DNA from: Catajapyx aquilonaris
Taxonomy: Eukaryota
Direction of reading: 5' to 3'
NCBI GenBank assembly: GCA_000934665.2
Contig: JYFJ02000329.1
Location: 1-64,000 of the forward strand
DNA length: 64,000 nt
Below, piece by piece: positions 1 to 64,000 of the stretch (position 1 is the first letter of the stretch; the number at the start of each line of letters is the position of its first letter). The position numbers and the translations under genes are program-made. The notes beneath the pieces are model-generated. The model was not told the DNA's origin. It was given only the letters and a program-made list of their open reading frames with translations, and did no database searches.

Positions 1-338
1 CCAATTAGCGTAATTGGTGGATGCGTTGAATTTACGGCAATGCTTTAATTTTCTAGGCGGTATTATTGCAGAAGGGCATTTCCATGGGAATGTGAATTGA
101 TATAACTTATTGTTATATTTGATGTTTATGTAAGTTAATTGTTAAGGCCTGAGAAGTGAGAAGATTCGGGAATATGCGTGTTGTGGGAGTTAGGTTCATT
201 TTCGGAAGCTGAAACATGCGGCATTAAATTCCTTGAAAAATGTAACTCCCGATATGCTAATTTAAGGCGGTGTAGGGGCTTTCCCCTGGATTTCTATAAG
301 GGACAAACAAACAAACTCTCCTCATTTATAGATTAAGA
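1..338 (-). mobile_element. Helitron-like non-autonomous element, 5' end (runs off the window start)
   Basis: The minus strand reads A|TCTTAATCTATAAATGAGGAGAGTTTGTTTGTTTGTCCCTTATAG. This is a TC start after A, an AT-rich leader and a (GTTT)n tract, the layout typical of arthropod non-autonomous Helitron 5' ends. It resembles the element at 6538. The extent is approximate. Confidence 0.5.
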
Positions 339-1514
339 TTGTCGGAAGTGTTTATGGGATTGATATAAGGATTTATGGCCTAGTGTACACCAGATTTATG
401 TAGTTGTCACCCCATCATGTTGTATACAGAATAAAATGCATGTCTTGAACTGTGATAAAGTGATAAAAATTTTAATTTGCATTTATAAACTCATGGTTTG
501 TAAGATTCCAAGTAATACATGTAAGTAATTATATAATTACAAGGGGCATCTGGCACTGTACCTTTATTTTGCTTAGGTTGTACAATGCCTGGGTACCGCG
601 AACGAAGGGGGTATGATTCCAAGTAATTACAGAATGCAAATACAAACTGTTGGCACAGTTAATGCAGTTGTGTCAACAGGGCCCATTATTTGTGCTTGCT
701 TCATGCTCGCAGGAATTACCTCGCCCCTACTTTACACAAGAAATGGTACATACATGCAGAGATTAGTTTTTTAACCCTGTGTTAGTTGCTGCAATGTGAG
801 GGCAGCCATTGGTGAGTTATGAGAAGGCTGGGTACAATTTGTTGGGGATGTTTTGAAAGGCAAGCTATGATTGATCCAATCAAGGAGTCCCAGATACAGT
901 GGCACAGAAAGGTTGTATCTGTGCTCTCACAGCCAGTTGCATTTGCACACGTCTCTATGTCAGCTATTGTAATACATCAACAGCAGTTTCATTAGAACAT
1001 ATCATTTTGCCGTCTCATTGAATATGGGAACACCTGTGCAGACTAGAACAACTGCTTTCCCCTTCTGAAAGCCTATTTATATACATCCTGTGTAATGTGG
1101 TCTATCACAAGAATGAGTCAGTCTCATAGTGGGCGTAAGGTATCAGAAAAATTACAAAGGGTAATTCTTGACCTTGATGTTGTAGTTTTTATTATTACAG
1201 AAGTAACCTTAGCAGCTATACCTGTTTTGTTTGAAGTTGGTATTACTAGGTACTAATTGATGCAATATACTGTTGTTTACCACATAATGTACATGCTTTG
1301 CATATAGACTCAGAGCAGTTGTTTCAACCGTCCTTGACATAATTTCCCCCATTACACCAAACTCTTCTATCCCCATTATTTTGTTGAATCATTTGGTGTT
1401 TTGGTGCATCCCAGTTGTGTGTGTGTGTAGAACTGATTGCTCAAGATGCAGATAGGAAGAAGCATTAGGTTCTGTAATTGCATTTACCCAACTAAGCTAT
1501 CAATATCTTAACAG

Positions 1515-4500
1515 GACTGTGCTAGAAGCAGAAGAGGCAAACATAGACCAGTTAGAGCAGCGGCTGGAAAAAGTGCTTAAGGTGTGTGGAACTGTCGTGG
1601 ACGTTGGAAAAAACTATGTGTCTCAACAGAAGTGAGTATTATTGTATGACTTTTTATCATTATCTGAGTAAGTGTCATTCACAAAATTGTAAAGCTAATG
1701 ATATGGTTTTAAATGTGCACTTCTGGAAGGTGCAGTCAAATTTTTCCTTAATTAAACCTTCTTCCCTGAATGTTTAAATGATATCAACAAAAATATATTT
1801 CGACTTGAATTGCGACATTTTACTGATTGGTATTTAATTCCTTACTGCTTGTCAGGCAACTTGTGACCAGTCTTTGGGATCTGAGCACATACTTCCAAGC
1901 AGATGCAAGTGTGGCTGCCCCTCTCAACAAGCTTATCAACTCTCTACATGACACCATCAAGTTCCAGTCCATTTTATTGGACCAGACATCCCGCTCTGTG
2001 TGCAAGAATCTAGGCTCATTCATCAAGAAGTAGGTCAGGTGTTGCTTCTATGCAAGTTCTTGTGAGAACTGTCTTTGAGGTGCTTATTGTACCCTTACCG
2101 ACAAAAATCTATGCTGCAATTTATTGAACATCCCAAGTCTTATGTCAAGGGGTAATGTAAGGTCTCTCCAATCACATAGTGACATCAAGCACGTGAGGGA
2201 CAGTAAGCACTACTTTGACAAGATCTCCTTGGATCTGGATGCGGCTCTGGTGCGGAACTCCCAGGCACCGAAGAGCCGGACTCATGAAGTGGAGGATGCC
2301 AACAACCTGCTTTTGGCCACCAGAAGTTGCTACAGACACACCACACTTGATTATGTACATGCAATGAGTGTGTTGCAGGCAAAGAAGAGGCATGAGGTGC
2401 TGGACACTGTACGTATTTTCATAGGTTTTGTGTGTAGAAATGAGGTCCTATTATTCTGAAACTATTTTTTTCCCTTCCCACAGTTGCTGTCTTTTCTTCA
2501 TGCGCACCATACTTACTTCCATCAAGGCTATGAACTCTTCCAGGATGTTGATCCCTTCATGAAGTGTCTAGTCTCAGATGTGAGTACGCTTTCCAGATAA
2601 GGTGTCCATTTGTGTGCATATGTTGCCCCTCCTTCATATTGATTCTAACATGTGATATTTCACAGCTCTCTGAGATGAAGGGAGAGACAAGTGAACTGGC
2701 CAAACAGATGGAGAACCGTCATGCCATGGTGACATCAAGGGACTTTGTCCCCACTGTAAAGAACCGAGACAAAGTTCGTCTGGAGGGCTACCTGTTCAAG
2801 CGCACCTCTAATGCATTCAAAACCTGGAACCGACGCTGGTTTGTCCTCTCACATGAAAGCCTAGTGTATCGGAAACGATCTGGGGAGGACCACACCACCG
2901 TCATGGAGGAAGATCTGCGCCTGTGCACTGTGAGGCCTGTTGTCGAAGGGGAAAGGCGGTTCTGCTTTGAAGTACTGTCACCCACTAAGTGAGTAGCTTT
3001 GCATGTTAATGTTGCGAGATCAGCTGGCATAGCAAATTAATATAAGGGAATGACAACCTTTTCTCACATAGTCCTTGCTCAAGTAGTCCTCCTGATATGC
3101 ATATGTGAGGGGCTGAGATCCTAATCTCCTATCCACCCATATGCTGGTGTCCCAAGTGAAATTAAGCACACTTCCACCTTATCTTTGTAATATCTGCTTG
3201 GCATACAGTATTTGATTCCATGCTTATTTTCCTTGTTTATCAGGAGCCACATGTTGCAAGCAGATTCGGATGAGATGTACCAGCTGTGGATAGCGGCCAT
3301 GCAGCAGGGAATTGGATCAGCCATACAAGACACACTGCATGACGGTTCTTCGTCGCCAAGCTCAGGGAGGGCAGAGAAGGGAGAGGATGGCCTAATGGAA
3401 TCTCAGGCTGGGGATGATCAAATTGAAGCCAAGCAAAAGTAAGTGTATGGATTAATAAAAAATACAGCCTGATGTATCCTAACTGTTGGATTTATCTCAA
3501 TTAGATCCTGGGAACAAATTCTGAAACTGCCAGGAAATGATTCATGCTGTGATTGTGGAGCTTCCCAGCCACGCTGGGCCAGCATCAACCTCGGAATCAC
3601 TCTCTGCATTGGTATGTTACTTTATCTGCATGGTACAAATGAGGGTACCAACTTGTCAAAGTGTGCTAATACAAAACAAACAATGTCTGTCCATTTACTA
3701 TGCCTTCTTTCTGCAGAATGCTCAGGGATCCACCGCAGCCTCGGTGTCCATCACTCCAAAGTTCGATCCCTTACTCTGGATGCCTGGGAACCAGAGATCC
3801 TCAAAGTTATGGCAGAACTTGGCAATCGAATTGTGAACCGGATTTATGAGGCTTGCTATGATCATGATATGGACCTGCCAAGAGCTACTCCCGACTGCCA
3901 CCGAAATATACGTGAAGCTTGGATCAAAGCCAAATATGTGGAGAGATCCTTTGTGAGGAGAGATGTCTTGGACAAGCAGACACTTGCAGGAGGATTTAGG
4001 AGGTGGAGTGTACGGAAGCTGAGGCGGCGAGGGAAGAGCAGAGAGAGAGCTGAACTTCGTAGGGTATCCAAACGCTCAGAGGATGGGAAAAGGAGGCCAA
4101 TATTTTGCCCTGATCTCTCTGATGAGGAGAAGTTGGCGGCAATGCTTGAGAGGATGAGCACAGAAGGTGTGGAATTAGAGAGTGATGACAGTGGAAGGGA
4201 GAAGGCCGATGAGGAGAAGGGAGACGGAGTGCTTCTTATTGGGTCAGAGCTGGATCCTGGGGATGAATTAGGAAGTGGCATCGATCTGGATAGTGATCAG
4301 GATTCGACTGGCGGGGAGGAGGACATCTCTCTGGGTGAGAGCAATTGTACATACCTTCGACATGAGTATGTAATGGTGGCTGAGAAAGTAAAGCTGCATT
4401 GTTCACTCGAGAAATATGCTGGATTTAAGTGAAAATGTTCCCTGCACTCACGTTTGTGTTTTTCTACTTTTTAGAGGAGGACATCTCAAAGCTGCATCCT

Positions 4501-5111
4501 GATCTCCTCTTGTTCAAGGCTGCGGCTGCCCACAATCTCCCAGTGATGCTTCAGGCGCTGGCCCTAGGTGCGGACAAGAACTGGACCAACCCAGAGGAGT
4601 TAAACCGTGGCATATTCCACCAGGCAGCCTTAGGTGGCTCCGTGATGGCCTGTGAGTTCCTCATCTTGAATGGAGCCAAAATAGACGTGGTGGATGCCTC
4701 TGGTAAAACTCCACTCCACTTGGCCACTGAGCTGGGACACACAGGACAGGTGTGTCTCTTGCTGAAGCACAGAGCCAATCAGCACCTCAGAGATAATGCC
4801 GGAAGAAGGCCTCTCACCATCGCAGTTGAAGATGCCAATGCTGATATTGTCACACTGTGAGTTCCTGTCCAGTTGCGGAAACAATTTATGTTGAATTTGC
4901 CTGACTTCTTGAATTATTCCGCAGGTTGCGCCTTGCCCTGCTGAATGAAGAGATGCAACAATCTGAATTTGGAAGTGCTGGTGATGAGACTTTCAATGAG
5001 GTGGTAAAGGACTTCTCTCAGATGGCCTACAATGACCCCCGAAGCCTTCATCGGCGGTCTGTGGACGTCCGAAACTTCAAGAGTCCCAACAACACCGGAG
5101 CTGAAATCTGA
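1515..5111 (+). CDS. ACAP2: Arf-GAP with coiled-coil (BAR), PH, ArfGAP and ankyrin domains (ACAP/centaurin-beta); 5'-partial, about 808 aa in the window
   Basis: Ten phase-consistent exons with GT-AG introns: 1515-1631, 1856-2029, 2180-2408, 2484-2579, 2666-2988, 3244-3438, 3505-3611, 3717-4334, 4475-4856, 4925-5111. Motifs: BAR (LEQRLEKVLKVC; YFHQGYELF), PH (EGYLFKRTSNAFKTWNRRWF; DLRLCTVRP), ArfGAP zinc finger CCDCG...[34 protein letters not shown], ankyrin repeats (GKTPLHLATELGH). The start-codon exon was not found in the window. The paralog number is nominal. Confidence 0.95.
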
Positions 5112-5459
5112 AACTTGTGCTAAATATCATGGCTTCCAGTTGTAAAGAAAAAGAACCAAAAAATAACTGTTGCACTTACAAAATCATCGTCCCTCATCCA
5201 TTAATGTGCACATCAGTTAGCATGTTAATTAATGTTACGCCAGTTTTTGGCCTTACATGACCGTTAGATGGAAAAATACATATTTATGGCTGTTTTCTAA
5301 TAGAGGAATTTTTTAAAAGAGTGAGAATAATGGAAAAAATTGTTAGCATAGATGAATAATTTTGTTGCATTTCATGTACGTTGATGAATTCATTCCCTAA
5401 AAACGAGGTAATTTGTTGCACTAAGGTATTTTATAGTATTGTTCCAAGGAGTGTTAAAA

Positions 5460-5465
5460 AATAAA
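5460..5465 (+). promoter_or_regulatory. Putative polyadenylation signal of ACAP
   Basis: AATAAA about 350 nt after the TGA at 5111, in AT-rich 3' UTR-like sequence. Confidence 0.45.
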
Positions 5466-5573
5466 ATAACATTATTGATGGAATTCTGCATTGAGACTCT
5501 GTCAGATCCACACGCGGTTTAATTCTAGACTTTGGGAGCTGAAGGCACCTCCAAAACATATATGGTCTGTCTA

Positions 5574-5677
5574 CACTGTAAACTGCTAAGCATTAAAAGA
5601 GCATCACTACTCCCATGGAGCATCACATGTTTTTAATGCTCTTGTAATGCTTTTTTGCTGCTTTGTGGTTTACAGCG
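5574..5677. mobile_element. Short MITE-like inverted-repeat element
   Basis: Ends are TA|CACTGTAAAC ... GTTTACAGCG|TA, with an inner inverted pair AGCATTAAAAGAGCAT / ATGCTCTTGTAATGCT and TA on both flanks. Confidence 0.5.
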
Positions 5678-6301
5678 TACGCCAAGATTGCTGCGGAGGT
5701 TTGGCCAGTACACCATTGCAACTTACTGCAACCATCTTCACGATTTATTACGAGCTAGGCCGCAGGGGTTCAACGAAAAAGGTTAGCGTCTGTATAATTA
5801 TTAGAGAGCATGTGAAGGCAAGAATATGACGTTAATTGCTAATTGCCCCGTAGCGAATCTTAGCAATGGGCCTAAAAATTGCAACAAATGATGTACTTCT
5901 GAGTATGCACCTTCAGACAACATTAAGCGGAAACAGGCATTGCTTCCACTCGCCTGACAAGTTCATAAAAGGCATTGTGAGGGGTGAGGCCAATTGATGA
6001 ATAATTAATGCATATTAACAATTTTTTTTGAACACGTCACATGCCCTGTTCGTGCAGTGTGATCAGATCGAAAGTGGTCAAACCAATAATCTCAAGTTTA
6101 ATCCACAATTTTAATTATGTTTAATTTTCACGCATCTTTTGTGACATTATCCCGTAATTAAAAATGTAAAATGAATTGATCCACGTGTCCGGCATATTCC
6201 TCCAGCCAGCCAGCCAGCCCGAGACAGCCAATGGAGATCGGCCAGCGTCGCTGCGTGCGTGGTTGCCAGTTGGCTCGCCTCGTCTCCTCATCCGGATCAA
6301 G

Positions 6302-9300
6302 ATGGCGACGCTCAGGACGCAGCCGACGCTTCTCCCGGCCGGCTTCTCTGTGCTCCTCCTCGGAGCCCTGTTCCTCTCCTCCCTCACCTGCAGCCATGGG
6401 GCCGCGGAGACCCTGGTCCTGCTGGACAACCTGGCCGTCAGGGAGACGCACTCCATGTTCTTCAAGTCCATGCAAGGCAAGTGCCGGCTCCTCGCCGCCG
6501 TGGAGGGGAATGAATTATCATGGGATATAGGCAATAATCTTCTGACATGTATATATATGCGGGTAGGTTTGTCTGTCTGTTTGTTCCCATTTATAAAGGG
6601 GTTGCCATGACAACGCGTCGCCATGGCAGCAAAAGACTGACCATGGCAACAGATTGTGGGCTCTGCTGCTAGTAATTTATAAGTAGCTAGTAGTGAACCC
6701 GTTGCCAAATTTTGTCTCCCCCCCACTTGGACGTAGTACGATATGCCAATACCAGTTGGTGCGTAGATGCTCCCTCTGCACATTACTGCTGCTCTGGCGC
6801 TCTCAGGGGGAAAGTACTAAGTGCACATTGGTGATGAGTGACCGCGCAGACCAAGTTCAACTGGGCAGTCTTGGCTCCTTTGAAGTGTGTCCTAAGTTGG
6901 GACACACTTGGTTGGGACCTCTCTGTCCACTATAGAGAGTGAACCTGTTGTGTCCTGCCATTATTGAATGGGGAAAGTGATAAATAAGACTGTGGTGATA
7001 ACTACGTTAACTGTGTGTGCCTAGGGGCTAGGACCTAGGTGATGAGTCAACGTGTTTAGGGACGGAGTCACGTCTAGCAAATTATGAATATGAGGAGGAG
7101 GATCATTCTGCTTGGTGAATTATTATTATTCATGAATCTGCTAGGTGAATTATCAGCCATGAGGAAGATTAATCTACTTGGTGAATTATTATCCATGAGG
7201 AGGATTAATCCGCTAGGTGAATTATTCTCCATATAAGGAGGATTAATCCGCTAGGTGAATTATTCTCCACTAGTAGTGGACCCATTGCCAAATTTTGCCA
7301 ACACTGCTTGGCCCACTCCCCAACTTGGACATAGTATAGGCTACAATAGGCCACTGCCTGTTGGCGCATAGGCTCTCCCTCTGCACACTACTGCCACTCT
7401 CAGGGAGAAAATAGGGCTGCATGCACATTGGTAATTAGTAACTGTGTGGACAAAGCCCACCAGGGTGCTATACTACTTTCCCCACTTACTACTATCCCCA
7501 TTCAACAATTAGAGGACAGGAGTGAAATTTATATTAAAGCTACTACCTAAGTGATGAGTCATTTGTATGGTGGTGTCACACATCAATTCTGTATATGATG
7601 ATTGTATGCGTAATATATTTTGTACGTTTGGTTGCAGACCGAGGCTACTCGCTCACGTATAAGTCAGCGGATGATCCTGGACTGTCACTCGTCAAGTATG
7701 GGGAGTTTTTGTACCAGAACGTGATCATATTCGCTCCGTCTGTGGAAGAGTTTGGAGGGACGCTCAGCGTTGAGGCCATCACCGAATTCATTGATGGAGG
7801 AGGTACTTACTCTCACTTTAACTGGCGTACAATTTTGCTACATAGTCTCACTTTCCATCCAATTAGGCAATGTGCTTGTGGCTGCTAGCTCGCAGGCCAG
7901 CGACCTGATGCGTGAACTTGCATCTGAATGCGGGTTTGAAGTGGATGAGGAAGGCGCATCAGTCATCGATCACCTCAACTATGATGCTCGGGACACGGGC
8001 AAGCACACTTTGGTGGTGGCAGAGCCATCAGATATGATCAATGCCACCATCATCGTTGGCTCAGTAGACATACCGCCACTGCTGTATCGTGGAACAGGGC
8101 TAATTTCAGATCAAGAGAATCCCCTTGTTTTGGAAGTTCTGTCTGCATCCAGCACAGCATATTCCTACAATCCTGACCAGCCAATTACAGAGTACCCACA
8201 CGCAGTTGGGAAGAACACACTCATGATTGCAGCTCTGCAGGCACGCAATAATGCACGTGTCATGTTTTCTGGATCACTTGACTTCTTTTCCGACGAGTTC
8301 TTCACGGCGCCAGTTCAGAAAATGATGGGAGGCCAGCGCTATGAGAAATCTGGAAACCAACAGCTGGCCACTGCTCTGAGTCAGTGGGTGTTCAAGGAGC
8401 ATGGAGTTCTTCGTGTTGGAAAAGTGACGCACCACCGCCTGGGTCAGTCACGTGCACCAGTGGCGTACACCGTTGGTGACTACGTGATCTACAGTATTGT
8501 GGTGGAGAAGTTGGTTGATGGCTTCTGGCACCCCTTCGAGGCAGAGGACCTGCAGCTGGAGTTTGTCCGGATTGACCCATTCGTCCGGACTGTGCTGGCC
8601 CGAACCACTGGTGGGCGGTATGAGACCAAAATTAAAATCCCAGATGTGTATGGTGTGTACCAGTTCAAGGTGGATTACAACAGGGTTGGATACACACATC
8701 TCTACAGCAGCACACAGGTAAATATATGGGATGGGAAATTTCTTTCAGTTTATTACAGCAAAAGCTGCCTGTAGAAGGCGTCCATTATGGTATTCAAGGA
8801 AAGGCTGGAAGCGGCCAGAATAATGTGTTTGCAATCATAATCCAAGGGTGATTCCGAGGGGTTCGTCACTTTATACTGTAGCGTACGACAGACTTGAGTC
8901 GTACGAAGGACTTCATTTGCAATTCAACTGGACTTCAGCCTCAGTGTATGAAGGACTTCATAAGTGACTAACCCCTCAGGTGATTCAGTAAGTCTGGCAA
9001 CAGGTGCATTTACAGTCATGGCTAGTGTAAAAGCTCAGCCCATTGCGTTAGCCTGTAGAGAGACTCTGAGAGCATGTTGGGGCCAAATTTCTGAGTATTG
9101 TCAATAAAATAAATCTGCAGTGTGGCTTTAGGTGTGGAAGTCAGTGAGTGGTACACAGTGGAAGTGGTGAGTAGGTCTGGGCATTTTAAAGATCACCATT
9201 TCTTCATTACAGAGCTGCATATCGTTGGTGATCATGAAAAACCTCGTATCTCCTGCAAAAACCAATGGAACATACGAGGTTTTGCACGATCACCGACGAT

Positions 9301-9703
9301 ATGGAAATGTGCAATTAATATCCAGTGACATTAAAATGCATAATTGCTGCACATATTTGAGTTAGACCACCCCAAAAGTGGACTCCGCTGGGTTTTTGTA
9401 TCTCGGACCTATCATATGTACACCAACATGTATGAAATAAGTTGACCTTGAACCTGGTGTTTGAAAATTGGTCGCAACCACCTGTCAACTGATACACCTG
9501 CCATACTGTGACATCCACTACATGCCATGCATTGTTTCTAATTCCAGGTGTCAGTTCGTCCGCTGCAGCATACACAGTACGAGCGGTTCATAGTCAGTGC
9601 TTACCCGTACTATGCAAGTGCATTCAGCATGATGGTGGGCGTCTTCTTATTCAGCTGCGTTTTCTTGCACTACAAGGAGGACATAAAGAGCAAGACGGAG
9701 TGA
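6302..9703 (+). CDS. DDOST: Oligosaccharyltransferase 48 kDa subunit (OST48/WBP1), 448 aa
   Basis: Exons 6302-6476, 7638-7802, 7867-8717, 9548-9703 (1347 nt, in frame). Signal peptide, [87 protein letters not shown]...[11 protein letters not shown], a C-terminal TM helix and a KSKTE* dilysine ER-retrieval motif. Intron 1 has a GC donor. Confidence 0.97.
6538..6672 (+). mobile_element. Non-autonomous Helitron-like element in OST48 intron 1
   Basis: A|TC...CTAG|T boundaries (an AT target with no TSD). The 5' part TATATATATG...GTTTGTCTGTCTGTTTGTTCCC resembles the element at 1-338. Repeated CCATGGCA/TGCCATG motifs lie near the 3' end. Confidence 0.55.
6688..6855. repeat. Dispersed repeat, copy 1 (possibly a Helitron 3' end on the minus strand)
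   Basis: TAGTAGTGAACCCGTTGCCAAATTTTG...CTCCCTCTGCACATTACTGC...CTCTCAGGGGGAAA...TGCACATTGGT aligns by eye to 7271-7455. The minus strand ends in CACTACTAG. Confidence 0.65.
7090..7269. repeat. Minisatellite with a unit of about 36 bp, 5-6 degenerate copies
   Basis: Consensus approximately ATGAGGAGGATTAATCCGCTAGGTGAATTATTCTCC, repeated head to tail. Confidence 0.8.
7271..7455. repeat. Dispersed repeat, copy 2
   Basis: TAGTAGTGGACCCATTGCCAAATTTTG...CTCCCTCTGCACACTACTGC...CTCTCAGGGAGAAA...TGCACATTGGT, a diverged direct copy of 6688-6855. Confidence 0.65.
8855..8978. mobile_element. MITE with TIRs of about 17 bp and an 8-bp TSD (hAT/P-like) in OST48 intron 3
   Basis: TIRs CGAGGGGTTCGTCACTT / AAGTGACTAACCCCTCA, flanked by the direct repeat GGTGATTC (8847-8854 and 8979-8986). 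Internal hairpin CGTACGAC...GTCGTACG. Confidence 0.8.
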
Positions 9704-9849
9704 AAAAAAAAATTTAAAAATGCTGTGCATATGGACCATATTTTCATTTTCACATGTTGCCTGACTTTTGAACATTCCAAGTGTTTTTTGCACAATGTTG
9801 TGAACACCCCGCCCCCTCCACCCCTGCAATCCTCCTTGAGTTGTGCAGC

Positions 9850-9855
9850 AATAAA
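9850..9855 (+). promoter_or_regulatory. Putative polyadenylation signal of DDOST
   Basis: AATAAA about 150 nt after the stop at 9703. Confidence 0.5.
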
Positions 9856-10072
9856 AAAAAGGGCCATTTGGCATGTGACAACCTGACTCATCAGCATTTT
9901 TCGTCATTCGTGGTCATTTCCCGCTCAAATTCCACCACATGTCCGGTGCCATTGCACCAGTCAAGGGTGGGGCTATGTTGCCACGTGTGTACTTAAAGAG
10001 ATGTGGCAATGTGCCAGTTTGGGTTGAGGGGGTAAGGAATGAAGATAGATTTCATTTCAGTTGAAGGGTCAC

Positions 10073-13005
10073 ATGGGTGTGGAAATGCCGGAGCATCAGC
10101 CAAACGGGGTTACACCAAATGGTAAGTGACAATTATTACAGCATTGATCAGACATGTTGACATCAAAACCCAGTTTTGTTTATCGATAAGAAATGGCACA
10201 TTGCATATATTTTTTTAACAAAATTACTTATCAATAGTCGCCCTTGCCCGGCGGGTCTCGAAAAGCATTTTTTTTTTTTTTTTTGATAACACTAGTTCCG
10301 ACTAGTTCACATGTTCTGCAGAAGCGATGAAAGGACTGCACGATGCACTTCAGAGCTGCGAATTTGCATGTGCGTACTCGGCAAGAATCGGATTGTTCAC
10401 TCTAACAATGAGTTGCTGGAGTAAACAATTCGTAACTTGCATATATTTTTGGCATGTCAGCCGTCACTTACCAGCACACGGAGTTACATATTGATCTATG
10501 ACCATATCAGTAGCCGGTACAATGTTGCGTCACTTGTTACAGGTGTTCCTCATGAGGACCCGATCCTGGCGCAGATGATCATGGAGAGGATCAGAGGACG
10601 CGTTGAAGTAAATTTTTTAAAACATTTTAATTAGTGCAAAAAACTAAGTGCACTATTTTCAGAAACAACTGAATGGGTTCGTGGGTCAAATGGAGACGCA
10701 AGTGACGGAACTAGTGGACGACATAATGCAGGAGATGGAAAATGCTGAGTTACCACGTGGATACCGGATGGTTGATGTGTACAAGAATGTTGACAAGAAG
10801 TAAGATCTGCAGACATTTATTTGCAGTGCTCGTATCTCATTATGGACATGTTCAAGTACAGACATTGCGACACACTGATACACGAGCTGATAACGCCCAC
10901 TTGTGACACACATTGTTGAATGATTCCGCGAGTACCGAGCAATTGAATCGCACTTGATCTGGGCTCATAGCCAAGTTCTAACCTCTATTATTGACGGCTC
11001 TATTTCTATTACTAGGAGGACAAAAGCAGGTGGTTTGCCTGAGAAGGAATTCATGAGCAGGAATTCATTACTGACTGATTTGCTGGAAGTCAATCACTTC
11101 AAGACCATCTACCACATTTTTATCGCAATTCTTATCCTGCTTTGTCTTAACACGATGGTTTACGACTTCGCTGCTACTGGAAGGCGAGTGACTTCTGGTT
11201 TTAACTCGAAGGGTTAATCACTGCCAGAATTTTCGAGAAAAATCGGATGAAACCGCATGCTGATAATTGTACAGAGGAAGTGACGTTTGTTTCCGTTATT
11301 TTTGCAGAGTGAACTTGGATTTCGAGCTTATAATATGGAACTTCTCCAAGTTACAAACTGTGATGACGATATGGGCGGCGATGTTTACGTCAGCGGTGCT
11401 TGTCTACATCGTGTTTAGTCAATGGGCGCACAGCAGATATCTGGCCAGTACGAAAAATTGCAGAGTTCGAAGCCCTCGCATATCACATTATGATAGGGCT
11501 AACGATACATCAGAACAATTCCCTCAAAAATTAATGCGCGATTCGTGTGTCATCATTAATTAATAAAATTGTCATTTTTGCAGCTCCTGACAGAAAATCC
11601 CTCTTGGACAAATCCATGCTTGCAGCTTACATCTTGTACATTGTCTTGATGTTTTATCTGCCTGTTTCGAAAGTTATGGAACATAACCTGCCTCCAGCAT
11701 CCAGTGCGATAGTATTATGCGAGCAGGTAATTGACTTTTAAAACCAGAATTTTCCACTTAGCTGTAATGTGCGAATTATTCATGTAAATGTTGCAGGTGC
11801 GCTTCTTGATGAAAGCTCATGCATTTGTACGGAGTAATGCACCAAGAGCAATGAGATACAAGCCTCACCAGGACAGCAACCAGGATGAAACAGAACCTTG
11901 TCCAGACTTTACCAAGTATCTCTACTTCCTTTTTGTCCCAACTCTGGTTTACCGTGACAATTATCCCAGGTAATTCTCATTTTCCTGCTTCTCCTTTTGG
12001 AATTACTGCATGGTGTACTTGTTTCAGGACATCTCGCATCCGATGGGGGTTGGTTGTCTTCGATTTTCTGCAAGTCCTGGGCTGTCTCTTTTACGTGTAC
12101 TTTGTCTTAGAGAGGTTCATGATGCCCTCTTTCCATCAGTTTGGACAAAAGAGCTTCACTCCCAAAGCCCTGGTGCTCAGCCTCTTCCACAACATGCTTC
12201 CTGGTGCTCTTATCCTGCTCTGTGGATTCTACTGTCTTCTTCATTCGTGGATGAATGCATTTGCTGAGATGCTCTGCTTCTCTGATCGCATGTTTTACAA
12301 AGTAGGTGACACTTGTCATGGACATTTCATATAGAATATTGGCAATATTTCACATGGTCATTTCCATTTCAGGACTGGTGGAACTCAACCTCGTATGCAA
12401 ACTACTACAGGACCTGGAATGTGGTTGTCCACGACTGGCTTTACACTTACATCTATAGGGATATTAATCTGCTGATGGGATCCAAGAGGAGTTTGATGCC
12501 GATGCTGACAGTTTTTCTAGTCTCAGTGCTGGTGCATGAGTACATCATGACGTTTGCGTTCCACTTTTGTTACCCAGTTATGCTAGTTATGTTTGGAGGG
12601 TTTGGAGGTAAGAATAGAGTTTCCCATCTTCCAATGGTGGATATAATTTTGTTTTTTCTTTGATGACAGTGGGCATGGTTTTCCTGACCAAATATTTGTC
12701 GTCGTCATCGTTGGGAAACGTTTTTATGTGGATCTCGCTCATAGCAGGGCAAGGGCTAATGATGAGCCTTTACAGCATGGAGTGGTATGCCAGGAAAAAT
12801 TGCCCTGCAAGCATGGTAAGCCATAGCAGTGACATTTCAAAGTAACAAATTTTGTTATTATTGTAAATACATATAGATGTAAAATTGAACATTTTCCCCC
12901 TTAATTGAGATCATACAATTTGAGTCCACTTGTTTCCAGGATCCATTATTGGACTTTTTCCTGCCCAGATCATGGATGTGCAATGCAGTCCAAAGCGTGC
13001 CATGA
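10073..13005 (+). CDS. SOAT1: Sterol O-acyltransferase (ACAT/SOAT, MBOAT family), about 531 aa
   Basis: Exons 10073-10121, 10543-10607, 10663-10799, 11016-11183, 11308-11447, 11584-11726, 11797-11969, 12028-12301, 12373-12607, 12670-12815, 12940-13005 (1596 nt, in frame). Motifs: [93 protein letters not shown], catalytic His in VSVLVHEY, terminal PRSW. The first three exons are less certain. Intron 4 has a GC donor. Confidence 0.93.
10181..10188. promoter_or_regulatory. DRE-like palindrome (TATCGATA) in SOAT intron 1
   Basis: Exact match to the Drosophila DREF-binding element near the 5' end of SOAT. Any function is inferred only. Confidence 0.25.
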
Positions 13006-13311
13006 TAATTACCAAAGATATTCCACGTTGGTAAGAAGACTGATTATTCCACTCGTTGGCTATGAAGTTTAAAACAGCGGGCATTTCTTGATATTATTTT
13101 TGTAAAGTTCCTAATTTGTTGTTAATATTGTTATTGCGCGTGTGTATATTAATTATCATCATGGTATATGTCCACAATGTACCAAGTGCAGTACTTTTAG
13201 ATCACAATTTTTAAATGCCATAGAATCCATCCGAAAGTGTATATTATTTTTAGATAAAAATTATTTTTTGCCGGTATATGTAAGCATGTTTTGTATGTGG
13301 TTAATTGCTGC

Positions 13312-13340
13312 AATAAAACACAAGCTGGTGCAGTAATAAA
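13312..13340 (+). promoter_or_regulatory. Putative polyadenylation signals of SOAT
   Basis: Two AATAAA hexamers (13312 and 13335) about 310-330 nt after the stop. Confidence 0.5.
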
Positions 13341-13615
13341 AACGTCAATGTATTTTTTTGTTTCTTTACTATTTGGCCTAATAGTAAAATACATTTACTG
13401 ATTCATAGTAGTAAATGCATTATTCCTTAAGAGGGCAAGATAGTTCACATAAATAATATTTATAAAACGGTCTATTAAAAAACAGGCAGCAGAAATATTT
13501 TTGTATGCACAGCCTCTGACGAAGGCACCAACAATACTTAATCAGAGCCACTTCAACATGGGAATGAGTCGATGCAAAAGGCACTTTCGCAGAGTAATAC
13601 TATTTGAACTGAGAA

Positions 13616-16600
13616 CTACATGCCCTCTCCTTGCAATGCACACAGTTTGTAATACAGGCCCCTCTTGACCAGGAGATCATGGTGACTTCCTGACTCCACC
13701 ACACGCCCACGCTCCATCACCAATATCAGGTTTGAGTTACGAATTGTTGACAGCCTGTGGGCGATTATGATGCATGTCCGCCCAACCTGGGCCTTGTCCA
13801 GTGCTTCTTGAACAACCTTTAATTACAATGATCGTTGTTGAAATCATAACTAATGTAACTATTATTACGGGCATACCTTTTCACTCTCTGTGTCCAAGGC
13901 AGATGTGGCTTCATCCAGAAGCAGGATTTTAGGGTTTCGAACCAAGGCTCTGGCAATGGCAACCCGTTGCTTTTGACCTCCAGACAACTGAGTTCCTTTT
14001 TCGCCAACTCTAGTCTCGTAACCTTGTGGAAGGCCGGAGATGAAACTGTGGATGTTGGCAAGTCTCGCAGCCTCCACTATTTCATCCATTGGGACATCAC
14101 GACTGTTGTCGCCATAAGCTATGTTTTCTGCTATGGTTCGATCAAACAGGACCGGCTCTTGGGACACCAAACCTATTTGATTCCTGAGGTACTGAAGTGT
14201 AAGTTTTCTGACGTCATGATTATCTACATCCTGAAATGAGCAAATTATTTTGGTTGCAATTGAAAAGATCCCAAGAATTGACAAACTGAAATCCTAGAAC
14301 ATAACTTACAATTTGCCCTGATAACGGATCATAAAATCTAAGAAGTAGTTGTATACACGTTGACTTTCCACAACCGCTGGTGCCAACTAGTGCTACTTGG
14401 TTTCCTTGATCAACATTGAGGTTGATCCCCTTCAATATCATTCCTTCAGGCCGACTCGGGTAGTTGAACTTTACATTTTCAAACGCGACTCGACCATGGC
14501 TAACTTCTGCTGTCTGATCGGTCAATTCAGGGTCGCTAATCTGGGGCTTTCGAGCCAGCAGATGAAATATCTTGGCTGCTGCAACACGTCCCTTGGTGTA
14601 GTTTGGAGCAAAAGCCATTGCCTGCCCCACAACCATAGCGCCCACGACCAAAGCTTCACTCACTCTGGAAACATTAGCAGTGCAGTTCAGCCAAAATCTT
14701 CAATAATTATCCGGTACATTTGTATAAAAATTAGTGACACTCACTTGAAAACAGCAGTGAAGGCAATCCCATCTTGCACAACCAGATAAGCCCCGTAGGC
14801 GATGATGACTGCATAACCAATGTTGGGCATGGCCTGCGAGAACCCATACACCAGTCCTCTGGGATGGGCGTTTCTCTTGGCAGTGTTGTGGGGTTTCTCC
14901 AAGATCTTGCTGTAATTGTCCAGAAAAGTGTGCTGTCGACCCAGGCTGGCCACAGTTCGGACGTTGGTGATGGCCTCCATGGCCATCCTGGATGCTCGCT
15001 CCAGACACTGCTTCTCGGCTATGTTCTGCTCCATGATCAGCTTGGTTTCCCAGACAGACCCCATGAGAATGAGAGGTACCAGGGCCGAGCTGGCCAAACC
15101 TAACTTCCAGCTGAGGTAGAGAGACAGGATAATGGACAAGGCCAGGCTGAATATCCCTTGGAATAAGGTCCCTATCCGATTGCCAGTGGCCTGAAAATGG
15201 ACAAAGTGTTAGGTGCTGAACTATATGCTGTGAATAGTTTGGCACAAAAACTTACTCCTTGGACACTAGCAGCATCTGATGATAACCGTGAACAGAGTGC
15301 ACCAGAGCTATTATTTGGATTGTCATACCAGCCCATTTCTTGTGACAACATGGCCGAGAACATTTTTTCCCTCAGACGCAATGTCAGCTTATCGCCCGAT
15401 AAGGTGAACATCGCAAACTGAAATGACAAACAGCAATTTAGGTTCTCTGTCACGAATCACTTTCTCAAACACTATATTTACCTGAAAAAACGCCGCTAGT
15501 CCTGAGAGAATTCCAATGCCTATAAACGCGACTGCGTAAAAGTCTCCATAATATCTAGCCGTGTCGTCATCTATGATAGACAGAGTCTGCAAGAGAGGCC
15601 AGTCAATCACAACAGTCTCGCTTATTGCACCATATGTATGCAAATTGCTGTTTATTCCATGCCAAAATGCTTTTGGTAATAACCTGATCGGAATATTAAT
15701 GAAGCAAGCAGCGAGGCGGACATTAATTTCAATACCTCCCATTAATCAGGCAATATGCGATGCATATACTTACGCCAATAATCTCTCCGAAAATAACTGC
15801 GTATAGGGGCATGCTAAACCCCTGAGCTGCTGATGCTATAGTTCCCACTAGAATATACGGCCATTCGGGCAGGTTGGCTTTGAATATTTTCCATAGAGAC
15901 AACTGAGGAACTCCATCATCCTGTAAAATGAGGCAATATGTATGACCTGTGTACTTTTATGCCGGTAATGCATACCGTGAGTTGCGCAGCTTCTGGCAAG
16001 CTGCTTCCACTGACATCAACCCCTGTAGATGTGGCACTGGTTATACTTTGCACCCTCTCTAACTCAGGCCTTGAAGGCATTACATCCAGCGGTTCTTCCT
16101 CCAGTACTGTGGGCAACTGTGCGTTTACCAGCTGGTAGTACAGACCCTTCATTTCCATAAGGACCTCGTGTGTTCCTTCTTCCTTCACCTTCCCTCCATC
16201 CAGAACAAGGATGCGGTCAGCAGATCTGATTGTGGACAGTCTGTGGGCCACTATGAATGTGGTTCGGCCTTCCTTGGCTGCATCCAGCGCTTTCTGGACA
16301 ACAGCCTCGCTTCTAAGGTCCAATGCGGAGGTTGCTTCATCCAAAAGAAGGATCTGGGGGTCTCTGATCAAAGCTCTGGCTATGGCCACTCGTTGCTTTT
16401 GGCCTCCTGACAACTGGGCTCCTCTTTCGCCCACCAGAGTTTCATATTGCTACGAGCCAAAAGTCATTTTTAGAGCATAACGTAATCATGTTGCAACCTA
16501 CTGTACCTCTGGTAACTGGTTGATAAAATCATGGGCATTTGCTTGTCTGGCAGCCTTTTCTACATCTTCCTGAGTGACACCGTCTTTTCCCATGCGGATG

Positions 16601-18915
16601 TTGTCTCCTATGCTGGTACCGAACAGCACTGGTTCTTGACCCACGACGCCGAAATGGGAACGTAACCATTGCAGATTGTGCTTCCTGATATCAACACCGT
16701 CTACCTTGACCTGAAATAGACAAAGTCAAATTTCATATTTCTTCATTACAGACCCCCTTTCTCATGAGGCCGTTCCACTTTTCACGCAATAAAACTATGG
16801 GGGAGAAAGGGGGGGGGGGAAAAATTGCGTGCGCTTGAACGGCTTTGTCATGCAAGACTTCACAACCGCGCATTAACTAATTGGCCAACTTTTGCAGTGT
16901 AATTACTCTGTGATAATTAAACTCACCGCTCCATCAAGGGGGTCGTAAAACCTTTGAAGAAGCTGCAGGATTGTGGACTTCCCGCAGCCTGAGCCTCCAA
17001 CCAGTGCCACTGTTTCTCCAGGACTCACTTTCAAGTCCAGGCCTTTCAATATCTGCAATTATTATCAAGATTTTTTTTACCGTGACTAAATATGCGCAAC
17101 GAGTGTACCCAACAGACTTACGTTAACTTCCGGACGAGACGGGTAGTTAAAGTGGACATTACTAAACTCGATAACTCCTTCGAATTTTTCTGGACGTAAT
17201 CCTTCTTCGGATGTGCTGTCTATAGTAGGATGTCGCTCCATGACGTCAAATATGCCGGCACATGATGTCTTGGCAGACGCGAAAGTCTCGAAGTAAGGCG
17301 ATCCCATGCCTAGAGTCAGGGCGCCCAACAGGAGGCACAGAAACACCTGCAAAAAAAACACGCAGCCTTGACACCTGCTAATCGAGCAACAATAATGAGT
17401 GTACTCACAATGGTAAGTGCGGCTGCGTCATACTCAGGGTCGGCTTCACCTCTGCCGTCCAGAATGAGCTTGATGCCATACCAGAAGGCCAGAGCATATA
17501 ATGCGTATATCATGAACCAAAATATTCCGTTTCCTAGACCAGAAACGATGGCGCGACGCACACTTGCACTTTTTGCATAGTCTAATCTCTCTGCGTATCT
17601 GAAACAATAATATTGTCAACATTTTGTGACAACCACAAAGTTGGAGTCTTTTACCTTTGAACTTCTTTGTTCTGTCCACCGAAGGCAACCACTGTCTTGA
17701 TGGACACCAGCACTTCTTCAGCCACGGATCCAGCTTTTGCATATGCGTTCAGTTCTTGCTGGGTGAGCGTGGCCTGCACCTTGGCGGCTATCACATTTGA
17801 TATGATCATCAGAGGAACTGCGGTCAGAATGACCAGGGTCAGCTTCCAGCCGTAGCAGAAAGCCACTCCGAAGCACACGGCGCACGTGGACAGGCAGTAC
17901 AGGCATATGGCACCCTTTTCCCCGATGCCTTCTTGGAGCTTCTGAAGGTTCCTACAAGCATGAGGATTAATTAGGCAAAATGGGATTATTACGATAATAA
18001 ATAAAACAACAAGTACATAAATTAGAAATAAATGAATTTTAAAATGGACATTGATGCGTAAGAAAAATAAAATAAATTCTGACATCTGGTGTACAATGCC
18101 ATTGGTGACAGTGACACTTACTCGGTGATTTTACTACAGAAGTCTGTAGTTGCGTGGGTGTCATACCAGCCAACGTCTTGGCGTAGCATGGCTTTCAGAA
18201 AGCCTATCCGGATGCGGTATATCTAAAATGCAATCAGGTGTCAGTACCATTATTAATAAACTCGTAAAGGTGCATGACCTACTTGTTTCTCTGCCGTGTA
18301 GCTGAAGCACAAGACAAATATATATCCCATTACGATTTGAACCGCAGACACTATTATGACGTTCATTCCGTATTTTTGGGCTTCCCAGAGGAACGTGTCT
18401 TGGACGGATTTGTTGGCAGTCCTGGACCAAAAATAATGGGGATGAGACGCACTGGCTGGTACACAAAGACGATATAACTTTAATGAGAAGCTTACGTAAT
18501 GTTTTCGGCAAGGTCCACAAACGCCTGCGCAATATCTCCAAACATAATGAGTGTTGCAGGGAGTGTGAACCCCATGAGTATTGCAGTTAAAACACCGAAG
18601 GCTAATATTATCCTTTCCAGCGGTATCGAATGACGAAACTGAAAAAAAATATATTTATAAAGTACAATTGCTTGATGACTATTTGGTGAGACATACCAAC
18701 TGGAAGAATGACAAAGCAGGAGGTGCATCTTTGTCTTCATCCGCTTGTTTGTTGTCTATTTCTTTAGCATTTTTTTCATACTTTCTTTTGGCTAACCATG
18801 CCCTCCATGTGTTTCGTCCATTTTCCACTGCTGTTATCTTGTGAGTTCCATTGGGCCACTTTTTGGGAGACTCCGGGTCCTCCTTTGAGTCCGTGTCGAT
18901 TATTGTTAGCTCCAT
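13616..18915 (-). CDS. ABCB1: ABCB1/P-glycoprotein (Mdr)-like full ABC transporter, paralog A, 1295 aa
   Basis: Seventeen exons: 18915-18697, 18638-18496, 18421-18283, 18222-18122, 17951-17655, 17598-17409, 17346-17122, 17052-16927, 16710-16507, 16449-15976, 15920-15774, 15586-15482, 15417-15256, 15190-14745, 14664-14310, 14230-13877, 13816-13616 (3888 nt, in frame). TMD-NBD-TMD-NBD layout. Walker A GGSGCGKS and GTSGCGKS; both NBDs have [26 protein letters not shown] and AHRLSTI. Confidence 0.96.
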
Positions 18916-21006
18916 ATTCAACAGTTATGATTTTTGGGAGCTGAAATGACATATGTGGATAAATCAAACAATGACTCCCCCCCCCCCATCCCACAATATC
19001 AAGCACCACAATATGTGGGTTTGCGTGCTGATAGCCGGTTAATTCTGGACTTCATAATATTACATGGATTTAGGGGCCGTTCACATGGTATAGAACTATA
19101 GATTCCTATCGACAACCTTTGTTACAACTTGTAGCCTGCTTGTAGCTCTATATGAACGGAGCATAGCAAAATGATCTGGCTCAGGACATTGCTTCCAATC
19201 GACAGTGGTACGCTAATTGACTTCTATTGTACAGCTGTGTTGACGGCAGGTGAGCACACAAGGAAGGTCATTCGCATTACATGAAGGAATAATGTCCGAT
19301 GTGCTTACAGTATAGAAGGATTCAACTGTAGGTTACTTTGTCAGTTACATTCACCTAATAAGCTTGTGTGACCTTGAACCCCCCAAAAAATTCGCCTGCG
19401 ACGGGCTTCTCCACACAAATATCAGTTCCCCGGGGACACATAGTATTAATACGGCCTTGATTACGTGACGTAAGTTTCGTGACTTGTCAAGTTAATACGT
19501 ATTAAACTTCTGAAGGTGGAGCAGGAAAAAGGTGGAACATATAATTACCAAATTATGTAAAAATCACATACAAAGGTGAAAAATGATGGAGTAAAAAAGC
19601 GGTGTTTTCCAGCATCGTTTGAATTTCAAACATGCCATTGCCGAGTGATAATGCGACTTTTTGCCCACAGCAGTTCATTGGGTGAACTATAAATATGCCA
19701 ATGTCAGAGTAAGACAAAGATATTAGTGTGTTAAGTAGGGCTAATCCCAATGCTGTCAATTTTTATTGCCACATGTTGTACACTGTCCAGCGCAGCGTTT
19801 CGCACATGTGGTAGGTCCATATAGGTGAAGGGCAATTAATTAATTTCTTTCCCGATCAAAGCAGGATTCTAATCACGTGTCATGCCGGTCCTGAATATGA
19901 CACTGAAAGCAAGTACCAATCAAGTCGTAAACATAAGGTGACATTGAGCCTCAGTCCTTACTGCTACCAGGTATTGGGAGTTCAGGAGGTGAGAGTGAAG
20001 GACTTCCTGTATTACATTTTTGTAAAGTGTAATGTGTTTCATATAGAATTTATTCCGTTTTGTCAGATAATATAGTCATGTCATTCAGATTACCTATATG
20101 GCATTATTACCACACTATGACTAATGTAACGCTCACGAATGTGACAGTCATTTCTGAGTGATGCGTTACATGTACCGCCTCGAGACAAAAAAATAGTTAG
20201 CCTAGTTACATGCACCCGCAACTCCACCGAAGAGTAAAGAAATCAATGAAAACATTATTGTGCTTAATGGAGTGAGGTCAAGTCACATTATACAGCATGT
20301 CAAGTTGTCTTGACAGTATATATGTGACTCTTTGCATTGAATTTATAATACCAGCTCTTGATATTACTATTGACGTGCTGAAACATGTCAGCTACATTGC
20401 CTGAAACTATTTTGAAGTAATTATTCGCAACATTATTTAAAACGCAGTGTATCAAAATGATATACACATGCCATTACCAATGTTCCAATTATGTAATGAC
20501 ACCACTATGATATAATTTGCGCATGCATGTCGATAAGAATAGCGCCCTTCCTCAAATTGCGTAACCCCAGATAACTGTACATAAACTCATAGTCAGGAAG
20601 GGCTATAAATCACATGTGGCTTCACCACAACTATACGATGCCCCAATCACAATTAATCCCATGTAAAGCATGTTGCATTGTAAGAAGTACACAACTTGTC
20701 AATGAAGTTTCAACTAATTGCATCATTAACTGGCCCACCCTGTACACGAAGGCCAAACATTCCAGACATTCTATTGGAAAAACCCCACTGGTTACAACTC
20801 ACCAGTGTTGTTCCACAATGCGACGAACCATCCTTTGTCGTGCAAAACACTACACTGAATGACTCTTCGCGTTTGCGCTCCAAGCCCAGTCGATATATAA
20901 ATTCACCTTCACCCCGAAATAAACCAGAGAAAAGCCACCAGCTGAGCCGGTTCAAGGTCCTATTTTTTTGTTGCAAAAGTTACACCACATGGCGGCATCG
21001 TCTTAC

Positions 21007-21050
21007 CTTCTCCGTTCACACCAGAACGAGCACATCGTCTCCTGTGACTG
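21007..21050 (-). promoter_or_regulatory. Candidate non-coding first exon / TSS region of ABCB paralog A
   Basis: The ATG exon starts at an acceptor (CATTTCAG|, 18940) with an in-frame stop before the ATG, implying an upstream UTR exon. A strong donor GAAG|GTAAGA lies at 21007/21006, an Inr-like CCAGTC at 21051-21046, and TGAGTCA at 21085-21091. Confidence 0.35.
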
Positions 21051-22322
21051 GTCAAGAGGTCGAGATTTCCAGGTCCGATGTCCCTGAGTCACAAGGGTAC
21101 ACTGCGTGCGTAGGTTTTTGGTGGAGCTCTGGGGGGAATCCAATGCCTAAGGACAGTTTCAACCAGTTTATCTGCCAACTGCTCCCCCCCCNCCCCCCCC
21201 CCCCCCGTTTTTTTTTACTTACTAATGTTTTTTTGTAGTTGGCATTAGTAGTAATTTGCAAGGCTAGTTGCTTGGAATTGGTTGTGACGTAATTGGTGAC
21301 GTTGAATCAATTTATGCGTTTTAAAAGAACGGGTTTATCGGCTGAGTGCGTCAGGGTTTGGTGAAAACGGATTTTTTTTACCTACTTGGCAACCTTTTTC
21401 CATGGGCACGATCCCAGAGGAATGTGTCTTATTGAATGAAGCGTCACTTTTTCTGACTGGAAAGCATGATCGATATTGTGTCGAATTTAAGATTGCAGGA
21501 TGAGCCTAAATGTTTCTTTCAAGAGGCACTTATTATTCATAGTTTGTCATCGCGAGCGTATCGTAAAGTGGAAGTCACCTTCCTGTTGACAATCCCTTGA
21601 CTCGATAGGAAAGTCATGCGAAAGTGATAATAGTTAGTCACAGTTTTCACATGATTTACGTATGCACACTATACACCATTGTAATATTACTATATAAAAT
21701 GTGCGAAATTTTTCAACACCTGTTTCACCAACTGAAATCTCCGGAACACACACGTATCCATGAGTCTTTTGCCGACTAGTCCTGAACATAAAATAATACC
21801 AATAGACACGAAAGGTCTGCCTGACCACGTATGAACTACATGTGACATTGCTGCAGAAGTAAGTCAAGGGAGGTGGATAGTGCGACAATGTATGAAATCA
21901 TATCGGGAAGCGACATGTGGCCTGTACCTATGAAGGGTGAGGGATGTATATTGTCCTGCTATTGTGAAGCATAATTAACATCAGTCATGCCCCCTCAGCA
22001 CCATTCTGCGAGACCGATATCGCTGCTTCACGCTGGCATCAGGTCAACGACTTGCGCAATATTGCGATGTTGCATAAAATAATTCTGACGGTGCCAGGAC
22101 CATACTGTACGTAGGGTTCCATTTCCGCCTAACCATTGTAACAAAAATTGCTAGTGTAAAAGTACGCCTGTAGCACCAATATCGCATAATCACAATAATT
22201 ACGTAGCAGCACATGGTAAAGCCATTGCCTGAATGAGTACCATCTGCAGAAATTAATTATTGGGCGTGTACTTTCTGCACCCAACTGTATCATGCGGCTT
22301 GTTCAGTGACATTGAGGATAAA

Positions 22323-22356
22323 TACAGCGTACAGCGTACAGCGTACCTTACAGCGT
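22323..22356. repeat. 7-bp tandem repeat (TACAGCG)n
   Basis: TACAGCGTACAGCGTACAGCGTACCTTACAGCGTAC. Confidence 0.7.
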
Positions 22357-23050
22357 ACACACACATTTTTCACTCTTGTTGCTGGTTATTGTCACATCTG
22401 CTTATGTCGCAATCAACAGCCATCAATGTCGAAAGGTGCGCCAAGCCTGCTGTTACTTCTCGTATTCATGATTCTAACTGAGTCGCATCTGCATAATAAT
22501 AGTGTATCCTATGCAACATTCAGATTCACTGTTCTGCGGGGAGCAGTAAAGATCTGCATTTTAGACCTATATACAATAAACAGCAACACTTTCTGCACCA
22601 TAGCCAGGCATATATTATAGCACATTGCACAAGACGCACATGTGGATCAGAACTTCACGACAGCATTAACGCGATAAAGAGGGAAACTAATTATTACGAA
22701 CTGCATTAAACCTCTAGTAAAGGTGTAAACCATTTTATCAAATAATGAACCGAAACTTACTGAGGAGACATGTGCCAGAACGACTAAAATAAAGGTGGCT
22801 ATTTTTGAGCACCAGGAAGTGAAAGATTTTTTAAATCCTACTAAACTAAATGCGTACAGGGTATTCCTCTCGATTATTCCTCTGCCCAAGTTGACGATCC
22901 GTAGATGGGAGACGAGGACGAGTTGTTGTATTAATCACTATTTGCACATATCGAACCCCTAATGCATTTCCTCAACATTTGGCTGAAGAAATTGAATAAC
23001 TTATCACTGAATAGCAATAGCGACTACACTTAGACGCCAGTAAAATCAAT

Positions 23051-23056
23051 TTTATT
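23051..23056 (-). promoter_or_regulatory. Putative polyadenylation signal of ABCB paralog B
   Basis: AATAAA on the minus strand, about 70 nt after the spliced stop at 23127. Confidence 0.5.
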
Positions 23057-23126
23057 CGTTTTCTCTCTCTACTCTTGCTTGTAGAATCACTAGAATCGTC
23101 ATCAATTGATCCTAGCTTTTAGTGCT

Positions 23127-23485
23127 TCAGCTAGTTGACGGTACCTGAATATGTAAAATACCACATTAAATATCAATGCTCGTATCTGTTATCAAATTTG
23201 CACATTCATCCTCTGCACTCACCTTGTCCTCCGCAGAATGATACAGCCTGTAATAGAGGCCTCCAAGATCCAGTAGTTCGTTGTGAGTCCCAGCCTCCAC
23301 TATCACCCCATGATCTATGACCACTATGAGATCAGACCCGCAAATCGTTGACAATCGATGCGCAATCACTATACATGTCCTTCCTTCCTGCGCCTTCTCC
23401 AGAGCCGCTTGAACCAACTGCAAACCAAATGTTATAGTTATAGTGTTATAGTTATGTTATTAGTAACATGTAACTGACTTATAGG

Positions 23486-23521
<36 letters not shown>

Positions 23522-26500
23522 TTCAAACATGACACCCAAAAATTCACCTTTTCGCTGGTGGTGTCCAGTGCCGAGGTGGCCTCGTCCAGCAGCAGGATGG
23601 CAGGGTTCCTGACCACGGCTCGAGCGATGGCGACCCTCTGCTTCTGCCCTCCGGACAGCTGAGTGCCTTTGCTTCCGACCATTGTATCGTAGCCCCTGGG
23701 CAGATCCGCGATGAAGTTGTGAATGTTGGCCACTTTTGCAGCCTCGATTATCTCCTCGATCGGCACCTCTCGGCTGTTGTCTCCGTAGGCGATGTTCTCC
23801 CCTATGGTCCTATTGAACAGTACTGGCTCTTGGGACACCAGACCCAGCTGACCTCTCACATATTTCAGTCGGAGGTCACGAAGGTCGACACCGCTCATTG
23901 ACTAGAATAGTTGGCCACAACGGGGTCAAACACGGTCGACGGGTTTTTTAAATAATAGAAAATATGGGTTCACACAGGCACCGTTAAGCGTCAGGCTCTG
24001 GAATTACTTGTCAACCTGCTCTCATTAATCTGCTCAGCAATTGTGAAATTACGCATATCAACAACACCAAAAGCAGCAACGGCACCAATGTGAACCCAGC
24101 TTAACCACGCAGTAGCCAGCACTCACAACTTTCCCCCATGTTGGATCGTACAACCGGAGGATGAGCTGCAGGATGGTGGACTTTCCGCATCCGCTGGGTC
24201 CGACAAGAGCCACGGTCTGTCCGCTGTCCACGTGGAGGTCTATTCCGGACAGGGTCTGAGTCGAGGGACGAGTCGCATAAAAGAAGCGCACATCGTGCAT
24301 GCTCAAGCTGTCTCCTTTGCCTGGGACGTTGTACAGGATGTAGTCGGTCGAATCCCGTACCTCCGGCGTCCTCTCCACCAGCTGCATGATCAAGCCCGCG
24401 GCCAATCTGCCCTTGGTGTAGCTCGGGGCCATCGAGAAGGCTTGCCCCACCGTGATGGCCCCTATCACCAAAGCTTCGCTCACCCTGCGAGAAAGCAACC
24501 ACGTGAATATATGCAAACAGAGTGGACTTGCACAAGGACTCACGTGAACACCGTGGCGAATTTGAGTCCGTCGTTGATGACCAGGTAGGCCCCGAAGGAT
24601 ATGGAGAGTCCGTAGATGGCATTGGGGAGACCCTGCGCCATCCCGTATATGAAGCCCCTCAGATGCGAGTTCTTTATGGACTGCTTGTGCGGCGTCCTGA
24701 GAAACCCATGGTACATGTCCAGAAACGCTTCTTGGCATCCCAGGCTGGCCACAGTCCTGAAGTTGCTGACGGCCTCCAGGGCCAGGTTGGACCCTTTCTC
24801 CAGGGCCTCCTTCTCGCTCAGGTTCTGCTTCACAATCATGTCGTTCTCCCATACGGCGCTGAACATTACGAACGGAACCGTCAAAGCTACGACCGTCCCC
24901 AGCTTCCAGCTCAGGAACACTGACATGATTATGGAGAGAGACATAGTAAAGCCCGCTTGAACCAGGATTCCAAGGCGGTTACCGGCTGCCTGGAACAAAC
25001 GGATACAAGTTCAAAGTGGTGTTTTTCCACCAAGAAGGTCTCTGACTCACCCCTTGGACACTAGCAGCGTCGGACGAGAGCCGAGAGGACAGAGCCCCTG
25101 AGCTGTTGCGACTTCTGTCGTGCCAGGCCGACTCCTGGTCCATCATTGCCTTGAAGGTGAGCTTCCTCAGGCGCATCGTCAGCTTGTCTCCTGAAATGGT
25201 GAACATCGCATACTGCTCTTTTTATTAACCCTGTCAGAGTCGCGAACTTCTGCGGGAAAGAAAGGCTACAGGCAACAGGGATAGACTTACTTGGAAAAAT
25301 GCAGCCACTCCCGAGATGACTCCAATAATCATGAACCACATGGAGTAGTAATCTCCCCAATAGCGAAGGTCATCGTCGTTTGGGGTAGACATGGACTGCC
25401 AGGAAGCAATTTAATGTCAACTGTTGTGCCAAGAATTTTCTGATTTGTAGTGTCAAATATACATACTGCTGTGACCTCGCCGAAGAAGTAAGAGTAGGCA
25501 GGCCACGTGGCGCCCTGAATCGCAGACCCAAGAGTCCCGACCAGCAAGTACGGCCATTCCGGAAGGCTGATCTTTAAGACTTTGCTCACCGACAGTGGAG
25601 CCGGCTCTACGTCGTCAGACTGTTCGGAATAGGCAGAGCTACGAATAGTGTATTACACAAATGACTTGCCGCCGTGCATTGTGTCTCACCATCTTTGGCG
25701 TCACCAGGCTTGTCCGCGATTTCCCCACCATCGACGCGCCGGAGTCAGACGACGACACTGGACTCTCTGTCCTGGCTCTGCTTTTTGAACCTTTTCTGCG
25801 AGGGTCAAATTTGCAGGTGTATACGGCTGGCTTTAACTAAACAGCACGTCATGCTACTTACGGCGATTTAGACCTTTTGATGACATCTTCTTCCGTGTGG
25901 CACTGCGACTTGACCATGTTGTGGTAGATCGCTCCCTTCCTCATCAGGTTGTCGTGTGTCCCCTCCTCTACCACCTGGCCGCTGTCCAGGACCAGAATCC
26001 TGTCCGCCGACCTGATAGCCGACAGCCTGTGAGACACAACCAGAGTGGTGCGACCCCTCTTTGCCTCGTCCAGCGCCCTCTGGACCACCGCCTCGTTCCG
26101 GAAGTCCAGAGCAGAAGTGGCCTCGTCCAGGAGGAGTATCTTTGGGTCCCTAACAAGCGCTCTAGCTATTGCCACCCTCTGCTTCTGACCACCCGACAGG
26201 CGTGCCCCACCTTCTCCAAGTATAGTGTCATACATCTGAGCGTGAAAAGAGCTGTCTGTAGCTCATATTATTCTTCAGAGATCAGGCACGGGACATACCT
26301 GGGGAAGCTTCATGATGAAATCGTGTGCGTTGGCCATTATTGCAGCTTCCTCAATGTCGTACTGGCTGGCGCTGAGTTTTCCCAAGCGGATGTTGTCGGA
26401 AATGCTCATCCCGAAGAGGGCTGGCTCCTGTCCTACCACCCCGAAATGGGATCGGAGCCACTGGACATTCAATTGCCTGAGGTCAACCCCGTCCAGCTTG

Positions 26501-28532
26501 ACCTGGAACGAAACCGTGATGTGTGTACACAATACTACGGCAAAGGACATATGTAGTCATTACCACTCCTCCTGTTGGGTCGTAGAACCTCTGAACCAAG
26601 TGCAAGATCGTGGACTTTCCACTTCCAGAGCTTCCGACCAGTGCTACGACCTCCCCTGGTTTGACAGTCAGGTTGAACTTGCGCAATATCTGACAACAAA
26701 CACGGTTGCATTGCCTGCCAATTTAGCGTTAAGACAATGCAAACTCACTTGGACTTCGGTTCGCGCAGGGTAGAAAAAGTCCACGTCGCAGAATTCGATG
26801 ACTCCATGGAAATTGAACGGTCTCAGACCCATCTCGGAGAAGCAGTCGATTATGGGTTTTCGCTCCATGACATCGAAGACGGCTCCCGTAGCCCCTCGTG
26901 CAGCGGCGAAGGTTTCAAAAAAGGGCGAACCTTGTCCGAGGTAAATGGCTCCGATCAAAATGCACAGGAACACCTGAGACAGAGAAGAGGACAAAACGCT
27001 GCGCACTCATACTTTTACGTCTCATAGGAAGTATACGATTAGCCGCTTCTTCCCAAGAGACACCTACAGAATGGGTGTGTGGCTTTGTGATGTGATCTTA
27101 CCACAGTGAATTTTTCGACGTCGTACAAATCATCCTGTTCTTTCCTACTCCTCAGTATCAGCCTGATGCCATACCAGAAGCTGACAGCGTACAGGACGTA
27201 ATTCAGGAACCAAAATATCCCGTTGCCCACACCTGACGCCATTGCACGCTTCGTACCCATCTTGTGAGCGAGAGATAGATTTTCCTTGTACCTGAAAGAG
27301 GGCACGAGTATTGCATTGTATTTCATGTTACTTCACGTGCCGGTGCATTCACCTTTCGACTTCCTTTTCCTGTCCTCCGAAAGCGACGACTGTCTTGAGG
27401 CCCATCAAAACTTCGCTTGCGACATCACCAGCCGCCGAATATGATTTCAGCTCGTCCCGAACCATGGTGGCCAGGATCATAGAAGCGATTACGTTGGCCG
27501 CGATCAGCCCTGGCACCACGGACAGGATCACCAGAGTCAGTTCCCAACCTTGGTATAGGGAGATCACGATGCAGACAACGAAGGTGGCCACGTACGAAAG
27601 GCAGATAGGAGCCTTTTCGCCTATGCCTTCTTGCAACTTCTGAATGTTCCTGCAATGAGAGTCATCCCGGTGATATCCTAGGAAGCTGGGAATTTATTGC
27701 TGCATATTTACTCCGTGATTTTGCTGCAAAAGCTGGCGTTCGCGTGCGTGTCGTACCAAGAGATGTCCTGCCTCAACATGGACTTGAAAAATTCGTTTCG
27801 TATTCGTAGGATCTGCAAATGAAACTCAATGTAAAAGTGAACTTGTGAGGAACAATTCGGTTCATCAATGCAAATATATTAGTAGCCTAGTAACTAGTAA
27901 CTAACCCATTGATGCTATCGAGCTGATCAGACTGCTGAGAAAATAAATACAACGATTATCTTGTAGACTTGTAGAATAACCAACCTGGTGTTCGGCAGTG
28001 TAGTAAAAGCACACCACTATTATGTAATCCAGCAGAACCTGAAGGGAGCTTATGAGGCACGAGTAGAGTCCAAAATATAGGCCATCTTGCAAAAACTGTT
28101 CTTGAACACTTCGACTCGCGTTCCTGCAATCAACACCTGTTTTATCCAACGCCTGCAGGACATAAAAACTATGTTACGTACGTAATATTATGTGCCTGGT
28201 CCACGAATTTCTTGGTGATACCACCACACAAGACGAGGATTCCGGGCAAGGTGAATCCCATGGCCACGGCGAAGAAGATACCCACGCCCATGATGACTTT
28301 CTCCTTAGTGTTCGCATACCTGAACTGAAGATCGGACACGGAGCAGTACAAACAGGCATTGCGGATGTTAATATATTACACCTACCAATGAGAGATATGG
28401 CACGGGCGGACGTCTGTCTTCATAGGCTGAGCAACAAGAACCGCTGGGTCCTACACGTTTCTTCCTAGATATCAACAAGCGAAAGCTACTCTTGTGTTCC
28501 GGGACGGTTCTAGCCTCTAGTTCTACCGACAT
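23127..28532 (-). CDS. ABCB1: ABCB1/P-glycoprotein (Mdr)-like full ABC transporter, paralog B, 1280 aa (1293 aa if the last intron is retained, stop at 23166)
   Basis: Exons 28532-28386, 28324-28182, 28123-27985, 27812-27712, 27649-27353, 27291-27102, 26973-26749, 26689-26564, 26502-26299, 26235-25862, 25795-25690, 25619-25467, 25395-25291, 25212-25051, 24989-24544, 24484-24127, 23901-23548, 23417-23223, 23144-23127 (3843 nt, in frame). Walker A GSSGSGKS and GPSGCGKS, two LSGGQ signatures, two [11 protein letters not shown] motifs. Most internal exon lengths equal those of paralog A. Confidence 0.95.
23486..23521. repeat. (ATT)12 microsatellite, intronic
   Basis: Read directly; it produces the spurious poly-Ile in the ORF track. 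Confidence 0.95.
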
Positions 28533-29470
28533 CGCCGTTTTTAGGCCAGGTTAACGTTGCTATGCAAAGTGCTCCCGTCAACAATAGGCCATTGTTCGGC
28601 ATTTGGCGGTCGAAATGTCGGCCTATACTCGTGAACCAGAACTTTGAAACAGGCTGGTGTTGGAGCTCCTAGTTTTGCCCAAATAGTTCTGCTATAAATT
28701 ATTATAATGCTTAGAGAGAGCACTTGGGGTGAAATGCGAAGCAGGCTAACAATATGACCCAAGCAAAGATGGCGGACGACTGACATTATTGGACTAATTG
28801 TTGTCCCAGTTGTCATTATTGATTCTTGTCCAAGTTGTAAGACAACTGTAACATACAGAAGTGTCGTGAGCTCTCTTCTGACTTATCTTCTGCACAGGAA
28901 GATGTCCCGGCACTTGTTTGTGCACTCGACCCTTGACAGAGTCGTAAAAGCAGGGCTGCATTCCTGGCCTCTCGATTAACACGACTCACTATTGCTTTTA
29001 GATAGCTTCTGGACTTGTTCTCAAAATGTATACGTCCCACTTAAGCATGTGGTTTTTTGGTGATCAAGCTAGACGAGAAAAACACCAATGAGCATAAGCC
29101 ATGAAAGTTAAGCTTATCGTGGACAAGATCTTACAACGTGCTTGCTGTATTAATTGCATTACATTAGAGAAATGTTAAGAATTTCCTGCTCGAGTTAGAC
29201 ATAAGCGGAACACACAAAATTAACAGAGGTTTTTGTTTGTTTCAGCATAACTGGCGTAGCAACAGAGCTTCTGCAACAGTAGCCTACAGTTTCACTTCAT
29301 TGTGGCATCATTTATTGTAGGCAAATGGAAAGGATAATAAAGTTTCGATAAAACTGCATTCCCAAATAATAAATAGAAGCGATATTTATTCCACGGGATA
29401 TTATATCAAGGATTTCTGCGAGGGTAAGAAAGGTACATGTTTTGCATCCTACCTACCCAGCAAATTAGAG

Positions 29471-29538
29471 TGCCAGCGTAGTGGTCAAGACAGTCACTTA
29501 GCAATCCGGAGGTTGGCGGATCTAATCCAGCCTGGGCA
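29471..29538 (+). mobile_element. Degenerate tRNA-derived (SINE-head-like) sequence
   Basis: TGCCAGCGTAGTGGTCAAG (A-box-like) ... GGCGGATCTAATCCAGCC (B-box-like hairpin), with ends TGCC/GGGCA able to pair. Not a canonical cloverleaf. Confidence 0.5.
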
Positions 29539-29634
29539 TTTTCCTTTTCAGTGACACTGCCAATTTTAGTGTGTGTACCGCTGAAGCAAGTACTTTTCCC
29601 CTTTCAGTACATTTTGACACTTCAACGATGCAGC

Positions 29635-30150
29635 GGTAAATAGGCTAGACCGTCTGTACACCCACAATTTCGTTGCAACAGATTTGTCTCTGTGGTAACG
29701 CAACAGACTCTCCATTGAAAGGTTCTGGGATCTAATCCCGGTGCTTCTTCAGTTGAGGTCTGCCAAGATTATTTTTGCAGCAGTCATCTCTGGCCAAGAT
29801 GGCGACTGTTTCTTCGGTGTTCTCGAAACACCTTCCGAGTTGAGACTTGGCGGATGTGGAGCGGGAGGGGAAGAGGAGGGGGAAGGGGGGATGTATTAAT
29901 AAATAAAAATAATTTTATTTCTTCTTCCCCACCCCTCTCTTCAGTGCCCCTCTCATCGTCTTTGACCTTTTTGACCCGGATAGATGAAGTAGATGCGCCG
30001 CCATCTTGGCCTGAACTGATGGCAACAAATATTTTTCCGCACCCTGGATTTGAACCAGGAGCCCTAGATTGAGAGCCGAGAGCGCTGCTATCATGGCCAG
30101 CTTGCACCAGCTGCTTTCATGTGGCAATCGGAAGGTCTAGCCTATTTACC
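29635..30150. mobile_element. 516-bp TIR-bounded element containing two inward-facing tRNA-like heads
   Basis: Perfect 17-bp inverted termini GGTAAATAGGCTAGACC (29635-29651) and GGTCTAGCCTATTTACC (30134-30150). B-box-like GGATCTAATCC on + (about 29728) and GGTTCAAATCC on - (30056-30046), each followed by GGCCAAGATGGCG. A further copy of the left end begins near 30226. Confidence 0.7.
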
Positions 30151-31228
30151 AATTCAAAATTTTTGATTGTTTTGCCTTCAGTTCATTTCTCTCACACTCT
30201 TATATTGTAAAGATTGTACTGGACCAGTAAATAGGCTAGACCTTTTCAACGCCCACAAATTCGTTGCTACAAAGTTAGCAACTGAAAGGTTTAAAAAAAG
30301 TTCGCTTATGTATATATAGACAGATCGGATTTTATTGCAGTCTGTAATAAATATCACGCCTTCCATTCCGTATTTGTCGATTGTTTTCTAAGCAAATAAA
30401 CTTTAGGGTTTACTAATAACAAAATGTAACAACCATGAAATGCAATAATTGTGGGGTTGGCTGGAGTTCGACTGCATGTATTGCATTGTCTCTGTTTGGC
30501 AAACAGCTAGTAGACTAACAATGGTCGTCGGTTTCCAAACATTGACACATGCCCCCGTCACAATCAAGCATGTTTACGTTCATAAAACTGGCCTTTAATT
30601 TACATTTGCAGGCCAACTTTCAGTACTTCTCAGGCTATATGAATTCTATATACCGTATAAAAAAAGACTCCAGCGACCATATGACGCACTTTCTTCCTAT
30701 TCTCACCATATTTTGTTTGGTCTATTCATCCGGCAGGTCGATGCAAGAAACCACTGTCCACCTCGTCCCAGAAAGTGACAGCAGTGCTGGGAACCTGCAT
30801 GAAAAATACACTACTGCACCCTCTATATTACTCAAAATTCTTAGCCTTTGTCATCTAAGGCACGGCATTCCCGGGTCCACATTCCAAGGCACATGGGTCG
30901 TGAGAGGGACAGTTGGAACTGAGCTGTGTGAATATGCACAATATGTGAAATTGTCCTGCAAAAGAGACCTGTAAAAAGGAAAACGGGGTAGAGACAACAC
31001 GTCACAAACGGTCAATAATTTTCTTTCTTTTGTCACAGTGAACGATCCAACATTAATGGAAAATATATAGAGGTCAGTACTTTTTTTCTTATTTTTTTCA
31101 GGAAGGAGTGCAAGAGTTGTACATTGTCGTCCCCCAATGTGCATTGAACCTTTCAAACTCTAGGTACAGATTTTCCTAAAGTCCAATCAGGGCCTAAATG
31201 TCCAGCATTCAAGCCTGCAGGAGGGGCG

Positions 31229-31252
31229 AATAATAATAATAATAATAATAAT
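31229..31252. repeat. (AAT)8 microsatellite
   Basis: Read directly. Confidence 0.9.
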
Positions 31253-32373
31253 AAACACAATTAAAAACCTTGAAGGAGAAAAAGGGCGATGCTGTCTCAC
31301 GAGTCCAGCTCACATGTAAGAAGAGCCCACCATTTTTGTGTGTGCAGAGATCGATTGTGACACGCTGAAAAAACTAATCCCGACAAGTTTTCAAAACACA
31401 CTATTTTTTTTCAAGCTTCAGGAGCGGAAAAAACAACAACAAAACAAATATCAGCTACACGGCGAGGTAATGGATTTTTTTTTACGAGAGTCTGTAGTTA
31501 AGAATTGAAAATTATAGATTGCCGACTCATTACAACTGGTTTTACTCAGTGTCCTCTGCAGTAATGAACCACACGGAAAAGGTCTGTCGAAAACACAAAA
31601 TATATGGGTCCAGATATCTCTCTTTCCCCCCTTTTTTGTATAACATGCATCCCCATAAACACACACATTCACACTCACACGTTTGGTATTGACACAGCAA
31701 GATGTGTACAACTGCTTGCAAATACTGCGAGTAGAGGACTGCTTCATGAATACTTGACATTAAAAACTGAGGGGGACATTGGCGATTTCGTACACTTGGC
31801 AAGTTGGAATTTAATTTTTTTTTTTCTTCTCTTTCTTATCTCGTTCTACATGGCATCATGAGGAGATGGTTCGCCTGCTGAGCAACGTTTGTCAGTTGCT
31901 ATGTTTTAATCCAATGGTACATCAGTACATCGTCCAGTACTGTTTTATACTATACAGTGTGTTGCAATTGAGCTGTCCGATGTGCACTAATATGTACATT
32001 TTAAAGTTGTCAACAAATTCTGACTTCCAATATTAGCGCTTGTTTTGGCAGCACTGTGTACCTGCAACATATCTCAGGTGGAATTAGGTCAGATTAATTG
32101 AGTCAAATTCATTGTAATTCAACATAACATGAGAATCTAATATGTTCCTCAGCTTACTATTGCTGAATAAAAAGCAGCTTAGAGAATCGGACACTTGAAC
32201 AATTGCAACCCATTGTATTCAGAGCATTGCCAACCAGCTTCTTCAAAGGCCTGCCTGCTGACACGAGCAGTTCGCAGGGAGTTTCCGTCCCCTCACAACA
32301 AATCGGGACATTCCGCCACGCGATGTCACCAACTCGACTGGAGACGAGAACTGGAACGTGAACGAAAAATACA

Positions 32374-35300
32374 CTAACTCACACAACAGTGATTAGTTCT
32401 CCTAGGGAAACAGATAAAACGACAGCGAAAGAGCGGAGATGAACCACCCCCTCGGTTCCTCCAGCCCTACGTCTCGGCCGACTCTGCGCTTCTGCTGGAC
32501 AGCAACGCGTCCGTCCTGATGTTGGTCCCCTTCTTCTTCCAACTGCCCACAACCCCTCCAGTACTGCACTTGTCCCCTCCTCCTCGCCTAAGACCAACCA
32601 GCCTTGGAAAGATCCCTCCCTGTCCCTTCGACCTGGTCAGAAACCCTCTTCTGGACTGTTGCTGAGCCTCTTTGTCTGCCAGGACAGAGTCCAGGCTGCC
32701 GGATATCATCCCGAGCTTGGTGTCCGGCGACGGTGGTGGACTAGAGAAGCTGCATGGTGGACACCGGCCGTGCGTGCAGCTGCCGGACGTCCCGCCGCTG
32801 TTCCGCTTGCCTGTCTCGGGCGTGTTTGGCTCGCTTTCCGAACGCGACGTGGACGCCGGCTGCTGGTGCTGCTTCCGGCGGAGGAAAGCGATTCCGTGGG
32901 ACAGTGTCCGGGACGTCCGGTGGCTGGACGGCGGAGGGGTCGGGAGGTTGTGAGGGTGGTGGCTGCCGTTCTCATCTGGAAGGGGCTTGTCGCGACTGCC
33001 TCCGGACATCAGCAGCCTTAATCGGGACAAAAGCCCGGGGTCTTTGCTACGTCCGGTTTTGGCTGGACGGCCACGTCCAATAGGCGGGTTCACACTGGCG
33101 GTGACGTTGTCGTCGCTGACGTCAGTCGCGATTTTAAACTTGAGCGCCCGCTCGCTCACGTCCGCCTCCGTGTCCAGCTCGTCGTCGTCCGCTCCGTCCG
33201 GGTGGGACGCCACGGCGCACTCGCCCGCCGACAGCACTCCAGAGCTCTTCCGGGACGACCTGTCCTTTCCTGGACTCCGGACGCCGCTGTCGGACTGCCC
33301 CTGCTGCGGACTGACCGCGTCCCTCTCGGCGCTTCCACTCCGGACGCTCTCGTCGGTACTACGTCGCTGCTTCTCCTCTCGGGCCAACTCGTTCAGGCGC
33401 CTGTAGTGCTCCAGGGCGTCTCGAACTGGGGTTATGATCAGTTCCTGAAACGTGAACAGTCCCTTAATATTATAGTCAGGACGTGTATGGACGCACCATG
33501 CGACTTACCTCCAGTTCTGGAAACATCGCTCCTAAAGCCTCGAACAGCGGAAGAAGAACGTAGCCAATAAAACTGCACTGAGATGAGGGTTTTGTAATCT
33601 TGTCTCTGTCCATGAAGGGTGTGACTGGAAGACCCTCCAGTTTCTCAGTGTCGCTCTGCTGGAAGAATTCCTGGAGAGAAAAATTATTCACATGATCAGT
33701 GCTATATCAGGTGTAAACTAAAAGTAATAATCGCTCAAGGGTAGAACTTCCGGTTTTAATTATCAGATTTCTTTTTCTGGAAACAAACGAGAGGATGTTT
33801 CAAAAAATGACCGTCAAGCGAATCTGCTACCGGATATTGAGTTACGGCCGGGACAATCAACCGAAAATATCGAAAAGCAATAGACAATTTCCAGGCTCCA
33901 AACTTAGCCTTTCCCACCCTACGTAATGACATTTTACCATGTCCTTGCCTCTTCACTCTCATTTTTTTTTGTCATCCCAAAGACTCCACTGCTTTAATAA
34001 ATGGAATTCAGGATCGAGTGTGATCGATTGTTTCCTGACTTTGCTCCGAGTTCAATTTATGGCGTGCCAATCATATCGGATGATTTCGGTCGCTAGGTGT
34101 TCGTAGAATAGAAAAGGAGACACAGGGTGGTGCAGTCCAACAGTCATCATCGATAAATTCAATCAATATACAAGGAGTTCAGAACGTATGGAACAGTCAG
34201 GACAGAATAATTAAACTGTGAGTGTTACTTGTTTCAATTTAAACTTGCCATTGGCACGATTTGTATTTAATTTACATGGGTACTGCACCACCTTGTACAT
34301 AAAAAGATGAGTGCTGAGTTTGGCAGGACACACTTTGGGTGACAGCGATGAGCAAAATCCGTCCCTACAACTTTCAAGAGTGTCAATCCAGCCAAAATTG
34401 TCTGGCTGTACAACACCGGATTCTGCCTTGTTTTTCAATCCAACTCAGTGTCCAACTTGGAGAAACTTCGATCTTAATTAATGCTCTAATTGGATCTCAA
34501 CTTTGGGGCTGACAAGACCAAAATTCCTCCAAGGCAAACGCATAACATGACTTCCTGTAACTTCCAGATTCTGTCTGATTAAATCCGAAACCAACGAGGA
34601 ATTATTTACACATATTATTTTTCCTTTTCAGGTGAGAGTTTACCTGTAGCAACAAGTCTAACCAGGGTTCAGCCACGTCCAAAGGTCTAGCCTCGTTGGA
34701 AATGTCTGCCACTTTGATCAGCACCATAGACAGCTGGAAAGATAAGCAAAGGTTAAGTAGGGGAACTAATCGTCATTATGTAGGGTTCACACGGATGTCT
34801 TTGTGTCTCATGGAGCAGTTGTCGTTGTGTAATCCACCAGAGCTGGCAACATGGCAACTGACATTGTTGAACCCATAAACAGCAACGACCAACGACCAAA
34901 CGACTCCAGTGTGAACCCAGCTGGACAAAGTGGAAGTAACGTCGCACCTACCAGGTTGATGTGTGCTCTGTTGGAAAAGTCAAAGTTGGGTGAGATCTCC
35001 TTGAAGTTGTTGAGGATTTCGTTGTGGCGCGCCATGTCGGTGGCCAAAATGCATCGTATCATGCCTTCTCGAATCTTCTTGTACTCCTCTGCCGGGAAGT
35101 TCCGGAAGATGTTGAACTCATCCTGCTCCAGGATTCGGAAGGCCACGGAACAGTGGTGGTTCTCCAGAGGTGAGATGTCGTTGTAACGCAACGCTAGCTC
35201 CGTCTTTGCGTTTATCTGTGCGGACAAGCAAAATGGGTTTTGCACAAAATTTGATTTTCTCAACGCCCCGCAGCAACTGGGTGGTTTTGCCAGCTTAATG

Positions 35301-38300
35301 CAACTCTGTGGTTTGTATATGAACTCAATACTGAAATAACTACAGACGTGTGGGAAAAGACATCTTGTTCAACGTATTTATTGAACGAATCTGCGTACCG
35401 TAAAATAATATTGGTTTTTATCTACTTTCAAGACAGAAACTAACCTGGTATATGTTGTTGAATCCAGGATGATCCAGGTCGTGACAAATGCAAGAAGTGA
35501 TCAGGATGAGTGTGTCCAGGTCGCCAATCCTGTCTCGAAGATTGACGCACCACGCCATGCCGTACATCTGACAAGTGACAAAGAAACTTTCAAACATTGG
35601 CAATCTCCTCATTAAAGTTCCGGTTAATTAAAAACTTTTGAACGGAAGTCTCTCTCCTTCCCAACTCTTCACACATCAAAGGTTAAGGACTGGCTAGCTA
35701 CTAACTTATTAATGCGCATTTCGAACCGTGCTCCAACATTGTTTCCTCCTGGGAGAACCGGCCATAATTATCCCATCTCAAACACAATATTGCCGGGCCT
35801 ATTTCTGGGGAGGCCTCGCCCTAAATCAATCAAGCCCCAGCTTATTTTATACGGACCCCTGAGAGGGTCTCTGCATTTGTTCCTTTTCGTCTTAGGCAAT
35901 ACAGTCTCTATCTATATTTGAATTCGAAATCAATAAATTATCAGGCCTATCTGGCATAGATGCATAATGAAATAGGCAGCTGGGCAAATCCCGAGTGCAC
36001 AGTATGTTTAGATTTCTCTCAAAACCATTTGCATCCAAAGCATATAAGCATCAGACTGTTTATTTGCATGCTGGGATACTTGTGTCGTCGCAGAAACCGA
36101 TTTTTGATATATGATGCTTCAGGGATATAAGGAAATTGGAAGAGCTCATTTGGGAAGAAATTAATCAAAAATGCAGATTGCGGGCGGTTTGCTTGTAGAT
36201 TAGACGATAATGTTCATTTGGGATATGAAAATCGTGAAAATTGAAGGGCAACAGTTGGGCTGTCAATTTGTGAGAGTTGATAACACAACAGAGACTATAC
36301 TTTCTAGTTCACCCCATTTTCACCTTCTGGCTTTAATCAAAGTTATGAATGCAAAAAAAAACATTCATGTATTGATAATGTTACTTTCCAGCAAAAAAGC
36401 CTATGTATATTTTGTGAGATCGATTCTTGAAAGCGTCATCATGGTGCCAGCTGATTGTTTCTTTTTCCTCTCTGCCACACCCGCACCAAACTGTCGACTT
36501 AGCCTGCAGTCGTCACACTTTCACGTACAATTTCTTCCCCAACTCGCCATCCAATTTCCCCTAATGCACCAGGGAGTAATAATCCAATATTGATCAATCC
36601 TTCACAAAATTGTCTCCGTTTTTTTGTATTCATCTCTCCCACATGTTTCAACACCTCCAGTGTCCACCATGGTTTTCCATTCCAAGCCCTCCCTTCCATG
36701 GGCTGCAATTTTTGGTCCCGAAACAAGAGCCGATGCTCCAAGAGCCATTTTGGAAAGCCCCTCAAATTCGGTGGGCCTGCAGTGACGTGAGGCAACATAT
36801 TCCGGTTGCCGTGGAGACCGTCTGGCAAGTGACCTCCTCTTCAAAATGTCCGACACTTGACGCCGATTCGATTTCTGCTGGGTCTTTGCCGTTTTCCCCC
36901 TGCCCATTTCATAGAACGAGCTCAGAATTCGTCAGATGCGTCTAGAGACTCATAAAAAAAGGAACTTATTTTTAAACCCTCAACAATTCGCGATTTTAAG
37001 TTCCAAGTATAAAAAAAACGGTGTGAAATGCATACCAAAAAAAAAGTTCAGAATCTAGTTTTTATATGTGGTTTCAGCTAAAGCTGAAAAAGCTCCTGGA
37101 ATACGACACGCCCAACCAACTTCTTGAGATTGGTAAACTAATTATTTTTGGGAAAACGAGCAGCCGCCCTAATTATCATAGGACTGTTTCGCGAGCAGTT
37201 ATGCGGAATGTTTTAGGGGCAACGATTTCAGGGAGAGATGAGAAAAAAAGGGGCAATTGTGTATGGCAGAGCAGAGGGGGGGGGGGNNGGGGGGGAAACT
37301 GAAAATTGCCTTAGGAATCGTCAATTCGCAGTCTAATTTCGGTTCCTGCAAAATCTTATTCCGCTCCAGGCAATTCGGATAAAAAATTTGTCCCAGTGGA
37401 AGACTAAGTCTGGTTATAAACTAAACTTACAAACTTGCATTGATATATGAAATCATCCAAATTAATCACCAAGTGGTATAAAAATGGGACTAAAGCCGGA
37501 ATTAATGAGATTAAATCATGCAATCCATATTAAAATTGTATTATAATTAAAAATTGTATGCGCAAGGCCGGGCCCGGTCCGATTATTGTTGCCGCGACGA
37601 TTCCTGTTGGTCCGCGTTCTACGCATGCGCAATGGGTGGATGAACACCTCAGTCGTTAGCTGGAGAGCGTAGAGTACACATCGTCTCGTTATTGATAAAT
37701 CCTGTCATTTTGCGGAAATAAATCAAAGCTTTTCCTTCCTACACATTCTCATTGTTTCTCATTGATTACTCTAGAGAGTAGCACCAATATTGTTTTTAAC
37801 CCATAGCATTCATCCCCTGCCTTTGAACCGTCTCATTGTTCCTTCTACACATCCGCCCCCATTCTTTTTCTCTCTCACAAGTTCTCAAAGACCAGTTTAC
37901 AGACTCCATTTTAACACTCTTCCTAATCAATTTTCTCCCGATAAAGTTGGCCCCCCCCGGTTGTATTATTCGGTGCTCGGAAGGGCTCGAATGCCCGGAA
38001 AATCACCGCAGACAAATACCCCTTTTTGAGCAAGATCCGTTGAATTGTGCTAAAATAATCAACGTAGTAATCGAGTCTCTTCCTCACCACCAAACCTAAT
38101 TAAAGCCCGGGCTTGAAAGAGGAATGAATGTAATTCTTCTCGCGGATATAAGAGATTTGAAAGGTTCTATTTTCAGTAAGGGGGTGATATGCTATATAAG
38201 GCATCGCTCCCTGTAAGTGGATCTGTGTAGTCGTATACAGAACCAAGGGAGAATTGTGTTCTATATAAAACACTACTTGTAACGCTAATGAAATTAGCTG

Positions 38301-41300
38301 CGGACGCCATCAATATGCACTCAGCCGCTAAAGGAAGTTTGAGGAATGGAAGCTCTCAGGCAACATTACCTTGGGTTGGGGAGGAAGCAAAAACAATTAC
38401 CTTACCCACTTCAGCTTTACACACAGACCCTCCCCCACCACCACCACCAAAAATACTTTTTTTTGGGGGGGGGGAGGGGGAGAAGAACAATTCCGGCATT
38501 CCCCCCCTTAAAAAAAAAAAGAAGAGCTGGAGTAATTCAGTTACCATCTGAGCGACGCAGAAGCAGTGACGGAAGTTGTGGAAAGGCACGTCGTTGTAGT
38601 TTCGGTACACCTCGTAGAGGAACCGCCTTAATGTCCCCAACTCGATGTTGAACTTCTGGGGAAATTCGAACTCGAGGTACATCTGCTGCATTAGCAGAAG
38701 GATCTCTTCGTCTTCCCACTGCCAGTTGTCGAATGTCGGCATGCGGAGGTAATCACGGACTTCTTCGGACACGGAGACGTCGCTGGGGAAGGAGAAAGGA
38801 CACACTACAGTCACAGCCACATGACACCCAGAATGTACTTAACAAGTCATCAACTTCATGTCCCTTGATAAAATACATGTCGTTTTATGTCCAACCATAT
38901 GCGTCATGTAGTTGTACAGTGCAGTGCAGCAGTGCTCAAGTTACTGTAATGCGACAGGAAGTTCTATTCGCTTGGGAGAGCAGCCTGTTCAAGACAGAAG
39001 AGACAGGTAGATGTATAGCACACAAAGAACTCTCTTTACAGTTATAACTACTGCGTCACTACGGAAAATAAATATTCGGAGCCAAATCCACCAGAGATTC
39101 AGAAAAATAAATTGTCAAGGACATCATTTTCCAACAATCCACCTCAGAGTTCAATTTCTACACAGAAGTATACACCGTCTTTCACCAGATTTCCCTGCTT
39201 TAGCATCAAAACATGGGTTTGTAGAGTGCTTCAACCAGCAATTATCAAAACAACCTGATGTAAACCAAACAGTGCACGCACTAAAACACCAACTCGACTG
39301 CTGGACGGATATTGAGTTTGCAGGCAGAAATTCTGGATATACGTCCACGGTCCGGGCTTTTTGTTTATTTTCGGACCAGCTCCGTGCGTAAACCCAATTT
39401 GAAGCATCAAAACTGACCAGAAACATATCCTTTTTTCTCTGAAAGCCCCACAGTATGACCAATATCCGGCCCTCGTCCCGTTGCGTCCATCTGACCTTTT
39501 CTCCGAAGCCATATCCCTGCTGCCGGAGTAATATTCCGGAAAAACTTTCTCCCAATCCACAATTCCAAAAGAAGCCTTGCATCGAAGGGAATGAAAAAAA
39601 TAATAAACCTGAGATTAAACTCGGCAATAACTTAATGGCCACAAAACCCTGCTCCACATACTTTTTTTTTTGCTCCCTGAGCTCCTTCTTGCAATTGCTT
39701 TATGGTGTCCTGTCTGAGATAATACGGGTCGCAAGTGGAGCAATCAATCCTCTCCCAGTGAAACAATATCGCATACTTATGCTGCTTAATGAATGGACGT
39801 GAATTAAACAGGCAGTGTTAATATTTAATGTCAGTGGGTGTGCGCTGCCCATCTCATTATCCGTGTGAGAGACGTCAGCTTTAATCAAAATGTGGCACAT
39901 AGTTTGCTGCTGGCAGAATTATGGCATGTACAAATACGATGCGTGTTTCAGGAGTAAGCTCACATCCGTATATTATGTATGTAAAATTCTAGAGGAAGTT
40001 CCACTCGCCTTCTTCAGCAGGATCTTGTAATTATATTTATTTAGCAGGCCATAATACCGGATATGTCTGTGAGTTCATTATTTGCATATAGAATGCACAA
40101 AATGGATGTCAGTTATGGGAGCGGTGTTCCAATAACGACCCTTCCAATATGCCAAAAACATCTCAAATACAGAGAGTCTGAGAGTTTTAGTCACGCTGAG
40201 TTTGCGGGATTGGATTTAAAGAGAAATAGCTGGAGACAAGAGTTTACGCAATATCCTACTTACATTTTCCTTTTCCAGGTTACCCAAACCTTTCTATAGA
40301 TCTGCCCACACGGAATTTCAGAAGCCTTTGGTCTGGTCTGCTAAACCTAGATTGGCAAATACTGAATTTTGTGAAATGTTTTCTGGAGTATTACATTACA
40401 AGGGCATACACGAGAGCAAAACAGCGTTACGTAACTTCTGGAAGACCCAAACTGCCGTCTTTAAATCTTCAGACATATAGCAGCTCCATTACAGTACCAG
40501 GTGTAAAATTCAAGTCTTCGCGACCCACACCTGCTTCCCATCAGAGCTAATCTCGTCTAGGAAGCTGTAAAATGCTCAACAACCCGCATAAGTAATTTGC
40601 GGACTTGCCCTGTCGCCTCCCTCATTACCTATTTGCCAGCTACTTTGGTAGGCCATTACTCACCAAAACTGATGACTTTCCTCACTTCCACACGCCAACC
40701 CAAGAGGTCAGACACTTGTTTCATATTAATCATCTCGTATCACATACACGGTAACAATAGGTGAATAGTAATAATAATAATCATCATCATCTTTCCTTTC
40801 ACTTACAAAATTAACACTGTACTTTTTCTGACATTTTTGACAAAAGTTAAGAGAGAAAAATTTAATTAGGGCTGGTAGTTTGATTTCAATGTATCATCCT
40901 GAAAAACTAATATTCCGCCTGAAGATCACAAAGTAGTATAGTCTGTATTTTAAAAAACTGTTACGATTATCTCTGTACAGCACATCAGTGGTATCATATA
41001 TCACTCAACTCCACATCGAGTGTATATATAAGGTGAAACTAGAGTGGCTTCTCTAAATTACGATGCATCCTAGATTTCAGGGAACAAAACTGACTTTCAG
41101 GCTTCACATCCGGAGGAGAAATCCTACGCAGTTTCCTTTGTAGTCGGCGTCTCGTTTCCCTCAAGTCAGAAGACTATTTTCTTTCCCATTTACAGGTCTC
41201 TCTAATGATAGCTTCCGGTGGTAGAAATTACGCTCCAGTTAATCAAGCCAGGAAGACAGCCCCAGGCACCACACCACACAAAACCCCAAGCTTTCGACGG

Positions 41301-44300
41301 ACGCCAAAAAATTGGAATTTAGAAATACATAAGGGTATAATCAATTTGAAATCCAACCACAAGCTGTACGTTACCTTTTTTGACGCTTAACCGAATTACT
41401 GATTCCTACTCCACTCCAAAAATTTGCCATCGTCCAAACACATGCTGCTGTCTCCTGAATGAGCAGTTTGATTGGCGCGCTCATAGAGAAGTCAATCAAC
41501 AGCATTCTATACATTTTTTTTGTATTCTATCACCCGCCTATTGGCCTACTCCTGGCCTGAATGGCCCCCCATCATGTCACATCTGAAATGATGAACCGAC
41601 ATCAGGGCGAGGGGGAATAATCAAACGCATCCAATCCCGTCTAATGGCTTCCGGAGTTTTAGTTACATGCCAACAGAGGGTAAGGTTGCGTGTCGTTGAC
41701 CCAACATTTCATTACTGATGGAACCCAACTCAGAGGGCTTTAATCGGATAACTTTGGACTTAGACCTCAAAGTGCATGAACTCTGTAGTCTCACTTGGTA
41801 AAACTGCCATCGACTATCCACATAGTACAGCATCTATCACATAGATGGCACACCTCCCCGGACAAACAGTCACAATCGGATTATCCGTTTCTCCAAAAGC
41901 TCACCTGATTTTGGAAAACTGTTCCATGACTCTCTTCTGCTCCTGATCGCTCTTCCTCCTGTAGAGCATGCGATGAGACGATCGACCATCTTTGCACGGC
42001 GACGAGTGGAGGTCCTTGTAGAAACCTGATGATGGGAGAGAGCAGCAATTTGCATATTAGTGGGGTTATGAAATTTCTAGATCCCAGATGTAACGATGTT
42101 GATGCCAAACACGTCCAGAGATTCCAAGTGCAAAGTACACAGCGTCAAGGGCCGTTCAGAAGCACAAGTAGACTCGAGAGACCGGGGAGAGTATCGTTAT
42201 GCCTCAAATTATGCCTACATTCCTGCACGGATTGCACTCAGTTATTAATATGCACAATTATTGCCTCCAAAATTGCGGTCCTTTCACAGGTATGTATACA
42301 TAGCTCCACATGCTGCAAAATATTTTAATAAAGTCAGAAATATGATCATACATTAGAGTGTACTAGCCTTGCGAAATGAAGCACTTGTTCGTACTTGTAG
42401 GAAGTAAACATGTCATTTTCACGTGAATTCTGTTTATGATGCTACAGTAGGTGATGAATATTTATTATCACGATGCACAAGGATTAATAACATAAGCACG
42501 TGTGCGACAGGATAGTGGAACGTGATAGGTAGGGTAATCAAAAGAGGTGATCGAATCCCTCCTCGACTTTGGCTTATCAGAATTGTGCCCGAGGGTGTCG
42601 TTACGCAGGTAATTTTTTTGCTACTTGAGTTCGAGCAAGCACAAAAAAGCCCGTGGATATACCAGTTACAATAGGATATAATGTCATGAAAAATTTCTCG
42701 ATAGTTCCACTTCACTTTCATCTATTTACTGTTCCTTTCAGCTTTTTAAAAATCCTGTTATATTACTAAAATGCAACCAATACAATAGAAAACATGCATG
42801 ACTAATTATGTTATCATTAACATTCTGCTATTCTCCGGCCTTCACCTTTTCATAAAATACTGTAGGCCTACATGTACTTGACGAACTACATCCTACAACA
42901 ATTCAGCCTTTGTATCGCGAAACCTAAAGTCGCGAATCCCTTCTGCTAGCTCGCATTGTCATAAGCCTATTAATTTTCCCCTCTTTAAAAAAAACCACGC
43001 TATTCGTTCAGCAGCTTTGAATATGACCTATATCAACTCTTTGAAATGAAATACACACCAAAGTACTGCATGTAGCATACATGTTGCAATTTCGTTCAGT
43101 TTCGTCTGTCATGACATGTTGCATAGAAATCATAAGAAAAGTATGACAAATGGGTTGCATCATGCAAGGATTAAAAGTGACTCAAATGGAATTTGAAGTG
43201 TCCATTACTCACCTAACCAACTGAGATGCTCCGCACTCTCCAGTTTATCCCTGAAGCTGTCCACTTGACCCTTCAGCTCCTTCATGGCCTCTGGAAGCTC
43301 CCCGTAGTCAACGCACACCATACGCTCTAATTTCGACACCCTTACGTGGGGGAAAAAGAGAGAGAAAACCAGAAAGTAGATCAAGCAAGGGCCCAACGAA
43401 TCCCATTTACACACTTCATCATCGTCCCTTTTATTCTGGGTGGTAGGTACACATTATGGCCCAGGTCGCCTGAACCCTTCGGGAATAGGAGTAATCAATT
43501 AGTAGAGGGTGTCCCTGGAGGCTGGACCCTTTTTTTAAAAAAGCAGGACACAATAAACCGGGCCTATACAGCATACATCACACCCACTATCCCGAAAATC
43601 AAGTAAACCCCCGGTACTTAATGAGATACCGGGACGTGTGTAGCTGGTGCTAAACACAACCCCTCGCCAAATTAACAGCCAGACAAAAAAAAAGTCGGGG
43701 TGGGTTATATTTTTCGCTTCATTTGCAACATTACACTGCAAATGTTGCGTTTGGAAGCCCTCTTTTGCAGGAGGTAATTGTGACAAAAGTAGGCTACAGG
43801 CTGACATATGTAACCAACTTGTTAAGCAATGTCATCACCAATGGGATTCAATTAGGTTCGTCAGCATCGCCACAAAATCGTTTCAATTCGCTCACAACCA
43901 GCTCCATTTCACATCCATTTGTGGATCATCCAGAAGAATGGCACAAATGCAAAAATTCAATAGTGTTGAGCTATAGCCTACTGCATTGTGGGGTGGTTTC
44001 AAGTCATCCTTGCACATACGGAACTGGTACAACACTGCTCTACCATTGCATATCAGTCAGGATGAGAAGTCGAGCCATGATGCGAATGGTTCAGAAATTG
44101 AACTGGCGGTACATTTTGTACTCTGGGATGAGTCTGATGAAGTCCCTTTTTCATTCCGGCCCTTTTTCGATTTGGAGAGCGGAAATGGAGCAAAGCTTCT
44201 GACTATACAATTTGCTCTTAGATGTAAAAGAGAAAGGTTTATTATTCATACCCTGCGCTGCTGGAGGAAAGGAATCACGTTACCAGATCAAAAACAAGTC

Positions 44301-47300
44301 AAATCCTCTCCGATTAAGCACTTTTTTCCAGCTTTCATGATGCACCGAATCAGATCCCGGATGAGAACCTGGGCTGTATATCATACACACGCAATCTCTG
44401 TTGTTTTTTTCTCTTAGTTCTTAATGAGAAAAGTTTTCCGAAACGAGAACTTCCCACGAGATTCTTCTTCGTCTGCTGATGTTTAGGTAGTTTGTAATAC
44501 AGAGACAAAATTGGATCAGTTCGCCGCACAAAGTATAGAAGGGAATTAGATTTCTCGCAATAATAACCTGCAAACAAAGACAGTCTTCACTATCATATTT
44601 CATGCTGCAGTGCTTTATAACGTTACCAACTAACCATGTAATGTTGTCTTCTCACCAAATTCAGCAGTAAACTTCCGGATTATCTTTGTTAGTACGTTGT
44701 AACACATGTACTATATAAATGGAAACAGCAGGCAGCAGGCAGGCAGACTAATCCCGAGTGTATTAGAATGTAGGCGTCACTTTACCAAATACAGCCTTCA
44801 GATTTCAATTATCAGAAGAACGTAATTACGCACTTACACGTAATGAAACGAGGCGGCAATTTCCTAATGGGAAAGATTCAGTTGCATAGCTTGGTATAAA
44901 GCTTAGTACCTTAAATTCTCCCTAATTAACATTATATTCCAGCGACAAACAGGCCACAGAAATGACCTTCTTACACAGCCGTACGGGTCATGTTGCAGCA
45001 AGCTCTATATCAACCTTCGTTCATTTTTAAAGGTGTACCTATGGGTCTTCTCAGCAGCCTTAGCCTCCCCCGTAAATGTCTCGGAAAGTCTCTGTAATGG
45101 AGTTTCTCTGTTTTATGTCTGAGCTGGAGGCGCAAATAATAACCGCCTAGGGAAGGATGAGAATTCGTGCTGACGTGCCAAAGTCCCCCATTGACAATTG
45201 CAGCAAGTAAAGGTGGCCGTTAATTAATTACCGGCCATCTCAGGAGGACCACTCCGGGTCTAGAATGCCACTGGCTTGAAGAAGAAAAAAACCAGTGGTC
45301 GATAAAAGCAAGCAAAGACTCCCGGATTTTAGAAAGCCGCACAAATCCCTGGGTAAAAAAAATAAACAGGGTGGCCCGCAATTTATACCACGTTATGGCC
45401 CCACATAAAAATGTGCAGAGAGTCCTGGATTATACGCTGGACCCTGAACTGGTCAGTTCTTTGACGAGCAACAGCTCATAATATTCGAATGGCCAATCAA
45501 AACGGAAAAAAAACTGGAGGCTAAATTAAGGCAAGCGACGTTCACTTAATTCAGTTACCTCCGTCAAACTTCAGTGACAATACATTCTGACATTAATAGA
45601 AGTTGCCAAATAAATCCATGACTTGTAATGATGGCGAATGTGAATTTACTGCTCTTAATGTAAGAAGTTGATTTCGCAATTACTCTATATGAATTAATGT
45701 AAAGTCATAATGCTTTAACAATAAGCCAATTAGCAGTTCCTCTGAACATGTCCATACGTGGAAATCTCAGACAACGCCGTGCAAGGAAATCGCCGATTAC
45801 TTTTTAAGAAGCAATAATTACACTACTCCCAGGTAGAACAGCCCGTAATTTCACCATTCAGAATAAAAAAGTGGCGCCATAGCATTGCGAACCACCCTGT
45901 CTGCAGTCGACTAATACCGAAACCGTTGGAAAAACCCAGTCCAATTAAGCTAATGGCTGACAAAACACTTGGCGTCGCCCTCTTTTTTTTGCGATGCAAT
46001 ATTCAAAACCTTCCTCACAATTTCTTCAACCTTCCGAGACGGAAGATGAAACCAGGCGACGCTTTCCTATATAGTCCCTGATCCTAATCGATACTTGGCT
46101 GCATAAGCCTCAGATTACCTCCAGGCTTGAACGTCACCTTGTTCGCAAATGATCGCCAATTTCAGGCTACACCCCTGGAAAAACAAGGAAAAGCCGCTGG
46201 ATTGGCTCAACTTCTCACTCTATACCTGCGGTTCCGAAACCTATTTGGTCCAGATTTTTTTTCCTATACTTTTTTTTGAGGTTTGCAGTTTGGATCACCG
46301 TTAAAAGCATGCTGAGATCCCATCCACGGATTTTCCTATATCCAGCACTCATCAAACTTCTCGATGCAACAGGTTGTACTCAAGAGCCGCTCTCTCCCTC
46401 TGGAGAGAGGTCTGGAAATGGCGGACGGGTTATAACCGCAAGAATCCGTGCAATTTAAATCCGGCTTCCTTGCCAACGGCACTTTTGCACCTATCGGATT
46501 AGGGCTCTTCGGGTTATTACTTGGGCGACTGGAGGATCAAATTATGCTCGTTTCGACGGCGACATCCAGATCTGGGAGATCTGACGAATATGGAAAATCT
46601 CTGCCAGAGTTGGTGATTGGCTTCGTCACCTGCCAATCCGGGGACACAGTTCTGGATAAAGTGGTGGGAAAAGTATTTGAAAAAAATGTGTCTAAGCTCA
46701 TCAGTTTGAAGAAAAAAAAATCATTATAATTGTGCTAGTTGCTTATATTACATAGTACATAGATGTATTCATAGATTTCTATACGTCATCGTCAAACCAG
46801 ATCTGCGAGATGCGATTTACTCAGCATAAATATGCAAAATTTCATAGGTTGGTAGTACTTCATGTTTGGAGAACTGATTTCATGCTAGCTTTTCATGCAT
46901 TATGTAAATAACTTGGTAACAAAACAAAGCATGCTACATTACATATTTATAAACTTGTTGCACCAACAAGCTTCAAGCAGTGATTTTTTATAAAAAGTTT
47001 AAAAAATTAGGTATAACGAATTACAATCTCATCACTGGAAATTTAACAGCTGCTATATCATAGCTAATATAGTCCTGTGTCCAACTTAATATGCAACATA
47101 TGATGTACTTGTATTATTATCATGAATAAAGTAAACAGATAAATTAACCTCTATAAACTTTCCGAACAGGTAACAGGTGCGCAATAAGTATATGCTCAAA
47201 TATGTAAATCTCGCATTGCAAGAACATTATCACCCACATAAATGCCCCATTCTTTTAAAAGCCGCTTAATCACATTACGGTGCAATATCACACTGTAATA

Positions 47301-50300
47301 CGCGGTACTACTAGCTGTTAATTTTCACAAATTACATATTACAAAATAATCACAAAGTCCCATTTCTTAATCAACACTATCCCTCTATAATAACTTCACA
47401 ACGTGACCACTAATAATAGCCAAGTGCCAACAGCTCCCTTCAAGACAAGAAAGTAACTAAACCCAACAGCCAAGTGCTTCCATCCTGCACGGAACAACCC
47501 AATATAAATTGCCTGGTAAGTTTGTATCCCACCAGAGTCCTTAGGGAGATGCTGATTTGCCGCGAATGTTGCTCCGAAAATCGTGATCGGAAACCCCAAA
47601 AAGCCTGGCCGACAACGCAGCTGTTCCCTTACCCTTTCCGATCACGATCTTAATATTTCGGAACACCATTTTCGCACTTGGACCAGCCGCACTACTTTCG
47701 GCCCAGGAGGGAATGGGAATGAAACTGAAGTTGAGCCAATTGCAGGTGGGGACTATTATATACAGCCAGGGTGAGGGAGATAGCACAGCAGGGTTGATGA
47801 GAGATATCTCTCGCTTCATTTTACGAGCAGCGATAAGGGACGCATCAACCGAGCCACGTCAAAGCCACCGAAAAGCAATCTAAAGCCTTTGTGCAGCTCG
47901 CGCAAGATCCAAAGTATAGCTATAGGTGGAACAGAGCACGAAAATTTTAGTGAAATCCTCCTGCTTTTGGTCGTGTTCAATAATTACTGGGGCATAGTTG
48001 GGTGGTTACTATCACTCGATCCTATAGGAAACATCTGAACTTTCCTATCTTTTGAACAGTGTTGCTGCGGATCATCTTTCCAAGAGACATTCGAAACATA
48101 TTGGAATACCGACACCCTGTGAACTCCTAGATTTCAATGCAGTCCACACCGGCCATTCGGTTCGTTGCTTTCCAGCAGAATACAATCTCCTAATTGTACT
48201 CTAGAACAGTGTTGGAGGAAAATTCAGCAAACAGTTTTAAGTATCCTGTAGGAATTTCGATTTGCAACTCTGCTTCTGGTTTTCGTCTACGAATGCTTCT
48301 CCTGAGAGATCATCGATCATTCAAAGCGGAAAAGCACTTTCAAAGGATAAGTTGCGAAACACGTTAGCAGAGAAGGGCCATATAGAAGGAGGCATTTTAA
48401 AGCATCAAGCAGCAATCTGTTGTGCAGAACAAATGTTGCGGCGAATTTTGCAAATGGAAGAGGTTCATTTGTGGTCGCCTGCAGCCTACTTTTTTTTCTG
48501 GAGAGCAGTCTATAGTTCAAGCAAAACCTCTCATAAACACCACGAAAATTTCCCCATCAATTTCTCATACTGTTTCCTTCCATCCACTTCTGCTGAATCG
48601 ATTACCCAACTTGAGAAAACAAAAGGTGCTCCTCAATTTGCAAGGAATAGACAAGAGACAAAAAGCTTTCTTACCTTTCTTCCAACGCCAGCAAATCTGA
48701 TCCCACTTGGTCCACAATCATCCCTGCAAGAAGAAAAGACAAAAGCGGTACTTCGACAGTGACAAAAAACAATCGCTCGACTCGTTAGCTCTCCGAATAA
48801 TACAACAAGGTTGTGTTTATTCGGTGACGGTGCTACAGCTTCGGCAGTGACTTGCGATAATGACATTAGGCGAGCTTTCCCTCCTTGCTTCCCAATTAAT
48901 AACAAACGATAATGTCGTTTCCTTTGCTATTAACAATGCCATGACTTTTATCACTCTAGCCCCTCCAACGTCGCTCCAGTTTGTCGCGCTGTAATTTATT
49001 TAAAGTGCAACTGACGCTTTGTCGATGGGGTAACGAAGAGGATGAGAATTACTGGCTGCTAGACCAAAGGGTACGTTTACATCATAAAGATGGATAGGAT
49101 GTGACACAGGCGTTTACGCTATAGTCTGTAGTTGAGTCGTCGATGTCCCTAAAGGAAAGTATTATGTCCACAAAAATCACTTAAAGTGAGAGTGAATATC
49201 CATCCCTTGGAGGGATTGCACATCCACAGCAGAAAGTCTCTAATGCCATCTCGCTGATTACCCGACGGACCACGAAGGATTTCTTTGACCTATCACAACG
49301 GTCGTGGATAGATTGATTGGGTAATTAGAGAGCTGATGTTAAACCCATGTTTCGATCCGTGCTTAAAGTCTTACCGCACTTTCCTAAGTGGTGTATTTAT
49401 TATATATCTTATTGTAAGTAAAGGTTGTTCAGTGTTCACATTGCTTATCCACAATCAGTCATACCCGTAGGCTATGAGAGCTAGAAGAAGTTACAAACTC
49501 ACAATATATACAATGGTGGCAAAGTTTGAGTAAAGTTTGATGGATTTTGCAATTTACAGTACAGTATACGTTGTCCTATCTAAATAAAGTGACGGCTTCG
49601 GGATGTTCATTTTGAATTACCTTTTTTAAAACCTCCAGCCCTTCCTCAACATGTACAGTGCGAAATCCAGCCAAGTAACATGCAGAGAAAAAGCTGGATT
49701 TTAATATCTGCATCTCATTTTGGATATACGAAATTTGGTTTTTCCTCCATAAGAGCTTTCAAATATTTTTAACGGACTTTGCATAATGATGCCCTCAGCT
49801 AATGCAAACTTTTCCATTTAGATATGCATGATGTTGCAGTATTACAATATATCAGCAGTACCGTGTATTATAATAATGAGCATAAGGCCACGTTAAAACC
49901 GGATTTTTTTGTTATAGGTTGATTGATGCAAATCTCTCTACTTATAACCAAACCTCATATTGCTTTCAGTGTTATGCAGTAATTAAAACACGGATTTGTG
50001 AACATTATCCGATAACAAAATTTCGTCGTTTCGTCAAACGTTACGGAGCATATCATGTTTTAACTACAGCACAGGTATACTGCTCACATCGATTGCCATG
50101 GCAAATGTACCTGAAGAATGAGAGTGCGCACAATTCAGCTAAAATTAGACCGCCTGATATTGTCTTCGTGGCGATTGTAGGCCGCTGTCGGGGTTCAGTA
50201 ATCGTGTTTACACCCACTCTCGTGCTTCACAACCATAAAAAGTTCGGGCCATCTGATAAAAATGCATGCGCATCGGGGGCTGGATAATACAACGTCCATC

Positions 50301-53300
50301 CCTAACAAATATGAAAAGGAGAAGTACGCCGCGGCCCAATTATCCAAGGTGATATATTTCCAACACTAGTATGAAAATAGTCTACAAATTAATACCACAG
50401 TTAAAAATTACTATCTTTTGCAAATCATTTAAGCCTTTTACTGAAGATCGCAGGTTTCCATTAGCATGCAAGACTTGGGCCCGGGCTTAATTAGGGTCTT
50501 GATCTTTAACTCAAAGAAGACGATGTCACACCTGACACCAAGGATCAGGAACCTCTCCGGCACTTGGCCCTAATGACAAAAACACGTCATACCCCTTTGA
50601 CGGACGGGGAAACCCAATCGAGGCGATTATCTCTGTGTCCGCTCGGCCTAATAGCTCATTAGCGTTAATGGTAGCTGGCCAATTACTCCGCATTCACCGC
50701 CGGACCACTGCGAAAAAGACGCGGCTTATCCCACCGTCTGGACCAGATTTTCATACCGCGTCGGTGTCGGTTATAAAAGCCATACCGATACGCGAATAAT
50801 AAAATTCTACCAGTAATCTTGCATGCTAACGATGGAAAAGTTGGCTATGTTTTATGATAGGCTTATAGCCTCAACTGTTGTCAAGTGACGCATGTGCAGA
50901 AGGGCAGTTGGATATAAAAGTGAGAAAAGGGCGTAGCATTTTTGTCACTCGTTTTAAGGACAAGGCAAATTGGCAGAGACATGAACATAAAACTGCCAGG
51001 AACAATGGTGAACAAGAGAATCTCGAAAATTTGACATCATGTAAAATATGGAATATGACATTCTTGGCATTGTGGAAATGTTCTTATATTAATAATGACT
51101 GACATGTTGGAGATAAGATCACTCGGCTTATACTGTAGTGGCTTATACGCTGATTAAATCTGTTGCGTTATTACAAGTACAGTATTGCAGTTATGTAGTA
51201 CTCTTGGCAGTGAATGCTGATTTCGAGAGTGATTACAAATTCATGCGCAATTCCAAGATGACGGCACTCCTTAATTCATTATTTAATATGCGCTATCACA
51301 CAGAATTTATCATCTATTGATAGCGCATAGGCACCGTCTGAACGATCGCAATATCTAGAATTCAGCAATCAATTCAAAGATATTGTCAGCAAAATTCCAT
51401 CGGGTTAAGAGGCGATAAAACTGTGATTCAATAATTAGAATTTCAGAGAAAATGTAATTCAAATCATAACAAATAACAAAAAATCAGACAGTAATATATT
51501 TTATTATATTGTTGTATCTCTTCTCATCATCACATAAACAATATGAAAGGTTTTCTCATTTGCATTGATACAGCGCAGCGACTTTAAAATAGCCTATAGA
51601 ACATCCTGAAGAGTCCCTCTCACGATTATTTATATAATAAATTATGATGTATTCTACTATCACATTAAAATCCATATGTACGCGACATTTTACGAGTAAA
51701 CTTATTTTAAAATGATCCTGCACTTTTCCCAGTGTCAGGTCACCCACGCGGCCACGCGAAAGCAACAATCACCCTCACTGTAAACTGTCAAGTGAGAACA
51801 AAATGCACCTCACTAGTGACAACATCATTCGGGGTACATAACTTGTAATTTAGGAGGATTACACGCAACATGCACCCTAATTATAAATCATTATAATCTT
51901 CCGGGTGGCTAGACTGAGGATTTTGTGGGGGATTCGGCTTTCACCCCCGCCTCCATGCAACTAATGAAGACGTGCAAAGTTCACCGAACCTAAATTATTG
52001 ACCACAACTCCCCGTGTTATAACAGTTGAGAAGGGATAATGATGCTAAACTTGGAACATTAAATTTATCCTCAATGCTTTGAAAAGTACATTTGATTCCA
52101 AAAAGGTGCTAGAACTCGGAACATCAAGTCAGTTATCTAACTCCTTGATGTTGTGCATTGCTCTGTACATGCCTACTACATTTTACAGAGTCGTCCAATT
52201 TGAGTACATGAACAGGACGGGCTACTCATAGCGCGAGATTTGTGCTGCTGATGTCCTCTGACAACTTTCGGGGACATGGCTATAGCAGGTCTGTTTGCAA
52301 ACAAATTTCACTTGAAATGGGACCGAAGAAGATCCCTTTTCCCACTCGTGGAAATTTGCCAAGAGACCCGGAATGGAGACGAGCTCGTCCGACAGCAAGA
52401 GGAAGCGGAAACTGTTGCTGTCTAGATGTCAAAGCGCGGTCTCCACCAACTTTTATTCCTCGCAAAAAAAAAAGTTGTTAGCTAGCGGCACTCACAAAAA
52501 TTAAAGCTTGTCCAAATCCATTTAAATCCTCGGCTAAATATAGCGATTAAGGCCTGTTTGCAGCAATTGGGGCAGTGCAGCAAAGATAATTCACTCAGCT
52601 GTAAATGTATTGAAAGCAACTACGGTCGACATTACAGTGGTCGATCTGTCAAGCTGCCATTTTTTGCAGTTTTAAAGCAGTTTATATTCAACATCATGGA
52701 ACGGCTTATCGAACTGCACTGTCTGTCCTGATAACAATGCAATGCTGTACAATAACCTGCTTCTGTATGAACCTTTCAGTACCGAGACTATACAGAAACT
52801 AATAAACTAATATACATAGGCCATCAATCGCAAAATACAAGTAGTTCTATGAGACTCAAAAAGTATGACAATTAAAAAAATTTGAAACGAGAGAGCAAAT
52901 GTCCTTTTTGACATTCCCGTCCTCTCCCGGGGTCTGCCCGGGGTTATTCGATCGCGGCGGGCGGCCGTAATCGAAATAAAAAGAAGGAATTATTCCATTT
53001 CAATGATAATAAAAGCAGGTAACGTGTCAGAATGCTGGGAATGTAGAACCCGTGACCTCTGATTCCAATAAGTGGGGGCATTTTTCGCATCCTGGGAACA
53101 ATAGACAGAGGCCAGAGGTCGAAGATGATGAAATATATTAGAAGCATATCTCCGCTGTCCCCACACCCTTCGAGAATGGCTCTAATAATATATAAAAACA
53201 TAGCCTACTGAGAGTAATAATAACAATAACAATAATGTGTTTTTTGGCCAAATGGATGATCATATTGGCGATGTAATAATTAATGCATCAATGTCCTTTG

Positions 53301-56300
53301 TATATGCACGATCGGCTTCATGAATCATCACCTTAAAAAGATGAACTTCCATCAATTAAATCGGGACGCATTTTGCGTGCAAAATTTCATTTCCAGGCTT
53401 CTGCAGTATCCATGGCCTTTGAAGTTTGGCAGGGTTCAATTTGCTCAATTTCATGCAAATCAAATAGTGAAAATTATTATACTGGCACTCTCGAAGTCAT
53501 TACTGCAGAGCCCACGCAGTCAGATTACAGTTTTAAGCCAATACTTAACATGTCAAATCATTTGCATTTAGGATTGAACATGTTTTGGAAAAGACGAATT
53601 ATTCGGCACATGCAGTTCCACAAATAAATGTAAATTCTCGTAATTAATGAACATTCCACAGTTAACGCGACTATCAACGCCGTCAATTACACCGCCTGTA
53701 ATAACCCTAGGCATATTGACTATTTCATCCCCCGGAACTAATATCTCTCACGGTGAACGAATTCCCCCATTGGCAGGTTACTGGCCTCTGGCTCTCACCT
53801 GGAGGGTACATGTAATTCTCATGCCTGAACTTAATTATTTCTCCCTTGGAAGGTACTGCACAGTATACGTGTGTCTAATGTTCATGCATATTTAATCTTC
53901 ACACTAGAGCTGTTGCGCAAAGCATTGGGACAATTTCGCAATGTCCACAGCAGAAAATCCAATCCACTCTAGTTTGCATTGCATTCATATCAACCTCAAG
54001 AAAAGTATAGGATTGGCTTGACCCTGGTTGCTGATGGATAATGTTCCAAGACGCGACAAGAACAAAGCAATTTTTTAGCGTGTCTGACGACTGAGACAAG
54101 TATAAAGATGACTCGGACTCGAGACGTGCCACTATACGAGATCAACCTCACTCTATCACGTCGTTGTGTTTCCTTCTCTCTTTTTTGTCTATTTCCAAGG
54201 AAGCTCCTCAAGCACCCTCTTATATGCGACCCCAAGAGCATCCGGAAGGTTTCGTGGTAAAATATGGTCTCAAAGGTACCCGAAAACAAATGGGAAACTG
54301 GAGATACGAAACGATTTTTTTTACAATGCTCGTACAGATGGTACGTAACAGCCATCAACTTCTGGTAGATGTCGTTGTTTGCCTAACCCACTTGCCACAC
54401 CACAACCCGCCGGGAACAAATTTGCTCTTCGGACATGATGACATCCGGAGAACCCGTGGACCGACCGTTTCCCAACACGTGAATCGCATTTTCAGGCCTC
54501 CCCGGTACAAGGAAAAGGGTTCGTGTTGACTGAAAACGCTCTCGGGGACCCCCCTGTTTGACTTCGTAATTAGTCGACCGGAAGGTTATGGTGCTTTAAA
54601 AGGAGCGTTTATTGGCGTCTGGTTCTGCTGGGTACTCCGCATTGGTCCGAAAGCAATTGCATAATACGGCATTATGTGACTCCTTTCTGTCTGTTGTTTG
54701 TCCGAGCTGACAGTACCACTACTCGTCGCACGACCCTTAGTGGCAGTAGTGTGCAGAGAGGGAGAATGCGCCATCTTTGTGCAGAATATGGTACTATGTG
54801 GATAGTTTCGCCAAGGAGTCCACTAGTTAATATTAACCGCACATATGAATAGTATTTAACATAAAACCTCCCACAACTCGCATGTAAATTGATTTTAGAA
54901 CGAGGCAAAATATGTCAAAAGCATTTCTTCCCAAGAGTCGACTTCCTTCTAGCTATTTCCTCGAATGGAATCTCCGCCTCCTTTTTCCGCAAAACCTGTA
55001 ACTAGGTTACCGTCTGAGCAAATGAGCTTCGCAGAACGTATCCACTAAGCAACCGTAAAAATGTAGAACTCAACTTTCCGATTTTTTTTCCTCTCCTTTT
55101 TGCTGGCTTCCCACTCAACACCCACCACGCACCATACGTCTCAAGATGGCTTCATTAGATCACAACTTTCTCGAAAAATTGATTTAAAAAAAAGAAGCAG
55201 GAGACATAAAAATCTATTTTCTCACCAACTCTCCTTGCTTGAACCTTAAGAAGAGAGACATGAAGTGTTTCAGCTCCAAAGGAGGTTCCATTTGGTGAAT
55301 TAGTTCCCTCAAGTCTCTACGGTACAAAATTCAATTTAGGGTCTTCTTTCCCCGAGGAAATGTTTTGCTGAATTTCACTCGAGTACATTTTTAAAAAAAA
55401 CTTCCCTTTTTAGCTTTCAGCTGCGAGTTAAAATGGATGAAATAATTCTATGCGACTATTATTCCACTAATCATATCTTCATCACCATAATTCTATTGCT
55501 AATATTTCTCGGGGAATTTTAATACGTACGCTCAAATTGTACCGACTTTTGGAATGCGGCAATATAAGCTTACTATAGAATTAGTTTAATTTAATACGCG
55601 GATATGGAATTCCTGCGATATCAATGAAATTACTGAAACCACCTGGATCATCAGCTATGCAGACCCCGATTGATTATTATCTCTTTTGTTTCAATGCGGA
55701 TGAGGTCACATTCGACATGATTCACATATGATATTTGTACTGGAGAGCTTCTGCTAGTAAAAGTAGCACCAAACAAGTTTCCAACTGTAATCAAATATAC
55801 ATGCTCGTAATTGAAGGATGTACCCTTAAGTAGCGAGCCAAGGTACACATCGTGAAATTAATCCTTGCCCGTTGCACTCTCCTACCTGACGGATTCCCTT
55901 ACGCAGCAGCGCATCTAATTGCTAATTATTCACACACCTGCCCTCGCAGATGGGACTCGGTTTGCTCACTTACATCTGCCTCTTCAGTATACCAACGGCA
56001 GGCAGTGAATTCTAAATCGAGCTAACTGACCTTGATAAATCAATCCACCTGGCAGGTGAACGATGTGATGAGAGAGAGAGAAAAAAATGGTGCACTCACC
56101 GTTACACTGTGCCGCTACAACTTCCAGTCGATATGGGCTGTCTTCAGAGTTGGATTCGAGCCGAGGAGATATGTTGACCAGAGAGCCTTTGGTGGTGTAC
56201 ATTTTCAAAATGTCGTTTGGGCCCGCTTCGGCCGAGCCACGGAATAGCTCTGAAAGACAACATTGCAGGTCAGGACTAGGGCATCAAAGGGCAAGTTATC

Positions 56301-58252
56301 AAAGGTCGTGGTTTGAAAAGAGCTGTCTGACTCTGATTGACACTACAATCTTATCTAACTTTTATGTAACTGGTTTAAGCTGCATGTACTACTGGTAGGG
56401 GGGGGGGTCACTTCCTTATTGACATGTGCATTGGCACATTGTGAGCAATGTGTTGTGTTTGAATATTATTTTGTTGCCATGGGGATGTTTTTGCTGGCGT
56501 AGATGTGAGAGAAGCAGGCTGGAGAGGGTGTGGGTGGGTGCATAATAGTTAGGATATATGTGACAGGCTTGTTGAAATAGTTTATCTCATAATGAATCTG
56601 CACTACAAAATTGTTATTAAAATGGCATTTTGTGCTTATTACAGCGACGTGTTAATTTTCTTTTCGCTACTCGCATAAATAGGGAATGTCCTGAAAGTTG
56701 CACGTATTGTTGGGGGTAGCCTGGCTAGCATATCATCTACCCATTCACTCATAGGCTCCACGAGAATTGACATGCAAATTATGAAGTAGAGAAACTATTG
56801 CTAAAACACGTACGACAGTAATCGCCTTAACACTGCAACAGTACTGTACAGTTTCGAGAATTACTAGGCGCTTTTCCACCATCCCCCGTATGCAAAACTT
56901 AACCAGAAAGAATCCCGCATACTTCAACATAATTAATAATTAGCACGCTATTTGCATATCCGGTGTAATACACCCTTTTGCACTATAAACAAGCTGCATG
57001 ACACGTTCTCGGTATAAGGCAAGCCCATTTTCAATTGCATTTTAGGCATTCCCTTTGGCCTAAACTGTTCCAACGAGTATTAGCATGTCTGTCGAAAACC
57101 CCTTTAGCCACTGCCCTAGCTAATAATCCCTAGACAACAATTTTAATATGCGGATAACCACTTGAGCGTGCCACAACTCGGGGCTTTACACCACCTGCCG
57201 CTTCCCATGAAGAGAAAATCGCTATAAGCGGACCTCCACTGTGTATAGCCGCAGTCGAATAATGCAAGCTCTACTCATCGACTAACTCACTTTTTACCCC
57301 CTCTTCTTTAATATGCAAAGTACGGTACCGAGGCAAAAATAACCCAACCACTTTCTCAAAGATGCTTCTCAGGAGCAATTTACCCTCGCACCAACAGCTC
57401 TGACGAGTTAGTCCCTCATGTTTAATTTATTGACAAATGGTGGTGTCTCTGACCGTTACGGGGTCTCACTTGTGTCGTGGCAGCAAAAATTATGAAACAA
57501 CAAGTGAAGTTCACTACATTGCAAGACTATGTGACAAACAGTTCTCTTGGCTTCACAATGCAAGTTGTACACTATCTAGTGAAGATTCTCCCAAAAGCAT
57601 TTTACAAGGTCATGATGGTTACTACAGTAAGTTTCTGATTAGTTAGCCTACTAGCTTTAGCAGAGAAACCAATCCAATGTTAAATCCTGCAGTAATACCC
57701 AAGTTCCATTCAATTATATCTGCTGTGCTCAAAGAAGTGCTTTAATTTCTCTCAGGAAAACGATCCAGATTTTCCAGCCAATCAGCTTCTTCGCCGTGAC
57801 CCAAAAATGATCTGCGCCACGTTCACTCTTCAAACTCAATAAGCAACTATAAACCTATTCAGTATAAAGCAAATCACCATGAATTGTTGTCGAGAGACGG
57901 AACACAGACGCCTTAGCGTATTTAATATGCATCGTAACACCCAAATGACTCTGTGTTTCATAATGGACATAATACCAACCATGATCGCTGTCAAATGGGA
58001 TCAATTGAGGATGATCACTCTAATGTTTCTTAAATATGCAAAACAAGTCAACGTCTCCCACATGCCTTTTTTTCAAAAATAAGTAGGCAACATGTTTCCT
58101 ACCTTTGACCTGGTCAGCTGAGATGTCTGATGGAAACTCGGCCTTCTCCTTCCGGTTGCCGACCGTGAAGAAGATGACTTTGTACTGTCCTTGCGCCATA
58201 TGATCAGTTGCTGGAGACTCATCTTCTGGGCGGGACAACTGAGATGGTCTGC
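32374..58252 (-). CDS. PDE9A: High-affinity cGMP-specific phosphodiesterase 9 (799 aa unspliced or 807 aa with the spliced C-terminus, counted from Met 58199; may extend 5')
   Basis: Phase-consistent exons 58252-58103 (ATG at 58199, frame open to the acceptor), 56249-56100, 48723-48675, 43340-43213, 42025-41905, 38782-38545, 35567-35445, 35215-34952, 34733-34644, 33670-33509, then 33444-32467 (or 33444-32471 plus 32401-32374). PDE motifs: [104 protein letters not shown]. These resemble PDE9 as I recall it. A long low-complexity Ser/Arg/Pro-rich tail follows. Confidence 0.93.
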
Positions 58253-60798
58253 CTGCAAGATTTTTTTTTTTAAATGACTAACTTTATTTTTCTCTGATCT
58301 CGAACTTTATCTCCAACCCTCTCGATTGATCTAGGTCGACCAAGCCTGCCATCAAAAGGACTGAAATAATTTCCCTTTCCCCCCTTCCCTTTCAATTAAA
58401 ACGCCATCTCCACAGACAAAAGAATTAATTTCCTACCTTAACCGTGTAGGAGTTTGATATTTCATCCGCGTGACGTCATTTCTACGTACGTAGGTCAGCA
58501 AACTAAACACAAAATTATATGCCCTCAAAGGCTGTTAAAATGCGCCCTCATTCAAATAGCATCATCCGAACTTCAATTACTATTGAAACACTCGAAACAA
58601 TCCGCACAATGTCTAGGATTTTGTCGTAATAGAAAGTCAAATTTACTGTGGGATGAACCACCTCATAACAGTGCCACAGTCGAAAAGGCAATCTCCTTGC
58701 AACTGGAGATATATGGGAGGAGAGGGCGTTCTGTGGAAGTCAAGGTAGCGAATTCAACAGTACTCTTTGACGCACAGAATATTTCCTTATTGCCTCTCAA
58801 GGCTGATCTTTCATCAAACACAACTATTTTTTTTTACCCCCTCCCTTTCCATGGCTCTCGTTTTCTGCAGGGGTCTGTTGAAGCGAATCCTGGAATAATC
58901 AACCCAATACTAGGACCTTTTGTTCCCTCGTTTTCAAAAGAGTGGGTGGGTTCTCGATACTGAAAATTCGGCGCATGGAGGAAATGGCATTGGACAAAAA
59001 AACTCTAGAAAGTATCGATTGACACCAAACGTCAAGTGTTGGTTTAGAATCAGAGGGACATCTGTTAAAGTGTTGTCATTTTAAAGTCGTACATATCTCA
59101 AAACAATAGAATGTAACAATGTACCAATATCTTCCTCTTGGTATCATTGTCTCCATTGAATTGCTACAAAAGAACAGCAGATGTCCTTCTCTTCTGATAC
59201 AAATTATCATTACGTAATCTCTTGTCTAACCTTTTCCAAGGAGCACAAATAGTGTGATTGAACTTCGTTGCTATTGGTTCTACACAGTACGGTCCGTAAT
59301 GAGTCCTGCAAGTTACATAATTGCATTTGTGATGGTGGTAATGTGTAGGATCTATAATTTTTGTGTGTGCAGAATCAATCATTAATAGGTTTATTACAGA
59401 ACATCTATGAGCACTAAATACCTGCTTTTGAGGCACCCTGCATTTTACGTCTGCTCATACTGTAAAAGGCACGACCCATCGTCGTGATAAGCCCGGTAAT
59501 AAAACAGGCGCCATACAGTATAGCTGTACAGATTCTGCAAACTTTGATTCCCAACAACTTTCCTCAGTAAGTTACAAAACTCCAGTAACAACCCCGATTC
59601 ACATGCGTCAGACACAAGCAGAAAAATATACCTTTATAAATTCTAATTTACGAGTATGAACGAGTTTTTAACAATTTACCTCTGCATATGACCGGGACAG
59701 TCTGCTGGGAAAAACCAGGTATTGGATACTAAAGAGTCAACGTATTCTTGAATAATGTAGGTGACTGCCGACCGTGACATTTTCCTCAGCAGTTACATTA
59801 TTGCTGCTGTTGAACGACCCTTAAATGTCACTGCCCCCAAAGTTCTGGACACGTCCATGGAATATTCAACAGCGGGAATGTTCTTCGGGATAACTTGAGA
59901 CGAAGGTCAGAGGGCATATCACGCAAATCAAGACAAGGGTGACACCAACTACCAGGTACGCTCCATGTGACCAAAATCGAGGGAGGATGTCATCTGCCCC
60001 CCCAAAAAAGATGAAAGGAAAACAGACTCCCGCTACTTTAGATACCACCCCCCTAATAGCTTCCAAAAATACTCTGTATAAATAGCAGCCCCCTCCCCTT
60101 ACACCCCCAGAGGGGGTTTTTTATCGATTGCAGGCCACTCTACGTAGTGTCAAATGCCCCCTCCCCAAAGGCGTGGTTGCTGGACACAACCCTTTTAGCA
60201 ATCGATTTGAACGAGAAATCTTCCACCCATCTTTCCGCGGCCTCCACAAAAGAGGTAATTTCCCCACCCGGTTACTATCCGTCAATGTCTAGGCACAATG
60301 GCAGCAACACCCATTTTGGAAAAATCCAGTTGCCGTTTTGCCATTTGATCGAAACCTCCTTGTCGCCTCTAGTCCACATATACACACACACACACCTCGA
60401 GGCTACGCCACACACCGTCCAGTGACCTCGGCCCCTTGCATTATCAAAGGAGAGCACAAACACTGCTATCGCCCACTCTCTGGCTGGAGCTGCATCCGGC
60501 CAAAATGACTTGCGTTCATATTTGCAGGGGACGATGAACAACGGAGGGCTCCTTTTGAGAGGAAAATACCCCAAAATGTGACCGGTGTCCATATCTGAAC
60601 AATTGAGTGGACGGTGTGAATATAGGTGGCTAACAATCCAATTAATCGGATCATACTTTTGTTTGAGCTGGTCCGACCCCCAACAGACCGTGAAAATGAC
60701 ATGTCCATACGATTTAACAGAAGCCAACATGCCAATTCTTTGGAAAATTGTTGGCAAATTGAGAGTGAACAGTGCTAATTCGGTGAAAAAAAAAACAA

Positions 60799-60971
60799 TT
60801 CGCCCGATGCACACTCGTTCTATTTGCCGTACGTTATGTTTCATGAGTCGGTTCTACATATCGGGCCGAATGTGCATCGGGCGAATGTGCATTGGGCGAA
60901 TGTGCATTGGGCGAATGTGCATCGGACGAATGTGCATTGGGCGAATGTGCATTGGACAAACATGCGACGGA
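60799..60971. repeat. 15-bp minisatellite (CGAATGTGCATYGGR)x6 plus one inverted unit; probably part of a foldback/MITE
   Basis: Six tandem units at 60867-60956, a degenerate seventh to 60971, and an inverted copy TTCGCCCGATGCACACTCG at 60799-60817. This explains the GRMCI repeats in the ORF track. Confidence 0.85.
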
Positions 60972-63900
60972 ACCATCCTGAGGATTACTTGCCCAATGTT
61001 AGGAGATTTTCAAGTCCTTTCCCTCTAAAAGCCTAGAAAGTTGTGGGTTGGTAAAAGGCGTGATCCGAGTTGATCCCGACGGATTTCGTAGGGTTTGTGT
61101 AACAAATTTAGAATCTCTCAAGCATAATGGTTTTTTGTCCTAAAAGTTTAGTTTCAAGATCCCGGTAACACCATCTGACGCTTTACTGGGGGTGCCAAAT
61201 AGTACGGTACGGCAATGACCATAAATCAAACTTCGCATTTTGGCTGTCAACATACGGAATTATTTTCTAACGAAAAGTGTCAAAATATGTCTTAAGGCCT
61301 TTGAGTGATTTACAATACGAACGAAAACTGATGCAACAATCACAAATGCTGCACATATTGCAGGTCCCCTGTGTAGACCTGCGTGACACAAATTTAATCT
61401 TGTCGTGTCATTTTTCGTTGTCTTTATTTCCCGTTCAAAAGTCCGCATTTTCCATGAGCTCAACAGACGTCATCAACAACCCCCTTGCTTTGTTGCTCTA
61501 ATCCAGCCACTAACAAAAGGTTAGGTATATAACTATTAATAAAGACCTCACAAAAGCCGGTGTTAAACCATGCCATGTACGGGCGCCTAACTGAACATAA
61601 TTTCCTTCTGGGAAACACAGCCCTCTCTATTTCCATGTAGTACACACTCACTGCTCTAACAATCGGGTTTGAAACACACCAATTACATGACACATTAATT
61701 ACACCCGCACATCGCACACATTTCCTCCAGTAGAAATTTCGGCTGCATCCACGTCATACACGACGCCATCAAATTAGCATTTTTAACACGCGGCAGTCCC
61801 GAAACGACAATATGTCCTATTTGAAAGCTACATGCTAAGTAAAGGGCGGGGCACATCTTGCCCATTAATGCTAATTGCGCCGCAAAAAGGCTATATATGC
61901 CCCAGACGTCCATAACACACTCCCCGGTTTTTTTTTGTGTGTGTAAAAACTCTATGAAATATGATCCATGACATGACCAGACAAACCTTAGCGCCATCTT
62001 ATTTTAAGCTCGGTTTTCCCTCCTGGCTTTTTCCAAATGGGGAGCTTCCAGCACTGAAAATTATACCTCATTACCGGTCCGACGAAGTTGTTTGCGAAAT
62101 GTCCCCAAATAACGCTGATGCAATGTCCTATTTTCTCTGCGTAAAAAAGTGTACCGGAGCCGGGGTTGTTATTCGTCGGAGAGTAATACAGGCTACAGGC
62201 GACTATAGTCGAATCTTCTCAATTAGTATTGCCTTCGAGGAAAATATAGATCGCTTTTTGAGAGCAGGGGCGAAAGTGTTCGATATTTTTTTGTGAGTTG
62301 AATCAACAAGGCCGCTAATTAGAGCCAGATTTTTCGTGCCGAACAGAAATAATAATCATAAATAGGCCTAATTGTTAAAACTACCATGAATTATACATAT
62401 ATCGGGTAAACTTAATTTCAGCTCATATTTATTTCATTGCGTCCTTTCTATCAGCAACCCTTTGTTATACTGTAGAGCACAGCTATCCAAATACTTTTGT
62501 ACTCTAATAATGAACAAGAGAATCGATTTTTGAAACATTAATAATTCTTTTCTTACTAACAGTAATATTGTCCTCTACTCAAGCACATGCTAATACGTAA
62601 TATTAAATGCTAACTCAGGCTTGCTGTGTACAGAACTCCCAGCCTATTATGAAGCAGTTCTAAATATTGCAAAGGCAAACCTAAACAAGAATAAATTCCA
62701 ACATCAAAATCAATTACATTGTGTAATTGACCTCAAACCATCACAAATGCACTGCACAGTCAACTATATCGCTTTCAACAACAAAGGCACAGGTATAGAC
62801 GTATAATTGGTTCTCTAACTGGTAGGATATATACCAGTGGTTGTTATAACAGTTGGAAACGCTATACCCACAGAGCAAGGCAAATGGGCGCACAGCGTTA
62901 TGACGCAAGAGATACGGAGCAGAGATTTATGGCCTTTCTGACTTGCTTTGATGTGAGCTGCTGCTGCGGTAAGGCAGGTCAGCAAAAGAGGAGTCGGCTA
63001 ACTGCATCAAAACTGTAGCATACCTAGCAGAACTATATAAAAAAATAAAAGCACTGCTTGTGTTTGGATTACGCGATTAATAATTCTCATACAGCATGAT
63101 GATATAGTGGAAAACAATTTTTTTGCATGTCTATACCGCAGTTATTATATTTCTCACTTCTCTGCTTCAAAAAGGAGATGTTGAAAATGTTATTCGTAAC
63201 TCTCTCGCATAAATGACTGCAGTGAAACCGATTGTGGTGTAAGTGAGAAAATGTCCTGATGACACATCACTATTATAACAACTTCAGCGATTTATTCAAT
63301 TAAGCTGTTAAAGTTAATTTTAAAATAAAGCTGAACTGCAACCATATTATTGCTATGCTCTCGAACAGTCGCAACCTAATTTATTAGAATATAACCTCTT
63401 TTTTAAGCCAACTGACTCCTACGTCTAAAGGCACATTAGAGGCACGTGTGCTATACGCTATTGTTATGGTGGCGCCCGCATTGGGCATTAAAAGGCCAGG
63501 CGACGAACATGACATACCACTTTTCAGAGACGATGTGTGTAGGGCTATGGGTCAAAGATACGTGACGTCACTCAGAATCACATTAGTCACCGACTGGCAA
63601 CGCTCTACATTCCACAAAAAAGCTACGATACAACGCTTATCAAAAAGGCTGGTAGGATATCCGGAATGTAAATGATCAGTGTACGGAACTCGACTAAAGT
63701 AAAGATTCCTTTTAATACTCTCACTATTTACAAATCTTTCATAGTGAAATCCCACTCAGTCTAAAGAGTCTACTTCAGGTCCTCAAGAATATTGGAATAA
63801 AAGTATTCTCTCATACTTCAGTCTGTACAAGTGAAAACTGAAATGTAGATTGTACAGTATAATCTGGCAAAGTGATTCTATATTACATTTTCCTAGTACT

Positions 63901-64000
63901 GTACACTGTACAGTATCTCTTCTATCTTAACTTTCCCAAAGTTCGAGTGCAATATATAGCATGTTATAGGGCTTTGCGTCTCCACAAAAAAGATCAAGTA

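Follow-up and report, generated by a model that had tools for sequence, protein, structure and literature searches.

The PDE9 gene of the arthropod Catajapyx aquilonaris closes, on the minus strand, with the codons ...TCG GCC GAG ACG TAG, and this stop overlaps a GT that could serve as a splice donor (GAC/GTAGGG, GT at 32470-32469). The locus thus raises the question of whether the protein always ends at this TAG or whether part of it is made with another C-terminus and, if so, by which route. In a preliminary description it had been proposed that a 69-nt terminal intron removes the stop from some transcripts and adds a tail ending in a CaaX-type lipidation box, so that splicing or retention of the intron would give a membrane-anchored or a soluble enzyme. 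This proposal was analyzed in the 64,000-nt stretch of contig JYFJ02000329.1 that contains the gene (positions 1 to 64,000; the window), together with the ends of PDE9 genes and proteins from other arthropods.

The gene at this locus was identified as a PDE9 orthologue by a match to Pfam PF00233 (PDEase_I; E 3.5e-28), with which exon-by-exon tblastn agreed, one of the catalytic exons being 77-84% identical to crustacean and insect PDE9A. All its exons lie on the minus strand. Those coding for the catalytic domain, within 33509-35567, were delimited by tblastn with decapod and Daphnia PDE9A, the PDEase_I match and the splice sites (35567-35445, 35215-34952, 34733-34644 and 33670-33509); upstream of them, tblastn located an exon at 38781-38545, whose start is approximate, and more 5' exons near 43342-43212 and 56256-56099. 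A 64-nt intron (33508-33445) precedes the last coding exon (33444-32470; 325 codons), which encodes a low-complexity tail including SGSLDSVL as well as the basic clusters that had been claimed to lie upstream of the new tail, among them WKKKG. The PDE9 tail is homologous to those of insect, collembolan and crustacean PDE9 proteins, which stop 7-27 residues past an SF(R/K)xK motif, and the first (annotated) stop, a TAG at 32469-32467 in the context TAG-G, matches in position the ends of these relatives. When the tail was used as protein query against the candidates for longer proteins, no match was obtained at E<=0.001; a full search of representatives gave four matches, one of them an unrelated repeat protein.

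Around the stop, the letters are as the preliminary description had them. A pyrimidine-rich tract ends in CCCTAG/G, so that the proposed intron would run from 32470 to 32402 (AG at 32403-32402); joining 32471 to 32401 puts ...SAET onto RTNHCCVS, followed by a second stop (TAG, 32376-32374); and a donor-like hexamer, GTGAGT, occupies 32382-32377, where it also supplies a valine and a serine codon. That description overlooked that the length of the 69-nt interval is divisible by three and that its frame is open: it amounts to 23 codons, and its sole in-frame stop is the TAG at its start. Since there is no second in-frame stop in it, the PDE9 frame simply runs on past the first TAG for 30 codons (32466-32377). 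This in-frame ORF contains the codons for C-R-F-I-C at 32424-32410 (counted from 32466), an upstream pair of cysteines that would be lost by splicing, and it ends in CCVS (TGT TGT GTG AGT, 32388-32377), which is at the same time a CaaX-type end and a pair of adjacent cysteines. It was considered a candidate readthrough extension on the basis of the same layout in a distant relative and of the alignment of its CC with the ends of dipteran and beetle extensions, both described below.

PDE9 is already among the published readthrough candidates of Diptera. The D. melanogaster transcript Pde9-RB (FBtr0299635; FBgn0259171) is listed with an extension of 97 codons and the A. gambiae orthologue AGAP002927-RA with one of 107 codons, in both cases after TGA-C, and both entries are marked as stop-orthologous and "Ancient" (PMC5100048, Data S1; Jungreis et al., 2016). 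In a second source, Pde9 appears with a 291-nt extension (Conserved_SCR 1, tier1) that was predicted by three of three models and has a high GC3 of 75.3 (PMC13278127, Table T3). The dm6 junction reads ...SSSEAGPKI before the stop and QQGSTRQDAVAISKGYDGAVE after it (PMC13278127, Table T9). The D. sechellia protein P0094 holds GSTRQDAVAISKGYDGAVE, and its end, 93 residues further on, is ...VCHCCERKLPEPENV; the dipteran extension end is C-x-C-C-E..LP.PENV, and its CC aligns with the CC found here. That extension end also occurs in flies and mosquitoes in ORFs of their own and in proteins labeled "partial", 81-131 aa in length, and the beetle model P0084 ends in CRCCKYKPNPKENV, while its congeners end in ...EREPPPLI. 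Gene predictors seem to mishandle the end of Pde9, in that they splice around the stop or annotate the extension as a partial gene of its own. When six extension ends were aligned, the two adjacent cysteines were the only invariant columns, and similarity among the extensions is limited to this CC, to a serine in common with one relative (L002, see below) and to a general Cys/basic/hydrophobic character.

With regard to the stop itself, the leaky TGA-C context of fly and mosquito Pde9 is replaced here by TAG-G, a minority context. In favor of readthrough, TAG-G and TGA-T both occur in the supplement text holding the published candidate table, where the strings were matched 39 and 112 times, respectively, a few of these matches being in figure text (PMC5100048). 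According to the same source, readthrough is lost more often at TAA and TAG stops (PMC5100048). For a fly Pde9 fragment, the proportions of reads falling in the medium and high bins (bins as named in the table; percentages calculated here from the raw counts) were, in two replicates, 56% and 33% with TAG, 48% and 41% with the wild type TGA, and 20% and 13% with TAA (PMC13278127, Table T9). No significant RNA structure was detected 3' of the PDE9 stop of C. aquilonaris (z-scores -0.55, -0.34 and +0.30). The minority TAG-G context, this lack of stop-proximal structure and two relatives without the feature (L006 and L017) speak against readthrough.

DNA of relatives was obtained from 17 metagenome loci, all of them distant, and in four relatives (L002, identical to L003, L005, L006 and L017) it covered the complete last exon and stop; no relatives were found in the genome_contigs and viral_contigs collections. 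In L002, a distant, insect-like contig, a TGA is followed by 28 in-frame codons that end in FCCNS and a stop, and the residues shared with the extension studied here are encoded by TGC TGC and AGC instead of TGT TGT and AGT, that is, by codons differing in their third positions alone. The post-stop extension of L005 ends in FLCSQCF, and nothing comparable is present in L006 and L017, two of the four non-holometabolan relatives. Two further loci, L010 and L011, were discarded as evidence: they are about 93% identical throughout, so that exons are not separable from introns, and their ORF ending in C.CC looks like a splice-acceptor tract.

Taken together, these comparisons put at roughly even chances the reading that the frame after the PDE9 stop corresponds to the Pde9 readthrough extension, with a cysteine cluster that is probably lipidated. 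According to this reading, some of the ribosomes would insert an amino acid at the TAG at 32469-32467 and go on translating the next 30 codons, up to the TAG at 32376-32374, which would yield a minor PDE9 isoform with a 30-residue tail; for C. aquilonaris itself we infer the occurrence of readthrough. The cysteine cluster, which lies among basic and hydrophobic residues, would then be lipid-modified, by S-acylation and here possibly also by farnesylation, the latter because CCVS fits a CaaX box. The readthrough isoform would reside on membranes and the terminated one would be soluble.

The same cysteine-bearing end could also be reached if, as first proposed, the 69-nt intron were spliced in part of the transcripts, its retention giving the soluble form, a route that may coexist with readthrough. 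Its signals were compared with those of 34 introns curated in the window; acceptors were scored with a pyrimidine-content model, since a position-specific matrix built from 34 sites was too noisy (it gave this acceptor -1.8). GT and AG are present, and the length falls within the 56-80 nt of 22 of the 34 introns, in keeping with the local range claimed previously. The donor outscores 9 and the acceptor 15 of their 34 real counterparts; C at -1 occurs in 6/34 real donors and GTAGGT in two, one belonging to PDE9 (34951) and the other to an ABCB gene (18282), so that donors of the GTAGG type are indeed used elsewhere in the window; and no AG occurs between position 19 of the interval and the acceptor. 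In about 99 kb of sequence not occupied by gene bodies on the same strand, 24 decoy GT-AG pairs of equal or better quality were found with a spacing of 50-90 nt; at this density of about 0.24/kb, the probability that one begins no more than about 15 nt from a given stop is about 0.4%. The splice signals at the PDE9 stop are ordinary for this genome and, as signals, only mildly above chance. It speaks against readthrough that a workable GT-AG pair spans the stop and that the final eight residues could also arise by splicing. A YTRAY branch motif is absent from the interval, although just 18/34 real introns have one; it was rejected as a discriminator, being carried also by 9/24 decoys and by 32% of random 47-mers.

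Despite these signals, a terminal intron was not considered the best explanation, because both the length of the interval, divisible by three, and its open frame are requirements of readthrough but are not predicted by splicing. It is further disfavored because in L002, where CCNS is reached in frame, the sole frame-keeping GT-AG pair spans just 45 nt, and because readthrough is what has been published for the orthologues of fly and mosquito. Moreover, L005 and L017 lack any GT up to 30 nt away from the stop, L006 has no GT-AG pair giving a Cys end at short range, and a credible CaaX end is lacking in all the annotated PDE9 proteins retrieved. We consequently regard this intron as improbable. 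Of the earlier idea of an alternative C-terminus past the stop, the cysteine-bearing tail itself gains support from the L002 ORF, the readthrough orthologues and the C.CC end, and it is the splicing route to it that loses ground. A variant in which the acceptor at 32402 defines a 19-nt micro-exon (32401-32383), spliced out again at the GTGAGT at 32382 onto a further 3' exon and so deprived of the final valine, serine and stop, is very improbable. A good acceptor and GTGAGT do lie 19 nt apart, but acceptor-donor pairs of such quality within 60 nt are common in the window (minus strand, 49; plus strand, 35), this donor outscores just 5/34 real donors, owing to its exon-side bases, and L002 has no GT after its CC. 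A further exon was looked for in the region from 32374 to the next gene, which lies at about 28.4 kb, and was not found: a motif search found none of the fly type (..LP.PENV before the stop), and tblastn of the last 90 residues of 139 relatives' proteins against 28500-32700 returned the known tail plus noise only. An ORF of 73 codons in this region (32378-32157) was discarded; it had a 12-residue match to a fly extension with an E value of 0.03, among 4313 hits, and no coding signal beyond its open frame.

The TAG at 32469-32467 might also be the sole end of the protein, with 3'UTR downstream and CCVS a product of chance or a decaying relic; this is a real, if minor, possibility. Downstream of the stop, codon usage and GC3 look non-coding: GC3 falls from 0.75 in the last PDE9 exon to 0.43 in the 30 extension codons and 0.25 in the last eight, and the extension has a codon log-likelihood of -10.7 bits, real exons scoring about +0.45 per codon. 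Such an abrupt shift at the stop, unlike the high-GC3 extension of Drosophila, speaks against readthrough. An open frame of 30 codons would arise by chance in about one case in four [(61/64)^30], and T- and G-rich non-coding DNA yields TGT and TGC codons above expectation, which inflates cysteines. The six frames of the window contain 4783 ORF ends, the candidate among them; CC at -4/-3 occurs in seven of these and a CCxS end in two, and at least as many cysteines as the four in the last 16 residues of the extension are found in 0.57% of the ORF ends. The rarity of the CC end cannot, however, serve as a test at this locus, because the locus was chosen on account of that end, and very many gene ends were scanned. 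The lack of the feature in L006 and L017 and a stop context that is not the typical leaky one likewise agree with an absence of function. On the other hand, chance would have had to strike one of the few published ancient-readthrough genes with a Cys-cluster end, and the independent lineage L002 would need a CCxS end in the same frame by chance, at about 2/4783 per ORF end.

The nature of the putative lipid anchor can be judged from the same ends. A farnesyl-type CaaX box has a cysteine at -4, an aliphatic residue at -2 and an end residue accepted by farnesyltransferase, and the end C-C-V-S agrees with this rule, as had been noted in the preliminary description. The box is not conserved in the orthologues, as a search for it at other arthropod PDE9 C-termini made clear: the cysteine cluster of flies, mosquitoes and a beetle is 11-14 residues away from the C-terminus, CCNS of L002 has an Asn at -2, and Cys at -4 was found in one of the 124 proteins retrieved, a contig ORF running past an exon border. 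This suggests that the conserved element is the cysteine cluster and not a CaaX box, which from the sequences compared would be more suggestive of S-acylation than of prenylation. In a literature search for connections between readthrough and a CaaX box or prenyl signal, one methods paper was the only result. Mammalian PDE9A is reported to be associated in part with membranes, and no anchor is specified (PMC6506465).

A broader reading, in which Pde9 readthrough is far older than Diptera and dates back at least to the common ancestor of insects and this pancrustacean-like arthropod, its payload being a lipidation Cys cluster that here takes the CaaX-type form CCVS, can be put forward tentatively and is somewhat doubtful. 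If it were true, one of the "ancient" readthrough events would extend beyond flies and mosquitoes, readthrough would act as a dosing device that directs a constant, small share of a cGMP phosphodiesterase to membranes, and CCVS would be the first prenyl anchor appended by readthrough. Stop-codon readthrough occurs in hundreds of insect genes, and very few of the extensions have a known function. The PDE9 extension would provide a concrete one, a cysteine cluster anchoring part of a cGMP-degrading enzyme to membranes, and would tie translational recoding to the compartmentation of cGMP signaling. For annotation, a stop followed by an open frame with a multiple-of-three "intron" is a reason to consider readthrough first.

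Several known systems resemble the one proposed here. PDE6 and Drosophila PDE6 are prenylated and PDE10A2 is reportedly palmitoylated (PMC6955301), so that they share with the PDE9 form predicted here the placement of a cyclic-nucleotide phosphodiesterase by a lipid on a terminal cysteine; they differ in that no lipid modification of PDE9 was found in a literature search covering the reviews in part. The Drosophila complexin isoforms 7A, which has a CaaX box and is farnesylated, and 7B, which has none, arise by alternative splicing (PMC5890968). They offer a case of arthropod isoforms with and without a C-terminal lipidation box, as the earlier proposal envisaged for PDE9, but alternative exons are used there, whereas readthrough is the better-supported route here. 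Readthrough appends a peroxisomal PTS1 in AGAP010769/CG1969 (PMC5100048) and, similarly, in the extension of mammalian LDHB (PMC4359377). In these systems, as in the PDE9 extension, the appended segment is short, its function lies at the extreme C-terminus and a fraction of an enzyme would be redirected by it, although the signal here is a putative lipidation motif and not a PTS1. The closest parallel is Pde9 of Drosophila and Anopheles itself. The stop is TAG-G here and TGA-C there, the extension has 30 codons here and 97-107 there, CCVS stops two residues past its CC whereas the fly protein goes on with E(R/Q)KLP.PENV, and codon usage is not coding-like here, where the extension is known from the sequence of one species. 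Common to both are the gene family, an in-frame ORF directly past the C-terminal stop, fast evolution of the extension, as described for readthrough regions (PMC5100048), and an extension end with two adjacent cysteines that align.

In the layout given by tblastn with decapod and Daphnia proteins, the exons of PDE9 run on the minus strand from ~56.2 kb to a last exon at 33444–32470, and one of them matched Pfam PDEase_I (E 3.5e-28) and shared 77–84% identity with PDE9A from decapods, Daphnia, amphipods, and insects. The last exon carries a long low-complexity tail, homologous over its full length to insect and collembolan PDE9 tails and sharing with them the motifs SGSLDxVL and GSF/W-(R/K)-x-K. 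Insect and collembolan PDE9s terminate 7–27 residues past the second motif. Since the Catajapyx aquilonaris protein terminates 20 residues past it, the TAG at 32469–32467 is, on this comparison, the normal end of the main PDE9 isoform. Two tandem full-length ABCB (P-glycoprotein-like) genes (13640–18640 and 23240–28330, minus strand; at least 16 exons each) lie downstream from ~28.4 kb, so that the PDE9 3' end covers at most ~4 kb. These paralogues share 42–78% amino acid identity block by block, and their introns are mostly of 56–80 nt. The assembly contains three N bases (21192 and 37287–37288), long T, G, C, and A homopolymer runs at 38440–38520, in the PDE9 intron following the 38.5-kb exon, and an (ATT)n repeat at 31230–31260, in the 3' intergenic region.

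The preliminary description had proposed a cryptic 69-nt terminal intron (32470–32402) that would switch PDE9 from a soluble to a CaaX lipid-anchored form. Every sequence element of that proposal was present on the minus strand: PDE9 ends in TCG GCC GAG ACG TAG; a GT (32470–32469) straddles the boundary between the ACG and TAG codons; the 69 bases from there hold a pyrimidine-rich tract closing in CCCTAG/G (32402/32401); joining 32471 to 32401 gives a frame reaching a stop at 32376–32374; and a GTGAGT (32382–32377) doubles as V and S codons. What had been missed is that this interval equals 23 codons in which the TAG is the sole in-frame stop, and that the main PDE9 frame runs on past it without further stop until 32376–32374. 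Splicing and readthrough would yield identical last eight residues, only the intervening 22 residues being different. On the most economical reading, in which we place about even confidence, the 30 codons that follow the TAG (32466–32377, ending CCVS) are the orthologue of the dipteran Pde9 readthrough extension.

Jungreis et al. (2016; PMC5100048) include in their Data S1, as readthrough candidates, Drosophila melanogaster Pde9-RB (97 codons, TGA-C) and its Anopheles gambiae orthologue AGAP002927-RA (107 codons, TGA-C), both marked as stop-orthologous and "Ancient"; the fly transcript is also on the 2011 readthrough list (PMC5100048). In a 2026 preprint (PMC13278127), Table T3 gives the Pde9 extension as 291 nt, conserved, predicted by 3/3 models and tier 1, and Table T9 the fly junction as ...SSSEAGPKI, stop, QQGSTRQDAVAISKGYDGAVE. 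In our literature search, the link between Pde9 and readthrough was found in supplements and in no main text, and a link between readthrough and a CaaX signal in none but one methods paper. A D. sechellia protein (P0094) carries the junction stretch and terminates 93 residues later in ...TVWSAIGQRLNALVCHCCERKLPEPENV. The same extension end was found on ORFs and "partial" proteins of 81–131 residues from several flies and mosquitoes. Proteins of 106–131 residues from Drosophila hydei and several mosquitoes (P0129, P0132, P0133, P0134, and P0139), entered at NCBI as "uncharacterized protein, partial" or "atrophin-1-like, partial," end in this motif; these species apparently have the readthrough region annotated as a gene of its own. 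The model of the beetle Callosobruchus chinensis (P0084) ends in ...ERETTFVGYIFCRCCKYKPNPKENV and those of two congeners (P0086/P0087) in ...EREPPPLI, stop; in P0084, the last five residues and the stop of the congeners (PPPLI, stop) are replaced by 22 residues ending CRCCKYKPNPKENV, which looks like a predictor splicing round a read-through stop. Based on the ends of P0094, the fly and mosquito partial proteins, and P0084, the published extension of Diptera has a C-x-C-C cluster at its end, and the same probably holds for beetles. In the model of a Nicrophorus protein (P0060), the last 40 residues include a CC-RRPSSYAKKLDPPSE stretch like the extension motif, which precedes the usual ...ADVI end.

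Scanning metagenomes with an alignment of PDE9 tail fragments yielded 17 loci, and four independent ones covered the whole last exon, stop included: L002 (to which L003 is identical), L005, L006, and L017. L002 shows ~33% identity in the first part of the last exon, and its tail is closest to a stick insect protein. It ends in ...SPSREEIK TGA, followed by 28 in-frame codons, YVLVVEDSSDKKLSLRGWWPENLFCCNS, and TAA; it therefore represents a second lineage with a post-stop frame of near-equal length ending in CC-x-S. The common Cys-Cys-Ser is encoded by TGT TGT AGT in C. aquilonaris and by TGC TGC AGC in L002. When six extension ends were aligned, the CC of the candidate lined up with that of the dipteran and beetle ends, and two adjacent Cys were the sole invariant columns. 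The post-stop frame of L005 ends in FLCSQCF, and those of L006 (2 codons) and L017 (58 codons, without Cys) show nothing comparable. Cys-Cys ends can be mimicked by splice-site tracts: in L007–L013, seven loci closely related to one another, the frame that closes in ..LCCRI some 10 nt before the last exon begins is just the codon reading of an acceptor tract of the TGTTGCAG type.

To assess splicing, 34 introns were curated in the window, 29 from the ABCB paralogues (by mutual alignment and frame) and five from PDE9, and splice-site matrices were built from them, with leave-one-out ranking of donors. Intron length was 56–80 nt in 22/34; the donor -1 base was G in 17/34 and C in 6/34, and GTAGGT donors occurred in 2/34. 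Polypyrimidine tracts were short (pyrimidine fraction 0.70 at -14 to -4 and 0.52 at -25 to -15). The candidate donor GAC/GTAGGG outscored 9/34 real donors and the acceptor 15/34, both thus inside the range of real sites. Non-gene GT-AG pairs of at least this quality, 50–90 nt apart, numbered 24 in ~99 kb outside same-strand gene bodies, so that such a pair would start within ~15 nt of a given stop only ~0.4% of the time. Against the intron, no YTRAY branch motif is present in the 69-nt interval, although 16/34 real introns also lack it (18/34 have it), and the sole frame-keeping GT-AG of L002 measures 45 nt by our count. The intron is plausible but not compelling, and its splicing, alone or alongside readthrough, appears improbable. 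The onward splicing through GTGAGT that the preliminary description had raised, leaving 32401–32383 as a 19-nt micro-exon, fared worse and is very hard to credit: with 49 comparable acceptor-donor pairs on the minus strand of the window and 35 on the plus, such combinations are frequent, and a search for a downstream exon found none. Further 3', an open frame of 73 codons (32157–32378, minus strand; ..RVGDIAWRNVPICCEGTETP..GCNCSSVRFSKLLFIQQ, stop) with two Cys pairs could be joined in frame to the donor overlapping the stop by way of acceptor 32374 or 32338; it gave a weak 12-residue match to a fly extension and no coding signal apart from its openness.

A chance frame or a dead relic after the PDE9 stop is somewhat unlikely. 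Several observations speak against the readthrough reading. GC3 falls at the stop from 0.75 to 0.43 (0.25 in the last eight codons), unlike the high GC3 of the fly extension (PMC13278127), and the codon log-likelihood of the 30 codons is negative. No significant RNA structure was found downstream of the stop, likeness among extensions is limited to very few residues, a comparable feature is missing in two of the four relatives (L006 and L017), and it was the CC end that led to this window being chosen. TAG-G is a minority stop context, and the 2016 paper reports a more frequent loss of readthrough at TAA and TAG stops (PMC5100048); TAG-G does occur among its candidates (PMC5100048), and with TAG placed in the fly Pde9 fragment, the raw counts look nearer to TGA than to TAA (PMC13278127; our arithmetic on bin counts). 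All six reading frames of the window together have 4783 ORF ends; seven of these show CC at -4/-3 and two show CCxS, the candidate being counted in both, and 3084 forward-frame stops of the metagenome loci gave two other distinct ends with CC at this position. One CCxS among four relatives would arise by chance in the order of 1 in 1000, or perhaps 1 in 100 by our own estimate when other patterns that would have impressed are allowed for.

If the 30 codons are read through, the conserved element of the extension would be a Cys cluster among basic and hydrophobic residues. Where cytosolic proteins carry Cys clusters of this kind, these are typical sites of S-acylation. The frame stops two residues past CC, and for this reason the C. 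aquilonaris end is likewise compatible with a farnesyl-type CaaX box, as originally noted; the position of the box is not kept elsewhere. Prenylation cannot, judging from these ends, be the conserved function of the extension, given that the residue at -2 is Asn in L002 and that the cluster lies off the CaaX position in flies, mosquitoes, and the beetle. The proposed switch between soluble and membrane-bound PDE9 survives as a hypothesis, with recoding more likely than splicing as its means. Mammalian PDE9A is described as partly membrane-associated, with an anchor not known (PMC6506465). Readthrough of Pde9 is already known from flies and mosquitoes; its occurrence in a distant arthropod would, if true, be new, as would the short CCxS-ended form and the proposal of a lipid anchor as the payload of the extension.
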